NCBI GenBank assembly: GCA_041752635.1
Contig: JBGSWC010000324.1
Span: forward strand, 408 to 64,407
Reading direction: 5' to 3'
Source: Pirellulales bacterium
GTDB taxonomy: Bacteria; Planctomycetota; Planctomycetia; Pirellulales; Lacipirellulaceae
DNA length: 64,000 nt
Each line of letters begins with the position of its first letter. The stretch's first letter is position 1. Below the pieces are notes generated by a model. The model saw only the letters and a list, made by a program, of their open reading frames with translations. It did not search any database and had not been told where the DNA came from. Of the stretch, positions 1 to 64,000 are shown one piece after another. The translations under genes and the position numbers were made by a program.

Positions 1-1
1 A

Positions 2-610
2 TTGGATTTGCCAATTCCCGGCACAATTGATGCGACGAACCTGGAACTTTCGGAGTTCCCTGTCTCCCGCATCCATCGCCTTGATTTCTCAACGCTCGAT
101 GACGATCAAATCGTGCGGCTCTTCCACCAAGCCGCGGCGATTGGCGCCGTGGCGGCCATTCGACATGCCGGCCGCGAGTTGCTTGCCCGTAAGAGCGACT
201 CCCTCATCGCCGATGTGTTTGAGCATATGTTCTCGGTGGAAGATAATGCCGAACCGGCACTTCAGGTGCTTGAGCAAGCACGCGAATGGTCGCTCAAAAA
301 CAATTACTCGTGTGGGCGGTGGGATATGCTCGAATTGCAGTTCCACATTTTCGAGCAAGATTCTGCAGGCGCGTCGCGAGTCATGAACCACCTTCAGGTC
401 GAACATCGCAACGAGCCCGAAGTGATGGAACAGCTCTATCAGTTGATGGTGATGCTCGGATTAATCGAGACATCGGATTCCGCACTAGGCAGCAGTGACG
501 ATTTAGAATTCGACGATTACGCCTCGCCCCCACCAAGCGGCAGCGAGATTTGGACTCCCACTGCCGTTGATGGTGGTGGCCCGTCACAGAAGCTTTGGTT
601 GCCCGGATGA
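2..610 (+). CDS. hypothetical protein, 3' part of a gene that starts left of the window
   Basis: The frame is open from the window edge to TGA at 608-610. Composition is coding-like with an acidic C-terminal tail (SSDDLEFDDY). No motif I recognise. Confidence 0.5.
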   Translation: MDLPIPGTIDATNLELSEFPVSRIHRLDFSTLDDDQIVRLFHQAAAIGAVAAIRHAGRELLARKSDSLIADVFEHMFSVEDNAEPALQVLEQAREWSLKNNYSCGRWDMLELQFHIFEQDSAGASRVMNHLQVEHRNEPEVMEQLYQLMVMLGLIETSDSALGSSDDLEFDDYASPPPSGSEIWTPTAVDGGGPSQKLWLPG

Positions 611-676
611 GCGGCCACAACCGGTGGTCGCGACAATTCTTGATTTGATAGCCACTTAAGGATTTTGAGATTGCCG

Positions 677-1783
677 ATGCCCGCCGACCACGACCTCATG
701 GCACGCGCAATTAGGCTGGCCGAGCAGGGCAGGGGGCATGTCGAACCCAATCCAATGGTCGGCTGCCTCGTCGTCGACCCGCGCGGCGAGGTTGTCGGCG
801 AAGGCTGGCACGAGCGTTTTGGGGGGCCTCATGCCGAAGTTAACGCCCTCACCGCAGCGGGCGAACGCGCGCGTGGTGGTGCGCTTGTCGTGACACTTGA
901 GCCCTGTTGCCATACAGGCAAAACCGGACCCTGTACCCGGGCGATTATCGCCGCCGGTGTCAAACGTGTCGTCATCGGTGTCCGCGATCCCTTCCCCCAG
1001 GTCGATGGGGGAGGCATCGCCGAACTCGAGCGAGCTGGCATCGCCTGCGAAATCGGTGTGGCGGCAGCCGAGGTCAATCGGCTGCTAGCACCCTACCAAA
1101 AACTCGTTACCAGTGGTCGTCCGTGGATCATCGCCAAGTGGGCGATGACGCTCGACGGGAAAATTGCGACGCGAACCGGCAGCAGTCAATGGATCAGCAG
1201 CCCCGCCGCCCGCGAAATCGTCCACCAACTGCGTGGCCGAGTGGACGCCGTTGTCGTTGGGGCTCGGACGGCCAAGCTCGACGACCCACTTTTAACCGCG
1301 CGACCGGTCGGCCCGCGCGTCGCGACACGCGTCGTGATTGGCGATATCGATCCAGAGAGCAAGCTCGCGACGAGCCTCGATCAGGCTCCCCTCATCGTCG
1401 CAACGACCGATCTCGAAAGGCCTGAGCGCTTCGACTCGCTGGTCGAGCGTGGGGGCGAAGTCCTCTGGCTGCCGGTCGATCGGCTCCCCGATCGCGAGTC
1501 GCAACTCGATTTTGTGCTGGCCGAATTGGGCCGCCGACGCATGACCAACGTCTTGGTCGAAGGCGGCGGGCGGTTGCTGGGGACGCTGTTCGACCTCGAC
1601 GCAATCGACGAAGTACACGTATTTGTCGCCCCGAAGCTCGTCGGCGGTCGCGACGCCGTGAGCCCCATCGCGGGCGTTGGCATTGGCGACATGGGCGCTG
1701 CGTGCAATCTGGTCGACACCGAGTGGCAAGCCGTTGGTGGCGATCTCTATTTCACCGGCCAGACTAATCGCACAGTCGACTAG
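677..1783 (+). CDS. ribD: bifunctional riboflavin biosynthesis protein RibD (pyrimidine deaminase / uracil reductase)
   Basis: Deaminase zinc motifs GGPHAEVNAL and TLEPCCHTGKTGPC, followed by a RibD_C-like reductase half (WIIAKWAMTLDGKIA ... LVEGGG). The ORF opens at TTG 665; the first ATG is at 677. Confidence 0.9.
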   Translation: MPADHDLMARAIRLAEQGRGHVEPNPMVGCLVVDPRGEVVGEGWHERFGGPHAEVNALTAAGERARGGALVVTLEPCCHTGKTGPCTRAIIAAGVKRVVIGVRDPFPQVDGGGIAELERAGIACEIGVAAAEVNRLLAPYQKLVTSGRPWIIAKWAMTLDGKIATRTGSSQWISSPAAREIVHQLRGRVDAVVVGARTAKLDDPLLTARPVGPRVATRVVIGDIDPESKLATSLDQAPLIVATTDLERPERFDSLVERGGEVLWLPVDRLPDRESQLDFVLAELGRRRMTNVLVEGGGRLLGTLFDLDAIDEVHVFVAPKLVGGRDAVSPIAGVGIGDMGAACNLVDTEWQAVGGDLYFTGQTNRTVD

Positions 1784-2478
1784 GGATTGCACGTCCAAGT
1801 CCAATGTCGATCACTCGTCATTTCGACTCCGCTGGGGTCGAAGCCATTGCGCTCGACGAAATCGCGAATCTCCTCGACCGTAAATGCGGCGTGCAGCGAT
1901 TCGCGAAACATCCGCTGTGCCTCGGCCAGTTCATCACCGGCGTACTGCGACACCAGTGTTTCGAGTTGCTCGCTCGTTTCGGGACGCGCCAAGTCGCGAA
2001 AAAACACCAATGCCGATTGGGCCATTAGCCCCCGAATTGACGCAAACAGTTCGTCGGGTCGATGCAAATGATGGACGAGGCTGTTACTCATCACAATGTC
2101 GAACCGCCCCAAGCTCGGCAACGCGTTAGCACATTCGAGCCTCAACGTGATTCGCTCACGCAATCCGGCGATGTCGATATTCTGCATGGCCACGTCGAGC
2201 ATTGCCGGCGAGCCGTCGATACCGACGCAGCGGACGTCTTCGTCGCACTGGCACAGTAAAATGGGAATTTGCGCCGTCCCGGTCCCTAGGTCGACGACTT
2301 CGATGGTCGGCATGTCGGGTCCAACAAGGTCGTAGATAATGCGATTCGGGCGGTGATTCCAAGCTTTCAGAACATCGTCAACAAACAGTTGGTTAACCGC
2401 CGTGTGGGCCATCTGGTCGTACGCGACGACCTCGGCGATAGCAGTCATAAGTTCTGGTTCAGGAATTCGCGGGAGCAT
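1780..2478 (-). CDS. class I SAM-dependent methyltransferase
   Basis: SAM motif I VVDLGTGTAQ and post-I GIDGSPAML. ATG at 2478. Overlaps the ribD stop by 4 nt (convergent). Confidence 0.8.
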   Translation of the reverse strand: MLPRIPEPELMTAIAEVVAYDQMAHTAVNQLFVDDVLKAWNHRPNRIIYDLVGPDMPTIEVVDLGTGTAQIPILLCQCDEDVRCVGIDGSPAMLDVAMQNIDIAGLRERITLRLECANALPSLGRFDIVMSNSLVHHLHRPDELFASIRGLMAQSALVFFRDLARPETSEQLETLVSQYAGDELAEAQRMFRESLHAAFTVEEIRDFVERNGFDPSGVEMTSDRHWTWTCNP

Positions 2479-2931
2479 TTTGAGAGTAACCTAGCCCAAT
2501 TTGCGGCAATGCGCATGTGTCTAAAAATCAGTCGATTGCTGCCATTTAATGCACACGTTAATTGTAACAACTTGCAATATTGGCAGGTTCGCCTAACGTA
2601 TACTAGAGTAGCGGCAATTGCGAACTTTTGCGTCTTTTACCGCGTAAAACCGGTTCGCAGGGCTGTTTCGAGGGTTTGTTGACTGCCAAGTCGTTTTCTT
2701 CGTTGTAACTGGCATGGCAGTTGCTGACAAGCTAACAGGCGAGTGGCGGGTATAATGTGCAACTGGCGCGTCGCATCGGCTGATCGACTATTCCACTGAC
2801 CCACGGATAACGCATTGGTAATGCCGGGCATTGCCAAATGCTGGGGTCGCGGAAACTATTATTTTGACGGGAGGGAATCATGGAATCGGTTCTCTTGTGC
2901 GTCGGACTTCGAAGTGAAGGAGAAGTTCGTC

Positions 2932-3597
2932 ATGGTGGCAAAAAATTTCAAGGAAGGTCGTCCGCGAAAATCCAACACGGCCAAGAATCAAATTCATCGC
3001 ACCGAGGGCGAAGGCCCCCTGAGCGACGAGCAACTCTTTGCCGAGTATCGCGATACAGGAAATGAACGGCAATTTGCCGAACTTATCGGTCGCTACGAGC
3101 GCGAGCTATTCAGCTACTTGCGTCGCTATCTGGGCAATGCGGCACAGGCTGAAGACGCATTTCAGGCCACTTTCATGCAGGTCCACCTCAAGGGACACAT
3201 GTTCGACGGCAGCCGCCGCTTCCGCCCTTGGCTCTACACCATCGCGACCAATCAGGCGATCGACCTACAACGTCGCAATCGCCGACATAAGCTGGTTAGC
3301 CTCGATCGGCCCCAAGGCAGCGAAAATGCAGAGGTAGGGAGCCTGATGGATTTGCTACAAACGGGCGAATCGTCACCACTCGAACGACTCGACCTGCGCG
3401 AACGCGTCGAATGGGTCCGCGAGGCGGTCGCTTCGCTCCCCGACCAACTGGCATCGGCTGTCCAAATGATCTATTTCCGGGGTCTCAAGTACCGCGAAGC
3501 GGCCGACGAACTGTCGGTGCCGGTGGGCACCGTCAAAAGCCGACTTCACGCAGCCGTGCAACGGCTAGGCGACGCCTGGCGTGACGATCAAGGTTGA
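2932..3597 (+). CDS. ECF-type RNA polymerase sigma-70 factor
   Basis: Region 2 (FAELIGRYERELFSYLRRYLG..AEDAFQATF..WLYTIATNQAIDLQRR) and region 4 HTH (YREAADELSVPVGTVKSRLHAAVQRL). ATG 2932 is preceded by AAGGAG at 2917-2922. The ORF is open upstream to 2815. Confidence 0.85.
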   Translation: MVAKNFKEGRPRKSNTAKNQIHRTEGEGPLSDEQLFAEYRDTGNERQFAELIGRYERELFSYLRRYLGNAAQAEDAFQATFMQVHLKGHMFDGSRRFRPWLYTIATNQAIDLQRRNRRHKLVSLDRPQGSENAEVGSLMDLLQTGESSPLERLDLRERVEWVREAVASLPDQLASAVQMIYFRGLKYREAADELSVPVGTVKSRLHAAVQRLGDAWRDDQG

Positions 3598-3755
3598 AAA
3601 CCTGTCATTTTTTTGTGTGAACGCACGGGGAATGCGGTGCGTAGCAATAAAAGATGGTACAATGCGAGGGTCTTGTCCAAAGTGGGCGAGACCCTTTCTT
3701 CGCATTGTTTCTTGGCACTGTGATCGACTGACCTGTGGTGAAGTAGAACCAACCG

Positions 3756-4880
3756 ATGCGCGAAGACCTACTCTGTTACGCACTCGGAGAACTCGACGAC
3801 GAATCACGTCGCCAGGTTGAGGCTGAGCTCGAGCGAAATCCGGAGCTTCGAGAAGAGCTAGCCGAGTTGCGTCGCTGTCTCGACGATCTCGACGCCGATT
3901 CTGGCGATTCGAGCCCTAACGATCAGCGTTGTCCCGGTAACCTGGCTGGTCGCACTGCTAAACAAATTTTGGCCGTTTGCGGCGACTCGTCTGATTCTCT
4001 TGCCGACGAAACTGAAAAAGGCAATGCCCGCGCCGCGAGGCCACGCTCGGGTGGTATCGCGGGTCTCGTTTGCCGCACCCCCATTTCGTTGGTCGATTCG
4101 ATGGTTGCCGTTGGCGTGATGATGGTCATGGCATCACTTGTGCTGCCGGCGCTAAATTCGAGCCGCAGCATGTCGAATCGTTTGGTTTGTCAAAACAACA
4201 TGAGCGAGTTGGGCCGGTATCTGTTGTTGTTTGCCAACGACAACAATGGCTACTTTCCAGCGATTGGCCCCGACGACAACGCGGGGTCATTCTCGATGCA
4301 GCTTACTCATGTGGGACTCATCGATCGCGGAGAGCTACAGCAGTTGCTCAATTGTCCCGGCGGCCGAAAATCGACGCTGTGCGGCCAAGCGGGTCTGACC
4401 GTCTACGTGCCGACCGAAGAAGAGCTCGCCCACGCGAACCCCGTGCAGCAGGCGAAACTTCGAGCGCAGATGGGGGGATTTTTGGGTTATCGCATTGGCT
4501 ACTTGAGCAACGGCGAGTATCACGCCGTTCGCAATCGCTGCCACGGTCGATTGGCAGTACTCGGCGACGCGCCGCGAATGGCAGCCGACGGATATCACAG
4601 CACCAACCACGAAGGCGGCCAAAATGTCTTTTGGCAAGATGGTTCGGTCACTTACGAGCCTTGCACATTGATATCGTGTATCAACGATCACCTCTACTTG
4701 AATAAAGACGGCTTACCGTCGGCAGGCCTCGATTGGCGCGACGCCGTGTTGGCAGCGAGCCACGCCACGCCGGGCGTTCCCGATGAGACTCAGCCCTCGG
4801 CGACTTGCGTTCGGCTGACGCTTAAACTTTTTTGGCTTAAGCGACCGGCAGACGAAATTATTCCGCCATCAGCCGAGTAG
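3756..4880 (+). CDS. anti-sigma-like N-terminal domain fused to a DUF1559 / H-X9-DG pseudopilin-type domain
   Basis: The N-terminus LLCYALGELDDESRRQVEAELERNPELREELAELRRCL follows the anti-sigma pattern. One TM segment (ISLVDSMVAVGVMMVMASLVLPAL..RLVCQNNMSELG) mirrors the prepilin-like head of DUF1559 proteins. C-terminal HEGGQNVFWQDGSV matches H-X9-DG. The gene lies 158 nt downstream of the ECF sigma gene. Confidence 0.75.
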   Translation: MREDLLCYALGELDDESRRQVEAELERNPELREELAELRRCLDDLDADSGDSSPNDQRCPGNLAGRTAKQILAVCGDSSDSLADETEKGNARAARPRSGGIAGLVCRTPISLVDSMVAVGVMMVMASLVLPALNSSRSMSNRLVCQNNMSELGRYLLLFANDNNGYFPAIGPDDNAGSFSMQLTHVGLIDRGELQQLLNCPGGRKSTLCGQAGLTVYVPTEEELAHANPVQQAKLRAQMGGFLGYRIGYLSNGEYHAVRNRCHGRLAVLGDAPRMAADGYHSTNHEGGQNVFWQDGSVTYEPCTLISCINDHLYLNKDGLPSAGLDWRDAVLAASHATPGVPDETQPSATCVRLTLKLFWLKRPADEIIPPSAE

Positions 4881-5774
4881 CTCGTTCAGTGCCGTTTCGA
4901 TCTCGCGGAATTGGAATTTAAAGCCCGACTCCAATAATCGCTTTGGCACGACACGCTGACCAGCCAACAACATTTCGTCAGCCATCTCCCCCATCGCCAG
5001 CCGCGCTGCGAAAGCCGGCACTTTCAGTACCGTCGGTCGCCCAAGCGCGGCGCCGAGTGCTTTGGTGAAGTGCTGATTGGTGACCGGAGCCGGCGCGGTA
5101 CAGTTGACGGTTTCGTGCATGTCGTCGTGGTCGACGATGTGCCGAATGGCGCCGACGAGATCGCTGAGGACGATCCAGCTCATGTACTGCTGGCCACTCC
5201 CCACGGCACCGCCGGCCCCCATGCGAAACAATGGCAGCAACTTTCCTAAAATTCCACCGGCTGGCGATAGAACGAGCCCAATGCGGGCCTGACAGACGCG
5301 AACTCCAGCCTCCCATGCCGGTTCGCACGCGGCTTCCCACTCGCGGCATACATCCGCGAGAAATCCGTCGCCCGCTGGTGAATCTTCGTCGACAATTTCG
5401 TCACCGCGATTACCGTAAAATCCGATCGCTGAAGCACTGCAAAACACCGCTGGTTTCTCGTCGAGCGAGGCGACCGCGTTCGCCAGCAAGGAAGTTCCCC
5501 TGGTGCGGCTTTCACGGATTTTTCGTTTCACTTCGTCATTCCACCGCTGTGCGACACTTTCGCCCGCGAGATGCACCACCGCCCGGACCCCCGCGAGACG
5601 CGACGCATCGAGCTTTCCTTCGCGCGGCGACCAACCAATGTCGCCCCTCTCGGCACGTGGACTTCGCGTAATGCGGCGTACCTGCCAACCATCAGCAATA
5701 AAACTGTCTGCCAGCGCGGGACCAACGAGCCCTGTGGCTCCGGAGATAGCGACGATCGGCGGGGTGGATTCCAT
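4869..5774 (-). CDS. TIGR01777/YfcH-like NAD-dependent epimerase family protein (SDR fold plus DUF1731-like C-terminus)
   Basis: MESTPPIVAISGATGLVG Rossmann start; overall YfcH-like pattern (FCSASAIGFYG, GSGQQYMSWI). The ORF is open up to 6161, but that extension would overlap the divergent channel gene. ATG at 5774. Confidence 0.75.
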   Translation of the reverse strand: MESTPPIVAISGATGLVGPALADSFIADGWQVRRITRSPRAERGDIGWSPREGKLDASRLAGVRAVVHLAGESVAQRWNDEVKRKIRESRTRGTSLLANAVASLDEKPAVFCSASAIGFYGNRGDEIVDEDSPAGDGFLADVCREWEAACEPAWEAGVRVCQARIGLVLSPAGGILGKLLPLFRMGAGGAVGSGQQYMSWIVLSDLVGAIRHIVDHDDMHETVNCTAPAPVTNQHFTKALGAALGRPTVLKVPAFAARLAMGEMADEMLLAGQRVVPKRLLESGFKFQFREIETALNELLG

Positions 5775-5909
5775 GAATTTTCTATCGTTAGTTGAGCTTC
5801 GACTGATGGTTACGAACATCTTCGCTAAATCAGGCCTTGTAGAAATCCCCCAAAGCGGCGCTAATGGGGCCTCGTCGTTCGCCAGACTCTTCCCAAAATA
5901 AGCAAATCG

Positions 5910-8900
5910 ATGGATCGAACCACACTTCTCAGCCTCTGGCTGCTGAGCTGCTTGCCGTTTTTCGCACAGGCACAGACGCCCGAAAACACGCTGCGGGCGA
6001 CTCCCCCTGACAATGGTAACCCGCCATTGGTCGACGACGAGGCCCCCCGCGTCGAACCCGAGCGACAACGGCTCAAGAAAGAAGAAATCAACGCACGGAT
6101 TACCCGCGCCGAGCAGCTTGCCCAAGATATTCGACCGCAAGTGACAGAGTTGCTGCAGCAAGCATTACTGGCGGCCACCGAGATCGAAAATCAATCGGCT
6201 CGTGCGATCGAATGGACCGAGAAGAAATCGAAGCTCAAAACGGTTGACGAATACAAAGCAAAAATCGAGCGGACCCCCGAGCAACTTCGCAAAGAAACTC
6301 TCGACCCGCACGATCTAACGGACATCGAGCGCGGTCCGATCGAGCAACTCGAACAGAAAATTGTTGACTGGACAAAGTTGGTCGCCGATCGCCGCGCCCA
6401 GATTAGCGAATCCGCAGCGATACCCGAACGGCGACGAATACGCACGGCCGAGATTCCGCCGCTTATTGCCGAACAAGAAACCGCGAAGGCCGAGGCGATT
6501 GCCAAGATCGAAGAATTGACGGGCGTCGGTGCGCCTTCGGAACTGGAAAGCGCGCGCCGCGTGTTGCTTGAACAACAGATCGAACAATACACGGCAACGC
6601 TCCGCGCGCTCAATGCCGAACTTGCCTATTACCAGGCAACAATGAATCTGATTCCGCTGATCAAACAAGACCAAGAGATGCGGTTAAAAGTCCGCGAGCA
6701 GGCGCTCGAAGAGTTGCGACAAGCTGTCAACGAACGGCAACGACGCGATGCCGAGCAACGGGCAAGGCAGGCACAAAATCAAGCGCAGTCACAGGTGATC
6801 TCGCGGATTCCAGTGCTCAAAGAAATTGCCGACTACAACCAAAGGCTGACCGAAGAGAAGCTCAGATTGCTCGAATTAGACAAGCTAGCGGCCGACGAGG
6901 CGGAACGCGACCTGAAGCGAACCGCCGAGCTAGAAAGCGACCTGAAAACTGTGCGTCAGCGCATCGAAGCGAGCGAGAGCCTCTCGCAAGCTGGCGGCCA
7001 ATTGCTCCGCGATCAACGTGCCCGGCTACCAAGCCTTACGGCGCTCAACCGTGAAATCATTGAGCGACAATCCGAACAAACCGAGGTTCAGTTTCGCAAC
7101 TACACGGTAATCGATCGGCGCGACGAACTCGACGATTTCGACACGGCGGTGGCCGAGACGTTGGCCAAGGTCCCGGCGCCCGATCGCGCCGAAGCCGAGC
7201 TGTTGTTGCAATCGCTGCTCAAGAATCAGCAGAGTTACCTCGACGAGCTGACAACGGGCTACGAAAACTACAGCCAGGAACTCGGCGTTGTGATCGCCAA
7301 CAAAGAATCGTTGCAACGGGTGACGACAGAAATCAGCGACTTTATCGCCGAACGCGACCTGTGGATTCGCAGTTGCCAGCCACTTGGCATGGGAAGCTCT
7401 GGCACGGCGGCCGCTGCCGACGCAAAAAGCCCACTGCTCCGCGATATCGAGCTTGCTGTCGACGGCGCGCTCTGGACGTTTGACCCGCGCAACTGGATTG
7501 CAGTCGGGTTCGACTTGCGAATGTCGGTCATTCGGCGACCACTTGCCAGCCTTATTTTCGCGATTGCTATCGCCAGCTTGCTGTTTGTCCAGCGCCGCGC
7601 ACGGTTCGAGTTGTTGGCGATCGGAGAGGCGGCGGCCAAACGAAGCACAATTGAGTTCATGCCTTCCATTCGCGCCGCCTGGCTCACCTTGATCGCGGCG
7701 CTACCTTGGCCGTTGCTGCTGTGGAGCATGGGCTGGTTGCTCGATAGCCCACTCGTCGAATCGGAATTCACTCGCTCAATTTCAGTCGGCTGCCGATTCT
7801 GCGGGGCGTTGCTTTTTCTTTCTGAATTCCTTCGGCAAAGTTATCGCAATGGCGGACTAGCCGATGCTCATTTCGATTGGCCCGATGCATGCACGGCACA
7901 GGCACGACGCTATCTGCGTATGGTGCCATTCGTGCTGCTTCCTTTGGTGTTGTGGATCGTGGGTCTTGAATCGCAAACAATTCAACCGCTTTGGGCTTCA
8001 TCATTGGGCCGCGTGCTGTTCATTGTTGTAATGGTATTGGTTTCTTATGCGCTCTGGCGAATCTTCCTCAACAAAGGGAGTCCGCTGTTGCAAATTATCC
8101 GACGTGGGCAAAACGGGCTGCTGATGAGTTTGCACCGCGTCTGGCGACCGTTGCTCGTGGCGCTGCCAATCGCTTTGGCGGGTTTGGCGGCGGCTGGGTA
8201 CTACTACACGGCGCAGCAACTGACACTGAAACTGCTAGAAACAGCGGCACTCGTCGCCGGTCTCATGTTGCTCGGTGGTTTGCTGCAACGCTGGGTGCTG
8301 CTCAGTCGACGCAAACTGGGACGCGAACAAGCTCGCCAGAAGCGAGCCGCAGCTCAAGCGGCGGCTCAGGCCGCTGTCGAAGCCGCAAAAAAGGCGGGCG
8401 AATCGACCCCACCCCTTACCGAATTGCCAGACGAACCCGTCGATCTTAGCGCACTGACAGAACAAACTCACAAGCTCATCACGACAACGTTGCAATTTGT
8501 CGGCATCATCGCGGTATTTGTGATCTGGCAAGACGTGGTTCCCGCGCTGACGCGGCTCGACGATCAAGCGCTGCCGCTCTTTAACGCCGATGTCGACAAC
8601 CCCATGACCTGGGGCCGCTTGCTGCGATTTTTTGTCGCGGTGGCCGTTACATTTGCCGTTGTCCGCGACTTGCCCAGCGTGTTGGAACTCGCCGTTCTCC
8701 AGAAGCTACCAATCGACCAGGGGGCTCGCTATGCGATTTCGGCCTTGGTTCGCTATGCACTCCTCGCGATCGGCATTGTCGCATCGGCGGCCGCCATTGG
8801 CATCACGACGACCAGCATCAGTTGGCTGGTGGCCGCCCTGAGCGTGGGTCTTGGTTTTGGTTTGCAAGAGATTTTCGCTAACTTTGTGTCGGGTGTTATT

Positions 8901-9446
8901 CTGTTGTTCGAGCGGCCAATTCGTGTTGGCGACATAATCACCCTTGGCAACACGACGGGCGTCGTCTCGCGGATTCGCATCCGCGCGACTACCATCGTCG
9001 ACTGGGATCGCAAAGAATACATCGTCCCCAACAAAGACCTCGTCACCGAACGACTTTTGAACTGGACCCTCACCGACCAAACCAACCGCATTGTCATCGA
9101 AGTGGGGGTCGCCTATGGCAGCGACACCGATCTGGCGATTCGCCTGCTCCGCGAAATTTGTAGCGACCATCCGATCGTACTCGCCGACCCCGCCCCGCTC
9201 ACAACTTTCGAAGGCTTCGGCGACAGCACCCTCAATCTGGTGTTGCGATGCTACCTGCCAACGCTCGAACATCGTCTGCAAACAATCCACGAACTCCACA
9301 CAGCCATCGATAAGAAGTTCCGTCAACACAACATCGAGATCGCCTTTCCGCAGCAAGACCTTCATGTGCGTAGCGTTCCCGAGGGGTGGCTAAGGCCCAA
9401 TGATCAGACCAACAACACTCACTCAGAATCGGTCGCTGATAACTGA
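5910..9446 (+). CDS. large mechanosensitive ion channel, MscK/KefA-like (MscS family)
   Basis: Signal peptide MDRTTLLSLWLLSCLPFFAQA, about 480 aa of coiled-coil-like Q/E/R-rich periplasmic region, then multiple TM helices. C-terminal MscS core: FANFVSGVILLFERPIRVGDIITLGNTTGVVSRIRIRATTI. Confidence 0.85.
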   Translation: MDRTTLLSLWLLSCLPFFAQAQTPENTLRATPPDNGNPPLVDDEAPRVEPERQRLKKEEINARITRAEQLAQDIRPQVTELLQQALLAATEIENQSARAIEWTEKKSKLKTVDEYKAKIERTPEQLRKETLDPHDLTDIERGPIEQLEQKIVDWTKLVADRRAQISESAAIPERRRIRTAEIPPLIAEQETAKAEAIAKIEELTGVGAPSELESARRVLLEQQIEQYTATLRALNAELAYYQATMNLIPLIKQDQEMRLKVREQALEELRQAVNERQRRDAEQRARQAQNQAQSQVISRIPVLKEIADYNQRLTEEKLRLLELDKLAADEAERDLKRTAELESDLKTVRQRIEASESLSQAGGQLLRDQRARLPSLTALNREIIERQSEQTEVQFRNYTVIDRRDELDDFDTAVAETLAKVPAPDRAEAELLLQSLLKNQQSYLDELTTGYENYSQELGVVIANKESLQRVTTEISDFIAERDLWIRSCQPLGMGSSGTAAAADAKSPLLRDIELAVDGALWTFDPRNWIAVGFDLRMSVIRRPLASLIFAIAIASLLFVQRRARFELLAIGEAAAKRSTIEFMPSIRAAWLTLIAALPWPLLLWSMGWLLDSPLVESEFTRSISVGCRFCGALLFLSEFLRQSYRNGGLADAHFDWPDACTAQARRYLRMVPFVLLPLVLWIVGLESQTIQPLWASSLGRVLFIVVMVLVSYALWRIFLNKGSPLLQIIRRGQNGLLMSLHRVWRPLLVALPIALAGLAAAGYYYTAQQLTLKLLETAALVAGLMLLGGLLQRWVLLSRRKLGREQARQKRAAAQAAAQAAVEAAKKAGESTPPLTELPDEPVDLSALTEQTHKLITTTLQFVGIIAVFVIWQDVVPALTRLDDQALPLFNADVDNPMTWGRLLRFFVAVAVTFAVVRDLPSVLELAVLQKLPIDQGARYAISALVRYALLAIGIVASAAAIGITTTSISWLVAALSVGLGFGLQEIFANFVSGVILLFERPIRVGDIITLGNTTGVVSRIRIRATTIVDWDRKEYIVPNKDLVTERLLNWTLTDQTNRIVIEVGVAYGSDTDLAIRLLREICSDHPIVLADPAPLTTFEGFGDSTLNLVLRCYLPTLEHRLQTIHELHTAIDKKFRQHNIEIAFPQQDLHVRSVPEGWLRPNDQTNNTHSESVADN

Positions 9447-9505
9447 CTCGACGACTAGATACGCGGGATTGACGACCAACTCGCGGACAACAGATTGATG
9501 AACTC

Positions 9506-10048
9506 GTGAACATCGTTGAACTTCATAAAGGCAAGCACCTTTCTCTTGTCGCCACCGGGACGTGGGAATTTGCCACTCGCAACACCAGCCGACCGGCAGT
9601 CGGTATCGTGGCGATTACCGACGACGGCAACGTCGTGCTCGTCGAGCAATTTCGCCCGCCCGTCGGTCGCACTGTCGTCGAACTTCCCGCCGGGCTCTGT
9701 GGCGACATCGCTGGCAGCGAGAACGAACCTCTGGTTGTCGCCGCCCAGCGCGAGCTGTTCGAAGAAACGGGGTACGTCGCTATTCGCTGGACCGAGCTCG
9801 GCGTCGGTTATTCATCTCCTGGACTCACTGACGAAGCAATCGTTTTGTTTCTGGCCGAGGGGCTGCAAAAAACGGGGGAGGGTGGCGGCGACGATTCAGA
9901 AAATATCACGCTCTACGAAGTGCCGCTCGACCGCGTCATCGAATGGCTCAACGATCGCGGTGCCGCGGCTGATCTGAAATTGCTAGCGGGGTTGTATGCG
10001 GCCGAACGACATTTGGTGACGAGGCACGCGAACCAGCTTCAGAGTTGA
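9506..10048 (+). CDS. NUDIX hydrolase (ADP-ribose pyrophosphatase-like)
   Basis: Nudix box GLCGDIAGSENEPLVVAAQRELFEETGY. GTG start at 9506. Confidence 0.8.
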   Translation: MNIVELHKGKHLSLVATGTWEFATRNTSRPAVGIVAITDDGNVVLVEQFRPPVGRTVVELPAGLCGDIAGSENEPLVVAAQRELFEETGYVAIRWTELGVGYSSPGLTDEAIVLFLAEGLQKTGEGGGDDSENITLYEVPLDRVIEWLNDRGAAADLKLLAGLYAAERHLVTRHANQLQS

Positions 10049-10187
10049 TTGAAAAATGCAAAATAGCAAATGCAGAATGCTTTGGGGGATCGCGTTGCTT
10101 CGAATTCCATTTTCATTTTGCACTTACCCAAATGTCATCGCAGTTTCTTCGGCGACTCAGTGGTAAACTTCCGCTGATTGGATCGTC

Positions 10188-12143
10188 CTAATTGTCCGAC
10201 TCGCGGGCAAAATAGGCGTGCCCCGTGTTGGTATTACGTCGTCCCGGTGCTCCACGCCACCACAGCTCGACCGGCTTTTCGTTGGGCTCGTCGACGTCGG
10301 TGACGACCGTACCGATTTGCACGCTCCGCCATTCGCCCCTTTGCAAGTTGTCAAAGGTAGCGGTCGGAATAGCGAATTCAATATCGTATCCACTTTCAGT
10401 TCGCTTTCCGGCAGCTTTCACTCCTTCGAAGGGTTGGCCACCACGGAGCCGTTTGGCGACGAGGCGAACTTCGCCGTTCTCGCCGGGGGCTTCGGCTTTC
10501 ACCGAAATACCGTCCCAATTGAGTGCCGGTTCGCTACGGCGTTGTTCGGGCAAACGGGGATCGATGAGCAGTTCTACAGCGTCTCCCCCATTACCAGCTT
10601 TGTCGTCAAGCACTTTGTCGTCGGTCACGCGGACGGCGACGTAGAGCATTTCGCCTGTGGTGCCCGTCTGGAGTGTGTAGCTCAAGTCGCCGAGTCCGTT
10701 GTAGTTCTCGACCGCACCGGCGGTGACGAAGTCATTGCCGCCGTAAACGCCGGTCGACTGAGGATCGACCATGCCGTCGAGATCGGGCATCGCGGCAAGT
10801 GTCGGAATGGGGAACTTCGCATCGATCACCACCGGCACCGTTCGCTCAGCACGCAAGATTTTCTCGCCCTCGGTCGTGGCAACCTTGGCGGTCAGCACGG
10901 TTTGCGAGAGACTGGGAAAGTCGATCTCTTCGGCAAAGCGAATCTTAACGGTCTGGGTTGCCGTGCCGCTCGGCGCGGCGGTCAACTTGATTGTGTTCGG
11001 CTCGACCGTAAGTCCGCGAATGGGCAGTCCATCGAGTTCGGCGGTTGCCTCGACGGGCGTGTCGAACTGGTTGGTCAAGCGAATGCTGATTTCGCCCTCC
11101 GTGAAACCACTGCCGCGATCAATGAGAATGGGCGCGACTTCGAGTCGAACATCGGTAAGGAACGAGCGAAACCGCTCGGCACTTTTCTCCGTCACAACAT
11201 CGGGAGGCAGAATACCATCGAGGCGAATATTGACGACGTGTGGTCCGTCTTTTTCCATCGTCAGCCAGGTAACGTGGTCGAATTCACCCCAGTCGTTGCC
11301 GCGGAGTTGCGAACCGCCGCCGGTGGTGGCCAGCGCGTAATACTGCGAATCGTTCCGCTCGTACTGCACGTAGTGGTGAATATGGCCGGCAAAAACCGTG
11401 TGCTTTCGCTCGGCCAACAGCGCTTCGACCTTTTTCCAATTCGTGTTGTCGGTTGCCGACGAGGCGAGCGAACGCTCGGCGTAGGTCCACAGCGGCTTGT
11501 GGATAAAAACGAGCGTCCAGCGGGCATCGACGCTCTGCTGCATATCGCTCTTGAGCCAGTCGAGTTGTTCTTCGCCAATGTGGTCAACCGGGTCTTCGCT
11601 ATTGAGGCAAACAAAATGAACATTTTTGTAGTCGAACGAATACCACTCGCGACCAAAGTGCTCGCGCCACACTTTGTGCATCATCGGATTGGTAAGATCG
11701 TGATTACCAGCGACGAAGAAAAACTTCATATCCATCTGGTCGATGAAACCGAGAAACTCTTTCCATTCGTTCTCAACTTGCCGGCGATTGTCGGAGTAGC
11801 CTTCGATCAAATCACCGACCGACATCACAAACTCGGGCCTCAGCATATTGACCTTACGGACACCGTCCATCCAGATACCCGGGCGGTGCCCCCCCGTGCG
11901 ATCGGTCATGATGGCGATCTGAAATCTCTCGTCATCGTTCAGCACCGGTGCGTCGGACCACGGTTTCGGACCTTCGATGGCCGGGAGCATCACCCCCTTC
12001 GCCAATTCTTCTGTGGCGGCGAGTTTCGCGGTCACTTGCTCGAGTGCTTCGTTATGTTCGTGGCCGTCGTGACCCTCGTGAGCGACGCAAACGATAGGGA
12101 CCGCGACAAAAGTCAGTACGCAAACCAAATGGCGTAGACGCAT
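10188..12143 (-). CDS. secreted calcineurin-like metallophosphoesterase with a C-terminal CBM9/DOMON-like domain
   Basis: Signal peptide MRLRHLVCVLTFVAVPIVCVA followed by His-rich HEGHDGHEHNE. Phosphoesterase motifs MTDRTGG, GDLIEG, GNHD, VFAGHIHH. The C-terminus (LYVAVRVTDDKV..DAVELLIDP) resembles family-9 carbohydrate-binding-like modules. ATG 12143; the ORF opens at TTG 12200. Confidence 0.8.
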   Translation of the reverse strand: MRLRHLVCVLTFVAVPIVCVAHEGHDGHEHNEALEQVTAKLAATEELAKGVMLPAIEGPKPWSDAPVLNDDERFQIAIMTDRTGGHRPGIWMDGVRKVNMLRPEFVMSVGDLIEGYSDNRRQVENEWKEFLGFIDQMDMKFFFVAGNHDLTNPMMHKVWREHFGREWYSFDYKNVHFVCLNSEDPVDHIGEEQLDWLKSDMQQSVDARWTLVFIHKPLWTYAERSLASSATDNTNWKKVEALLAERKHTVFAGHIHHYVQYERNDSQYYALATTGGGSQLRGNDWGEFDHVTWLTMEKDGPHVVNIRLDGILPPDVVTEKSAERFRSFLTDVRLEVAPILIDRGSGFTEGEISIRLTNQFDTPVEATAELDGLPIRGLTVEPNTIKLTAAPSGTATQTVKIRFAEEIDFPSLSQTVLTAKVATTEGEKILRAERTVPVVIDAKFPIPTLAAMPDLDGMVDPQSTGVYGGNDFVTAGAVENYNGLGDLSYTLQTGTTGEMLYVAVRVTDDKVLDDKAGNGGDAVELLIDPRLPEQRRSEPALNWDGISVKAEAPGENGEVRLVAKRLRGGQPFEGVKAAGKRTESGYDIEFAIPTATFDNLQRGEWRSVQIGTVVTDVDEPNEKPVELWWRGAPGRRNTNTGHAYFARESDN

Positions 12144-12285
12144 GAAATGGCTCCGAAAGCGAAATTGTTGACAAATGTTACACTCATTGTGCCTTGGCAA
12201 GTTTACACTGCAACCATGCGAATAGGTTAAGATTTAGCAAAGTTTCCACCACAGTAGCAATTCGATCTTCTCAGAGGCAAAGACC

Positions 12286-13233
12286 ATGATTTACGTCCGA
12301 TCGATCGCGATAACGCTGGCGCTCTTCTGCGTCATCAACACAGCCACGGCTCAGCATCGCCTGATCACTCAAGGCAAAGATCGTTTGGCGATTGTCGACG
12401 CCACCGGCGAGATCGAATGGCAGATGCCGTGGGGCGGCATACACGATCTCCATGTTCTGCCGAGTGGCAATATCATGGTCCAGAAAATGCCAACGACCAT
12501 CGTCGAAATTGATCCTACGACCAAGCAAGTCGTTTGGACTTACGACACCAAGACAAGCAATGGCAACGACGGCCAGCGCGTCGAAGTCCATGCATTCCAG
12601 CCCTTGCCAGAAGGGCGTGTGATGATTGCCGAGTCGGGCAGCGGACGTATCATCGAAGTTGACCGCGACGGCAAACTGCTCAAAGAGACGAAACTCAAGC
12701 GAGATACACCCGATGCCCACAGCGATACTCGACTGGTTCGCAAGCTGGCCACCGGCAACTATCTGGTCTGCCACGAGCGAGATGGCGCGGTTCGCGAGTA
12801 CGACAGCGAGTCGGGCGACGTCGTTTGGGAATACAAAATTCCCCTGTTCGACAAACAGCCCAAGCCGGGGCATGGACCCGAAGCGTTCGGCAACAAAGTC
12901 TTTGCGGCCGTGCGGCTCGAAAATGGCAATACGCTCATCGCCACTGGCAATGGTCACAGCGTGATCGAAGTCACTCCCGAGGGCGAGATTGTGTGGAAAC
13001 TCGCACAAAACGACCTGCCCGGCGTCACACTCGCTTGGGTCACGACGCTCGAAGTCCTGCCGAACGGCCACTATGTCATCGGCAATTGTCACGCCGGGCC
13101 GGGGCAACCCTTGCTGATCGAGATCGATCCGTCCACTCGCGAGGTTGTTTGGAAGTTCGACCAATTCGACCGCTTCGGCAACGCAGTGTCAAACTCACAA
13201 CTGCTCGATATCGACGGCGAAGTTCTGCGCTAA
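12286..13233 (+). CDS. secreted beta-propeller repeat protein (PQQ-like / ASST-like repeats)
   Basis: Signal peptide MIYVRSIAITLALFCVINTATA. Repeated G-x-I/V-VW blades (GEIEWQM, KQVVWTY, GDVVWEY, GEIVWKL, REVVWKF). Confidence 0.7.
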   Translation: MIYVRSIAITLALFCVINTATAQHRLITQGKDRLAIVDATGEIEWQMPWGGIHDLHVLPSGNIMVQKMPTTIVEIDPTTKQVVWTYDTKTSNGNDGQRVEVHAFQPLPEGRVMIAESGSGRIIEVDRDGKLLKETKLKRDTPDAHSDTRLVRKLATGNYLVCHERDGAVREYDSESGDVVWEYKIPLFDKQPKPGHGPEAFGNKVFAAVRLENGNTLIATGNGHSVIEVTPEGEIVWKLAQNDLPGVTLAWVTTLEVLPNGHYVIGNCHAGPGQPLLIEIDPSTREVVWKFDQFDRFGNAVSNSQLLDIDGEVLR

Positions 13234-13540
13234 CGCACTCGACGTGGTTGTTGATATTTACCACTGAGCCACAGGGATCTCTGTGCAGGCGAAGGAAAAG
13301 GACCTCGCGACTATTTCGACAGCGAAGAAGCGACACTCGAAGATCGGCAAACAAGTAACGCCGAAACTTCTGGCGAAACCCGCCTATGGAGAATGGAAGC
13401 CGCTTTTGGCAAATGGGCTTCCCTTGGCGTTTTCGATTCTTGAAATCGGCTCGATCGTTTTGATAACAAAATGGCGATTGCAAAAATTTGTTTTCACAGT
13501 GACGGAAACCCCGCTCGAACTCGACGAACGGAGTTTCCGT

Positions 13541-13587
13541 TTGCAAATCGTCGATTGCACGTCGTCAATTGCAAGTCGTCGATTGCG
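13541..13587 (-). repeat. three direct 12-nt repeats TGCAATYGACGA at an exact 14-nt period, abutting the stop codon of the PEP-CTERM gene
   Basis: Plus-strand units TCGTCGATTGCA (13548-13559), TCGTCAATTGCA (13562-13573) and TCGTCGATTGCG (13576-13587). An 8-bp hairpin ACGGAAAC/GTTTCCGT at 13502-13540 lies next to them. Confidence 0.6.
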
Positions 13588-14847
13588 CTAACTTCGCACG
13601 CGTCTCAGCGCGACGACTGTGGCCAATCCCAGCCCCATCAGCAGCAAGGTCGCTGGCTCGGGAACCACCTGGTTACCGACGCTTTCAATCGCATTGATGT
13701 CGATCACTCCGCGACCATTGAAAGGTCCGCCTGGACCGACTCGAAGTGCTAAATCAGCGTACGCTTTGCTCCAAAAATGACCACCATGAAAAAGGTAGGT
13801 TGTACCGAGTGGTCCGGTGGTCGCATCGAGCACGAACAGCTCGGACCCGGTCGCGTAGTAGCCGGTGGGATCGGCCGGGTCGACGATCTGGCGAATACTG
13901 AAGATGATCTGGTCGCCAGGTGAACCGTCGGCGAGTCCGTCGAAACGATCAATGTCGCCGATCGTGTCGCGGACCATCAATGCATCGAGGTTGAACGCTT
14001 GAATTTCGCGCAAGTTCTCACCATCAGGCCTGGGTAAGTAGGCGGTGGGGGTAATCGGGCCCAACACAGACTCGACAGCCGCCTTGATAGTCGGGAGGTC
14101 GATGTAGGTCGAGCCCGAGAGGTTCCAGACGCTCGTCGCGGGACTGACCGGACTCCCCGTCATGATATCGAGGTCGATAGAGTACTTGTCGGTATCGGCC
14201 ACAAAACCTGGCTCGGGGCCCCATACTTCGACACCATCAATGTCGCGAAGCGCAACCATGCCGTTGATGATGGGTGCCGGTGCCCACAGCGTTTGCACTG
14301 GCAGTCCGAATGCCCCGGCCGTTTCAATAGAAAGTTCGGCCGATCCACCAATCACACCGCCTCCGGAGAGAGGGATCGGCCCAGTCGCCGGCATGGCGAA
14401 TGACGAAAATGGCACCGGGCCACCCGGGCCGGGCAAATACTGCGTGAAGAAGTCATCGTGCGAGAAAATCAAGTGACTACGATCTTGGCGGAGGGTCGTG
14501 AAGAGCGCGTCGTTGTGATTGGCGATCGCATCGATTTGCGATTCCGGTGGGTATGTCGGCCGCGGGAACAACTTAATGTCGATGCCGTCGGCCGCGCCCG
14601 CACTGCCATCCCAGGCGACGATCTGCTCGGGGCTCAAAACGCCCATCGCGTCATGATCGAGATCGTGCGTATACTCCTTGCCGAAGACAGAGCTAGGGGC
14701 GATGATCCCTGGGCCAATTCCGGGAACAGCCCCTGGTGGCGTGACAACGGGAACGTAAGGCCCCGCCAAAACAATCGTCGAGAAAGCACTGATCGAGAAA
14801 ATGCTGCCGACCAGCAGCAAACAACTACTCAAGCGTGTGGTCTTCAT
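13588..14847 (-). CDS. PEP-CTERM sorting-domain secreted protein
   Basis: N-terminal signal peptide MKTTRLSSCLLLVGSIFSISAFS. C-terminal VPEPATLLLMGLGLATVVALRRVRS (PEP motif, TM helix and basic tail). Confidence 0.85.
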   Translation of the reverse strand: MKTTRLSSCLLLVGSIFSISAFSTIVLAGPYVPVVTPPGAVPGIGPGIIAPSSVFGKEYTHDLDHDAMGVLSPEQIVAWDGSAGAADGIDIKLFPRPTYPPESQIDAIANHNDALFTTLRQDRSHLIFSHDDFFTQYLPGPGGPVPFSSFAMPATGPIPLSGGGVIGGSAELSIETAGAFGLPVQTLWAPAPIINGMVALRDIDGVEVWGPEPGFVADTDKYSIDLDIMTGSPVSPATSVWNLSGSTYIDLPTIKAAVESVLGPITPTAYLPRPDGENLREIQAFNLDALMVRDTIGDIDRFDGLADGSPGDQIIFSIRQIVDPADPTGYYATGSELFVLDATTGPLGTTYLFHGGHFWSKAYADLALRVGPGGPFNGRGVIDINAIESVGNQVVPEPATLLLMGLGLATVVALRRVRS

Positions 14848-14985
14848 TAGACCCCCCCTTACTCGGCGAGCCGATTGGGAATTGACGCTCGGTCGTAGGC
14901 TCGCGGATGACGATCAAGCGACACCACTGAGCAAATCCGCTTCGATTACACTGAGGCTACACTGAGGCGGATATCCGCAACCGTG

Positions 14986-15013
14986 ATTGTAGAGCCACGA
15001 CGCCGCAAGTCAA
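14986..15013 (-). promoter_or_regulatory. candidate sigma-70-like promoter for the PEP-CTERM gene
   Basis: The minus strand reads TTGACT-16 nt-TACAAT (-35 at 15013-15008, -10 at 14991-14986), about 140 nt upstream of ATG 14847. Consensus match only. Confidence 0.3.
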
Positions 15014-15111
15014 GCAAATAACTGCTTCGGAAATTTTTTTTCAAACGGCGACGGCGGTGAAATTTCGAGCGCCCCGGCTTTCGATTCCGACCGTTTTGCC
15101 ACTCTTCACAC

Positions 15112-17766
15112 CTACTTCGGCAGCGACGCGACCTCCGCGACCGGCTGCTGCTTGTCGGAATCATAAGAGAGCCCACCCGCCTTGCGGAGGACGTTGACGA
15201 CGACATCCTGAGTGTAGTCCTCGGGCGGAAAGTAGATCGGGCGATAGGGATCGTCCTTGGGAATTAGTACTAAAAGAGGTACACCGCTGCTGCGAAATGC
15301 GCGTAGTGCGGCGACAATTTCTGGCGTTTTGAAGGTGAAGTCGCCGTACATGGTGGCGACATTCGTCGAAGCGATGGCCGCTTCAACCGGTTCGGTATGG
15401 AGCACCGTCGCCTCGAGCGTTTTGCAGATGGCACACCAGTCGGCCGAGAAATCGACGAAGACGCTTTGGTCGCCCGCGACGGCAAGCTTGGCAACCGCTT
15501 CGGTGGAGAAAGCTCGCCATTCGCCGCTGCCGATCTCGGAAGTCGCCCCTCGCAAACTAGCGAGCGCCGCAGCGATTTGATCGGGGGTTTCAGCGCTTTC
15601 GAGTTCGCGGATGTGACGGGCAATCGTCGCTCCCGCGAATTCCGATGCCGCGAGCTCGATGCGGCGCTCATCGCGTGGCTTCATCACTTTCGGATGCAGC
15701 CAGCCAAGCGAGAAGGCAGCGGCCAAGACCATGGTCGCGATTGCGCTGGTCCAAGCTGTGGCTGTCGCAAACCCACCGTGTGCGTGTTGACTGCGACCGA
15801 CAATCCAGCAAGCGAACCCGATGCCACACAGCATCGCAATGACCGGCACGACATAGGTCTGTTCGATCGAGGTTAGTAGGAACACTACCGTACCCATTAG
15901 AATGAAACCCATAATCTGCTTAAAAGTATCCATCCATGCGCCCGGTTTGGGCAAGAATTTGAGCAACTCGGGAAAGATGCCAAGCAGGAGATAAGGACTA
16001 GCCATTCCAAGTCCGAGGCTTGTAAACACAAGCATCACATTCAGCGGCGCCTGGCTCAACGCCCATGTCAGCGCGACGCCCATGCCGGGGCCAGTGCAGG
16101 GAGTCGCCAACAAAGTTGTAATAATGCCTTTGAGAAACGAACCAGCCGGCCCCTCGCGCGAGGCGAGTTCACTAACCTGCGATGTACCAGCAAATCCGGG
16201 GATCGGAATTTCCCAGACACCGGCAAGGCTCAGCGCCATCGCAAACACAATCGCGATCATCGTCACATTGAACGTCGCACTCTGAAACTGTTGTCCCCAC
16301 GAAAGACCCGCGACGATTGCAAGGGCCGCAAGTACCCAGAAGACCGACATCATGCCAAGTGCATACCACACGCTTAACCCAAACGCCTGGGCGCGATTAT
16401 GCTCGGCTTGATGAACGAAGCTCATCACCTTGAGTCCGATCACTGGCAGCACGCATGGCATGATGTTGAGCACGAGGCCACCGAAGAATGCCAGCCATAA
16501 GTTGCCAATGAGGCCGCGATCAACCGATTTTGTTTCGTTGAGATAGTCGATGGCACGAACTGGAGTAATTTTTGTCAGGTCATAACCGCTGTTTGTCTTC
16601 ACCGACTCAACGGCACTGGCAGTGGGCGGCATTGGTGCCGCCGCAGCGACGCTTGCCAATGCTGCCGCATCGGCGTAGTTCGCTGCTGCGAACTCGACGG
16701 TGGAAATTTCGTCAGCTCCTCCACCGACCACCAAAGGGGCGGAAAACCGCACACCTTTAATGAACTCACATGGCCCATCAATCCCTTCACACGCTTGATA
16801 GCCGAGCACTCCCGCCACCGGTACGTTGCCGGTCGCGGCATTTGCCAGCTTAAGTGGAATCTTCCACGTAACGGTTCCCTCGTGATAGCGAATCGTGCCA
16901 AAACCAATGTTGCTGGCGTCCCGTTCAATCAATTCTCCGATGGCAATTGGCTCGCCTGCGGTAAACGCAGTACTCGGTTCGATACTGATCAGAGTTGGCT
17001 TGACTCCCTTGGCTGAATCTTTTGCCGCGTAGGCGTTGACATGCCAGTTGCCGGCCGGTTGTGCCTGTAGATAGAGCATCGCCTCGCCACCTGCCGCGCC
17101 GGGTTGAAGCCAGCCATACCAAGTCACCTCCGAGTCGTCGGCCCGGTACATGCCCGCCTCGGCGGGGGGCTTCGGTTGAGCTTCGATCGACTCAGGAGGG
17201 GTGATGGGGGGGGCGGCGAGCGTTTCGTCGACTTTCACCTCCCCGACGTCCACGCCTCTGCCGAGCTTCGCGGTAAAATCGGCTTCCACCGGAATACAGG
17301 CTTCTTTGCAGGCTTGTAGATCGATTGCGCCTTTGATTTCCAGCGAACCGACGTCGACCCCCTCGGAAATTGCAATCGGCAGGTAGAAAGTGACCTTTTT
17401 TTCGTGTTCTTCGATCGTTAGTCCGCCCCAAGTCTCGTTATCGATGCGGGAGTGGGGTTTGGGAAACGACTGCCACGGGCCGATGATTCGATACTTGTCA
17501 CTGGGTGCCAGCTTGATCGTTGTCCGTAGCGGCCCCCCCTTGGGTTGGGTGAGCGAATAGACATGGTAGCCCGCCTCGATGTCGGCTGTGACAGTGAGCA
17601 GCGCCGGTCGCTCGTCGGTCGCTGTGGTGAACTCGGCCGAAAAGAATACCGGGTCGCTAGCATCGTCGAGGCCAAAGCCGCCCAAACCGCCAAAGTCGTC
17701 GAGCTGGGCAAAGCTGCTCGATGCTGCCATCAAGAAAACGACAAGAGTTGTGGCAATCGTGCGCAT
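15112..17766 (-). CDS. dsbD: DsbD-family thiol:disulfide interchange protein / protein-disulfide reductase with an extended N-terminal region
   Basis: Signal peptide, then two DsbD-alpha-like modules. Membrane core with LNIMPCVLPV and LATPCTGPG cysteines. C-terminal thioredoxin domain FVDFSADWCAICK. Confidence 0.8.
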   Translation of the reverse strand: MRTIATTLVVFLMAASSSFAQLDDFGGLGGFGLDDASDPVFFSAEFTTATDERPALLTVTADIEAGYHVYSLTQPKGGPLRTTIKLAPSDKYRIIGPWQSFPKPHSRIDNETWGGLTIEEHEKKVTFYLPIAISEGVDVGSLEIKGAIDLQACKEACIPVEADFTAKLGRGVDVGEVKVDETLAAPPITPPESIEAQPKPPAEAGMYRADDSEVTWYGWLQPGAAGGEAMLYLQAQPAGNWHVNAYAAKDSAKGVKPTLISIEPSTAFTAGEPIAIGELIERDASNIGFGTIRYHEGTVTWKIPLKLANAATGNVPVAGVLGYQACEGIDGPCEFIKGVRFSAPLVVGGGADEISTVEFAAANYADAAALASVAAAAPMPPTASAVESVKTNSGYDLTKITPVRAIDYLNETKSVDRGLIGNLWLAFFGGLVLNIMPCVLPVIGLKVMSFVHQAEHNRAQAFGLSVWYALGMMSVFWVLAALAIVAGLSWGQQFQSATFNVTMIAIVFAMALSLAGVWEIPIPGFAGTSQVSELASREGPAGSFLKGIITTLLATPCTGPGMGVALTWALSQAPLNVMLVFTSLGLGMASPYLLLGIFPELLKFLPKPGAWMDTFKQIMGFILMGTVVFLLTSIEQTYVVPVIAMLCGIGFACWIVGRSQHAHGGFATATAWTSAIATMVLAAAFSLGWLHPKVMKPRDERRIELAASEFAGATIARHIRELESAETPDQIAAALASLRGATSEIGSGEWRAFSTEAVAKLAVAGDQSVFVDFSADWCAICKTLEATVLHTEPVEAAIASTNVATMYGDFTFKTPEIVAALRAFRSSGVPLLVLIPKDDPYRPIYFPPEDYTQDVVVNVLRKAGGLSYDSDKQQPVAEVASLPK

Positions 17767-17875
17767 GTCTGCGACTCAATTCAGAAGGAATCTTGGTGGG
17801 GCTGTGCCTATGTCTCTATTCTAAACAATTCTGGCTCAGTTGGGCGATGGCACCTATTTCTGCGTCAAGCCAAAA

Positions 17876-17940
17876 TTTTCGGGTCGCGATCGACACAAGG
17901 TACATGTCGCTAATATGTTATGTCGATCGCGACCCGAAAA
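17876..17940. repeat. perfect 20-bp inverted repeat with a 25-nt spacer
   Basis: TTTTCGGGTCGCGATCGACA (17876-17895) and TGTCGATCGCGACCCGAAAA (17921-17940) are exact reverse complements (21 bp if A17875/T17941 are included). Located 110 nt upstream of the dsbD-like ATG. Confidence 0.9.
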
Positions 17941-18128
17941 TATTTGTTTGACTGACCACTATGTGGCTATACGGGGCACCTGCACGAGGGGTTCCCACGA
18001 GATTGTGAGGTATTTCACGCTCCGAACAACTACGTCGGCGAATTTCGGCAGAGCCATCATCCACAGCGAACGTGCCAACTCGTAGAGGTTGTGAAGAACT
18101 GACTCGTTTTCGCATCGGGGTTCTGACC

Positions 18129-18294
18129 GTTTTGTCCAAGAAACAGCCAACACGATTGGAGGGGACAAAACCCCGAATTTTGTCTCGCGTCGAATTTGCA
18201 AAAAGCCCTTATTTTCCTGTCGATTTCGCCCATCGCTGGCGAATTTCGTACCTGGGTTTTGTCTGACCAGTTCGTGTCATTTTGGACAAAACCC
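18129..18294. repeat. cluster of GGACAAAACC motifs in both orientations
   Basis: GGACAAAACC at 18163-18172 and GGACAAAACCC at 18284-18294. Reverse-orientation copies at 18254-18263 (GGGTTTTGTC) and 18129-18137 (GTTTTGTCC). A weaker copy at 18177-18184. Confidence 0.8.
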
Positions 18295-18373
18295 ATTTTC
18301 AAGAGTTGAAAGTCGAGAGTCGAGAGTCGAGTGGAAAGGGTTGGTAGCATGGGCGTCCTCGACCGTGCGTCTC

Positions 18374-18463
18374 GGGTGCCATGCATGCATCGCGAAGCAG
18401 GGCAAGCATGATTGTGGCCTCTCTCACATGCCCACCCTGCTGCGCGATGTGGGCATGGCACCC
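18374..18463. repeat. 29-nt imperfect inverted repeat (25/29 matches) with a 32-nt spacer
   Basis: GGGTGCCATGCATGCATCGCGAAGCAGGG (18374-18402) against CCCTGCTGCGCGATGTGGGCATGGCACCC (18435-18463). An inner 9-bp hairpin CATGCCCAC/GTGGGCATG lies at 18427-18457. Confidence 0.75.
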
Positions 18464-18698
18464 CAAATTGAGAGTACAACACGCCACTTTCTGGTTCGTC
18501 TGTTATCGGGTTATGAACACATGTACACATGGCTCCGTTCTACCACACGGCGCGGCCAATTTCTACGGCAAAATTTGACCATCGTGCGTGTTTGCGTGTT
18601 GCCGAGCAAGGCGTCAATTGGCTGTCCCTGGCCACCCACCGGCCGCCCAGATTCACCAGCCGTCGCGCTGATAGGCCTGCGTGGTCGACGATGTCGCG

Positions 18699-19619
18699 CT
18701 AATCCACAAAAATGCCTGTCCCGTACCAGATACCATTGCCGCCGCGGCGGATATCGTAGCCATAGGCTCGGTGAGGCCGGCTTACGCCACGCCAATGGCC
18801 AGACGAGTGCCGCCAACTGGCGACACAGTCGATGCAGGAATCGATGAGTGATTGCCCCGGCCAACTCTCCGCACAGACTTCCGAAACGCTACCGCCGGCG
18901 ATCGCGCCAAGCCGCTGCGAACGCGACGAAAAATTTTGGTGGCCCTGCTGTTTAACTTTTGCCTGATAAGAAGAATGTGCCGCGGCGCCCGTCGCTAACT
19001 CGCCGTGGAAGTGACCGGTCGTACTCTGAGGCGCTTCGGGATGCATCCGCACAGCCCAGATCATCGTCCGCTGCGACAGCGATCCGGGCGGCAGGTCGAG
19101 TGTCTCCGCAAGGCCCTCGATGTTCCAGCGATAGTATTTGCCGCTGGCATAAGGCAATACGCTCACAACATCGCGGTAGTGTGATGCATCGGGATTCGCA
19201 AGATCGACAAGCGCGAAACCAGCACCCCCTTTGAGTTCACGAAAGCCTTCGCAGTCAACCAGCCTGCGCTCGCGCCCGGCGACTTCCAACTCGGAGTCCA
19301 AAGAGACGCGGCACAGGACGACTTCGTCGAGTTGCGATTGCAGTTGTTCGCGATCGGCAATCGCCTGTTCGACGGACTGTTGAGTTTCGTTGTGATCGCT
19401 AGGCAGAAAGTTAATCAACAACATCCGCTGCTGCTGTTTGGCTTGATGGTAAGCGGTGCTGTAGTCGGTGTGCCAGGAAACGCCGCCGACGGTTATCTGC
19501 TGCGATATCGCTGCGGGCATCGACACCAAAAGGCTGACAGCCAAGACGATCCATCGGCTGCTGGCTGGAAAGTTGCTGCGCTGCGCGCGGCGAGATGGAA
19601 GTTGACAAAGGCTGTGCAT
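18699..19619 (-). CDS. secreted protein: thioredoxin-like N-terminal region plus CAP/SCP (YkwD-like) C-terminal domain
   Basis: Signal-like WIVLAVSLLVSMPAAISQ. WHTDYSTAYHQAKQQQRMLLINF resembles thioredoxin-fold DUF255-type starts. C-terminal ..CVASWRHSSGHWRGV..GYDI..GIWYGTGIF resembles CAP domains. ATG 19619; the ORF opens at TTG 19679. Confidence 0.6.
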   Translation of the reverse strand: MHSLCQLPSRRAQRSNFPASSRWIVLAVSLLVSMPAAISQQITVGGVSWHTDYSTAYHQAKQQQRMLLINFLPSDHNETQQSVEQAIADREQLQSQLDEVVLCRVSLDSELEVAGRERRLVDCEGFRELKGGAGFALVDLANPDASHYRDVVSVLPYASGKYYRWNIEGLAETLDLPPGSLSQRTMIWAVRMHPEAPQSTTGHFHGELATGAAAHSSYQAKVKQQGHQNFSSRSQRLGAIAGGSVSEVCAESWPGQSLIDSCIDCVASWRHSSGHWRGVSRPHRAYGYDIRRGGNGIWYGTGIFVD

Positions 19620-19783
19620 CGCGAAGGGTACTCCAAACTCGAGAACAGTGACTGATTGACGCCAACTAGGTTGGCCCAATGACCCCCGACAATCAAGAGT
19701 CGGTGGGACCGTAGCTGCTGCCTTAGGTGCCGAAACACGACAGCCCAGCGCAAGACCAAGCGAGCATCACGAGACTGGGTTGG

Positions 19784-20911
19784 CTACCCCCGTCGTAATC
19801 GCAGCGCAGCGAAGCCGACCATTAACAGGGCACCGAGACAGACAGTGCTTGGCTCGGGCACGACCGATGGGTCGCGTGCTGCGAAGAGCCAGAGGCCGTC
19901 GTCACCGGAGAGGAGCATGTGGATTTGACCTTCCGACGAGGAAATGTCGGTAATGTAATCGAAGTCGATTGTGGAAAGTTCGGGGAAGAGGTCGCCGAGT
20001 GGAACGGAACGGTCACGTCCTGCTGGGTTGATGCCGGGGTAGTAGGCCAAAAAGTCGCGGACCAATGTATCCGGGTCGCTTGCCTCGACAACCACAAAGT
20101 CGGTTTCGGAAACGTGAACGCTACCGCCAAATGACATTCTGCCGATGGACTCATCTATGTTCATTTCGGTGGAACCGCCATAAACCACTGTGAACCAGTT
20201 TTCCGAATACCCGTAATTCAGCGATTGGTCATCCGACCTTTGTTTGACACCGCCTGGTTCTCCGAAGCTCCCTAAGATAGTTATTTCGCCAACTTGCGTG
20301 CGAAGTGCTGGCGCGCCTCCCGCAGTACCGGGAATTGTTGCGTCGCCGATCGCAACACCACTCGCAGTCATATCCGCCCCACTGAAGAAAAACTCACTAG
20401 CACCGGTGTTCACTATAGATCCGTCGTTCAACAGGATACGGCCACTGCTAATTCCACCTAACGTCGAATTGATCGCCCGAACACGACCGCCAAAGTTCCA
20501 AACAACTAGCGGATTTTGAAGATCACTTAGATCGAGCGCGACACCACCGCTAGAGCTGAATTGTTCACGGTCGAATGTTGCAGCAAAGACAAGCCGCCCC
20601 GTGTCGCTTTTTAGCACACGCGTTGTTTGGATCAAAGGGCCAAACCCACTTGGAGCAGGCACCAACACCGGTTGGACGCCAGCGGCATCGATAGGAAATA
20701 CTCCTGCGCTAGTACTCGCGTAGGCCACCCCATCAATCACGGCAAATCTCGCACTACGATCCTCGTCGATGCGGATTTGTGTCAAGCCAAGCGGTGGCAG
20801 GGCGATGCTTGTCCTACACCAAAGCAGTCCGACAACGATAGCAACTGTTGTGGCAATGAATCGAAGCGACATCAAGGTCATTCCTGTGGCAGACAATATT
20901 TCAGCCTTCAT
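19784..20911 (-). CDS. PEP-CTERM sorting-domain secreted protein
   Basis: C-terminal VVPEPSTVCLGALLMVGFAALRLRRG. N-terminal hydrophobic segment LRFIATTVAIVVGLLWC. The ORF is open to 21109 but that would overlap the upstream gene. In-frame ATGs at 20911, 20881 and 20872. Confidence 0.75.
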   Translation of the reverse strand: MKAEILSATGMTLMSLRFIATTVAIVVGLLWCRTSIALPPLGLTQIRIDEDRSARFAVIDGVAYASTSAGVFPIDAAGVQPVLVPAPSGFGPLIQTTRVLKSDTGRLVFAATFDREQFSSSGGVALDLSDLQNPLVVWNFGGRVRAINSTLGGISSGRILLNDGSIVNTGASEFFFSGADMTASGVAIGDATIPGTAGGAPALRTQVGEITILGSFGEPGGVKQRSDDQSLNYGYSENWFTVVYGGSTEMNIDESIGRMSFGGSVHVSETDFVVVEASDPDTLVRDFLAYYPGINPAGRDRSVPLGDLFPELSTIDFDYITDISSSEGQIHMLLSGDDGLWLFAARDPSVVPEPSTVCLGALLMVGFAALRLRRG

Positions 20912-20999
20912 CTTAATTCCACACCGGCCATTTAGCCAAGCGAATAGACCTAGCCCCTGGGGAACACCCGATTGAGACCAGCAAAATATCGCCGCGAAA

Positions 21000-22214
21000 T
21001 CAGACCCATACAAAACAAAAGCGACCATCGACGAACTCCGCTTCGACTGCGTCTTGCACTTCACATTGCGAGTTGCCGCGCAACAGTTCGGCCACGTCGG
21101 GCGAAACAAGCAGTGTTTCGAGGTGCAACGTGTTGGGAATAATCACCCAGCCATGCTCTCCATTGGTGCCCGCGAGGTGATGAAATAACTCTTCGTCGTT
21201 TGTTACCACGGTATGAATATCGGCGCGACGCATGTCACCGGTGGCGCGGGTGTTGATGAGCGTCTTTTCCATGTTGATGGCGTCGTGCAGTCGTTGCGTG
21301 ATGTAATCGGCGAGCCCCACGCCAATGGCGTTGCCTTGCGATTTTTCGGAAAGCTCGAGCGCGACAATCGTGCCAACGTGTGGCTTCGGCAGGTCTCCTT
21401 CGTCGTTGAGCCCGCGGCGGCCAATGACGTTGGTATCCATCCCGGTGCCGCTAAAGTTTTTGCCCATGGTGTTCACGATGAGGACGTTGATGTCGTCGAC
21501 TGGAAGTCGCGCGAATAATTCTTCGTGTCGCTCGAGGAGCTGCGGTTCGCGCGCGGGAATATCGGCGGCAGCGACCGCGTGCAGTTCGCTCGTCTGGTCA
21601 AAGCCATCTTCGAGAATGGCGAGCCCCGCCCAAATCTTGCCGGTCGCCAGAACTTGCCGTCCCATTTCGATGAGATTCGCGCAGCGATCGGGAGCGAGGG
21701 CCTTGTGGAACGTTTCGGCTCCACCCAGTTTGCCCAGCCCAACGACCATCATCTTCGTCAGACCACTCGCGAGCGTGCCAGCGAAACAGGTGTGGAGCTT
21801 CACGCGGTTCACGATCAAGACTCCCGCCGATTCATAGGCATGCCGGTCCATATGAACGTCCCCCGTCGCGACATGTCCAACGACGACCGTTTCCATGCTC
21901 GAGCGAATCGGCATTCCGATGGCGGCTTCGTCGAAGCCTAGCGACTCGACCATCGCTCGTTGGCCTTCGGCCGTCGCGCCGTTGTGAGAGCCCATCGCAG
22001 GTACGGCAAACGGAGTCGCCCCCTGGTCGCGGAGCCAGTCGCCCGCTGTGTGCAGAATGGTCGCCAGGTTCGCGATACCACGACTCCCCACTGTGATAGC
22101 CACTTCGCCCTGAGGTACGTCGAGATTGAGCCCGTCGAGCTGTTGGCGAACCGTGCCCGCAACGTCGCTCAGCGGGTTGGAAACGAGCTGCTGGCGAACT
22201 TTGACGAACTTCAT
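21000..22214 (-). CDS. LarA-N / DUF2088-like domain protein (lactate-racemase-related family)
   Basis: The pattern [29 protein letters not shown] resembles the LarA N-terminal domain. The family assignment is from memory of that pattern only. Confidence 0.55.
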
Positions 22215-22328
22215 GGCGTCTTCCCACTGCGTGACGTGCCCGAGTGTAACGGGCTGGGGCTGTGCGGTTATTCCGCATATAATAGCAGGTTTACCGATTT
22301 TCCCCTACTCTCGCCACTGCGACGATTC

Positions 22329-25300
22329 ATGCTGCAAACGATCATCGAAAACAAAAACGAAGACAAAACCGAACTACTCCAGTCGCTGATGGACGAGCGA
22401 ATCCTGCTGCTCGACGGAGCCACCGGCACCCAGCTTCAACAGTACAAGCTGTCCGAAGCCGATGTACGGGGCGAACGGTTCGCCAATCATCACAAAGACC
22501 TGAAGAACTTCGGCGACATTCTTTGCCTGACCCATCCCGAGATTATCTTGGCGATTCATCGCCGCTATCTCGAAGCGGGGGCCGACATTATCGAGACCAA
22601 TACCTTCGGCGCCAGCCCGGTGGGGATGCTCGATTTTGATTTCGCTGGCGCGGGAATCAACGCCGACGAATTGTGCCGCGAAATCAACATCGCCGCTGTG
22701 CGGCTAGCGAAGCAAGCATGTGAAGACTTTACTGCGAAGGATGCTTCTCGGCCCCGATTCTGTGCTGGCTCGATCGGCCCGACGAGCAAGCAGATGGCTA
22801 TCTCGACCGATGTCGAAGACCCTAGCCGTCGCGATGTGAGTTTCAACGAAATGGTTGGGTCGTACTACACTCAAGTCGCCGCGCTGGTCGATGCGGGAGT
22901 CGATATTCTGTTGCCCGAGACAGTCATCGACACGCTTAATCTCAAGGCGTGTTTGTTTGCCATCGAGAAATACTTTGCCGAATCGGGCCATCGCGTGCCG
23001 GTGATGGTCTCGGGAACATTCGACAAAGGGGGGGCGACTTTCGTTTCGGGGCAATCTGTCGAAGCGTTTTGGCATTCGATTTCCCATTTCCCGATGCTGA
23101 GCGTGGGGATGAATTGTGCACTTGGACCCGACGTGATGCGGCCCCACATCGAGGCATTACAAAAGGTCGCCGACGTCCGCATCAGTTGCCACCCGAACGC
23201 TGGTCTACCGAACGAGATGGGAGAGTTCGACCTGGGGCCGGCCGCGATGGCCAAGCTCGTGGGTGACTACGCCGACCAGGGCTGGGTGAACATCGTCGGC
23301 GGCTGTTGCGGCACCGGGCCTGAGCACATTGCCGCCATGTCCGAAGTACTTCGCAAGTGCAAGCCTCACAAGCGAAGCGTGGCAGTCGCCAATCTCATGC
23401 TCAGTGGTACGCAGCCGTTGGAACTGCGTCCCGAGAGCAATTTTATGATGATTGGCGAGCGTACCAATGTGACCGGTAGCAAAAAGTTTGCCCGACTCAT
23501 CAAGAACGAACTGTACGAAGAAGCGATCGAGGTCGCCCGCGACCAAGTCGTTGGCGGTGCAAACGTCATCGACATCAACATGGACGAAGGACTGCTCGAC
23601 AGCGAGGCGGTGATGGTCAAATTCCTGCGGCTCATCGCCGGCGAGGGAGACATCGCCAGCGTGCCGGTGATGATCGACAGCAGCAAATGGTCGGTCATTG
23701 AAGCGGGACTTCAAGCAGTGCAAGGTAAGGCGATCGTCAATTCAATCAGCCTGAAGGATGGCGAAGAAGAATTCTTGCGTCGAGCGAAATTGTGCCGCAG
23801 CTACGGCGCCGCCGTCGTCGTGATGGCTTTCGATGAAGAGGGCCAGGCGGCTACCGAAGACGAGAAGGTGAGAATTTGCCAGCGGGCCTACAAACTGCTC
23901 GTGAGCGAAGTGCTGTTTCCTCCGCAAGACATTATTTTTGACCCTAATATCTTGACGGTCGCCACAGGCATCGAAGAACACAACAACTACGCCGTCGATT
24001 TCATCAATGCAGCCAAGCGAATTCGTGAGACGTGCCCCGGAGTCCACATCAGTGGCGGCGTGTCGAACATTTCGTTTTCGTTCCGCGGTAACGATCCGGT
24101 TCGCGAAGCGATGCACAGCGTTTTCCTTTACCACGCCATTCGCGCGGGAATGGATATGGGCATCGTCAACCCAAGCCAGCTTGTTATTTACGACGAGATC
24201 GAGCCGCAACTCAAGGAACTGGTCGAAGATGTGCTGCTCAATCGCCGCGACGACGCAACGGAGAGGCTCGTCGACTTCGCCGACAGCGTGAAAGGGCAGG
24301 GGGGCAAGGCGGCCGTTGTCGACGACGCATGGCGTAATGAATCGGTCGAGGCACGACTCAAGCACGCGATTATTAAGGGTGTCGTTAAACACATCGACGA
24401 AGACGCCGAAGAAGCCCGCCAGAAATATGCGAAATGCCTCGAGATCATCGAAGGCCCGCTCATGGACGGCATGAGCGTCGTCGGCGATTTGTTTGGCGCC
24501 GGCAAGATGTTTCTGCCCCAAGTGGTGAAGAGCGCTCGGGTGATGAAGAAAGCGGTTGCCTACTTGACTCCTTACATGGAAGCCGAGAAGCTCGCCGCCG
24601 GCGACGCGGCAACAAGTCGCGGCAAAGTGCTGATGGCGACCGTCAAGGGGGACGTTCACGACATCGGCAAAAATATCGTCGGCGTCGTGCTGGGGTGCAA
24701 CAACTTCGAAGTGATTGACATTGGTGTCTTGTGCTCGTCGGAGAAGATTCTTGAAGAAGCCACCAAACATGGGGTCGACATCATTGGATTGTCGGGCCTC
24801 ATCACGCCCAGTCTCGACGAAATGGTGCATGTCGCCAAAGAGATGCAGCGACTTGGCTTAACGACGCCATTGCTGATCGGGGGCGCAACCACGAGCGCCA
24901 AGCACACCGCCGTGCGAATCGCGCCGCACTACAAAGGGGGCGTGACGCATGTGCTCGATGCGTCGCGAAGCGTCGGCGTTGTCGAAAAACTGATGAACCC
25001 CGAAGCCCGTAAGAAATTCAACGCTGCAACACTAGTGGAACAAGAGAAGCTGCGTGCCGCTTTTACACAACGGCAAGACACCAACCTTATTCCCTACGCC
25101 GATGCAGTAGCCAAGCGGTTCACGTGCGACTGGGCGACGGTCGACATTCCGCAGCCATCGTTCACCGGTGTGCAGAACGTCGATTTGGGAAGCAACACCA
25201 AGTTACTCAAGACGCTCCGCGAATACATCGACTGGTCGCCGTTCTTTATGACCTACGAGCTGAAAGGGAAGTATCCGCGAATTTTCGAAGACGCGAACGT

Positions 25301-26075
25301 TGGTCCAGTCGCCCGCGAGTTGTTCGACGAGGCTCAGGTGATGCTCGATCGAATTATCGACGAAGAGTTGCTCACCGCGAAGGGCGTTTACGGATTTTGG
25401 CCCGCCGCAAGCGAAGGCGACGACATTGTTGTGTATGCCGATGATTCGCGGTCGAGCGAACTGGGCCGCTGCCACACGCTTCGACAACAGTGGAAGCGCA
25501 AAGGCCAAGACACGATGTACGCACTGGCAGACTTCGTCGCACCCGTCGGTAGTGATCGCAAAGACTATATTGGTGGTTTCGCAGTCACAGCAGGTTTGGG
25601 CTGCGACGAACTGGCGGGCGAATTCGAGCGCGATCACGATATGGTTAACTCGATTCTGGTGAAGGCGCTGGCCGATCGCCTAGCCGAGGCATTTGCGGAA
25701 TATTTGCATTGCCAGGCACGTCACGAATGGGGATTTGGGCGCGACGAGAAATTGTCGCAGGCTGAGTTGATTGCTGAGCAATACCGCGGCATTCGCCCCG
25801 CGGCGGGCTACCCGGCCCAGCCCGACCACACCGAAAAGGCAACGCTGTGGCGATTACTCGACGTCGAGAAAAATACGGGCATCAAATTGACCGAAAGTTA
25901 CGCCATGCACCCGGCCGCCAGTGTTTCGGGGCTCTACTTCGCTCACCCTGAAAGCCGTTACTTCGCTGTCGACCGGTTACTGAAAGACCAAGTCGAAGTC
26001 TACGCGAGGCGTAAAGGGATGAAAGTCGCCGAATTGGAGCGGTGGTTGTCGAGTAATTTGGGGTACGAGCCTTGA
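22329..26075 (+). CDS. metH: cobalamin-dependent methionine synthase
   Basis: Hcy-binding start [11 protein letters not shown], pterin-binding module, B12-binding DxHxxG ([12 protein letters not shown]), and a C-terminal AdoMet-activation domain. 1248 aa from ATG 22329. The ORF is open upstream to 21960, across the divergent gene. Confidence 0.95.
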
Positions 26076-26090
26076 ACATCGCCCCCACGT

Positions 26091-27338
26091 TCAGGCAGGC
26101 ATCATCGCCATTTGCCGCTCGAGCCAAGGTTCGAGGTCATCAAAAATCTCCGCGACTTGCGGATCGAAGATGCGGCCGATTAGTAGGTCGGTCAGTCGCC
26201 CGCTGTGGTGGGGATGCTCACCAATAAATTTGCCGACGCGAAACTCGCCCGAGTAGAAGGCGTGAACCAGTTTGCGGACGCGCGCCGTCGCCTCTTTGAA
26301 ACTTTCTGACCACGCACCGATCGTGGCGGCCGAGGTGTCCCCCGTCTGGAGACCTCGAACGACCGCATCGGCGGCGAGCTGGGCGCTCTTGAGCGCGAAG
26401 TAAACGCCCGACGAATAGACCGGATCGATGAAACCCCACGCGTCGCCGACCAGTACCCAGCCATCTCCGGCGGCCTGTTTGGTGAGGTACGAGAATTCTT
26501 TGGCGACACGAAGATCGTCGCAGGCCGTTGCACCGGCGACACGTTGTTCGACTCCTTCGCACTTGGCGAGTTCATCGGCAAAGACTTGCTCGGGCGTGCC
26601 ACGCCCCTTAAGCAGATAAGAGTGGTCGCCAACGACTCCCACGCTAACGAGGTCGTTTGCCTGAGGGATGTACCAAAACCACGCTTGCTTATCGTTGGTG
26701 TGAAGGATGATGGTCTTTACGCCACCGCCACTCACTTCGCGGTTGGCCCCCCGATAATGCCGCCAAATGGCCGCTTTCTTGAGATCGGGATTGATTTGCT
26801 TAAGACCTCGCTTGTTGGCAATTAGCGACTGCTGGCCAGTCGCATCGATCACCACCTTTGCATTCACGGTTCGACGACCATCACCCGATTCGATGACAAC
26901 CCCCGTCGCGCGATCATTGTCGAAGATAACGTCAACAACTCGGCACGCATCGCGACATTCCGCGCCATGATCGGCGGCATTGTCGAACAACATCTTGTCA
27001 AATTCGGCACGGTCGACATGCCAGGTATCGCTGCAATCGCGGGGGTCGTGATCGCGGAAGAAAAATGGGGCCGATTCGCGCCCGCTGTTACTAACGAACT
27101 GCACGCCCACTTTCTTTGAGAACTCGCTAGCGTTGAGTTTATCGAGCAATCCCAAACGCTCGAACACCCAATAGCTCTCGGGCATCAGCGATTCGCCCAC
27201 GTGTGGTCGAGGCATTTTTTCGCGTTCAAGCAGCAGAGTCGAGAATCCCGCATCGGCGACTATCGTCGCTGCCGCCGATCCAGCGGGGCCACCGCCGATA
27301 ACAATGCAATCGAACGAATCGTTGTTTTGAGTAACCAT
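26091..27338 (-). CDS. FAD-dependent halogenase-like oxidoreductase (WxWxIP class)
   Basis: VIGGGPAGS dinucleotide fold, HVGESLMP, KKVGVQF, WFWYIP (WxWxIP) and GDAWGFIDPVYSSGV. Confidence 0.7.
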   Translation of the reverse strand: MVTQNNDSFDCIVIGGGPAGSAAATIVADAGFSTLLLEREKMPRPHVGESLMPESYWVFERLGLLDKLNASEFSKKVGVQFVSNSGRESAPFFFRDHDPRDCSDTWHVDRAEFDKMLFDNAADHGAECRDACRVVDVIFDNDRATGVVIESGDGRRTVNAKVVIDATGQQSLIANKRGLKQINPDLKKAAIWRHYRGANREVSGGGVKTIILHTNDKQAWFWYIPQANDLVSVGVVGDHSYLLKGRGTPEQVFADELAKCEGVEQRVAGATACDDLRVAKEFSYLTKQAAGDGWVLVGDAWGFIDPVYSSGVYFALKSAQLAADAVVRGLQTGDTSAATIGAWSESFKEATARVRKLVHAFYSGEFRVGKFIGEHPHHSGRLTDLLIGRIFDPQVAEIFDDLEPWLERQMAMMPA

Positions 27339-27359
27339 ATGTTTCAGCCTGGGGACATT

Positions 27360-27926
27360 TTAGGCGCGAACAATTTCTAACAGGTCGACGCGAGGCTGGC
27401 CTGCGACGCGAATCACCGCAGTACGGCCATAAATCACCTCGCCGCTCTGCAAACCGAGATTTGTGCGAAGGACTTCACTAGGCTCAATCCGCCACAGTGC
27501 GAGCAACTCAACTTCTCTCAGCAAATTATTCTCAATGAGAATTCGGCCAAGCGGTGCCTCATGGGACTCGATCGCCTGGCGCACGGATGGCCGCAATCCG
27601 GCAAGATCGATTCTCATGATTCCAAATTGTACGATTCGGCCGTCGGAATGACGAGCGAGGAGACTATTGCGCGTATAGAAATCGGCACACGAGCACTCCG
27701 CAAGCACACACACGTTTACTGGTTCGCCGTGAAACTCTTCGAGCGACACGGTCATGTGATCGTGGTGCGAGAGGAGTCGCCGGTAGTCGGGCGGCAATTC
27801 GCGCGAATCAACAGCTTGAAATTTACCCAATTCGTCGATGTTGGCAAAAAACTTGCCAACCAATTCTTGCATCGGCGTGCGATACGTAGCCGATTGAGCG
27901 GCCGATAACGTGGCGGGACTCGGCAT
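27360..27926 (-). CDS. chorismate pyruvate-lyase-like (UbiC/DUF98 fold) protein
   Basis: Landmarks align by eye with E. coli UbiC: LLSHHDHMTVSLE, DGRIVQFGIMRI, APLGRILIEN, IYGRTAVIRVAGQPRVDLLEIV. ATG 27926. A GTG at 28037 would overlap the upstream gene. Confidence 0.6.
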   Translation of the reverse strand: MPSPATLSAAQSATYRTPMQELVGKFFANIDELGKFQAVDSRELPPDYRRLLSHHDHMTVSLEEFHGEPVNVCVLAECSCADFYTRNSLLARHSDGRIVQFGIMRIDLAGLRPSVRQAIESHEAPLGRILIENNLLREVELLALWRIEPSEVLRTNLGLQSGEVIYGRTAVIRVAGQPRVDLLEIVRA

Positions 27927-27988
27927 GGGGGCCTGCCGGGCGATGGTGGACGGGACCCTGTTAGAATAGCAACTTGGGCGGCCGGCGG

Positions 27989-28870
27989 CTACTTCGTGGT
28001 CCGCCGCAATGGCGGACCGTGATGAAATTCTGGCCACATCGCATTTTTGGCAACGGCTTCAAACAGGAACTCAACGCCCTTTCTGACAACGTTGTGGCCA
28101 GCCTGACGCGCGCCAGCGAGGAATAACACCACGTAGGCGGTGTGCGGCACAATGCCGCCAAAACTACCGTCGCCCGCCTGCAACTGCGAAAGCTCTGCGA
28201 GTGCAGTTGGAACGACGCGGTTGCGCGCCCGCCGTCGCCAGGGATTGCGGGTTGGCACACAGCGATGCATCGCCAAGCTAGCCGACAACAGTAAGGCACG
28301 GTCGCTGGCTTCAACTCGGCCCAAGTTTCCCCCTGCCTTTCGAGGATATTCGAGCGGTGACAATGGCACGCGATGCCACGGAATCTTATCGGCAAGTGCC
28401 AAATGGGCGAGTTGCGCGATTTCGATCGCCGAGGGAGTGTCGGTTGGGGTGGCGAGCTTTGCCAATCCGCCACGTTTTTCAATGAAATGCTTTGTGCGTG
28501 CGCCGACGTCACCGTTGCAGTTTGGAACTCCCGAAAGCTGGAACGCGGCAACGACGCTGAGCGTGTCGGCAACTGTCGAAGCGGCCCCCGCATGCGGCCC
28601 CCACCCTCCGTCGGCGTTTTGGCAGCGGGCGAGATTTTTGAGGCTATCGACCAACAGTTCGCTCAAGTCACCCTGATAGGCTTTGGTCAGCGAAAGCTCT
28701 TGGTCGCAGTTTGCGAGTTCAACGGCGTGCTGTTCAGCCATGACGAGAGCTGAAACAGCGACAGCAGTTACGCAAGGGGCCACCGCAGAAGCTTCGCGAC
28801 TGGGCAGCCGGAATATCGTATCAGATTGATGGTGTCTCGATTCGGTAACACCGGACGCAAGGGGCGTCAT
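27989..28870 (-). CDS. prenyltransferase/squalene-cyclase-repeat (alpha/alpha toroid) protein
   Basis: Two QW-like repeats, CQNADGGWGPH and LQAGDGSFGG. Hydrophobic N-terminal segment AVAPCVTAVAVSALVMA. ATG 28870. Confidence 0.6.
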   Translation of the reverse strand: MTPLASGVTESRHHQSDTIFRLPSREASAVAPCVTAVAVSALVMAEQHAVELANCDQELSLTKAYQGDLSELLVDSLKNLARCQNADGGWGPHAGAASTVADTLSVVAAFQLSGVPNCNGDVGARTKHFIEKRGGLAKLATPTDTPSAIEIAQLAHLALADKIPWHRVPLSPLEYPRKAGGNLGRVEASDRALLLSASLAMHRCVPTRNPWRRRARNRVVPTALAELSQLQAGDGSFGGIVPHTAYVVLFLAGARQAGHNVVRKGVEFLFEAVAKNAMWPEFHHGPPLRRTTK

Positions 28871-29141
28871 ACAAACTCTCTTGTCAAACTAGGGCGAACG
28901 ACTGCCTCGACAACGTACCAAGTTGGACCTAATCGATGGGATAGGACCTGCTGTCAGTCTTTCGTTTCTCTCACAATGCTTTGTGAAGCCAGGCTTCGCA
29001 AGTGCCAGCCTCACCAGTAGGAGGCGAAATCGTAACGAACTCGTCCCGATATTGTCGAGTGGCCCCGCATGTCCCTCGGTGAGGGGGCCCACCGAGGGGG
29101 TTGACATCCGGGTTTTCCGCAAGTGCGCGTTGGCGACGGAT

Positions 29142-29774
29142 TCAGGCACTAATAAAACCACCCAACACACAAGCACGGGTTAGTTCGGCGACCGAAGTAA
29201 CGCCCAGTGTTTTGTAAATCTTGCTACGTCGAGCTTCGACAGTGCGGATACAGACACCTTGTTGTTTGGCGATCTGCTTATTGGGCACACCGTCGAGAAC
29301 GGCCGACAAGACCTCGCGCTCCTTTTCGTTTAGTTGCTCGAGTTGTGTGGCAATTTCTTGACGCGATTGACGAGCTTCGTAATCGCGTTGGCTTTTCTCG
29401 ACGCCGAGCCGTACTGATTCGCGAAGTTGGTGCTCGCTACATGGCTTGTCGAGTACCGTGAGAGCGCCGTGGCGCATCGCTTCGACGACCATCGGCGTTG
29501 TGGCGTAGGCCGTGACCACGACAGCGGGGCTCTGATCGCCCGCATCGTGAAGCCGCCGCAGTAGCGTGCTCCCGCTGATGCCGGGCAACCGATCGTCGAC
29601 TAACAGCACGTGTGGCCCGTTGGGACGATAGGCATCGAGAAACGCCTCGGCGCTGGCGAAGCTGCTCACTTCATAGCCGGCCGGCGCGATTAGTTGTTCG
29701 AGTGCTTCGCGTGTACTCGCGTCGTCCTCGATAACGAAAACGGTGGGATTGGGGGTTGCGTTGGTTTGCACCAT
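29142..29774 (-). CDS. response regulator, receiver plus LuxR/FixJ-type HTH
   Basis: VFVIEDD..LLVDDRLPG receiver; EREVLSAVLDGVPNKQIAKQQGVCIRTVEARRSKIYKTLGV HTH. ATG 29774 is preceded by GAGGAG. An alternative ATG lies at 29825. Confidence 0.9.
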   Translation of the reverse strand: MVQTNATPNPTVFVIEDDASTREALEQLIAPAGYEVSSFASAEAFLDAYRPNGPHVLLVDDRLPGISGSTLLRRLHDAGDQSPAVVVTAYATTPMVVEAMRHGALTVLDKPCSEHQLRESVRLGVEKSQRDYEARQSRQEIATQLEQLNEKEREVLSAVLDGVPNKQIAKQQGVCIRTVEARRSKIYKTLGVTSVAELTRACVLGGFISA

Positions 29775-29900
29775 GACATGACTCCTCGCAGGACAGAGAT
29801 GATAGAAAAGATTCCGGCAGGCCATAAACTAGCTGTGCCCATAGAATAGTACGGGTCAGCGAAGCGATTGGACGTTGCCTAAACCGGCAAATAACTGCAC

Positions 29901-30629
29901 CTAGCCACACTCCCCATGTGGGTAGCCACACTCCGCGCTCGGTCGCGATGTGGCAGTCAACAACTTGATGACATAGGAACAATACCCGTGTGTCGCGGCG
30001 TGAACTTTCAATTCCCGAGATTGTCGGCTTCGACGACCATCCGAACGAGTTCGGCTAGCGAATCGGCTTCCATCTTTTGAAAAGAGATTTTGTCGGCGTA
30101 CTTCGACAGTACGAACGCTTACGTCGAGCTCGTGGGCGATCTGTTTGTTCATTTCGCCGGCAACCATCCGATCGAGCACTTGTCGCTCCGCCACAGTGAG
30201 CGTCGCTAGTCGCTCGCGAACCTGGCGGACGCGTTCCTCTGACTTCCAGCGCTCGGCATCGTCGCGGAGCGCGCCCCGAATGGCGTCCCACAGCTCACCT
30301 TCGCGGCAAGGTTTCTCGAGCAAGGTAAACGCTCCCGCGCGCATCGCCCGAATTGTCACATTTGTGTCAGCGTAGCCAGTCAACACCACAACCGAAATGA
30401 GGCAACCCCGCTCGCGCAACGTTTCTTGCAATTCGAGACCGCTCATTCGCAACATCCGAACATCGGTCACCAAGCAGCCAGGGCGGTGACCATTGTAAGC
30501 AGCCAGAAACTCCTCGGCCGACGAGTAGGTGATGGCTTCGATACCCATCTCGGCCACGAGCGCGGCAACTGACGCGGCCGCCACGGGGTCGTCGTCGACA
30601 ATATAAACTCGGTCGATGATGTCGCTCAC
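29901..30629 (-). CDS. response regulator, receiver plus LuxR/FixJ-type HTH, with an apparent 1-nt frameshift near the 3' end
   Basis: VYIVDDD..LVTDVRM receiver; AERQVLDRMVAGEMNKQIAHELDVSVRTVEVRRQNLFSK HTH. After K(30074-30084) the frame runs into a 65-aa R/S-rich tail. The adjacent frame reads MEADSLAELVRMVVEADNLGN* and ends at 30008. The GTG start overlaps the kinase stop (GTGA). Confidence 0.8.
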   Translation of the reverse strand: MSDIIDRVYIVDDDPVAAASVAALVAEMGIEAITYSSAEEFLAAYNGHRPGCLVTDVRMLRMSGLELQETLRERGCLISVVVLTGYADTNVTIRAMRAGAFTLLEKPCREGELWDAIRGALRDDAERWKSEERVRQVRERLATLTVAERQVLDRMVAGEMNKQIAHELDVSVRTVEVRRQNLFSKDGSRFASRTRSDGRRSRQSRELKVHAATHGYCSYVIKLLTATSRPSAECGYPHGECG

Positions 30630-33268
30630 ATCGGTACACTTTCGTGAGGAAGTTCGATGGTAAATGTCATTCCGCCCTCATCGTTCTTGTCGGCTCTAAT
30701 ACTACCATGATGGGCTTCGACAATCGACTTACAGATGGCCAGCCCCATCCCCATGCCGTCTTCCTTGGTGGTCACAAACGAGTCGAACAGTGTGTAATGA
30801 TCGATGTTGGCCGGCGGTCCAGTGCCGTTGTCGATTACCGCTAATTCGACGGAGTCTTCAAGTTCCCGAGTCCGAAGGGTTACGCGTGGCATTTCGTCGG
30901 CTATTCCTTCAACCGACTGCAACGCATTCCTCAGCAGATTCACGACGACTTGCTGAATCTGAATTGGGTCGCCCAAGATTTTCGGTAATGCCTCGTCGAA
31001 ATCAAAAGCAATCCGCACACCGGGACGTTTCATGGTAACTGACTGCAGTTCGGCCGCTTCGCGAATCACGCCGTTCAGGTCGAACTTCTGCAAGTTCGCT
31101 TTTCGCGGGCGGCAAAAGTCTCGCATCCGACGAATGATTTCAGCCGCCCGGTGAATCTGTTCGTCCACTTGCACCAGCATTGCCTTAGCGCGGACACACG
31201 CGTCTTCGTCGCCGCTGCTGATCGCCCGGCGGCTGGCGGCCGCGAAAGTGGCGGCCGCATGCAGCGGCTGGTTGATTTCGTGGGCGACACCGGCGACAAC
31301 CTCGCCCATCGTCGCGAGTCGCGCTAGGTGCTTCAGTTGTTCCTGCAGCTTTTGAATTCGCTCGGCATCTTCGACCTCGCTGGTGATGTCGCGGTTTACC
31401 CCCACCATTCTCAGCGGCCGGCCCGCGTCATCGCGCTCGATGACTTTGCCAATCGAATGGAGCCAATGGTATTTGCCGGCGGAATCCTGCATGCGATATT
31501 CGCTCGTGTACTGTTCGGTGCCACCATTCAAGTGGTCGTTGAGCACCTCCCGAACGGCGGCAAGGTCATCGGGATGAATACTTCCTTCCCAGTCCGAACG
31601 TCGACGAAAGTGGCTTTCGTCGGGTGAACCATAGGTGCGCAACCAAGCATCGTTCACGTAAACAAGCCCGGTCAGTAAGTCCCAATCGAAATAACAAGCA
31701 GCTATGACATCGACAACTTGGCCAAGTCGTTCTTCGCTCGCGGCGAGCTCCATCTCGGCCGTGCGATGCTCGATAGTGTGGACAAATATTTCACCCAATA
31801 ACCGCAACAGCGCGATCGAATCGGCCGATAGCTGGCGATACTCGTGCTTTGTCGAAAGGCCGAAGAAACCCTTGAGTTTTCCGTCGTCGACCACGGGGAT
31901 ATTGATGAACGATTTGACGCCGAATGCGTGAAAATCTTGGTAGGCTTTGTCGGCCTCCGGAGGAAGATCGTCGATTCTCGGCACCCACAGCACTTCGCCT
32001 CGTCGAAGCTGGCTCGACGCCCACGGGAATTCATTGACATCGATATCGGTTAACCCGGGTGGAAACTCATCCATCTGCGGCGCCGACCACACGCTATGGG
32101 CGATCGCCCGCTGGCGGCTGTCGTCGATCAAGAAGAGGAAGGCTCGGTCAAAGCGGGTAAATTCCGCAACTTGTTTCAGTCCCTCCATTAATCCGGTCTC
32201 TGCCGCAGTCAGCGGAGACTTGATGAAATTGCTACTAATGTCGACCAACAGGGCTTCGAGTTTACGCAAGTATTCGATTCGCTCGTTATTGACTCGCTCG
32301 TCGGTGATGTCGCGCCCCACGCTCTGGTATTCGACAACCGTCCCGTTAGGGGCAAAGATTGCGCGATCGGACCACTCGACCCACCGCAACTCGCCATCGC
32401 CCCTTAGCATTCGGCGACGGTCTTTCGAAACGGGGTTCGCAGGCGTTAGTCGCCGCAGTTTCCGCTTGAATTTTGCTAAGTCGGCAGCGTCGATTAGTGA
32501 CCACAACGGCTCGCTCAACAGTTGTTCACGAGTGCGGCCCGCAAACCGGCAGACAGCTTTGTTGATCAACGTCGCGACGCCATCGGGGCGCCAACGCATG
32601 ATGTATTCATCTTGATCTTCGATGAGCTGGCGATAGAGCTGTTCGCTCTTGGCTCGCGCCGACTCGGTATGGGCACGATTGAGTAGGTTGACAAAGATCG
32701 ACGCCAGTACGTTGAGTAAGTGTTGCGTATGATTGAGCCAAGGGCCGACCGTTCCAAGGCAAGCGAGCCCGATATAGCCAAGAAAATGGTCCCCCGTCCG
32801 CATCGGTACATAGATGAACCGAGTCAGGCCGAGTTGCACGAATAGCTCTCGTAAGCTACCCGACTCGGTCGGCAGATCGCTTAGCTGGGCGACGGCAATT
32901 GTCTTGCCGGCGCTTAGCCGATCGTATCCCCACTGAGAGATCGCAACGGGAATGCGAGGTGTCTTATCGGCGAACGATAGCGAACTGTCACGTTGCCATT
33001 CGTAAATCAGTTTGGCTGTCGTGTGATCGCTGTCGAGCAGATACATAAAGCTGCGGTCGACACCTAGATATTGGCCCACTCGCTGCAGTGCATCGGATAT
33101 GTGGCGGTCGATCTCTCTTGTCGGCGAATTAATGAACCGAGTGCTCAGTTCTACAAGCAGAGCCAATAGCCCTGGATCACTACCGCCACGTAGCGCTGGA
33201 AGCAGCCAGGCGCTTTCGTCGGCTAGTGTTTCGATTGGCTGTGGCTGGAGCTCCGACATCGAACTCAC
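30626..33268 (-). CDS. soluble GAF-PAS-GAF-PAS sensor histidine kinase
   Basis: H-box VAGVAHEINQPL. N/G boxes NLLRNALQS and DNGTGPP..GMGMGLAICKSIV. No TM segment seen. GTG 33268 or ATG 33259. Confidence 0.9.
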   Translation of the reverse strand: MSSMSELQPQPIETLADESAWLLPALRGGSDPGLLALLVELSTRFINSPTREIDRHISDALQRVGQYLGVDRSFMYLLDSDHTTAKLIYEWQRDSSLSFADKTPRIPVAISQWGYDRLSAGKTIAVAQLSDLPTESGSLRELFVQLGLTRFIYVPMRTGDHFLGYIGLACLGTVGPWLNHTQHLLNVLASIFVNLLNRAHTESARAKSEQLYRQLIEDQDEYIMRWRPDGVATLINKAVCRFAGRTREQLLSEPLWSLIDAADLAKFKRKLRRLTPANPVSKDRRRMLRGDGELRWVEWSDRAIFAPNGTVVEYQSVGRDITDERVNNERIEYLRKLEALLVDISSNFIKSPLTAAETGLMEGLKQVAEFTRFDRAFLFLIDDSRQRAIAHSVWSAPQMDEFPPGLTDIDVNEFPWASSQLRRGEVLWVPRIDDLPPEADKAYQDFHAFGVKSFINIPVVDDGKLKGFFGLSTKHEYRQLSADSIALLRLLGEIFVHTIEHRTAEMELAASEERLGQVVDVIAACYFDWDLLTGLVYVNDAWLRTYGSPDESHFRRRSDWEGSIHPDDLAAVREVLNDHLNGGTEQYTSEYRMQDSAGKYHWLHSIGKVIERDDAGRPLRMVGVNRDITSEVEDAERIQKLQEQLKHLARLATMGEVVAGVAHEINQPLHAAATFAAASRRAISSGDEDACVRAKAMLVQVDEQIHRAAEIIRRMRDFCRPRKANLQKFDLNGVIREAAELQSVTMKRPGVRIAFDFDEALPKILGDPIQIQQVVVNLLRNALQSVEGIADEMPRVTLRTRELEDSVELAVIDNGTGPPANIDHYTLFDSFVTTKEDGMGMGLAICKSIVEAHHGSIRADKNDEGGMTFTIELPHESVPM

Positions 33269-33300
33269 TTTAACATTTGGAATAGCGACCGACCGCTATT

Positions 33301-33960
33301 CTAGACGATCTCCTTCGACGCCGCCTTGTGAAAGAGCGAGCGATAGACGGGCAAGCCCGACAGCCTCATGCGACGCTCGAAATGGGTGCGGTAATCGAGA
33401 TGATGGTCAGCCGGCCGAGCATCGACGGCCTGTGGTCCGACCAACTGCGGAAAATCCTCGAGCAACTCCATCGTCACCCCAAAGTACTCGTCGACATCGG
33501 TCCAAAAGTGTAGCGCACCACCAGCGATCAGTTTCTGCTCGATCTGACTAACAAAATCGGGGTTCATGACGCGGCGCTTGCGATGCCGTTTTTTCCACCA
33601 CGGATCGGGAAAATAAACGTGTACCGCCGCGAGCGATGCGTCAGGAATCAGCTCGCGAAAAACTCGCTGGGCGTCGCCGCTAACCATCACGGCGTTTTCA
33701 CGCCGCTCCTTGGCGAGCTTGGCTGCCGCTAGCCGGGCGTAGCGGTGGGCGATTTCGATACCAAGAAAGTTGCGGTCGGAATGTTCGCCTGAGGCCGTTT
33801 GCATGAAGAGCCCCTTGCCGCTGCCGACTTCGATTTCCAGTGGCTGCGACCGCTCGAATAAGGCGGCTTCGTCCCAGGGGTTTGGCAAGTCGTCGAACGA
33901 CTTTAGGTGTCGCGACAGGTCGAGCTGTGGATCAACACGTTTGACAGCGCGGCGGCCCAT
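33301..33960 (-). CDS. trmB: tRNA (guanine-N7)-methyltransferase
   Basis: EIGSGKG, FLGIEI and VYFPDPWWKKRHRKRR signature. Confidence 0.9.
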   Translation of the reverse strand: MGRRAVKRVDPQLDLSRHLKSFDDLPNPWDEAALFERSQPLEIEVGSGKGLFMQTASGEHSDRNFLGIEIAHRYARLAAAKLAKERRENAVMVSGDAQRVFRELIPDASLAAVHVYFPDPWWKKRHRKRRVMNPDFVSQIEQKLIAGGALHFWTDVDEYFGVTMELLEDFPQLVGPQAVDARPADHHLDYRTHFERRMRLSGLPVYRSLFHKAASKEIV

Positions 33961-33975
33961 AACAACGACAAACTG

Positions 33976-34947
33976 TTAGCGAAAGCGGGGGTCGGAAAAG
34001 TCTTGAAACGGACTGTCGTCGTCGAGGTGACGCAAATCGCGACGGTCTGGCTGTGGCGGCTGCGCTGGCTGTGGCTGCTCTTTCGGGCCGACCGTCGACG
34101 CCTTGCCGCCGCTGAAATCGAATTGCTCATTCACTTCACCCCGCCAATCGGTGTCCGTCGGATCGCTACCGATCGATAGCAGCGGCATGATGCACGCCCC
34201 GGCGACGAATCCTCCAATATGTGCCCAATGGGCGACCCCAGCTTCCATTGGCATCTGTAGCACAGCGAAGCCCATCACCGTCTCAAATATCAGCCACACC
34301 CCCAAAACCACCAATGCTGGCATGTCCAGTAGCAGCGGAATGCCAACGAAGACGAGGGTTTTGACTTTTGCCCAAGGGAATGTGATCGCATAAGCACCGA
34401 GTGTCGCAGCGACCGCACCGCTGGCACCCACCATCGGTGTTTCGCTCACGGGATTGGTGGTCCACTGGGCGAGCGTCGACAATACCCCGCCGAGCAAGTA
34501 AAAGGCGATGAAGACAATGTGCCCTAGGCGATCTTCGATGTTATTGCCAAAAATCCATAACATCCACATATTCGAGATTAGGTGAAACCAGCCACCATGC
34601 AAAAACATCATGGTCAGCAGTGTTAAGAAGACCGCGCCAGAATCAGTCGAGAGTTGCACTTGAACCGTTCGCGGAGCCGGAGCCGGCGGTGGAAATCGCT
34701 GTTGCCGGAACCGCCGCTGTTGCGGTGGGTTTTGTGCGCCATCGAGTTCGACCGTCACGACCAGTGGCTGGGGATTGTCGAGACGCGTCAGCCGATTTGA
34801 AATGAAGCCCCGTTCGCAAATCACCTTGACGGCCGTCACGTCGGTCAACTGGCTCATCTTCCACTGAACCAAAACGTTGAGCAAGATAAACAGAATCGTG
34901 AAGACCGGCATCCGCTTCGTCGGGTTGTGGTCGTAAAGCGGGAACAT
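33976..34947 (-). CDS. rhomboid family intramembrane serine protease
   Basis: FLHGGWFHLISNMWMLWIFG, GASGAVAATLGAY (GxSG) and AHIGGFVAG. ATG 34947 gives MFPLYDHNP. The ORF opens at TTG 34995. Confidence 0.85.
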   Translation of the reverse strand: MFPLYDHNPTKRMPVFTILFILLNVLVQWKMSQLTDVTAVKVICERGFISNRLTRLDNPQPLVVTVELDGAQNPPQQRRFRQQRFPPPAPAPRTVQVQLSTDSGAVFLTLLTMMFLHGGWFHLISNMWMLWIFGNNIEDRLGHIVFIAFYLLGGVLSTLAQWTTNPVSETPMVGASGAVAATLGAYAITFPWAKVKTLVFVGIPLLLDMPALVVLGVWLIFETVMGFAVLQMPMEAGVAHWAHIGGFVAGACIMPLLSIGSDPTDTDWRGEVNEQFDFSGGKASTVGPKEQPQPAQPPQPDRRDLRHLDDDSPFQDFSDPRFR

Positions 34948-35082
34948 GATGGCGGGAGATCGGAGCGTCGGGCGGGTGAAGCAATCATCGGGCAACTATG
35001 CCACGGCGTTGCTGTGTGAATGGGATGCGAGCCAACGGTCCGACCTGGAGGCGTGCGTCGATTGGATTCTGGCTCGTAGCGA

Positions 35083-35616
35083 CTAGCCTCTGGCTCTCAG
35101 CATTTCAATGCGAATGGGAACGCCGCGAATTTCGCCTTCGCAAGCGACCTCGGAATTCACCAAGCACTGGAATCTACAGCGTACCATAGCCGACGGGCGG
35201 ACGGCGAGTTTTTGTGCGACGATGACAAGGCGATCACCGGGAAAGACCATTTCGCGAAACCGCACGTTGTCGAGACCACCAAAGCCGATCATCTCGGCTT
35301 TCATTAGATCGTGGCGCATCACATGGTAGGTACACAGCTGTGCTGCCGCTTCGCACATCAATACCCCCGGCATTAGCGGGAGGCCCGGCATGTGTCCACG
35401 GATCCAGAATTCTTCTTCGGTAAGGTCCTTGAACCCGCCGACGATGCCCGTCACGCGATCATCGTGAAAGATGCCGTCGAGCTGCAGCATCTCGAATCGC
35501 TGCGGCAAGTACCGCAAGAGTTCGTCTTGATCGGCGACGATCTTCGAGCAGTCAATCGTCGCCGGATCGATGATGAAGTCTTTGTCCACCACGCCGAGCC
35601 CCTGGTCTGGTTTCAC
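35083..35616 (-). CDS. FabZ/FabA-like 3-hydroxyacyl-ACP dehydratase (hotdog fold)
   Basis: LPQRFEMLQLDGI..EEEFWIRGHMPGLPLMPGVLMCEAAAQL matches the FabZ active-site region. GTG start; the exact start is uncertain. Confidence 0.75.
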   Translation of the reverse strand: MKPDQGLGVVDKDFIIDPATIDCSKIVADQDELLRYLPQRFEMLQLDGIFHDDRVTGIVGGFKDLTEEEFWIRGHMPGLPLMPGVLMCEAAAQLCTYHVMRHDLMKAEMIGFGGLDNVRFREMVFPGDRLVIVAQKLAVRPSAMVRCRFQCLVNSEVACEGEIRGVPIRIEMLRARG

Positions 35617-35650
35617 CCTTAAATAGGCGAGTCACAAGTCGACGAACCGA

Positions 35651-35749
35651 TTAGGTCTTGACTTTCTGTCGGCGTTGCTTGCGGGGCCGACTGCAAGCTG
35701 GTCGCTTGCCGTGGTTGGCTTTTTTAACTTTACGACCTGGTTTGGCCAT
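35651..35749 (-). CDS. 32-aa highly basic protein, bL37-like motif KANHGKRP
   Basis: Not in the supplied ORF track because it is too short. ATG 35749, TAA 35651-35653. Translation: MAKPGRKVKKANHGKRPACSRPRKQRRQKVKT. GGGAGA lies about 9 nt upstream. A TTCACC-17-TATACT promoter-like pair lies at 35845-35817. Confidence 0.5.
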   Translation of the reverse strand: MAKPGRKVKKANHGKRPACSRPRKQRRQKVKT

Positions 35750-35881
35750 CGGACGCTTCTCCCTGAGGACACCCCCCAAGTGTGGGGAGACGCTAGTTTG
35801 TGATTTCGAGTGAGAAAGTATAGCAATAGCAGCGGCCCCGGTGAAGCCGGGGAGCGTCGCAGCTTGGGCATGAAGCCAAGC

Positions 35882-36136
35882 TCACGCAGCCTTCCGCCGG
35901 GGCGCGGTTTTTTTCTTGCGACTGACGAAGGCGATCAATCGTGGCGACGACTTACGCGCTACGAAGCGTCGCGAAACCCAGGCCAATAGCAACGTGAATA
36001 GCATCAGACCGATTACCCACAGCGCGAGACCCCCCAACAGCTTGGCCACGTGTCCCTGCAACATGATTGCCCGCACCAGCGAAGAGATCGCTAGAATCAC
36101 GAACACAAATGTCGCAACTTTTGATCGCACATCCAT
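35882..36136 (-). CDS. small membrane protein (two predicted TM helices)
   Basis: MDVRSKVATFVFVILAISSLVRAIML...LALWVIGLMLFTLLLAWV followed by a basic tail. The upstream part of ORF 35882-36346 overlaps panB and was trimmed to ATG 36136. Confidence 0.45.
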   Translation of the reverse strand: MDVRSKVATFVFVILAISSLVRAIMLQGHVAKLLGGLALWVIGLMLFTLLLAWVSRRFVARKSSPRLIAFVSRKKKTAPRRKAA

Positions 36137-36248
36137 TCGGTCGACTCCACGAGACGCCTGTTTGGGGAGCGAAACCGCGGCAAAATTAGAAGACGCGCGT
36201 GGCGGCGGCAAGGGCAATTTCGCGGTGTTTGAAATCGCGCTATTCCAT

Positions 36249-37046
36249 TCACTGGAATTCGTGGTCAGCGCCGGGGAATTTGCCGCTGCGGACTTCGTCG
36301 CAGAATCCGGCGACCGCACTGACAACTTGCTCGCCAAGATTGGCATAGCGCTTCACGAATTTGGGCACGTAGCCGGAGTGCATGCCGAGCAGATCGTGTG
36401 TCACGAGGACTTGTCCATCGCAGTCGCCGCCAGCCCCGATGCCAATGGTGGGAATCTCGATCGAGGCCGAAATTTCGCGAGCGATGTCGCTCGGCACACA
36501 CTCCAGTACCATCGCGAACGCCCCGGCACCGGCGGCCGCTTGGGCGTCGGCCATCAGCCGCTCGCGATCGCGTTGCACGCGATAGCCGCCGAGCGTGTGA
36601 ACGCTTTGTGGACCGAGACCACAGTGGGCCATCACGGGAATGCCCGCGCGCGTGAGCGAGGCGATCGTATCAGCCTGTTCGACTCCCCCTTCGAGTTTGA
36701 CCGCTTGAACGCGAGCCTGTTTCATGATCTTGCCGGCCGCCTCGACGACAGCGTGGCGACCCAGGTGATGGATGGGAAAGGGCAAATCGACAATCACCAG
36801 AGCCCGCTTGACCGCCCGCCCCACCATCTCGGCGTGGTAGATCATTTGCTCGAGCGTCACCGGCAGCGTCGTTTCGTGTCCCTGAACCACCATCGCGAGA
36901 CTGTCGCCGACGAGAATGCCATCGACACCGGCTGAGTCGATCATTCGAGCCGTTGGATAGTCATAAGCCGTAAGTATCGCGAGCTTTTCGCCCCGCTTTT
37001 TCTTAGCGGCGAACGCAGGTGCAGTGACGCGAGGCGCTGGGGGCAT
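36249..37046 (-). CDS. panB: 3-methyl-2-oxobutanoate hydroxymethyltransferase
   Basis: LTAYDY, ILVGDSLAMVVQGH, VKLEGG and PTIGIGAG motifs. ATG 37046; the ORF opens at TTG 37079. Confidence 0.92.
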   Translation of the reverse strand: MPPAPRVTAPAFAAKKKRGEKLAILTAYDYPTARMIDSAGVDGILVGDSLAMVVQGHETTLPVTLEQMIYHAEMVGRAVKRALVIVDLPFPIHHLGRHAVVEAAGKIMKQARVQAVKLEGGVEQADTIASLTRAGIPVMAHCGLGPQSVHTLGGYRVQRDRERLMADAQAAAGAGAFAMVLECVPSDIAREISASIEIPTIGIGAGGDCDGQVLVTHDLLGMHSGYVPKFVKRYANLGEQVVSAVAGFCDEVRSGKFPGADHEFQ

Positions 37047-37203
37047 ATCGGAGAAATTCGTGATAAAGTGTTGAAACAAGGGGCACGCTGCCTGTACTCT
37101 AATAGTACCCGCAGGGTGACTGATAGATTAGCCCGCACGACAGTTTCGCAACGGCGCTAGCGCAGCCCCTCCATCCTCTGTCAATTTTGCGAGAGTCATT
37201 TTG

Positions 37204-38043
37204 ATGATCCGTTGTCTTTCGAGTTCGCTCGCCGCGATGGTGGCGATCATATGTTTGTCGCCTTCGGCCTCCGCTGATTTTCCGAAGAACATCAAAACGC
37301 TTGGCAAAGTTCACTCGTTCAATACCGAGCAATTGAACGTCGTCACCGTGGCGAATGAAGGCTGGGTCTTTAAACTCAACGAAAAGTCGGTTGTCAGTTA
37401 CAAGGCCGAGGGTGGCCCCGAGTTGATGATACCAAAACTAGCGGTGAAGTTTCGCTGTAAGATCGACAATCGCGGCAATATTGTCGAGCCGGTCGACACG
37501 ATAATCGTCTTCACTCCCAAGCAATTTTTTCAACCCGTTATCGACGTGGCTCCTCCCGAAGAGGATCTAAGCGAGAACGGGGACCAGAAAGAGGCCGAAG
37601 CGCCGGAACCCGCCGCCGAGAGCTTCGACGCCGCTTTGGCCGATGCCGAAGAGCCAGTTGGACAACCGAGCCGCAACGGTGGCGCTCAAACGGACACGGA
37701 CGATGGTGTCGAGTATCAGGTAATTGGCGCGCTCGTTAGCTACCGTCGCGGCAAGATGGTCGTCGATTGCGGTGAGGCGGGTAAATTACGAGGTGAGTTG
37801 AGCGAAGACGCGGCCGTCACCGTCGAACTCGAGGGGCTCCCGGCGCTTAAAGCCGCCAAGGCGGGCGACACAGTGTACGCCGAGGGGTATAGTGGAACCC
37901 CCGGGCAGGCTAATGCCCGCAAAGTCGAAATCACCATGGGTCCACCCGAAGAAGACAAAAAACGGTCGAAGCCAAGCCGCACAAGCGATAAGTCCGGTAA
38001 AGCTGGCGAGCCGGCAGTTGAAAACCCGGGCTTTGCCGAGTGA
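37204..38043 (+). CDS. secreted hypothetical protein
   Basis: Signal peptide MIRCLSSSLAAMVAIICLSPSASA. Acidic low-complexity middle and a basic C-terminal tail. Confidence 0.6.
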   Translation: MIRCLSSSLAAMVAIICLSPSASADFPKNIKTLGKVHSFNTEQLNVVTVANEGWVFKLNEKSVVSYKAEGGPELMIPKLAVKFRCKIDNRGNIVEPVDTIIVFTPKQFFQPVIDVAPPEEDLSENGDQKEAEAPEPAAESFDAALADAEEPVGQPSRNGGAQTDTDDGVEYQVIGALVSYRRGKMVVDCGEAGKLRGELSEDAAVTVELEGLPALKAAKAGDTVYAEGYSGTPGQANARKVEITMGPPEEDKKRSKPSRTSDKSGKAGEPAVENPGFAE

Positions 38044-38130
38044 CATTGGACAGCAGGCCCGTTGCGGTAATAATCTTTAGTTAGCCAACCACTTGGCTCC
38101 ATATCCACGAGTTTTTCGGAGTCTCACGCG

Positions 38131-38886
38131 ATGAATCCCGCCGATTTTCAAGCCCAAAATCCTTATGCCTCGTTCGGCTCGATCGCCGCTCAAGCTCCGG
38201 CCGACGCTCGCATGGCGTTTCTGAAGCGAACCTACACCCATCTGGCGCTCGCCATCTACGCTCTGGTCGGCATCGTTTTCTGCCTGTTTCAGATACCGGG
38301 CATCGATGGACTGATGCAACAGTTGTTCGCCTCCCGCTGGGGTTGGCTCCTCGTCCTCGGTGCCTTTATGCTCGTCGGACGATTGGCCGAAAGCTGGGCG
38401 AGTTCGACGACTTCGATCAAGACGCAGTACCTGGGGCTGATTACTTATGTGTTTGCTCAGGCAGTGATCATGATGCCGCTGCTGTGGGTCGCGAATCAGT
38501 TCGCCACCAACATTGGTGGCGGTGTCACAGCGAGTCCGATTCTAGTCGCAGGTGTATTGACGCTTGTGCTCTTCAGTGGTCTTACTGCAACCGTGCTTCT
38601 CACCAAGAAGGACTTTTCGTTCCTCGGCCCCGCGCTTTCGATCGTAGGGCTGGTCGCGATGGCACTTGTCTTGATCTCTGCGTTTGGTTTCATGAACCTC
38701 GGCATCTTCTTCTCAGCCGCCATGGTTGTCTTGGCCAGCGGTTACACGCTGTATTATACTTCGCAGATCCTGCTCCACTATCGCACTGACCAGCACGTCG
38801 CGGCGTCGCTCGCTCTGTTCGCATCGGTCGCGCTGATGTTTTGGTACATCCTGCAAATTGTGCTGCGGTTCTCGAGCAGAGAATAG
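38131..38886 (+). CDS. Bax inhibitor-1/YccA family membrane protein
   Basis: FLKRTYTHLALAI start motif, seven hydrophobic segments, typical length of 251 aa. Confidence 0.85.
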   Translation: MNPADFQAQNPYASFGSIAAQAPADARMAFLKRTYTHLALAIYALVGIVFCLFQIPGIDGLMQQLFASRWGWLLVLGAFMLVGRLAESWASSTTSIKTQYLGLITYVFAQAVIMMPLLWVANQFATNIGGGVTASPILVAGVLTLVLFSGLTATVLLTKKDFSFLGPALSIVGLVAMALVLISAFGFMNLGIFFSAAMVVLASGYTLYYTSQILLHYRTDQHVAASLALFASVALMFWYILQIVLRFSSRE

Positions 38887-38950
38887 AGACAAAGTCTTTG
38901 CCCGAGCAACTCACCGAGTTGCGATTTCTGTGGTTTTCGGTCAATTTCTC

Positions 38951-38984
38951 AGCCCCGATCAAAATTGGTCGGGGCTATTTTTTT
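38951..38984 (+). terminator. rho-independent terminator downstream of the BI-1 gene
   Basis: AGCCCCGA (38951-38958), a 10-nt loop, TCGGGGCT (38969-38976), then ATTTTTTT. A second small hairpin GCAACTC/GAGTTGC at 38906-38922 precedes it. Confidence 0.75.
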
Positions 38985-39021
38985 CGCCTCGATTCTTTGC
39001 GCTAACATTCTCTAAGCTGCG

Positions 39022-39753
39022 ATGAATTTCCGCCTCGTCACCTACAACATTCACAAGGGGATCGGCGGCGTCGATCGTCGCTATCAGCCTGAGCGCATCG
39101 TCGAAGTCTTACAGCACTACAAACCAGACATCGCGTTGCTACAAGAAGTCGACGATGGTGTGAAACGCTCTAGCCACCACTGCCAGGTCGACCTATTTGC
39201 CGAAGCACTTGAAATGCCCCATCGTGGCTACCAGCGAAACGTCCGCGTTCGCCAGGGACATTACGGCAACGCCACGCTGAGCCGATTTCCCATTGCCGAG
39301 ACTGTCGAGATTGACTTGTCGATGCGGCTTAAGAAAAAGCGTGGTGCCCTGTTGACTGTCATGCGGGTCGAACACGAGCATCACTTGCGGTCGTTAGTGA
39401 TAGCCAATGCGCACCTTGGACTCGCTGGATTCGAGCGTAAGTGGCAACTCCGCCAGTTGCTCGCCCACGACGAAATTGCCCATCGCCACGCGGCGACGCC
39501 GCTGGTGTTGGCGGGCGATTTCAACGATATTTACGCCACCCTCGGACCGAAGGTCCTTGGCCCACTAGGTTACGCGCCCGCCGGCCGCACCGTGCGTACC
39601 TTTCCGGCCCGGCTGCCACTGCGACCGCTCGACCGTGTATTCTATCGCGGGGCGCTCGCATCGACACATGCATTCGCGGGCCACTTTCAGACAGCCCGTG
39701 ACGCTTCCGACCACTTGCCTCTGGTGGTCGACTTTCAATTTCTCGATGAGTAA
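39022..39753 (+). CDS. endonuclease/exonuclease/phosphatase (EEP) family protein
   Basis: YNIHKG, LLQEVD, LAGDFND and SDHLPLVVDF motifs. Same pairing with a cardiolipin synthase as E. coli ybhP-clsB. Confidence 0.85.
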   Translation: MNFRLVTYNIHKGIGGVDRRYQPERIVEVLQHYKPDIALLQEVDDGVKRSSHHCQVDLFAEALEMPHRGYQRNVRVRQGHYGNATLSRFPIAETVEIDLSMRLKKKRGALLTVMRVEHEHHLRSLVIANAHLGLAGFERKWQLRQLLAHDEIAHRHAATPLVLAGDFNDIYATLGPKVLGPLGYAPAGRTVRTFPARLPLRPLDRVFYRGALASTHAFAGHFQTARDASDHLPLVVDFQFLDE

Positions 39754-39762
39754 CTGCGGCAA

Positions 39763-41247
39763 ATGACAGATTCGACCCTGATTCTCGGTCTCATTCAACC
39801 GAGCTTCTTCGCGTTGTTGGTCGTGTTCGCCGGCTTGGCGGTGCAAGTCGGGCTCGCCGTGCGGGTCATCATGCGCCGGCGTGGCGTGGGAGAGTCGCTG
39901 GCGTGGATTTTCCTGGTATTAATTTTGCCGATTGGCGGTCCGTTGCTGTATTTGTTGTTTGGCGAATTACGGCTTGGTAGCCGCCGAGCTCGCCGATTCG
40001 CCGAGCTACAGAAGCCAGTGGTCGCGTTGCTCGAAGGGCTCCAAGAACAAGCGACCGCCACCGGTGCCTTGCTCAATGAGAAGACAGCACCGCTAACACG
40101 ACTCGCCGCCAAAGCGCTCGGTGTGCCCGTCTTGCCCGGCAATCACTTAGAGTTACTCGATGACTGGCAACACGTCTTTGACCGTCTCATCGCCGACATC
40201 GACGCGGCCACTCATCATTGCCATCTCGAGTTCTACATTATTCAGCCCGGCGGACGGGTCGACGAGGTGTTTGCGGCACTCCAGCGCGCAGCCGAGCGTG
40301 GTGTCGCCTGCCGGCTGCTCGCCGATGCTGTCGGCAGCCGCCCCTTCTTGCGCGGCAAGCTTGTCGACGAATTACGCAAAAAGGGCATCGAAGTTGTGTT
40401 CGCGTTGCCCGGCGGATTCATCCGCATGTGGTTCGTCCGCTTCGATCTGCGGCTTCACCGCAAGATCGTCATCATCGACGGCGTCACTGCCTATACTGGC
40501 AGCCTCAACCTCGTCGACCCCCGCTACTTCAAACAAGACTCGGGGGTCGGCCAATGGATCGATGCAATGGCCCGCATCACCGGCCCAGCGGTCGACGCTC
40601 TGGCCATCACGTTCTTGGCCGATTGGTACGTCGAATCGCAATGCTCGGCCGAGGAACTTCGCGAGAAGGCGACAACTCCGTTTTGCGAAGAAACCGGCAA
40701 CTCACTTGTTCAGGCAATGCCCTCTGGCCCCGATGTGTTCGAAGAAGCGGTCGACCAAGTGCTCGTCGCCGCCGTCTATGCGGCGCAACGAGAGCTAATT
40801 CTGACGACCCCCTATTTCGTGCCAAACGAGGCATTGATGACCGCCCTCGAAACGGCCGCCCGTCGTGGTGTCGAAGTCACGCTTATTCTGCCAGCGCGAG
40901 TCGACTCGTTTCTGGTTCGCTACGCCACCGGCGCATTCCAGCACGATCTGCTCGAAGCGGGCATTCGTGTCGCGCGATTTAACGGCGGGCTGCTACATAC
41001 CAAAAGTGTGACGATCGACGGCGAAATCTCGCTGTTTGGTTCGCTCAACCTCGACGAACGAAGTTTTTACCTCAACTTCGAAATCACCTTGGCGGTTTAC
41101 GACTCGACATTCACCGGTGAACTCCGCGCGCTTCAGCACCGATATCTCGACGACTGCGACGACCTAACCGTCGACGACCTCGCCAAGCGGCGGTTTCACA
41201 AGCGGTTCATCGAAAACCTCGCGCGGTTGTTTGGGCCTGTCTTGTAA
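39763..41247 (+). CDS. cls: cardiolipin synthase (PLD superfamily, two HKD motifs)
   Basis: N-terminal TM helices. HRKIVIIDGVTAYTGSLNLVD and LHTKSVTIDGEISLFGSLNLDERS. Confidence 0.9.
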   Translation: MTDSTLILGLIQPSFFALLVVFAGLAVQVGLAVRVIMRRRGVGESLAWIFLVLILPIGGPLLYLLFGELRLGSRRARRFAELQKPVVALLEGLQEQATATGALLNEKTAPLTRLAAKALGVPVLPGNHLELLDDWQHVFDRLIADIDAATHHCHLEFYIIQPGGRVDEVFAALQRAAERGVACRLLADAVGSRPFLRGKLVDELRKKGIEVVFALPGGFIRMWFVRFDLRLHRKIVIIDGVTAYTGSLNLVDPRYFKQDSGVGQWIDAMARITGPAVDALAITFLADWYVESQCSAEELREKATTPFCEETGNSLVQAMPSGPDVFEEAVDQVLVAAVYAAQRELILTTPYFVPNEALMTALETAARRGVEVTLILPARVDSFLVRYATGAFQHDLLEAGIRVARFNGGLLHTKSVTIDGEISLFGSLNLDERSFYLNFEITLAVYDSTFTGELRALQHRYLDDCDDLTVDDLAKRRFHKRFIENLARLFGPVL

Positions 41248-41260
41248 CGGTCGATGCGCT

Positions 41261-42130
41261 TCAAACCAAAAAATAGCCACTCAACCCTGTCCAAGGCGCA
41301 CACTCCGCTTGCAATTGTTCGCACTCTCGCCGAGCCTCTTCCCACGTATCACAATCGTTGGCGTAGCCAAACACCAGCAGTGGAAACGGCGGCGGCTTGT
41401 CGATCAAATCTGCAAGCCTGAATTCTTCGAGCACGACACCTGCGACTTGAGCCCAGTCGGACGGCGGTATCACTTCGTCGCAAATGGTCATTCCATAGAG
41501 CGGACCCGGAGCGAGCGGCTTGGCCGCGAGCGGAAGGCAGTCGATGCCGAGCATGACAACCAACACCGCTGGACAGGCGGCCAGTCGCTGGACGTAATCA
41601 TGATCCAAGCTGCTCTGTGATTCTTCGACCATCACCACCAGCGGCATACCAAGCCGCGCGGCTTGCCAACAGAAGTCGATTGACGGATCCTCGACGACCA
41701 GCGTTAACTTCTGGTCGCGAAGCGTGGGCCAATCATCCATTTCGATCAAGCCAGCGTCGCATCGAGCACCTCGCAGCACAGTCACACGGCCTTCGCATCT
41801 CAGCGTGCTTTTATCCGCCCGCCAATCGCGCAAACCAACAACTGCGATTAATTGGTCGCTCGCGTTTCGTAGTTCGTAGAGAAATGGCAACTCGCTCGAC
41901 CAATAACAGGGGTCGTTGACGACGACCGATTGCGCGATGGCCGAATCAGTTTCGTGCGTCGTCAATTTCCAGCGAGCGGATAGTGTGCTCGAATATTCGC
42001 AGATTGGGCCGACTAGGTTTGTCGGCAGGTCCTCGACGGGCCAGTCGCGTGGCCAGTCGCGTGGCCATTCGATTCGCAGCGTCGCCCGCAGGCTCCCTTC
42101 GGGCATCGTAATCACGTGGTTGGGGGTCAT
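41261..42130 (-). CDS. hypothetical protein (N-terminus faintly GH2 beta-sandwich-like)
   Basis: The ATG overlaps the uvrA stop (ATGA at 42127-42130). DPCYWSSELPFLYEL resembles the W-x-PE-x-P-x-LY strand of GH2 enzymes. Contains a WPRDWPRDWP duplication. Confidence 0.6.
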   Translation of the reverse strand: MTPNHVITMPEGSLRATLRIEWPRDWPRDWPVEDLPTNLVGPICEYSSTLSARWKLTTHETDSAIAQSVVVNDPCYWSSELPFLYELRNASDQLIAVVGLRDWRADKSTLRCEGRVTVLRGARCDAGLIEMDDWPTLRDQKLTLVVEDPSIDFCWQAARLGMPLVVMVEESQSSLDHDYVQRLAACPAVLVVMLGIDCLPLAAKPLAPGPLYGMTICDEVIPPSDWAQVAGVVLEEFRLADLIDKPPPFPLLVFGYANDCDTWEEARRECEQLQAECAPWTGLSGYFLV

Positions 42131-44982
42131 GCGTGCTCACTCGCGCGTCGAAAGTAGTCGGCCAAAACTCGTCCCGTTGCCGACTCCGCGCATGCGGCCA
42201 CGTCGCGAGGCGTGCCAGTCGCTACAACGCGGCCTCCTCGATCGGCAGGGCCGGGGCCGAGGTCGATAATGTGGTCGGCGGCGAGAATCACTTGAACATT
42301 GTGTTCGACAATCACCAGCGAATGCCCCACGTCGACGAGTGCCGATAGGCAATCGATTAACTTAGCGACATCAGAAAAGTGGAGTCCCACCGAAGGTTCG
42401 TCGAAAATAAACAGCGTCCGCCCGCGATGTTTCTCGTTCAAGAAACTAGCCAGCTTGAGTCGTTGTGACTCGCCCCCCGAAAGCGTATTGGCCGATTGAC
42501 CGAGTGGCAGATAGTCGAGCCCCACGTCGACGAGCGACTTGAGCCGGGCCTGTAGTTTGTTCTCGCCGCGAAAAAAGCGAAAAGCTTCGTAGACGGTCAT
42601 CTCGAGGATCTCGGCGATATTACGCCCGCGATAGCGTACGTCGAGCACATCAGAGCGATACCGCCGCCCGCCACACTCGCTGCACGTCATGTACACGTCG
42701 GCCATGAAGTGCATGTCGATGGCGACTTGGCCCGCCCCTTGGCATTGCTCGCAGCGGCCACCGGCGACATTAAAGCTGAAGTGGCCCGGCCCAAAACCAC
42801 GCGACTTCGCCTCGGGCAAATCGGCGAGCAAAGCACGAATTGCGTCGAACGCTTTGATGTATGTCACTGGGTTCGACCGAGGCGACTTGGCGACCGGGGA
42901 TTGGTCCATTCGCACGACCTGTTCAATTAGCGACGAGCCAAGCAAGTCAGCATAGGGCAGGGGGGGCTCGTCGCTCGTTTCGCCGCTGGCCAGTTGGGCC
43001 CCGACAGCAGGAGAGAGTGTGCCATCGACGAGCGAGGTCTTGCCCGCACCACTCACGCCCGTCACGACACACAACACGCCCAGCGGAAACTCGACATCGA
43101 TATGCTTGAGGTTATGGCCTGATGCACCGAGCAGTTGTAAACGCCCGTTCGGTTGCCGCGGCGTATGACTCGTCGACACCATTTCGCGGCGGCCGGAAAG
43201 CCAGTCGCCGGTACCGCTACTGGTGTTTGCGGCCATCGCGGCCGGCGTCGACTCGCACACGATCGCGCCCCCTTCGAGCCCGGCGCGAGGTCCAAACTCC
43301 ACGGCCCAATCGGCCGCTCGAAGTACCGACTCTTCGTGTTCGACGACGACGACGGTGTTGCCCCTATCGCGGAGCGACTCCATCGCCGCCACGAGCGCAG
43401 GGGTATCGCTGCGATGCAGCCCCGCAGTCGGTTCGTCGAGGACGTAGAGCATGTCGACGAGCGTCGAACCAAGCGAAGTGGTCATCGCGACCCGCTGGAG
43501 TTCTCCCGTACTGAGCGTGCGTAGCGGGCGACTGAGTTCGAGGTAGCCAACGCCGACCATTTGCAGGTAAAGGAGCCTTGAAGCAATTTGGTCGATCAAT
43601 CCGCCAGCCAGTTGTTGTTGCCAATCGGGTAACTGTAAATTGCCGAAAAACTCGATGGCGGCGTCGATCGACAATTCCTGGAGTGCTGCCACGTTCCGTC
43701 CAGCCAGCGTGTAGCCGAGCGATTCGATGCGGAGTCGGCTACCTTGGCACTCGGGGCACCTGTGGTAATTTCGCCAGCGACTGGCAAAGACTCGCAAATG
43801 CATTTTGTACTTGCGGGCGTCGAGCCAGTGAAAGAATCCCGCGAGCCCGCCAAAATCGCGCTCGGCAACGCCGTTCCAGACGACCGCGCGTTCCGCTTCG
43901 TTGAGTTCGAAATACGGGACATCGAGTCGAACATCGAAATCGCCAGCGAGTGCGATCAGTTCGTCGAGTTCGTGTGCGTAGGCAGGTGTGTTCCACGGCG
44001 CGATGGCTCCCCCGCGAAGCGACTTAGTCGTGTCGGGCACAACGAGCGACTCGTCGACATCCGCAACACTGCCGAACCCTTCGCAGGTCGCACAAGCACC
44101 CAGCGGACTATTGAAGTCGAACAACCGTTGTTCGGGCCCAGGGAGTTCTAGTCCACACGATTGGCATAGGCGCACTCGGCTAAATCGAAGCTTCTTAAAC
44201 GGGCGGCCATCGATTTCGACCAAACCGCTCAACTCGTCTTCAACGAATACAAAGGCTGTCGACTCTCCACATTCGAAAGCCGTTTCGAGCGATTCGACTA
44301 TTCGGTGCGATTCGCTTGTGCCGCGTACGCGGTCGATGACAATGTAACAGGGCTCGTCTGTTTCGAGTTCGTTCCAATTCGTGGTGGCGAGGTCAAGCAT
44401 ACGCGTACCGACAACCCCCCTCACGAAACCGCGCTCGCGCCAATCGGCAGCCCATTCGGTGGGCGATTGATCGGCTTCGGGATGGTCGCTGATTGCCATA
44501 ATCATGCGAGCTTCGCCCGCAATCGTGGCGAGCTTGTGGGCGGCCGTCTCGGGCGAGTCGCATTCGATGGTGGTCCCACAACGGGGACAATGCAGCTCGT
44601 GAACACTCGCCAGCAACATCTGCAAATAGACACCGATTTCACTGATGGTCGCGACTGTCGACCGATTTGATCGCGGCGCATCGTGCCGCGTGAGCGCGAC
44701 GGCCGGCGGAATGCCCTCGATTGAGTCGACTGGTGGCTTGTCAAGTTGGTCGAGGAACTGCCGCGTGTAGGCGCTGAATGTTTCGACGAATCGCCTTTGC
44801 CCCTCGGCATAGAGCGTATCGAGCGCCATGCTCGTCTTGCCGCTCCCCGAAACTCCACAGAAAACTGTCAGCAGTCCACGCGGCACGTCGAGATCGACAT
44901 TCTTCAGATTATGAGTCCGTGCGCCACGCACCCGAATCGCTTCGCGGGCGTTTCCGGGTATTGAGGGGCGAATTGCGGTCAT
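42127..44982 (-). CDS. uvrA: excinuclease ABC subunit A
   Basis: IRVRGARTHNLKNVDLDVPRGLLTVFCGVSGSGKTS, two ABC modules (LSGGE signatures), and zinc-finger Cys pairs. ATG 44982; the ORF opens at TTG 45054. Confidence 0.93.
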   Translation of the reverse strand: MTAIRPSIPGNAREAIRVRGARTHNLKNVDLDVPRGLLTVFCGVSGSGKTSMALDTLYAEGQRRFVETFSAYTRQFLDQLDKPPVDSIEGIPPAVALTRHDAPRSNRSTVATISEIGVYLQMLLASVHELHCPRCGTTIECDSPETAAHKLATIAGEARMIMAISDHPEADQSPTEWAADWRERGFVRGVVGTRMLDLATTNWNELETDEPCYIVIDRVRGTSESHRIVESLETAFECGESTAFVFVEDELSGLVEIDGRPFKKLRFSRVRLCQSCGLELPGPEQRLFDFNSPLGACATCEGFGSVADVDESLVVPDTTKSLRGGAIAPWNTPAYAHELDELIALAGDFDVRLDVPYFELNEAERAVVWNGVAERDFGGLAGFFHWLDARKYKMHLRVFASRWRNYHRCPECQGSRLRIESLGYTLAGRNVAALQELSIDAAIEFFGNLQLPDWQQQLAGGLIDQIASRLLYLQMVGVGYLELSRPLRTLSTGELQRVAMTTSLGSTLVDMLYVLDEPTAGLHRSDTPALVAAMESLRDRGNTVVVVEHEESVLRAADWAVEFGPRAGLEGGAIVCESTPAAMAANTSSGTGDWLSGRREMVSTSHTPRQPNGRLQLLGASGHNLKHIDVEFPLGVLCVVTGVSGAGKTSLVDGTLSPAVGAQLASGETSDEPPLPYADLLGSSLIEQVVRMDQSPVAKSPRSNPVTYIKAFDAIRALLADLPEAKSRGFGPGHFSFNVAGGRCEQCQGAGQVAIDMHFMADVYMTCSECGGRRYRSDVLDVRYRGRNIAEILEMTVYEAFRFFRGENKLQARLKSLVDVGLDYLPLGQSANTLSGGESQRLKLASFLNEKHRGRTLFIFDEPSVGLHFSDVAKLIDCLSALVDVGHSLVIVEHNVQVILAADHIIDLGPGPADRGGRVVATGTPRDVAACAESATGRVLADYFRRASEHA

Positions 44983-45215
44983 CGAACAGGGGCATTCCAA
45001 GGCCGGCTCTGTGACGGTTATGACAGTTCCGTAGTCTAACGAGTTTGTGGGCAAAACGTACAGCGGTGCAAAACATGTTCACCAGCGGTTCATAACCGAT
45101 GTATTGCGGTCGCCCGTTTCGAAAAGGTCAAAAAAAGTTCACCCAGCACCATGACAAGTCGATTTCAAAGCGCTATACTCGACGTCGATTTGGAAGTCAC
45201 TGCGGGGACCAACTC

Positions 45216-45536
45216 ATGCCGGTGGGCAATCGTTACAGCATGGTGCAGCCAACGAGCGATTCAGTTCGAAGGAATCCTTACGTCATCGTTTTGGCGTGCC
45301 TCGCGGCCGCGTTTTTGGTCACGGCGGCGTTCTATTGCGGCTCGCTATTGAGCGGTTATTTAGAAGCTCAATCGTCGAATGCGGAATCGACCTTCGCACA
45401 ACGGTGGCAGTTTTTTACGATTGCATTGCTTGTGGTGGAACTGGTCGGTATGATCACAGCAACGGTCGCGGCGGCGAATTTCGAAGATGCCGCTCAGGCA
45501 CGTTTCGATGCCTCGACCGCGCGTGGTGACATCTAG
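45216..45536 (+). CDS. small membrane protein (two predicted TM helices)
   Basis: MPVGNRYSMV..YVIVLACLAAAFLVTAAFY..FFTIALLVVELVGMITATVAAA. ATG 45216 is preceded by GGGGA. The upstream part of ORF 45099 is very basic and unlikely to be coding. Confidence 0.4.
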   Translation: MPVGNRYSMVQPTSDSVRRNPYVIVLACLAAAFLVTAAFYCGSLLSGYLEAQSSNAESTFAQRWQFFTIALLVVELVGMITATVAAANFEDAAQARFDASTARGDI

Positions 45537-45561
45537 TCGCTCGCCCCCTCGCGCTCGCTAA

Positions 45562-47811
<2,250 letters not shown>

Positions 47812-47931
47812 GCGAGGGAGTTGTGTTTGACGGTATAAAAAAGCCATCTGCACTAGGCCAACGGGCAGCTAAAGGCTTACAATAGGGGCTTTAGTTCGCC
47901 CACCTTCCGTCGCCTTCGCCCACTCGCTGCC

Positions 47932-49209
47932 GTGGATTATTTGCACGTTACTACCCCCGAGCAGCTCACTGAGCTTTGCCAGCAACTTGCCGACTGCGAT
48001 CGAATCGGTTTTGACACCGAGTTTGTCTCGGAAGATACCTTCCGCCCCGAGCTATGTTTGGTACAGGTCGTCTCGCGGCACGGGATGGCGATCATTGACC
48101 CTCAACCGATCGGCAACCTCGACGAGTTTTGGAACTTGCTCGCTGACGGCAGTCATGTGACCATTGCTCATGCAGCACGCGAAGAGCTCAATTTTTGTCT
48201 GACGGCGATCAACGAGCCGTTGGCGAACTTGTTCGATACCCAAATCGCTGCCGCTTTTTGTAGCACCGAATACCCGGCCGCTTATAGCTCGGTAGTGACG
48301 CGCTTCTTGGGCCATCGTCCCAACAAGGGCGAACAGCGAACCGACTGGCGTCGCCGTCCCCTTTCCGACGACCAGCTTGCCTACGCTCTCGAAGATGTTC
48401 GCTATTTGTTCGAGCTGCACGATGTGTTGAGCGAAAAAATCTCCGCTCTCGGTCGAGATTCGTGGCTGGCCGAAGAGACCGACAATTTTGTCACCGAAGT
48501 CATCGCCTCGCGAACGCGTCAGCGTTGGCGAAAAGTCTCGGGCATCGGTGGTCTTGGTGCTCGTAACCTAGCGATCGTTCGCGAGCTGTGGCGCTGGCGA
48601 CAAGCCGAAGCCGAGCGCCGCGACGTGCCGCCGAAGCGCATTTTGCGCGATGACTTGCTCGTCGAACTTGCGAAGCGCAAGAACCCCAACCCCGACAAAG
48701 TTCGTGCCATCCGTGGTATGAACTACCGTCCGCTCAAGAACTCGCTTGCCGAGATTGCTGCCTGCATCGAGTGTGGACTCACGGCCGATGTCGACGATCT
48801 GGCGTCGCGCGGCCAGGGGTCGATGCCTCCGCAATTGCAATTGCTTGGTCAATTTCTTATGCCGGCGCTGACCAGCATTTGCCGCAGCGCCCAAATGGCG
48901 GCCAGTCTAACGGGTACCGCGAGTGACCTGCGTGATATGATCGCGTTCCAACTCGGCTTTGGTAATTTCTCTGACGTCGACGACGACGCTCCCGCCGACC
49001 AGTTGCCCTCACTCGCACGCGGCTGGCGTGCCGACTTCATCGGCAACATTATCGACGACTTGCTCATGGGGCGCAAAAGCATCCGCATCGAAAATCCGCG
49101 TAGCGAACATCCGCTCGGTTTCATCGACGATCAAGGCAACGCTCACACGCCACAGGAACGCGTACCGAGACAAAAGCTTGCTCGCAAGAAGCGCAGGCGG
49201 AAGTCGTGA
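47932..49209 (+). CDS. rnd: ribonuclease D
   Basis: DEDDy exonuclease motifs IGFDTEF and YALEDVRYL, an HRDC-like region and a basic tail. GTG start. Confidence 0.85.
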   Translation: MDYLHVTTPEQLTELCQQLADCDRIGFDTEFVSEDTFRPELCLVQVVSRHGMAIIDPQPIGNLDEFWNLLADGSHVTIAHAAREELNFCLTAINEPLANLFDTQIAAAFCSTEYPAAYSSVVTRFLGHRPNKGEQRTDWRRRPLSDDQLAYALEDVRYLFELHDVLSEKISALGRDSWLAEETDNFVTEVIASRTRQRWRKVSGIGGLGARNLAIVRELWRWRQAEAERRDVPPKRILRDDLLVELAKRKNPNPDKVRAIRGMNYRPLKNSLAEIAACIECGLTADVDDLASRGQGSMPPQLQLLGQFLMPALTSICRSAQMAASLTGTASDLRDMIAFQLGFGNFSDVDDDAPADQLPSLARGWRADFIGNIIDDLLMGRKSIRIENPRSEHPLGFIDDQGNAHTPQERVPRQKLARKKRRRKS

Positions 49210-49239
49210 GTGAGCAGGGAGTGTGGGACGGGGCGTAGT

Positions 49240-49896
49240 TCAGGCTGCCCGCCGATTCGTTTCAACGGACGACTGATTCCCCGAGAACGCTGGCATCGTG
49301 GCGTGGTTGTCGGCTGAGACTCCCGAGCGACTTAGCACGACGGACAGCGTTTTCGCGAGCGTCTGCAAGTCGACGGCGAGCGACACGTTGTCGACGTACC
49401 ACACGTCGAGTTCGAAGCGTTCGGGCCAGCTTAGCGAATTGCGCCCATGAACTTGGGCCCAACCGGTGATGCCGGGGCGGACATCGTGCCGTCGTCGCTG
49501 GTCGTCGGAATATAGCGGCAAGTATTCGAGCAGCAACGGCCTGGGACCAACGAAGCTCATCTCGCCGCGCAGCACGTTCCATAACTCCGGCAATTCGTCA
49601 AGGCTTGTCGCCCGCAGCCACCGTCCGAACGGCGTCATCCGCGATGCATCATCGAGCAACTGGCCATCGGCGTCGCGGTCGTCGGTCATGGTGCGGAATT
49701 TGACGAGTCGAAAAGGCCGGCCATGCAGCCCAGGACGCGATTGACAAAAGAACACCGGACCGCCAAGTCGCCAGCGGATCGCGATGGCGAGTACGACGAA
49801 AAGTGGCGACAACGAAACTATCGCTGCAATCGCCAGCACGCGATCGGCGACTGGCTTCGTAACTTGGCAGTACAGTTGTTGGGTGATTCTTAGCAT
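49240..49896 (-). CDS. initiating phosphoglycosyl transferase (PglC/WbaP-C 'bacterial sugar transferase' family)
   Basis: A single N-terminal helix, then PVFFCQSRPG..FRLVKFRTM..DELPELWNVLRGEMSFVGPRP. ATG 49896 (TTG at 49899). Confidence 0.88.
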   Translation of the reverse strand: MLRITQQLYCQVTKPVADRVLAIAAIVSLSPLFVVLAIAIRWRLGGPVFFCQSRPGLHGRPFRLVKFRTMTDDRDADGQLLDDASRMTPFGRWLRATSLDELPELWNVLRGEMSFVGPRPLLLEYLPLYSDDQRRRHDVRPGITGWAQVHGRNSLSWPERFELDVWYVDNVSLAVDLQTLAKTLSVVLSRSGVSADNHATMPAFSGNQSSVETNRRAA

Positions 49897-49918
49897 CAAA
49901 GATCAACGGATTGTAGAT

Positions 49919-49990
49919 CGTCATTCCCGCGCAAGCGGGAATCTTGTTTAATCGCGATGTGTCTGAATTCCCTCCTGCGCGGGAATGACG
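49919..49990. repeat. REP-like twin palindromes ATTCCC-N8-GGGAAT inside a 15-bp inverted repeat
   Basis: ATTCCCGCGCAAGCGGGAAT at 49923-49942 and ATTCCCTCCTGCGCGGGAAT at 49967-49986. The flanks CGTCATTCCCGCGCA (49919-49933) and TGCGCGGGAATGACG (49976-49990) are exact reverse complements. Confidence 0.85.
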
Positions 49991-50000
49991 AGTCAGTTTG

Positions 50001-51257
50001 CTACGCAGCTTGAGGTGGAACGACTCTCCTCTTTCCTTCAGCCAACTCGACCAGATGACCAGCGAAGCGTTCGTAGATCGGTCCGCAGCGAAATTCACGC
50101 TGCCATAATTCGAACCCGCGTTGTTGCATCGACTTCAGGCTGTCGGGCGATTCGATCAGGCGGACGATTTGTCGCGCGAGGTCGTCGGGTTGTTCGGCTG
50201 CGTAAGTCAGTCCGCACTGGTGTGTGGCCAACAGCGAAGCCAATTCACCCGATAGGCTCGATACATTAGCCAGTCGCCACGCCATGTATTCAAAAGGCTT
50301 GTTCGGCAGACTCTGTGGCGCGCGAGCCGTATACGAACACAGACCAATGGAGGCCAAATCCATTAGCGCTGACAGGTCGTGTTTGCCAAGCCATCCGGTA
50401 AAGATCACGTTGGCGAGTCCGGCCGCTTGGCGGCGCAGGGCAGGCATCTTGCTACCGTCACCACACAGCACAAATTGGGCGTCGCTGCGATGCCGCAAGT
50501 TGCGTGCGGCTTCGATGACGGTCGCCACATCATAGGTTTTCTCGAATAGTCCTGCGAACAGACAGATCAATCGGTCGGGATCAATACCCATCGCGACCGC
50601 TCGATCGCGGGTATCACTTGCTAAAGTGACGGGGGGCTCAAAACCGATCGGAAAGGCTCTGTCGGCCGCGTGGGCCGATCGCGATGACCGGTCAAGCGCC
50701 CATTGCAAGTAAGTTTGTGAAACGCCCGACAGTGCATCGGCACGCCGACAAATATCACGGCATTGGCGGTAAAGGGGCTCAAGCAACCGGCGCGCCACAG
50801 GCGTCGCCCAAGTCGGTGCCGCGTTCAAGTAGACATCGGGCCACAAATCGCGGACGTCAATGACCACCGGCACGCCGATTCGCTCGCCATAATCGATCGC
50901 CGCTTGCGCCCAATCGAGCGATGGGATGGCCGCCACAATCAAGTCGGGTCGCTCGACGGTCGGTGCAAGTTTTCGAAACCGACAGGCCAGTTCGCGATAG
51001 GCGCGGATTCGAGCAAGGCTAATGTTGCGTTGGTAGCCGCGGGTGTGGACGAGCCGCACCTGATAGCCTGGCTCGACATCGACGAGTGTGTCGCGGTTGG
51101 CACGCTGTGTTTTTGTCGTGTGCCTGAGCGTGGGTGCCCACCGACAGACGGCGTGACCACGTTTCGCCAGCGCGGAGGCAAGATAGCTATATCGATAGCG
51201 GCGCCCCCCCTCGTCGAAGGGCAAATCTTCGCCGATATGTAGCAGCCAAAAATTCAT
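50001..51257 (-). CDS. glycosyltransferase family 4 (GT-B, WbuB-like)
   Basis: MNFWLLHIGEDLP..RYRYSYLASALAKRGHAV start, typical of WbuB-type GT4. C-terminal NKPFEYMA motif. Confidence 0.8.
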   Translation of the reverse strand: MNFWLLHIGEDLPFDEGGRRYRYSYLASALAKRGHAVCRWAPTLRHTTKTQRANRDTLVDVEPGYQVRLVHTRGYQRNISLARIRAYRELACRFRKLAPTVERPDLIVAAIPSLDWAQAAIDYGERIGVPVVIDVRDLWPDVYLNAAPTWATPVARRLLEPLYRQCRDICRRADALSGVSQTYLQWALDRSSRSAHAADRAFPIGFEPPVTLASDTRDRAVAMGIDPDRLICLFAGLFEKTYDVATVIEAARNLRHRSDAQFVLCGDGSKMPALRRQAAGLANVIFTGWLGKHDLSALMDLASIGLCSYTARAPQSLPNKPFEYMAWRLANVSSLSGELASLLATHQCGLTYAAEQPDDLARQIVRLIESPDSLKSMQQRGFELWQREFRCGPIYERFAGHLVELAEGKRRVVPPQAA

Positions 51258-51293
51258 GTTCCGTTGAATCGCAAGGAAGTTGAGGGGAGTCTG

Positions 51294-52523
51294 CTAACTG
51301 GCCGACAAGGGGAGGCTCGTACTTCTTGACAGTTGCGAGCGTCTCTGAGGTGCAACTGACACTGCACTAACGGCTGACTGCATCGCCGGTGCTGCGGTAA
51401 GAGTTAGCAAGATAAAAACGCCACGACTATCGTAAATGTCTCCGCTCGTCTGAGCGGCCGTAAACAACAACACCCAGCCGGCCAGCGACTCACGCGGCAC
51501 ACCGCGCCAGGTGTGTCGCAATTGCGCGAGCCAAGTGAAAATTGCTAACAAGAATAATCCAATCGCTATCCCGCCCCCTTCGGCAGCCATCTCGAGCACA
51601 AAGTTGTGTGGATAAGTCCAACTCGAAGCACGATAGCTGTTGAGCCCGGCTCCCCACACGGGATGCTGTTTTGTCATTGCAATGGCATCGGTCCACAGGC
51701 TATCGCGTTCCGAAAGGTGGCGGTTTTCGAGCGTAGTTTCGATAATACGACTTTCGAACACTGCGTAGGCTTTATGCCCGGCGGATGTCATCATGAGCGT
51801 CGCGGTCCCCACGACCACCAACGATCCAATCAGCACGACTTTGCGAGGCAGCCCCATGTTCGCGAATGCGAGATAGGTGATGCCTGCCATTGCTGACGAC
51901 AGCAGCCCACCACGCGAACCACACATCAGGATCAACAGCACCGCCAGCAAGCAAGTGGCCACCGCGGTCGGTTTAAGCAGGTCGAGCCGCGGATAGCGCG
52001 ATGTGAGGTAGACGGCGCCGATTGCCATGAGCCCCATGTTGCGACCGAAGGTGTTCGGACCGCCGCCAGGAGTAAAGACTCTACCCGCGGTACTGAACCA
52101 CAGCGCGGCGAGGCCCATTGCGAGTCCCAACGCAAACAAGCCCAGCCAGAAGCCGTCGGCAACGGCGACTACGCCCGTGATTTGTTTGGTGATGCTCAGC
52201 GCGACAACCATAGCAAGCAGCAGCGCCACTTCGTAGGCTTTGGTTGCTGCCAATTCCGGATCAATTGCCCAGGCCGATGACACGAGCATGTACGACAAAA
52301 GCGCAACCACGAAAAATTCGACGAGCGTGATTCGCATTGCAAAGCGACGATGGTGATAGCCAGCGAAGATCGCCACCCCGCTCGCCAACAGAATGGGCAC
52401 CAACACCCAAACGCGCGGCTGTGCCCAATAGGGAACCACGTCGAGTTCACCGTCGAGTCGCATCAGGTTCCACCTTCCAACAAGGAAGAAGAACGAGGCG
52501 AGTAGACCAATGAGCCATCCCAT
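51294..52523 (-). CDS. O-antigen ligase/Wzy_C-domain polymerase-like membrane protein
   Basis: About 10 TM segments. CGSRGGLLS ... HPVWGAGLNSY..YPHNFVLEMAAEGG periplasmic-loop signature. Confidence 0.75.
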   Translation of the reverse strand: MGWLIGLLASFFFLVGRWNLMRLDGELDVVPYWAQPRVWVLVPILLASGVAIFAGYHHRRFAMRITLVEFFVVALLSYMLVSSAWAIDPELAATKAYEVALLLAMVVALSITKQITGVVAVADGFWLGLFALGLAMGLAALWFSTAGRVFTPGGGPNTFGRNMGLMAIGAVYLTSRYPRLDLLKPTAVATCLLAVLLILMCGSRGGLLSSAMAGITYLAFANMGLPRKVVLIGSLVVVGTATLMMTSAGHKAYAVFESRIIETTLENRHLSERDSLWTDAIAMTKQHPVWGAGLNSYRASSWTYPHNFVLEMAAEGGGIAIGLFLLAIFTWLAQLRHTWRGVPRESLAGWVLLFTAAQTSGDIYDSRGVFILLTLTAAPAMQSAVSAVSVAPQRRSQLSRSTSLPLSAS

Positions 52524-52622
52524 CAAATCGCACCGGCACTAGTTGGTTGGTTTTCGGATTTGTCTTTGTATTTGCTGAGGAAACCTAGTGAAATCGCCGC
52601 TGCGTGGCAATGTCGAGTCGTC

Positions 52623-53969
52623 TCAAGCCGCTGGCGACAGCTTCTGCGAAGAATCGATGATTAGCTCAACCGGCCGTCTTGGTACGACTTTCCAAGATAG
52701 GTAGATGGCGAATGAATATCCGATGACGCCGCCACAACACATGGTCGCGATGGTCGGCACCACGGAGAGCCCCGCCAGATAGCCTACTAGAAAGCCAACC
52801 ACCAGCGAGATCACACAGAAGGCCTCGCGAACTAGCCGAGTTGACTGTGTTCCGGTGACAACAAAAATTGATGTCACGATAAATGCCAGCACGTATGCCG
52901 CACAAACAGGCGCAAGTAGCGCGGTGACGACGCCGATCGAGTCCCATTCGGGGCCAAAGATCATTTGCAACCACGGGGCACACGCGATCGACACGATTGT
53001 GAACGGCACGACAAAGAGCGCCGACTTGGCGAGCATTTGCGATAGCAACGCGCGTAATTTGTCTCGATCGGTAGCGATACGCGCCGCTTCGGAAAAGAAC
53101 ACTTGGCTGAACGCACTGCTCACAAAAGTCAGCGGCGTAGCCAGCAGTCGCTGCGCCAGTGCGTAGACCCCGGCGGCGGCTTCGCCAAAACCGAGATAGA
53201 TCAATAGCACCGGCCCTTGAATCGCCAACTGCGAGAGCAACTGCGCCGCAAGATCATAGCGTGGGAGTGAACCGAACCTCGCTAGCTGGCGGCGAAGCGT
53301 TGCGAGCGTTTCGAAACGCAACGTCGGCCAACTCGAGCGCAGAAGGCAGGCACCCGTTGCGACGGCGAGAAACTGGCCAGCGATTTGACCACAGGCAAGC
53401 ATTGTGGGCGATGCTGGAATAAAAAAGGGCATCAGCAATTGAATGACCAGACACCCGGTCACGCTGGTGACGCGCATCGCCGACAATACCACATAGGCCT
53501 GTTGCCGAATGACCCACATTCCAACCACTTGATAGCAAGCATAACTCGCGATCGCGGGTGGTAAACAGATAGCGAGCCCCCAAGCCCATGAAACTTCGAG
53601 CTTATTGGTAATCGCAAAGCCGACTACCGCTACGGCAACCGAAGTCACGATCGACGAGCCGATCGCCAGCAAAGCGAGATTGCCGGCCACGCGACGAGTC
53701 TTTGCTATGGGTATCGCTTGCTCAATCCGAAACGTGCAGACGCTGCCCAGGCAGGTGAGCGCCGTGATGAACAGAGCATAGATGCCGAATGCCGATGCGC
53801 CATAGATGCCGGCCAACAGCGGAGTAGCAGCGAGTCCCAATACACCGGCTACGATCTGGCCCAACGCGACAACACTCAACTTGCTGGTTAGGCGCGGGCC
53901 GCCATTCTTGCCTGCGCGTCGCTGCAATTGTGCGCGAAAACCGCCGAGAAATTGCCGAAAAGCAAACAA
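52623..53969 (-). CDS. polysaccharide flippase (Wzx / MOP superfamily)
   Basis: 448 aa, about 12 TM segments, N-terminus typical of Wzx-type proteins. TTG start abutting the stop of the upstream gene; the start is uncertain. Confidence 0.75.
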   Translation of the reverse strand: MFAFRQFLGGFRAQLQRRAGKNGGPRLTSKLSVVALGQIVAGVLGLAATPLLAGIYGASAFGIYALFITALTCLGSVCTFRIEQAIPIAKTRRVAGNLALLAIGSSIVTSVAVAVVGFAITNKLEVSWAWGLAICLPPAIASYACYQVVGMWVIRQQAYVVLSAMRVTSVTGCLVIQLLMPFFIPASPTMLACGQIAGQFLAVATGACLLRSSWPTLRFETLATLRRQLARFGSLPRYDLAAQLLSQLAIQGPVLLIYLGFGEAAAGVYALAQRLLATPLTFVSSAFSQVFFSEAARIATDRDKLRALLSQMLAKSALFVVPFTIVSIACAPWLQMIFGPEWDSIGVVTALLAPVCAAYVLAFIVTSIFVVTGTQSTRLVREAFCVISLVVGFLVGYLAGLSVVPTIATMCCGGVIGYSFAIYLSWKVVPRRPVELIIDSSQKLSPAA

Positions 53970-54929
53970 CTAAGCCGCCCGATATTGCTGTTGAGCTCTC
54001 GGTCGTGCAGCAATCCACGCACTTGTCGCCGCCAGAGAAGGGACACTCTTGTTTGCAAAGTCGGTATGGATAGCAAGCTTGGCGCTTGTAATTGCGGCAG
54101 CCACTGCCTCGTCGACAACTGGCGCAGAAATTACGATTTCGAAGTTTGAGTTGCGAAACGCAGCTTCGTAATCGTCATGTCGCAGGCGGTTCATGTACAT
54201 AAATCGGTTGCCGGCAAGCCGTTGCCACTGATGCTCCGAAAACTGAAGGAAATTACCTTGAGTGATGGTCGTGTCGCTATGAGCAAAGTGATCGCTGTAG
54301 TCGATCATGTGAACGCTCAACCCGCTCGGTTTAAGAATCCGCCGGCCCTCGGCGAGTATGTTTTGCAGTACAGTTAACGGAATATGCTCGAATACAGTAA
54401 ACGAAGTTTGATAGTCGACACTCCGGTTTGGCAAGTCTGTGTCGGATGCATCGGCTGGTGCGTGATATTCAATATTCGTTAGCTCGAACAACCTTGCCAG
54501 CGAGAATCGCGAGGGTCGCAGCAAGGCGAGCAGATCGCAGAGCCGATCCGAAACTAAGAGTGAGCCGAATTGGTGTGAGATTTTCGCCTGATTGATCGCC
54601 ATGTACTGAAGTGATTCGAGGACTAATTCTTCGCGAAGATATTTGTTGAGATCGACCGTGATTACCTTGTCGGCCCCCATGAGCCAATAGGCGATCGGCG
54701 CGTTGAGCATCCAGCCGGTACCAATTTCGAAAAATGTTTTTCCGCGTGGGTCTTCGCCAAGTCGCACAAGATGTTGCCAAGTTTCGATACCTGCCGCGAG
54801 TCGCTTTGTCGGGTCAACGCGCCGGAGCCCACCCGCCAAACGTTGTACTCCGTAGTACAAGCGATTCGATAGGTCACGGGGTAGCTTTGCTATAGCCCGC
54901 TGTATTTGCGCTTTGTGTTTCCAATGCAT
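53970..54929 (-). CDS. class I SAM-dependent methyltransferase
   Basis: Motif I FFEIGTGW, VITVDLN, FTVFEHIP and LKPSGL. ATG 54929; the ORF opens at TTG 55010. Confidence 0.75.
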   Translation of the reverse strand: MHWKHKAQIQRAIAKLPRDLSNRLYYGVQRLAGGLRRVDPTKRLAAGIETWQHLVRLGEDPRGKTFFEIGTGWMLNAPIAYWLMGADKVITVDLNKYLREELVLESLQYMAINQAKISHQFGSLLVSDRLCDLLALLRPSRFSLARLFELTNIEYHAPADASDTDLPNRSVDYQTSFTVFEHIPLTVLQNILAEGRRILKPSGLSVHMIDYSDHFAHSDTTITQGNFLQFSEHQWQRLAGNRFMYMNRLRHDDYEAAFRNSNFEIVISAPVVDEAVAAAITSAKLAIHTDFANKSVPSLAATSAWIAARPRAQQQYRAA

Positions 54930-55142
54930 GGCGTAGGTTCTTGATCGTCGTGAACATCTGCGAAGTCTGTGCACGCTGATATCAAGCAGGGAGTCGAATG
55001 TCGAGAGCAACTCAAAATTACGAGCGCAATTCTACTGCTAGCAGCGATTCGCCTTGCCGGGCATCCGCTATCCCGCTACTAAACCCTCTCGCGGAAGACG
55101 TGCGTCGCCGCATTGGCTGGAGAATTGGCTGCGAGTTGTTGT

Positions 55143-56270
55143 ATGGACACATCACCAACGCTTTTTCGCGATCTGACGTGTGGCTGGCTTTGGCTGGTCG
55201 GCTTGGTGATGTTGACCGTTGCGCTCACCGGTTGCCAAACGGGTCATTTTCGTGCGGCAAACCTCCCTCCCCATTGGCAAGCGCCGCCACCGCGTCCGAC
55301 GGCCGGAATGGCCCTCGCGCGGCTTTCGGCTTCGAACTTGGGCAACTCGAATCTGCAAACGGGCGACCTGCTCGATGTCACGATGCTCAGTGGCTTGGCC
55401 GACGAGAATCCGGTGCCTCACACCGTTCGGATCGACGAACGAGGCGTGGCCAACGTCCCTTTAGTTGGCGAAGTCGCGCTGGCCGGTGTCGACGAACAAC
55501 AAGCGGCCCAGCGAATTGTGGGCGCGGCCATCGAACGTCAAATCTTTCGACGTCCGCAAGTCACAGTACAGATTGCCGAACGAGCAGTTAACCAGGTCAC
55601 AGTGCTCGGTGCAGTAACTAATCCCGGAACACATCCGCTACCACGCGGTGCGAGCAACGTTGTCGCTGCGTTGGCTGCTGCTGGTGGATTGACCGAAGAA
55701 GCCGGCACCGAAATTGAAGTCATGCGTCGCCAAGCGAGTTTGGTGGCGAGCGACTCAACCTCCACACGCGAGGGAATTCAGCTCGCTAGTTTCTCGCCAC
55801 CACGACTCGGCCAGCAACAACTTGAAAATGGCCAGACAGAAATCATCGATCTCGCCTCTGGTCCCGATCAAACGCAAATCGAGTATGGTCTGAGCGATCA
55901 AGATGTGGTGATGGTTCGTCCCGCTCGAAAGCAGGTGATTCATGTGCTCGGACTGGTGCGCAAACCGAGCCAATTTGACCTGCCCGCCGACCAAGAGTTT
56001 CACGTGCTCGACGCACTGGCACAGGCTGGCGGCAAGAGCAGTCCCGTCGCCGACAAGGTTTATGTCATTCGCCGAAAAGAGGGCGAACCCGAACCCGCGG
56101 TGATCGAAATCAGCATCAACCGCGCTAAGATCAATGGTGCCGAGAACTTAAGACTCGCGGCCGGCGACGTGGTGAGCGTCGAAGCGACTGCGCTTACGAC
56201 CGTCGTCGATACGATGAGCAATGTGTTCCGTATCACGGCCGGAGTCGGCGGCAACCTGTTTGCTTTCTAG
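55143..56270 (+). CDS. polysaccharide export outer-membrane lipoprotein (Wza-like: Poly_export plus SLBB domains)
   Basis: Lipobox VALTGC. DERGVANVPLVGEVALAGVDEQQAAQRI, and a repeated SLBB-like QVTVLGAV / VIHVLGLV. ATG 55143. Confidence 0.85.
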   Translation: MDTSPTLFRDLTCGWLWLVGLVMLTVALTGCQTGHFRAANLPPHWQAPPPRPTAGMALARLSASNLGNSNLQTGDLLDVTMLSGLADENPVPHTVRIDERGVANVPLVGEVALAGVDEQQAAQRIVGAAIERQIFRRPQVTVQIAERAVNQVTVLGAVTNPGTHPLPRGASNVVAALAAAGGLTEEAGTEIEVMRRQASLVASDSTSTREGIQLASFSPPRLGQQQLENGQTEIIDLASGPDQTQIEYGLSDQDVVMVRPARKQVIHVLGLVRKPSQFDLPADQEFHVLDALAQAGGKSSPVADKVYVIRRKEGEPEPAVIEISINRAKINGAENLRLAAGDVVSVEATALTTVVDTMSNVFRITAGVGGNLFAF

Positions 56271-56315
56271 CACCCCACTTTAAACACGTTCACGATTTCC
56301 CGCCTTCGCCCTGCC

Positions 56316-58559
56316 ATGAACGAATCGCCGAGTTCGCCAACCTCGTCTGGCGATTTGACTGCTGCCGAGATGGTCCACACGCTTGCGCGACTCGGGCGGT
56401 GCATTTGGTATCGACGGACCATCGTAGCCGCGACGATCATCGCGTCGTTGCTGCTGGGAACAGCCCATTATTTGACCGCGCCGCGCATTTATCAGTCGAC
56501 CGCCAAGCTTTACATCGTTGAACGTCACGCCGACAAGGTGACAACGATGGGGGAGCAAATGGTCGGCGAAAATCTGATGACGACACAACGCGAGTTGGTG
56601 ACGAGCCCCGTCGTCGTGCAAGCCGCGATTGAACAACTCGCGCCGCAGTATCGCATCGACTTCGAGAATTTGCCGCCATCGCGATGGATCGATTGTGTGC
56701 GAGAGAGTCTCACGGCCAACGACGTTCGCCACACGAACATGATTGAGTTGAGCTTTCGCTCGCGAAACTCCGAAGCGGCTGCCGCGGTCGTCAGTGCCGT
56801 TTTGCAGTCGTACCTCAATTTCATGGAAACCAACCACCGCGGCACTGCCAGCGAAAACGTCGCTGCGTTGACGACCCAACTCATTCAGTGGCAACAAGCA
56901 CTCAAGCAAAAGCAAAACGCCCTACAGAGCAAGAGTCAATCGGTTGGAGCGATGACACTGAACAAAGAAGACGGGCTCGTCAACGCAGCCGTGATGAAGG
57001 CGAGCCGGTTGCAGGACAAGCTGCTTGATGTCCAAGATGAGCGACGCGAATTCGACGCATCGCTTGCGGCGCTGCGCCAAGCGCGTCAGCGTGGTGACGA
57101 CTTGAAGCCACACTTGCGCAGTATCGAGAACGTGGTCGGACAACAACTGCTGGTGTCGTCGCTAGGGCTCTCGCCCCAGGACTTAGAGTCGGTTCGGGAA
57201 CAAGAATTCGCAATGCGCACAGCCCAGGAAGAACTAGGCCGAGTGGAACCCTATCTTGGCACCGCCCACCCTCGTGTGGCCGAACTTAAGGCTAAGGTCG
57301 CGGGTCTGCAACAATATCTGGCTAACTATCGTTCGCAAGCGGGGCAACGAATGGCCTCGCTCACAACCGGTGAACTGGGTCCGCTGCTCGAGTCGATTCT
57401 TGTTCAAAACATCAGCCAGATGCAACATCGCGAAGGTCAATTGACGCGTGACTTCAATGCGGCGCAAAACGAAGCTGCCAAACAGAGTGGCGATCTCGTC
57501 GAACTCGAGATGCTCCGGCGCGAAGTCGACCGGCTTGAACAGCGTGTCGACTCGACCGCCGAGAATATTGCGAAATTCGATTTGCATCTTACGCAGGGAC
57601 CGATTCAGGTCACTGTTACCAAAGAACCCTTGCCCGCTCAGCAACCTGTTTCGCCCCGGCTGAAAGTCATTCTTGCGATGTCGCTCGCGGCAGGCATGTT
57701 GCTCGGAGTCGTCTTTGCCTATGTGCAAGATGTGCTTGACGATCGATTTAACTCGATCGACGAGATGGCTGGCCAGCTCAACGTGCCGGTGCTTGCGATC
57801 GTTCGCCAACTCGATCCGCTGCCGGGCGAAGGCATGGCGTCGGTCCATACCTACATGGCTCCGACTTCGGTCGAGACAGAAGCATTCCGAACGCTCCGCA
57901 CTTCACTCAAACTGGGCAGCGAAGTCACCGACCGCATTCTCGTTTCCAGTGCCGAACCGGGGGATGGAAAGACGACTGTTAGCGCCAACTTGGCAGTCGC
58001 CTTCGCGCAGTCGGGCCGCCGGACTTTGGTGCTCGATTGCGATTTGCGTCGTCCCGGCATGACGGCACTGCTCGACCTGAAAGGCAAGCCGGGTGTGTTC
58101 GATGTGTTGTCGTCGACCGACGATATTGCAAAACAAGCGCGTGAACATCTCTTGCACACCGATCAAACGGGACTCGATATCATTCCGGCCGGACTACGGC
58201 GTCCCGACCCGGCCGAGTTGCTGGCGAGCCCGCGATTTATCGAACTACTTGCTTGGGCCGATGCCCACTACGACCAGGTTCTGGTCGACTGCCCACCAGT
58301 GTTGGCGGTAAGCGACGCTCAAATTGTCGGCCGACTGGTCGATGGTGCTGTGCTCGTGGTACGCCCCGAGAAGAACCACCGCCGATTGGTCGTCCGCGCG
58401 TGCGAGCAGTTCCGTACGACCGGCATCACCGTTCTTGGTGTCGTCGCCAATGGCATCAGCGAAACGGGCGGCAGCGGATATGGATATGGGTATGGCTACC
58501 AATACGGCTATGGTCACGACGAGGCCGATGTGTCGGTTGAACTGCCGAAAGCAGCCTAG
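56316..58559 (+). CDS. polysaccharide co-polymerase / BY-kinase (Wzc-like)
   Basis: Wzz-type N-terminal TM, a long coiled periplasmic domain and a second TM. Walker A SAEPGDGKTTVS, DCDLRRP, and a C-terminal tyrosine cluster GYGYGYGYQYGYG. Confidence 0.9.
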   Translation: MNESPSSPTSSGDLTAAEMVHTLARLGRCIWYRRTIVAATIIASLLLGTAHYLTAPRIYQSTAKLYIVERHADKVTTMGEQMVGENLMTTQRELVTSPVVVQAAIEQLAPQYRIDFENLPPSRWIDCVRESLTANDVRHTNMIELSFRSRNSEAAAAVVSAVLQSYLNFMETNHRGTASENVAALTTQLIQWQQALKQKQNALQSKSQSVGAMTLNKEDGLVNAAVMKASRLQDKLLDVQDERREFDASLAALRQARQRGDDLKPHLRSIENVVGQQLLVSSLGLSPQDLESVREQEFAMRTAQEELGRVEPYLGTAHPRVAELKAKVAGLQQYLANYRSQAGQRMASLTTGELGPLLESILVQNISQMQHREGQLTRDFNAAQNEAAKQSGDLVELEMLRREVDRLEQRVDSTAENIAKFDLHLTQGPIQVTVTKEPLPAQQPVSPRLKVILAMSLAAGMLLGVVFAYVQDVLDDRFNSIDEMAGQLNVPVLAIVRQLDPLPGEGMASVHTYMAPTSVETEAFRTLRTSLKLGSEVTDRILVSSAEPGDGKTTVSANLAVAFAQSGRRTLVLDCDLRRPGMTALLDLKGKPGVFDVLSSTDDIAKQAREHLLHTDQTGLDIIPAGLRRPDPAELLASPRFIELLAWADAHYDQVLVDCPPVLAVSDAQIVGRLVDGAVLVVRPEKNHRRLVVRACEQFRTTGITVLGVVANGISETGGSGYGYGYGYQYGYGHDEADVSVELPKAA

Positions 58560-58604
58560 CCACGATCAATCTAAGTGATTTAATTTTCTGCGCGATAAAA
58601 ACCA

Positions 58605-61283
58605 ATGACGAGTTTGTCTGCTCTAGCTCAATGGAAGTCGTCCGAACGCTGGACCGATGTTGAGCTATGGATGCGCGGGCTTGATCGCGCGGTTGACGGA
58701 TGCATTGCAGCAACGCTGCTATTCGCGCCGCTGCTGCTCGGTGGTCGTCATCCGGTCGGACGTTTTGTTTTCACTTCGATGGTGTTGGCCGGCTGTTTGC
58801 TGTTCGCAGTGCGGCAGGCGATTTGCTGCCAGCAACCTGTCCGTCGACATCCAACCATCTGGATTGGGATGGTGACGATTGCGATTATCTTTTTACAGCT
58901 TCTTCCGCTGCCAACAACGATCATCGAATGGCTTGCACCAGCACACGGTCATCTACTGAGTGAAGCGGCTGCGATTCCGACGCTTTCACTCGTACCGAAC
59001 GAATCAGCCATTTCCATGGCCGTTGCGATGGGCTACGTGGGGCTACTGTGGCTCGTTATTCAGCGGGTGCGTTCGTTCGACGACATCCGCCGACTCGCCC
59101 AACTCATCGCCCTGGCAACAATCGTTTTCGCAATGCTCGCTCTGGCTCAACGCTACACGGCCGGAGGACGTTTTCTCTGGGTTTATGAACATCCTTTCCG
59201 CACAACCAGCGATGTCGTGAAAGGGCCATTTGCCAATCGCAACCACTTCGCTAGCTTTTTGGCGATGGGAGCCGGAACGCTCGTCGCCTGGTTGTTCGCC
59301 GGTGCAACGATACGCAAAGATCGGCCTCTGCAATCAGCGCCCCGCATGTTGCAGGTATCAGAGCGCTCGCTATTGATGGCCGGACTGTTTGTGGTGTGCT
59401 TCGCCAGCGTGCTCACCGCGTCGCGTGGCGGAATCGCGGTGCTGGTTGTCGCCGGAATTGTGCTAGCCACACTGTTCGCAAGCCGACGGCTGCTCAATTT
59501 ACAGAGCAGCGCCATCGCGGCGACCGGAATCGCGCTGTTCATCGTGATCGCGGCGATGCAAGCGAGTAGCAATGTCTCCGATCGACTCGGCGATTTGGCG
59601 ACCGGCGATGTTAGCCAACTCGACGCCGAAGGCGCGAGGCAAACCATTTGGTCGGCGAACCTCGCCGCTATCTCTCATGGTGGTCTGCTGGGAACTGGTG
59701 CGGGCACCCATCGCAGTGTCCATGCGGCCTACTTGCCGGTCTCGATTGCCAAACCGTTTAGCCACGCCGAGAATAGCTACTTGCAAATCGGCACCGAGAT
59801 GGGGTTTGCCGGCCTCGCGCTCCTGGCAGTAGCAATTGGTTGCGTGATCACTACCGCTGTTCGCGCGCTTCGCTGCTGCCACGACCGAAACGAATACCTT
59901 GTTGTTTCAGGTCTCGTGGCGACAATTGCCGTCGCGCTCGTTCACAACCTATTCGACTTCACTTGGTACATCCCGGCTTGCATGACAATTGTGCTGGTCG
60001 CCGTCGGGTGCTTAGCACGGGTATCACAACTAAAAACGAATCGCACCGAGACTCCATCGCCGTTGTCATGGCGCTATGCGGCCGTCGTTTGCGCGCTCAC
60101 ATTCGCCGTTTGTGCTACGACGCTGTGGCCCTCGCTACGCGGTTCGGCGGCTTGGGATCGCTATCTTCGGCTTGCTGTGCGCAGCGATCGCCTCGAAGCA
60201 CAGCAAGCGCGGGGCGACTTCGCCGCTAGTCAACAAGCGACAGCCGACTATCGGCAATGGTTGGCCGATGAAATGGCCAAAGAGTTGCGGACTCTGCTGG
60301 CGGCAGATCCCCACGATGCCGAAGCCCATGTCCGCTACGCCGAAGTCTGTCTCCGCGAATTCGAACGTCGACGCGCGGTGGCCGCCAATCGGCAGTCGCT
60401 GAGTCAGATCGCCGCGACCTGCCGCGACGTGAGTTTTCCAAACCAAGAGGATCTGCTGGCTTGGCTGCGCCGTGCGTTTGGCGACGTCGATACGCAACTA
60501 CTGATTGAAGCACATCGCCACGCGGAATTCGCCACACAACTCTCTGTCGTCGACGCAACGGCTTGGTTGCTGCGAGCCCAAACCGCGTTCCTCGATCCGA
60601 AGCATGTCGATCGAGCAACAACACAATTGGCCCAAGCGACGCGACTGGCGCCGCACGACGGAGCGGTGCTGTTCGAATTGGGTGTCCAGCGTTCGTTGGT
60701 GGGCGACAACGCCGGGGCACTCGAAGCATGGCAGGCCTGTTTCGTCGCTGCGGGGCCGTACAAGTATCGCATTGTGGAGATACTAGCGGGCGTGGTTCCA
60801 GCGAGTGACTTTATTGCCGATTTCCGTCCCGATTGGTCGACATTGCACGAAGTGTGGAAGAAATACGTCGCGCAAGGAGACGAACAGCAGCTTCGCCAAT
60901 TGCTCGACTATGCGGTCGAAATCACAGACAGCGGCGACAGCAAGTCACTCGGTACATTTCCCGTTCACGCTTGGCGGTGGCTTGCGACCATGTATCGCGA
61001 TTTAGGAGACGATCAAATGTCGCTCGCCCAACTGAAGCGCGCCATGCAGTGCGATGCCAATCAATTCGGTGTTCGTTTCGATCTCGCGCAAACGCTGATG
61101 CGACTCGCGCAGTATGGAGAGGCCGAACAACATTACCGCTGGTGCCTCGCACGACGCCCCGAAGTCACCGCGCTCAGGCTCAACCTCGAAAAAGCAACGG
61201 CCGCGCGTATGAAGCAACTGCGCGACGAACAAACCAGCGAAATTGCGTCGACGGTTTCGCCAATGCCGACCCTCCCGCGCTAA
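58605..61283 (+). CDS. O-antigen-ligase (Wzy_C) membrane domain fused to a ~400-aa TPR-like C-terminal domain
   Basis: TASRGGIAVL ... HAENSYLQIGTEMGFAG signature within about 12 TM segments. The C-terminal half is soluble, helical and TPR-like (..YGEAEQHYRWCLARRPE..). Confidence 0.8.
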   Translation: MTSLSALAQWKSSERWTDVELWMRGLDRAVDGCIAATLLFAPLLLGGRHPVGRFVFTSMVLAGCLLFAVRQAICCQQPVRRHPTIWIGMVTIAIIFLQLLPLPTTIIEWLAPAHGHLLSEAAAIPTLSLVPNESAISMAVAMGYVGLLWLVIQRVRSFDDIRRLAQLIALATIVFAMLALAQRYTAGGRFLWVYEHPFRTTSDVVKGPFANRNHFASFLAMGAGTLVAWLFAGATIRKDRPLQSAPRMLQVSERSLLMAGLFVVCFASVLTASRGGIAVLVVAGIVLATLFASRRLLNLQSSAIAATGIALFIVIAAMQASSNVSDRLGDLATGDVSQLDAEGARQTIWSANLAAISHGGLLGTGAGTHRSVHAAYLPVSIAKPFSHAENSYLQIGTEMGFAGLALLAVAIGCVITTAVRALRCCHDRNEYLVVSGLVATIAVALVHNLFDFTWYIPACMTIVLVAVGCLARVSQLKTNRTETPSPLSWRYAAVVCALTFAVCATTLWPSLRGSAAWDRYLRLAVRSDRLEAQQARGDFAASQQATADYRQWLADEMAKELRTLLAADPHDAEAHVRYAEVCLREFERRRAVAANRQSLSQIAATCRDVSFPNQEDLLAWLRRAFGDVDTQLLIEAHRHAEFATQLSVVDATAWLLRAQTAFLDPKHVDRATTQLAQATRLAPHDGAVLFELGVQRSLVGDNAGALEAWQACFVAAGPYKYRIVEILAGVVPASDFIADFRPDWSTLHEVWKKYVAQGDEQQLRQLLDYAVEITDSGDSKSLGTFPVHAWRWLATMYRDLGDDQMSLAQLKRAMQCDANQFGVRFDLAQTLMRLAQYGEAEQHYRWCLARRPEVTALRLNLEKATAARMKQLRDEQTSEIASTVSPMPTLPR

Positions 61284-61322
61284 AACCTATTCTCCTACCA
61301 TTCCCGACAACCAATTACGACA

Positions 61323-63185
61323 ATGAAGTCTTTAACCGTAACTCGACGACGCTGGCAGCGAATGTTGGTCGGCATCGCTGCGGTCGCGCCGCTACTGGCG
61401 GCAAGCTACTATGCGGCGTTTGCATTGCGATTTGGCGGCGATGTGCCGGAGTCGGCTAAACACCTGCTGTGGGTTTCGCTCCCTTGGGTGCTGTATGCCA
61501 AGTGTCTCGCGGTCGGCTGGGCACTGCTCGAAAGCGGCCTCTCGCGAGTCGTTTCGTTTCACGATATGAAGGTCTTGCTTAAAGCGTCAGTGGTTGGTGG
61601 TCTGGGGGTGATCGTGATCGACGCACTCGCCGTTCCCGAAACGACGGTGCCGCGGAGCGTCGTGTTACTCGATGGTGGCATTTCGTTTATTGCCATGTGT
61701 AGCGTCCGAGCCCTGCCGCGCATGTGGAGCGAAACCCGCAGCCAGTTCCGGCGGTCGGGCGACGAGACTCGTGTGCTTATTGTCGGCGTGAGTGACAAGG
61801 GAGCGACGCTGCTGCGAGAGATTCATCAAAACGCCCAACTCAATTATCATGTCGCGGGATTCATCGACGATCGCCCGCAGCTCGTCGGACAGCTTATCGC
61901 TGGCGTACCTGTCGTCGGCACAACGGCCGATTTGGGCGACATCGCCGAGCGATATCGCATCGAAGAAGTGCTCATTACGGCCGGCGAGGTCGATGGGCGG
62001 AGCGTTCGCCAACTGCACGCAGCCGCTGCCGAATGGGGATTAAAACTAAAAGTTCTGCCCAGTTATCAGCAACTGATCGAGCAACATGTTTCGGTCCAAC
62101 CGCGTGAGGTGGCCATTGAAGATCTGCTGCAACGCGAGTCGGTTGACATCGACCTCGAAACGATCGGCGAATGGCTCACTGGTCGCGTGGTTCTCGTGAC
62201 GGGGAGCGCGGGCAGCATTGGGTCGGAGATCTGCCGACAACTGCTCCAACTCGCTCCTGCCCGGCTTGTGCTACTCGATCGCTCGGAGACCGGCCAGTTC
62301 TTTCTTGATCGCGAGCTTCGGAGGCTCGCACCCCACTTGGCGATCGACACGGTCATTGCCGATGCGACCGACCGCAGTCGGCTCAACGCGGTGTTTGCTC
62401 AATATCGCCCCGACATTGTGTTCCACGCCGCTGCCTACAAACATGTACCCCTGATGGAACAGCACCCGGGCGAAGCGATCAAAAACATCGTACTCGCCAC
62501 CCGTAATTTGGTCGACGTGGCCGAACAACATAATGTATCAGCGTTTGTCATGATCTCGACTGACAAAGCGGTCAATCCAACGAGTGTAATGGGCTCGTGC
62601 AAACAATTGGCCGAGCGATATGTGCAATCGACTGCCGCCACATCGAAATGCCGCTTCGTGACAGTACGATTCGGCAACGTGCTCGACAGCGCCGGCAGTG
62701 TGGTGCCCGTGTTTCGCGAACAGATCGCTCGTGGCGGACCGATCACGGTCACCCACCCCGACATCATTCGCTTCTTCATGCTCATTCCCGAAGCGGCCCA
62801 GCTTGTGATTCAGGCGGGAGCGATGGGGCAGGGGGGCGAGATTTTTGTGCTCGACATGGGCGAACCAGTGAAAATCGTCGACCTTGCCCGCGACATGATT
62901 CGCCTGTCGGGGTTGCGCGAGGGAGATGACATCGAGATCGAATTCACTGGTCTGAGGCCAGGGGAGAAGCTCTATGAAGAACTCTACGGCGAAGGCGAAC
63001 AGCATCGCCGTACGACGCACCCAAAGATCATGGTCGCCGACAGCCAGCAGCGTCGCCTACTCGAAGTCATTCGTGATATCGCGGCGCTGGAGAAATGCGC
63101 AAACGCCGATCCGGCGATTGTCGTGGCGCGACTCCAAGAAGCAGTCGAGTTGCAACCGGCAGTGAAATTGCCTGCCGCGGCGTAG
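61323..63185 (+). CDS. membrane-anchored NDP-sugar 4,6-dehydratase/epimerase (CapD/PglF/WbpM family)
   Basis: Four N-terminal TM helices, RVLIVGVSDKG, then the SDR catalytic domain VLVTGSAGSIGSE..AAYKHVP. Confidence 0.9.
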   Translation: MKSLTVTRRRWQRMLVGIAAVAPLLAASYYAAFALRFGGDVPESAKHLLWVSLPWVLYAKCLAVGWALLESGLSRVVSFHDMKVLLKASVVGGLGVIVIDALAVPETTVPRSVVLLDGGISFIAMCSVRALPRMWSETRSQFRRSGDETRVLIVGVSDKGATLLREIHQNAQLNYHVAGFIDDRPQLVGQLIAGVPVVGTTADLGDIAERYRIEEVLITAGEVDGRSVRQLHAAAAEWGLKLKVLPSYQQLIEQHVSVQPREVAIEDLLQRESVDIDLETIGEWLTGRVVLVTGSAGSIGSEICRQLLQLAPARLVLLDRSETGQFFLDRELRRLAPHLAIDTVIADATDRSRLNAVFAQYRPDIVFHAAAYKHVPLMEQHPGEAIKNIVLATRNLVDVAEQHNVSAFVMISTDKAVNPTSVMGSCKQLAERYVQSTAATSKCRFVTVRFGNVLDSAGSVVPVFREQIARGGPITVTHPDIIRFFMLIPEAAQLVIQAGAMGQGGEIFVLDMGEPVKIVDLARDMIRLSGLREGDDIEIEFTGLRPGEKLYEELYGEGEQHRRTTHPKIMVADSQQRRLLEVIRDIAALEKCANADPAIVVARLQEAVELQPAVKLPAAA

Positions 63186-63383
63186 GGCGGCAAGCGCCAG
63201 CGGAAGTGGTACGCAAAAAGAGCGACTTCGCGAGAGTCGACGATCTGCACGCGAGAGAGGCGAGCCATGGCATGGTTCCCAGTTTTTTGGTGCCAACGCT
63301 CGTGAGTATTCGCACGTTCAGTATCGTGTCAAGTGAGTTTGGGGAGAAAATCGGAGAATGGATGACTAGATGCCTGTCCCAGT

Positions 63384-63668
63384 TTGGTGACTGTGAGACA
63401 TGCGGTACTCGAAACGAGGGCCGGAAAGGGCTACAGCACTTTGCGTGGGCTGGATGAAGACACAGTCGGCTTTATTCAAGCTACAGAACTCTGGAATCAG
63501 CACCGGTTATCTGAGTTCTTAAAGCGTAACCCCGGTAATACCGTAGCTCTGAACTTGCTCGCGGAATCGAGAGCGGGGCGATTACGCAGTTTCGCCAGTT
63601 TCCTTAGAAATGACCGTCTATTTTTAATACCTCAATCAAAATCACCCGTGAGTGGAATTCGCCTCTAA
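63384..63668 (+). CDS. hypothetical small protein (weak call)
   Basis: Only TTG/GTG starts (63384/63387/63393). Lies in the low-GC tail and ends 4 nt before the next ATG. Confidence 0.25.
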   Translation: MVTVRHAVLETRAGKGYSTLRGLDEDTVGFIQATELWNQHRLSEFLKRNPGNTVALNLLAESRAGRLRSFASFLRNDRLFLIPQSKSPVSGIRL

Positions 63669-63672
63669 CGCT

Positions 63673-64000
63673 ATGAACCGGTATCAAGCTCTCATTGATC
63701 AGAATGAATATATGGCTGAGATGTCTGCAAAGTTAGCGACGGACTTTCTCAAGTCGCAGAATATTGAGCGGGCATGCAACAACTTTGAAGCCGTGGCAAC
63801 TCACATGAACGATAGTGGACTTGTAGAATGGAAACTAGGAACGAAGAATCCAAGTTGCTACTTCCAACGCGCATTTAAAGCGGTGCTTTCAGCAGCAGAT
63901 TTGGTTTCCCAACTCCATCCGCAGGCTCGTGTAGCTTGTTTTGAAAATTACCTCGAAGTCGCCTACAGTCTGCTCATCATGCGACATGCCATTCCCTCGA
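63673..64000 (+). CDS. hypothetical protein, 5' part (open to the right window edge)
   Basis: Not in the ORF track because there is no stop inside the window. From ATG 63673 there are 109 codons without a stop (MNRYQALIDQNEYMAEMSAKLATDFLKS...). GC about 43-46% versus the high 50s elsewhere. Confidence 0.5.
   Translation, partial: MNRYQALIDQNEYMAEMSAKLATDFLKSQNIERACNNFEAVATHMNDSGLVEWKLGTKNPSCYFQRAFKAVLSAADLVSQLHPQARVACFENYLEVAYSLLIMRHAIPS

Follow-up and report, generated by a model that had tools for sequence, protein, structure and literature searches.

The three-gene operon at positions 26091–28870 of the window (the whole analysed stretch of DNA, 64 kb long; the source organism is represented by a metagenome contig only) couples a chorismate-lyase-like gene with a gene of the flavin-dependent halogenase family, and rather probably encodes a reduced version of the Baa-type pathway, leading from chorismate via 4-hydroxybenzoate to halogenated hydroxybenzoate, with predicted activities, substrate, halide, and regulation. 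By homology, these two genes are counterparts of BaaA/BaaB, to which 3,5-dibromo-p-anisic acid, a product of Planctomycetales strain 10988, has been provisionally assigned via fold matches to 2NWI, UbiC, and CmlS (Panter et al., 2019, bioRxiv 10.1101/723874); hence, the core idea has already been published, and a 2025 review still lists the BaaA/BaaB genes as postulated. The brominated planctomycete metabolite mentioned in the sequence-only reading of the window is real: it is this compound, and its proposed genes are those just named. The genome record of strain 10988 (CP043547.1) contains a homologous adjacent pair at locus L076, with the lyase 44% and the halogenase 51% identical to those of the window; as the paper gives no coordinates, we infer from the record and the gene order that this is the published pair. 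Apparently new is the context of the lyase gene among cyclase and polyprenyl synthase genes, described below.

The operon is real and consists of three minus-strand genes: for a toroid protein (27989..28870, 293 aa), matching the N-terminal (gamma-like) half of an SHC-like class II terpene cyclase; for a BaaA-like protein with a predicted chorismate-lyase fold (27360..27926, 188 aa from ATG); and for a BaaB-like, putatively two-component-type, flavin-dependent halogenase (26091..27338, 415 aa). The spacings are 62 nt and then 21 nt, in agreement with the earlier description, and dN/dS indicates strong purifying selection on each of the three. Pfam assignments also agree with the described position of the operon, downstream on the same strand of a GAF/PAS histidine kinase (30626-33268, minus strand) and two LuxR/GerE-type response regulators (29901-30629 and 29142-29825, minus strand); neither a flavin reductase nor an O-methyltransferase gene was found beside the operon, again as claimed. 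The metH gene is convergent with the operon, at a distance of 15 nt from the stop of the flavoprotein. Control of the operon by the upstream kinase and regulators is possible; in about 20 of the 80 related loci, homologues of these genes are seen at most 8 kb from the lyase gene, on its upstream side in L001–L003 and L013 and downstream in the others. The Rfam scan of the window yielded no RNA families, and the promoter/terminator scan performed no better than on shuffled sequence.

The flavoprotein was placed among families by ranked bit scores. It matches Pfam Trp_halogenase PF04820 with 102.4 bits (E 3.6e-29; the family cut-off is 21 bits), and its ten best PDB matches, at 1e-40 to 1e-60, are flavin-dependent halogenases and the uncharacterised flavoprotein 3nix; the matches comprise 8zop (1.2e-59), ChlB4, 3nix, CmlS, PltA, Bmp2, CndH, Mpy16, and RadH, and geranylgeranyl reductase is seen at 4.5e-15 only. 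All motifs quoted in the sequence-only reading were located in the translation: GGGPAG (GxGxxG) at 15–20, GESLMP at 48–53, FSKKVGVQF at 73–81, WFWYIP at 220–225, and GDAWGFIDPVYSSGV at 298–312. The WxWxIP motif, taken there as a mark of halogenases, is not decisive alone, because both Trp residues are kept in QhpG, a true monooxygenase with a CmlS-like structure. The catalytic tunnel Lys of flavin-dependent halogenases is Lys76 in CndH and Lys79 in PrnA. K76 of the flavoprotein pairs in a gap-free alignment with CndH chain residue 76 and, in ChlB4, 8zop, PltA, and Mpy16, with the "KxG" Lys; it is invariant, as are W220, W222, I224, and P225, among 38 orthologues. The Trp_halogenase score, the block of PDB halogenases, and the invariant catalytic Lys thus all agree with the halogenase call: judged by these matches, the flavoprotein is a member of the flavin-dependent halogenase family, with predicted enzyme activity, halide, and substrate. 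Its dN/dS is 0.03, and it is 60–80% identical across genera, unusually conserved for a secondary-metabolite enzyme, which counts against a halometabolite pathway.

The middle gene is listed as a GTG-initiated ORF of 225 aa that overlaps the upstream gene; homologues begin at ATG, which gives 188 aa. The segments LLSHHDHMT, APLGRIL, and YGRTAVIRVAGQPRVDLLEIV, on which the chorismate-lyase call was originally based, are present in the translation. The search against Pfam and NCBIfam left the 188-aa protein without a match, also to Chor_lyase PF04345 and Rv2949c-like PF01947; the latter is matched by 2 of 37 relatives, at E 0.044, and the family profile matches 2nwi at E 0.005. A search of 1.84 billion representative sequences for a bridge from the family to Pfam listed close relatives only, with marginal Pfam matches; the family itself, clustered at 50% identity, comprises more than 1,200 representatives at E≤1e-10. 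The AF2 model of the protein (pLDDT 94) is most similar in Foldseek to the DUF98 protein 2nwi (6e-8, TM 0.64–0.77), followed by UTRA domains and then by E. coli UbiC (1g1b, 1fw9) at 3e-4. In the hhalign alignment with UbiC (probability 18%; approximate UbiC sequence), HMT is paired with SMT, R86 with R76, PLGR with PLGR, and GR with GR, and E184 lies in the last strand, matching the strand of UbiC Glu155; R86 and E184 are invariant in both family alignments, A1 and A3. The chorismate-lyase call holds for the fold and, tentatively, for the catalytic positions, but not for Pfam membership; the model assigns the 188-aa protein the chorismate-lyase fold, and the lyase activity is predicted accordingly from fold and conserved residues.

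The third protein matches Pfam SQHop_cyclase_N at 1.7e-10; its QW-like repeats QNADGGWG and QAGDGSFGG are both present as claimed. In tblastn it aligns to residues 14–328 of the 697-aa cyclase-like protein of locus L028; the alignment stops before the DxDD motif, which is absent from the 293-aa protein, and neither the C-terminal cyclase half with a catalytic domain nor a polyprenyl synthase is encoded within the 64-kb window. The AF2 model (pLDDT 81, pTM 0.81) is a single alpha/alpha-toroid, with drimenyl-diphosphate synthase and SHC as the best Foldseek matches. The segment TAVAVSALVMAEQH, previously read as a possible membrane anchor, is not one, because it forms a conserved helix in the toroid core (pLDDT >90; T35, A38, A41, and L42 invariant). 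The sequence-only reading named no counterpart of the gene in the halogenation pathways that it compared; in most Pirellulales, including strain 10988, the counterpart is a full SHC-like cyclase gene before the lyase gene. Judged by these alignments, the toroid gene is what is left of a terpene-cyclase-like gene after shortening, whereas relatives have that gene in full length. Fifteen homologues of the short protein were found, and 13 of the 14 besides the query are 280–334 aa long. A decaying pseudogene is ruled out by dN/dS of 0.07 (against L001), the intact ORF, and the homologues of about 300 aa that end alike in several lineages.

We also analyzed the gene neighbourhood in the 80 related loci, with adjacency counted in the 58 Pirellulales loci that have enough flank. 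The steadiest neighbour of the lyase gene is the gene for the SHC-like class II cyclase, which precedes it on the same strand in 51 of 58 loci; the gene for a polyprenyl synthase (DUF116-polyprenyl-synthase fusion), which usually comes next, precedes it in 35/58, always on the same strand, and the halogenase gene is adjacent on one strand in 33/58. The three-gene synteny on which the sequence-only reading made its interpretation depend is thus not uniform, half of the lyase family being without the halogenase. Seven lyase–halogenase loci have no cyclase gene at all, and therefore the pair persists as a module. A GT4 glycosyltransferase gene is often seen downstream, and no UbiA-type or ABBA aromatic prenyltransferase is among the recurrent neighbours in the 80 loci. 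A role in menaquinone or ubiquinone biosynthesis was considered and rejected: the conserved upstream radical-SAM gene is SPASM-type rather than MqnC or MqnE, UbiB is limited to 5 loci, a YbgC-type thioesterase occurs in 14, and no UbiA-type gene recurs. Literature searches on DUF116 and on PDB 8zop yielded nothing useful.

As for habitats, the names of the records show a trend: all plainly marine-named records keep the halogenase, which speaks for the Baa-type reading, although some freshwater and soil lineages have retained it as well; loci without it are mostly MAGs, with names suggesting soil, groundwater, or peat (palsa), or uninformative.

Two alternatives concern single proteins. The flavoprotein might be a hydroxylase on the halogenase scaffold, like QhpG or LodB, acting on 4-hydroxybenzoate or another substrate. 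It does match the NCBIfam models QhpG (1e-38, 133 bits) and LodB (2e-32), many orthologues carry the LodB annotation, QhpG with its paired Trp is structurally closest to CmlS, and the enzyme is retained in the freshwater and soil lineages mentioned above; however, the CmlS model scores higher (1.9e-60, 205 bits), the PDB halogenases match at 1e-40 to 1e-60, the halogenase Lys is invariant in the 38 orthologues, and no gene for a LodA- or QhpC-type substrate protein is seen nearby, so that we regard a hydroxylase as improbable. Even less probable is that the 188-aa protein is a UTRA-like binder of small molecules devoid of lyase activity, e.g., a sensor or a substrate-delivery partner. The missing chorismate-lyase Pfam match and the place of UTRA effector domains in the fold ranking, after DUF98 and ahead of UbiC, would be consistent with such a role; on the other hand, the protein stands alone, without a DNA-binding domain, the DUF98 lyase-like protein outranks UTRA as the best structural match, and the positions that probably correspond to the UbiC Arg, Glu, and PLGR are invariant in the family of more than 1,200 representatives.

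The third alternative concerns the pathway as a whole, and we consider it unlikely, though less so than the other two. The lyase and the halogenase might belong to a terpenoid or meroterpenoid pathway that is ancestral in Pirellulales and has decayed in the window; in this pathway, the BaaA-type lyase would primarily supply the aromatic precursor: 4-hydroxybenzoate, halogenated or not, would be joined to a chain made by the DUF116-polyprenyl-synthase and cyclised by the SHC-like enzyme, with optional halogenation and glycosylation; dibromo-anisic acid would then be a side branch, and the short, gamma-only toroid protein would still bind the lyase or the halogenase or serve as a scaffold for them, without catalytic function. 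Such a pathway would account for the tighter tie of the lyase gene to the cyclase-like gene than to the halogenase (51/58 and 33/58, respectively), for the same-strand polyprenyl synthase (35/58), for the GT4 glycosyltransferase gene that often comes after, for the full row in strain 10988, and for the conservation of the short toroid gene under purifying selection. The DxDD motif is complete in 31 of 47 full-length cyclase homologues and its last two Asp are kept in 35/47 (29/40 among those with an assigned gene arrangement); planctomycete SHC-like proteins are described as lacking an assigned function and as probably acting on a substrate other than squalene (Santana-Molina et al., 2020; PMC12324236). 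Against it, no aromatic prenyltransferase recurs in the 80 loci, the window has neither the synthase nor a catalytic cyclase domain within 64 kb, and the sole metabolite seen in a strain with the full cluster is free dibrominated anisic acid rather than a meroterpenoid.

In the favoured reduced Baa-type pathway, the 188-aa protein would convert chorismate to 4-hydroxybenzoate by removal of pyruvate. With O2, halide, and FADH2 supplied by an unlinked flavin reductase, the 415-aa enzyme would form hypohalous acid, which Lys76 would steer towards ring carbons ortho to the hydroxyl, yielding mono- or di-halogenated 4-hydroxybenzoate; an unlinked enzyme may add an O-methyl group, in line with the proposal for 3,5-dibromo-p-anisic acid. 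The toroid protein of 293 aa would be a conserved non-catalytic leftover of the SHC-like cyclase, and expression might be controlled by the upstream kinase and regulators. The sole halogenated aromatic metabolite linked to planctomycete genes rests on a postulated two-gene assignment; the lyase/halogenase pair is a strongly conserved module in many Pirellulales genera rather than a curiosity of a single strain. In most lineages, the producer strain among them, it is found in one row with the gene for a class II terpene cyclase that has diverged, which gives a lead on the acknowledged question of this cyclase's substrate; the window, with the lyase, the halogenase, and a gamma-only toroid protein, is a natural reduced version, in which halogenation can be separated from the cyclase problem.

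Comparison with known systems shows the flavoprotein to be similar over most or all of its length to the phenol/pyrrole-type halogenases (8zop, ChlB4, CmlS, PltA, Bmp2, CndH, Mpy16, RadH), with which it shares GxGxxG, GESL, the catalytic Lys, WxWxIP, and GDAxxFxDPxxSxG. It differs from them in being short (415 aa) and in having no gene for a carrier protein or a partner reductase nearby. PltA, Bmp2, and Mpy16, which are among its closest solved halogenases, act on carrier-protein-bound substrates, and no carrier protein is encoded at the operon; this counts against the reduced Baa-type pathway. The middle protein shares with UbiC and Rv2949c/DUF98 the predicted fold and, probably, the positions of Arg, Glu, and PLGR, although the similarity is below Pfam detection and the protein belongs to a separate, largely Pirellulales family. 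As regards the planctomycete "SHC-like" cyclases (Santana-Molina et al., 2020; PMC12324236), to whose clade they may belong, the proteins encoded in full length beside the lyase in relatives are SHC homologues that have diverged, most with DxDD and next to the polyprenyl synthase, whereas the window protein is the N-terminal toroid domain only.

The logic of the operon resembles, by description, that of Bmp5/Bmp6 of the marine Pseudoalteromonas bmp pathway, where a flavin brominase receives its 4-hydroxybenzoate from a chorismate lyase. Bmp5 works as a single component and catalyses decarboxylation too; unlike the bmp pathway, the window operon has no CYP450 coupling enzyme. BaaB is about 44% similar to Bmp5 (Panter et al., 2019, bioRxiv 10.1101/723874). 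Strain 10988 has the full row of four genes, at 3955–10078 of L076, with the SHC-like cyclase (694 aa, with DADD) and the DUF116-polyprenyl synthase before the pair, whereas in the window the cyclase is shortened to 293 aa and the synthase is gone. Adhaeretor mobilis carries such a row at 3943–9998 of L028. In both strain 10988 and the window, the lyase-like gene is followed on the same strand by the adjacent halogenase gene, with no methyltransferase in the locus, and the two proteins show the same fold matches, to 2NWI and UbiC for the first and to CmlS for the second.

The ORF listing of the window places three genes, all on the minus strand, within positions 26091–28870: those of the toroid protein (27989–28870; 293 aa), the lyase-like protein (27360–27926; 188 aa from the ATG used by its homologues), and the flavoprotein (26091–27338; 415 aa). 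The coordinates confirm the strand and the gaps of 62 and 21 nt given in the sequence-only reading, and all motifs quoted there were found in the three proteins. Upstream on the same strand there are indeed a histidine kinase with GAF and PAS domains and two response regulators of the LuxR type (29142–33268); metH is convergent with the operon at its 3′ end. As listed, metH has a far-upstream TTG start and overlaps a 404-aa minus-strand ORF (21960–22300 and 21000–22214); the true metH start probably lies some 100 codons beyond this TTG, in the downstream direction, and several long antisense ORFs within the gene resemble high-G+C artefacts.

Searches of Pfam and NCBIfam with the lyase-like protein yielded no model match. 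A word-indexed search gave 917 homologues, many named chorismate-pyruvate lyase by JGI, and the representative library contained 1,674 sequences at E ≤ 1e-3; the family profile reaches the DUF98 protein 2nwi alone (E = 0.005). The confident AF2 model (pLDDT 94) is matched by Foldseek, in descending order, to 2nwi (6e-8, TM 0.64–0.77), UTRA effector domains, and E. coli UbiC (3e-4); no DNA-binding domain is present. A weak profile alignment to UbiC (probability 18%) pairs HMT with SMT, R86 with Arg76, PLGR with PLGR, and GR with GR, and both R86 and E184 are invariant among relatives down to 32% identity. The proposed chorismate lyase is supported by fold and conserved residues, not by Pfam membership, and from sequence and predicted structure we read the protein as a putative divergent enzyme of the chorismate-lyase type.

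The assignment of the flavoprotein to flavin halogenases is upheld by Pfam Trp_halogenase (102 bits; threshold 21) and by solved structures, the ten top matches being a halogenase block at 1e-40 to 1e-60 that comprises 8zop, ChlB4, 3nix (uncharacterised), CmlS, PltA, Bmp2, CndH, Mpy16, and RadH, compared with 4.5e-15 for the top geranylgeranyl reductase and about 2e-4 for PrnA. The top NCBIfam model is the CmlS halogenase (1.9e-60, under that model's strict cut-off). The catalytic Lys is found as K76, aligned with the KxG-segment Lys of the matched halogenases (in the CndH chain, residue 76); across 38 syntenic orthologues there is no variation at K76, W220, W222, I224, or P225, or in the GDAxxFxDPxxSxG core. 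WxWxIP alone is no proof of halogenation, since QhpG, a true monooxygenase structurally nearest to CmlS, keeps both Trp residues.

SQHop_cyclase_N is the sole model matching the toroid protein, and the predicted structure is a helical toroid domain resembling class II cyclases. The protein aligns with residues 14–328 of a 697-aa protein of Adhaeretor mobilis that has two squalene-hopene-cyclase (SHC) domains, with PDADDT opposite the DVDDT acid of squalene-hopene cyclase. Its C-terminal end lies just past the conserved GVEFL...WP segment, where toroid homologues of about 300 aa from several lineages also end; alone, it cannot act as a cyclase. The gene is maintained, and its interpretation as debris was rejected (dN/dS 0.07 against the closest relative, with dS saturated).

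We compared 80 loci around the lyase gene, whose labels are all planctomycete (Pirellulales or others) apart from that of L045, a MAG contig binned as Granulosicoccus, and scored the arrangement in the 58 with sufficient flank. A full SHC-like cyclase, a DUF116-synthase, and the lyase occur together with the halogenase in 15 of these and without it in 14; nine have the full cyclase and lyase with neither synthase nor halogenase; seven, the lyase and halogenase alone; five, the short toroid gene, lyase, and halogenase, as in the window; five, the full cyclase, a synthase without DUF116, lyase, and halogenase; and three, other arrangements. The three genes are not uniformly syntenic, the halogenase following the lyase in only 33/58. 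Ahead of the lyase, an SHC-like gene is seen in 51/58 loci and a polyprenyl synthase in 35/58, the latter mostly DUF116-fused and with short-chain (C15–C25) prenyl-diphosphate synthases as top family matches. Among 47 full-length cyclase homologues, the DxDD general-acid motif is complete in 31, and its last two Asp are present in 35. These two Asp are kept in 23 of the 25 loci with the DUF116 fusion; the acid is lost in all six loci with a DUF116-less synthase (L020, L023, L030, L041, L063, L069), probably in a single event, as all six form one clade of the lyase tree.

Downstream, the genes that recur encode a glycosyltransferase of the GT4 family, a sodium:solute symporter, and the kinase–regulator pair. 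The kinase and LuxR-type regulator(s) accompany the cluster in about 20 loci (e.g., 13625–16394 in A. mobilis, L028), upstream in the window and its closest relatives and elsewhere downstream of the glycosyltransferase, which suggests rearrangement with the regulators kept nearby. In about 13 loci (e.g., L028, 10032–12076), the halogenase is followed by a small DUF3311 protein and the symporter, neither of which the window has; weaker family matches of the symporter include monocarboxylate transporters, and the two proteins could transport a compound of the benzoate type. The 64-kb window also lacks a synthase, a glycosyltransferase, and the catalytic half of the cyclase.

In a neighbour-joining lyase tree, halogenase-less loci fall mainly within one large clade; many are by name soil (SMAG), groundwater, or peat (palsa) MAGs, the other names being uninformative. 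All plainly marine-named records (ALOHA, NAT130, NORP48, Adhaeretor, Botrimarina, strain 10988, deep-sea MAGs) keep the halogenase. This trend, taken from record titles and uncorrected for phylogeny, fits halide availability.

The feature is real, and the sequence-only reading of it was good. Its function is rather more probably than otherwise the conversion of chorismate, via 4-hydroxybenzoate, to halogenated 4-hydroxybenzoate, the lyase-like protein performing the first step and the flavoprotein the second, because the pair persists where the cyclase is lost or shortened and is present in a strain that produces a dibrominated derivative of hydroxybenzoate. The tight and older linkage of the lyase to cyclase–synthase genes leaves room for an origin of the pair within a terpenoid or meroterpenoid pathway, the main objection to the latter being that an aromatic prenyltransferase is not recurrent in the 80 loci. 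Such an origin matters since the literature recognises the SHC-like cyclases of planctomycetes as a group without an assigned function, with a substrate thought to be other than squalene (Santana-Molina et al., 2020; PMC12324236).

For halogenated 4-hydroxybenzoate there is a precedent, so the lyase–halogenase idea is right but already in print. The brominated planctomycete metabolite mentioned in the sequence-only reading is 3,5-dibromo-p-anisic acid, detected in Planctomycetales strain 10988 and proposed to derive from the chorismate-lyase-like BaaA and the adjoining halogenase BaaB, with no methyltransferase at the locus and genetic proof not obtained (Panter et al., 2019, bioRxiv 10.1101/723874); a 2025 review still terms these genes postulated. 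The fold matches given there (BaaA to 2NWI and UbiC, BaaB to CmlS) are identical to those of the window pair, which is a further case of this published, still unproven type. Our genome scan recovered the strain 10988 chromosome (L076; CP043547.1) with an adjoining pair, 44% and 51% identical to the window proteins, that we infer to be baaA/baaB. This pair directly follows, on one strand (3955–10078), the genes of a 694-aa SHC-like cyclase with PDADDT and of a 615-aa DUF116–polyprenyl-synthase fusion, with HemN-like radical-SAM, GcvH-like, and ferredoxin-like genes farther upstream. In the main text and supplement of the preprint, as searched, neighbouring terpene, cyclase, or synthase genes go unmentioned, and the comparative neighbourhood picture appears to be the new part. 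Strain 10988 keeps the full cyclase and DUF116-synthase ahead of the pair, whereas the window keeps the short toroid gene and no synthase.
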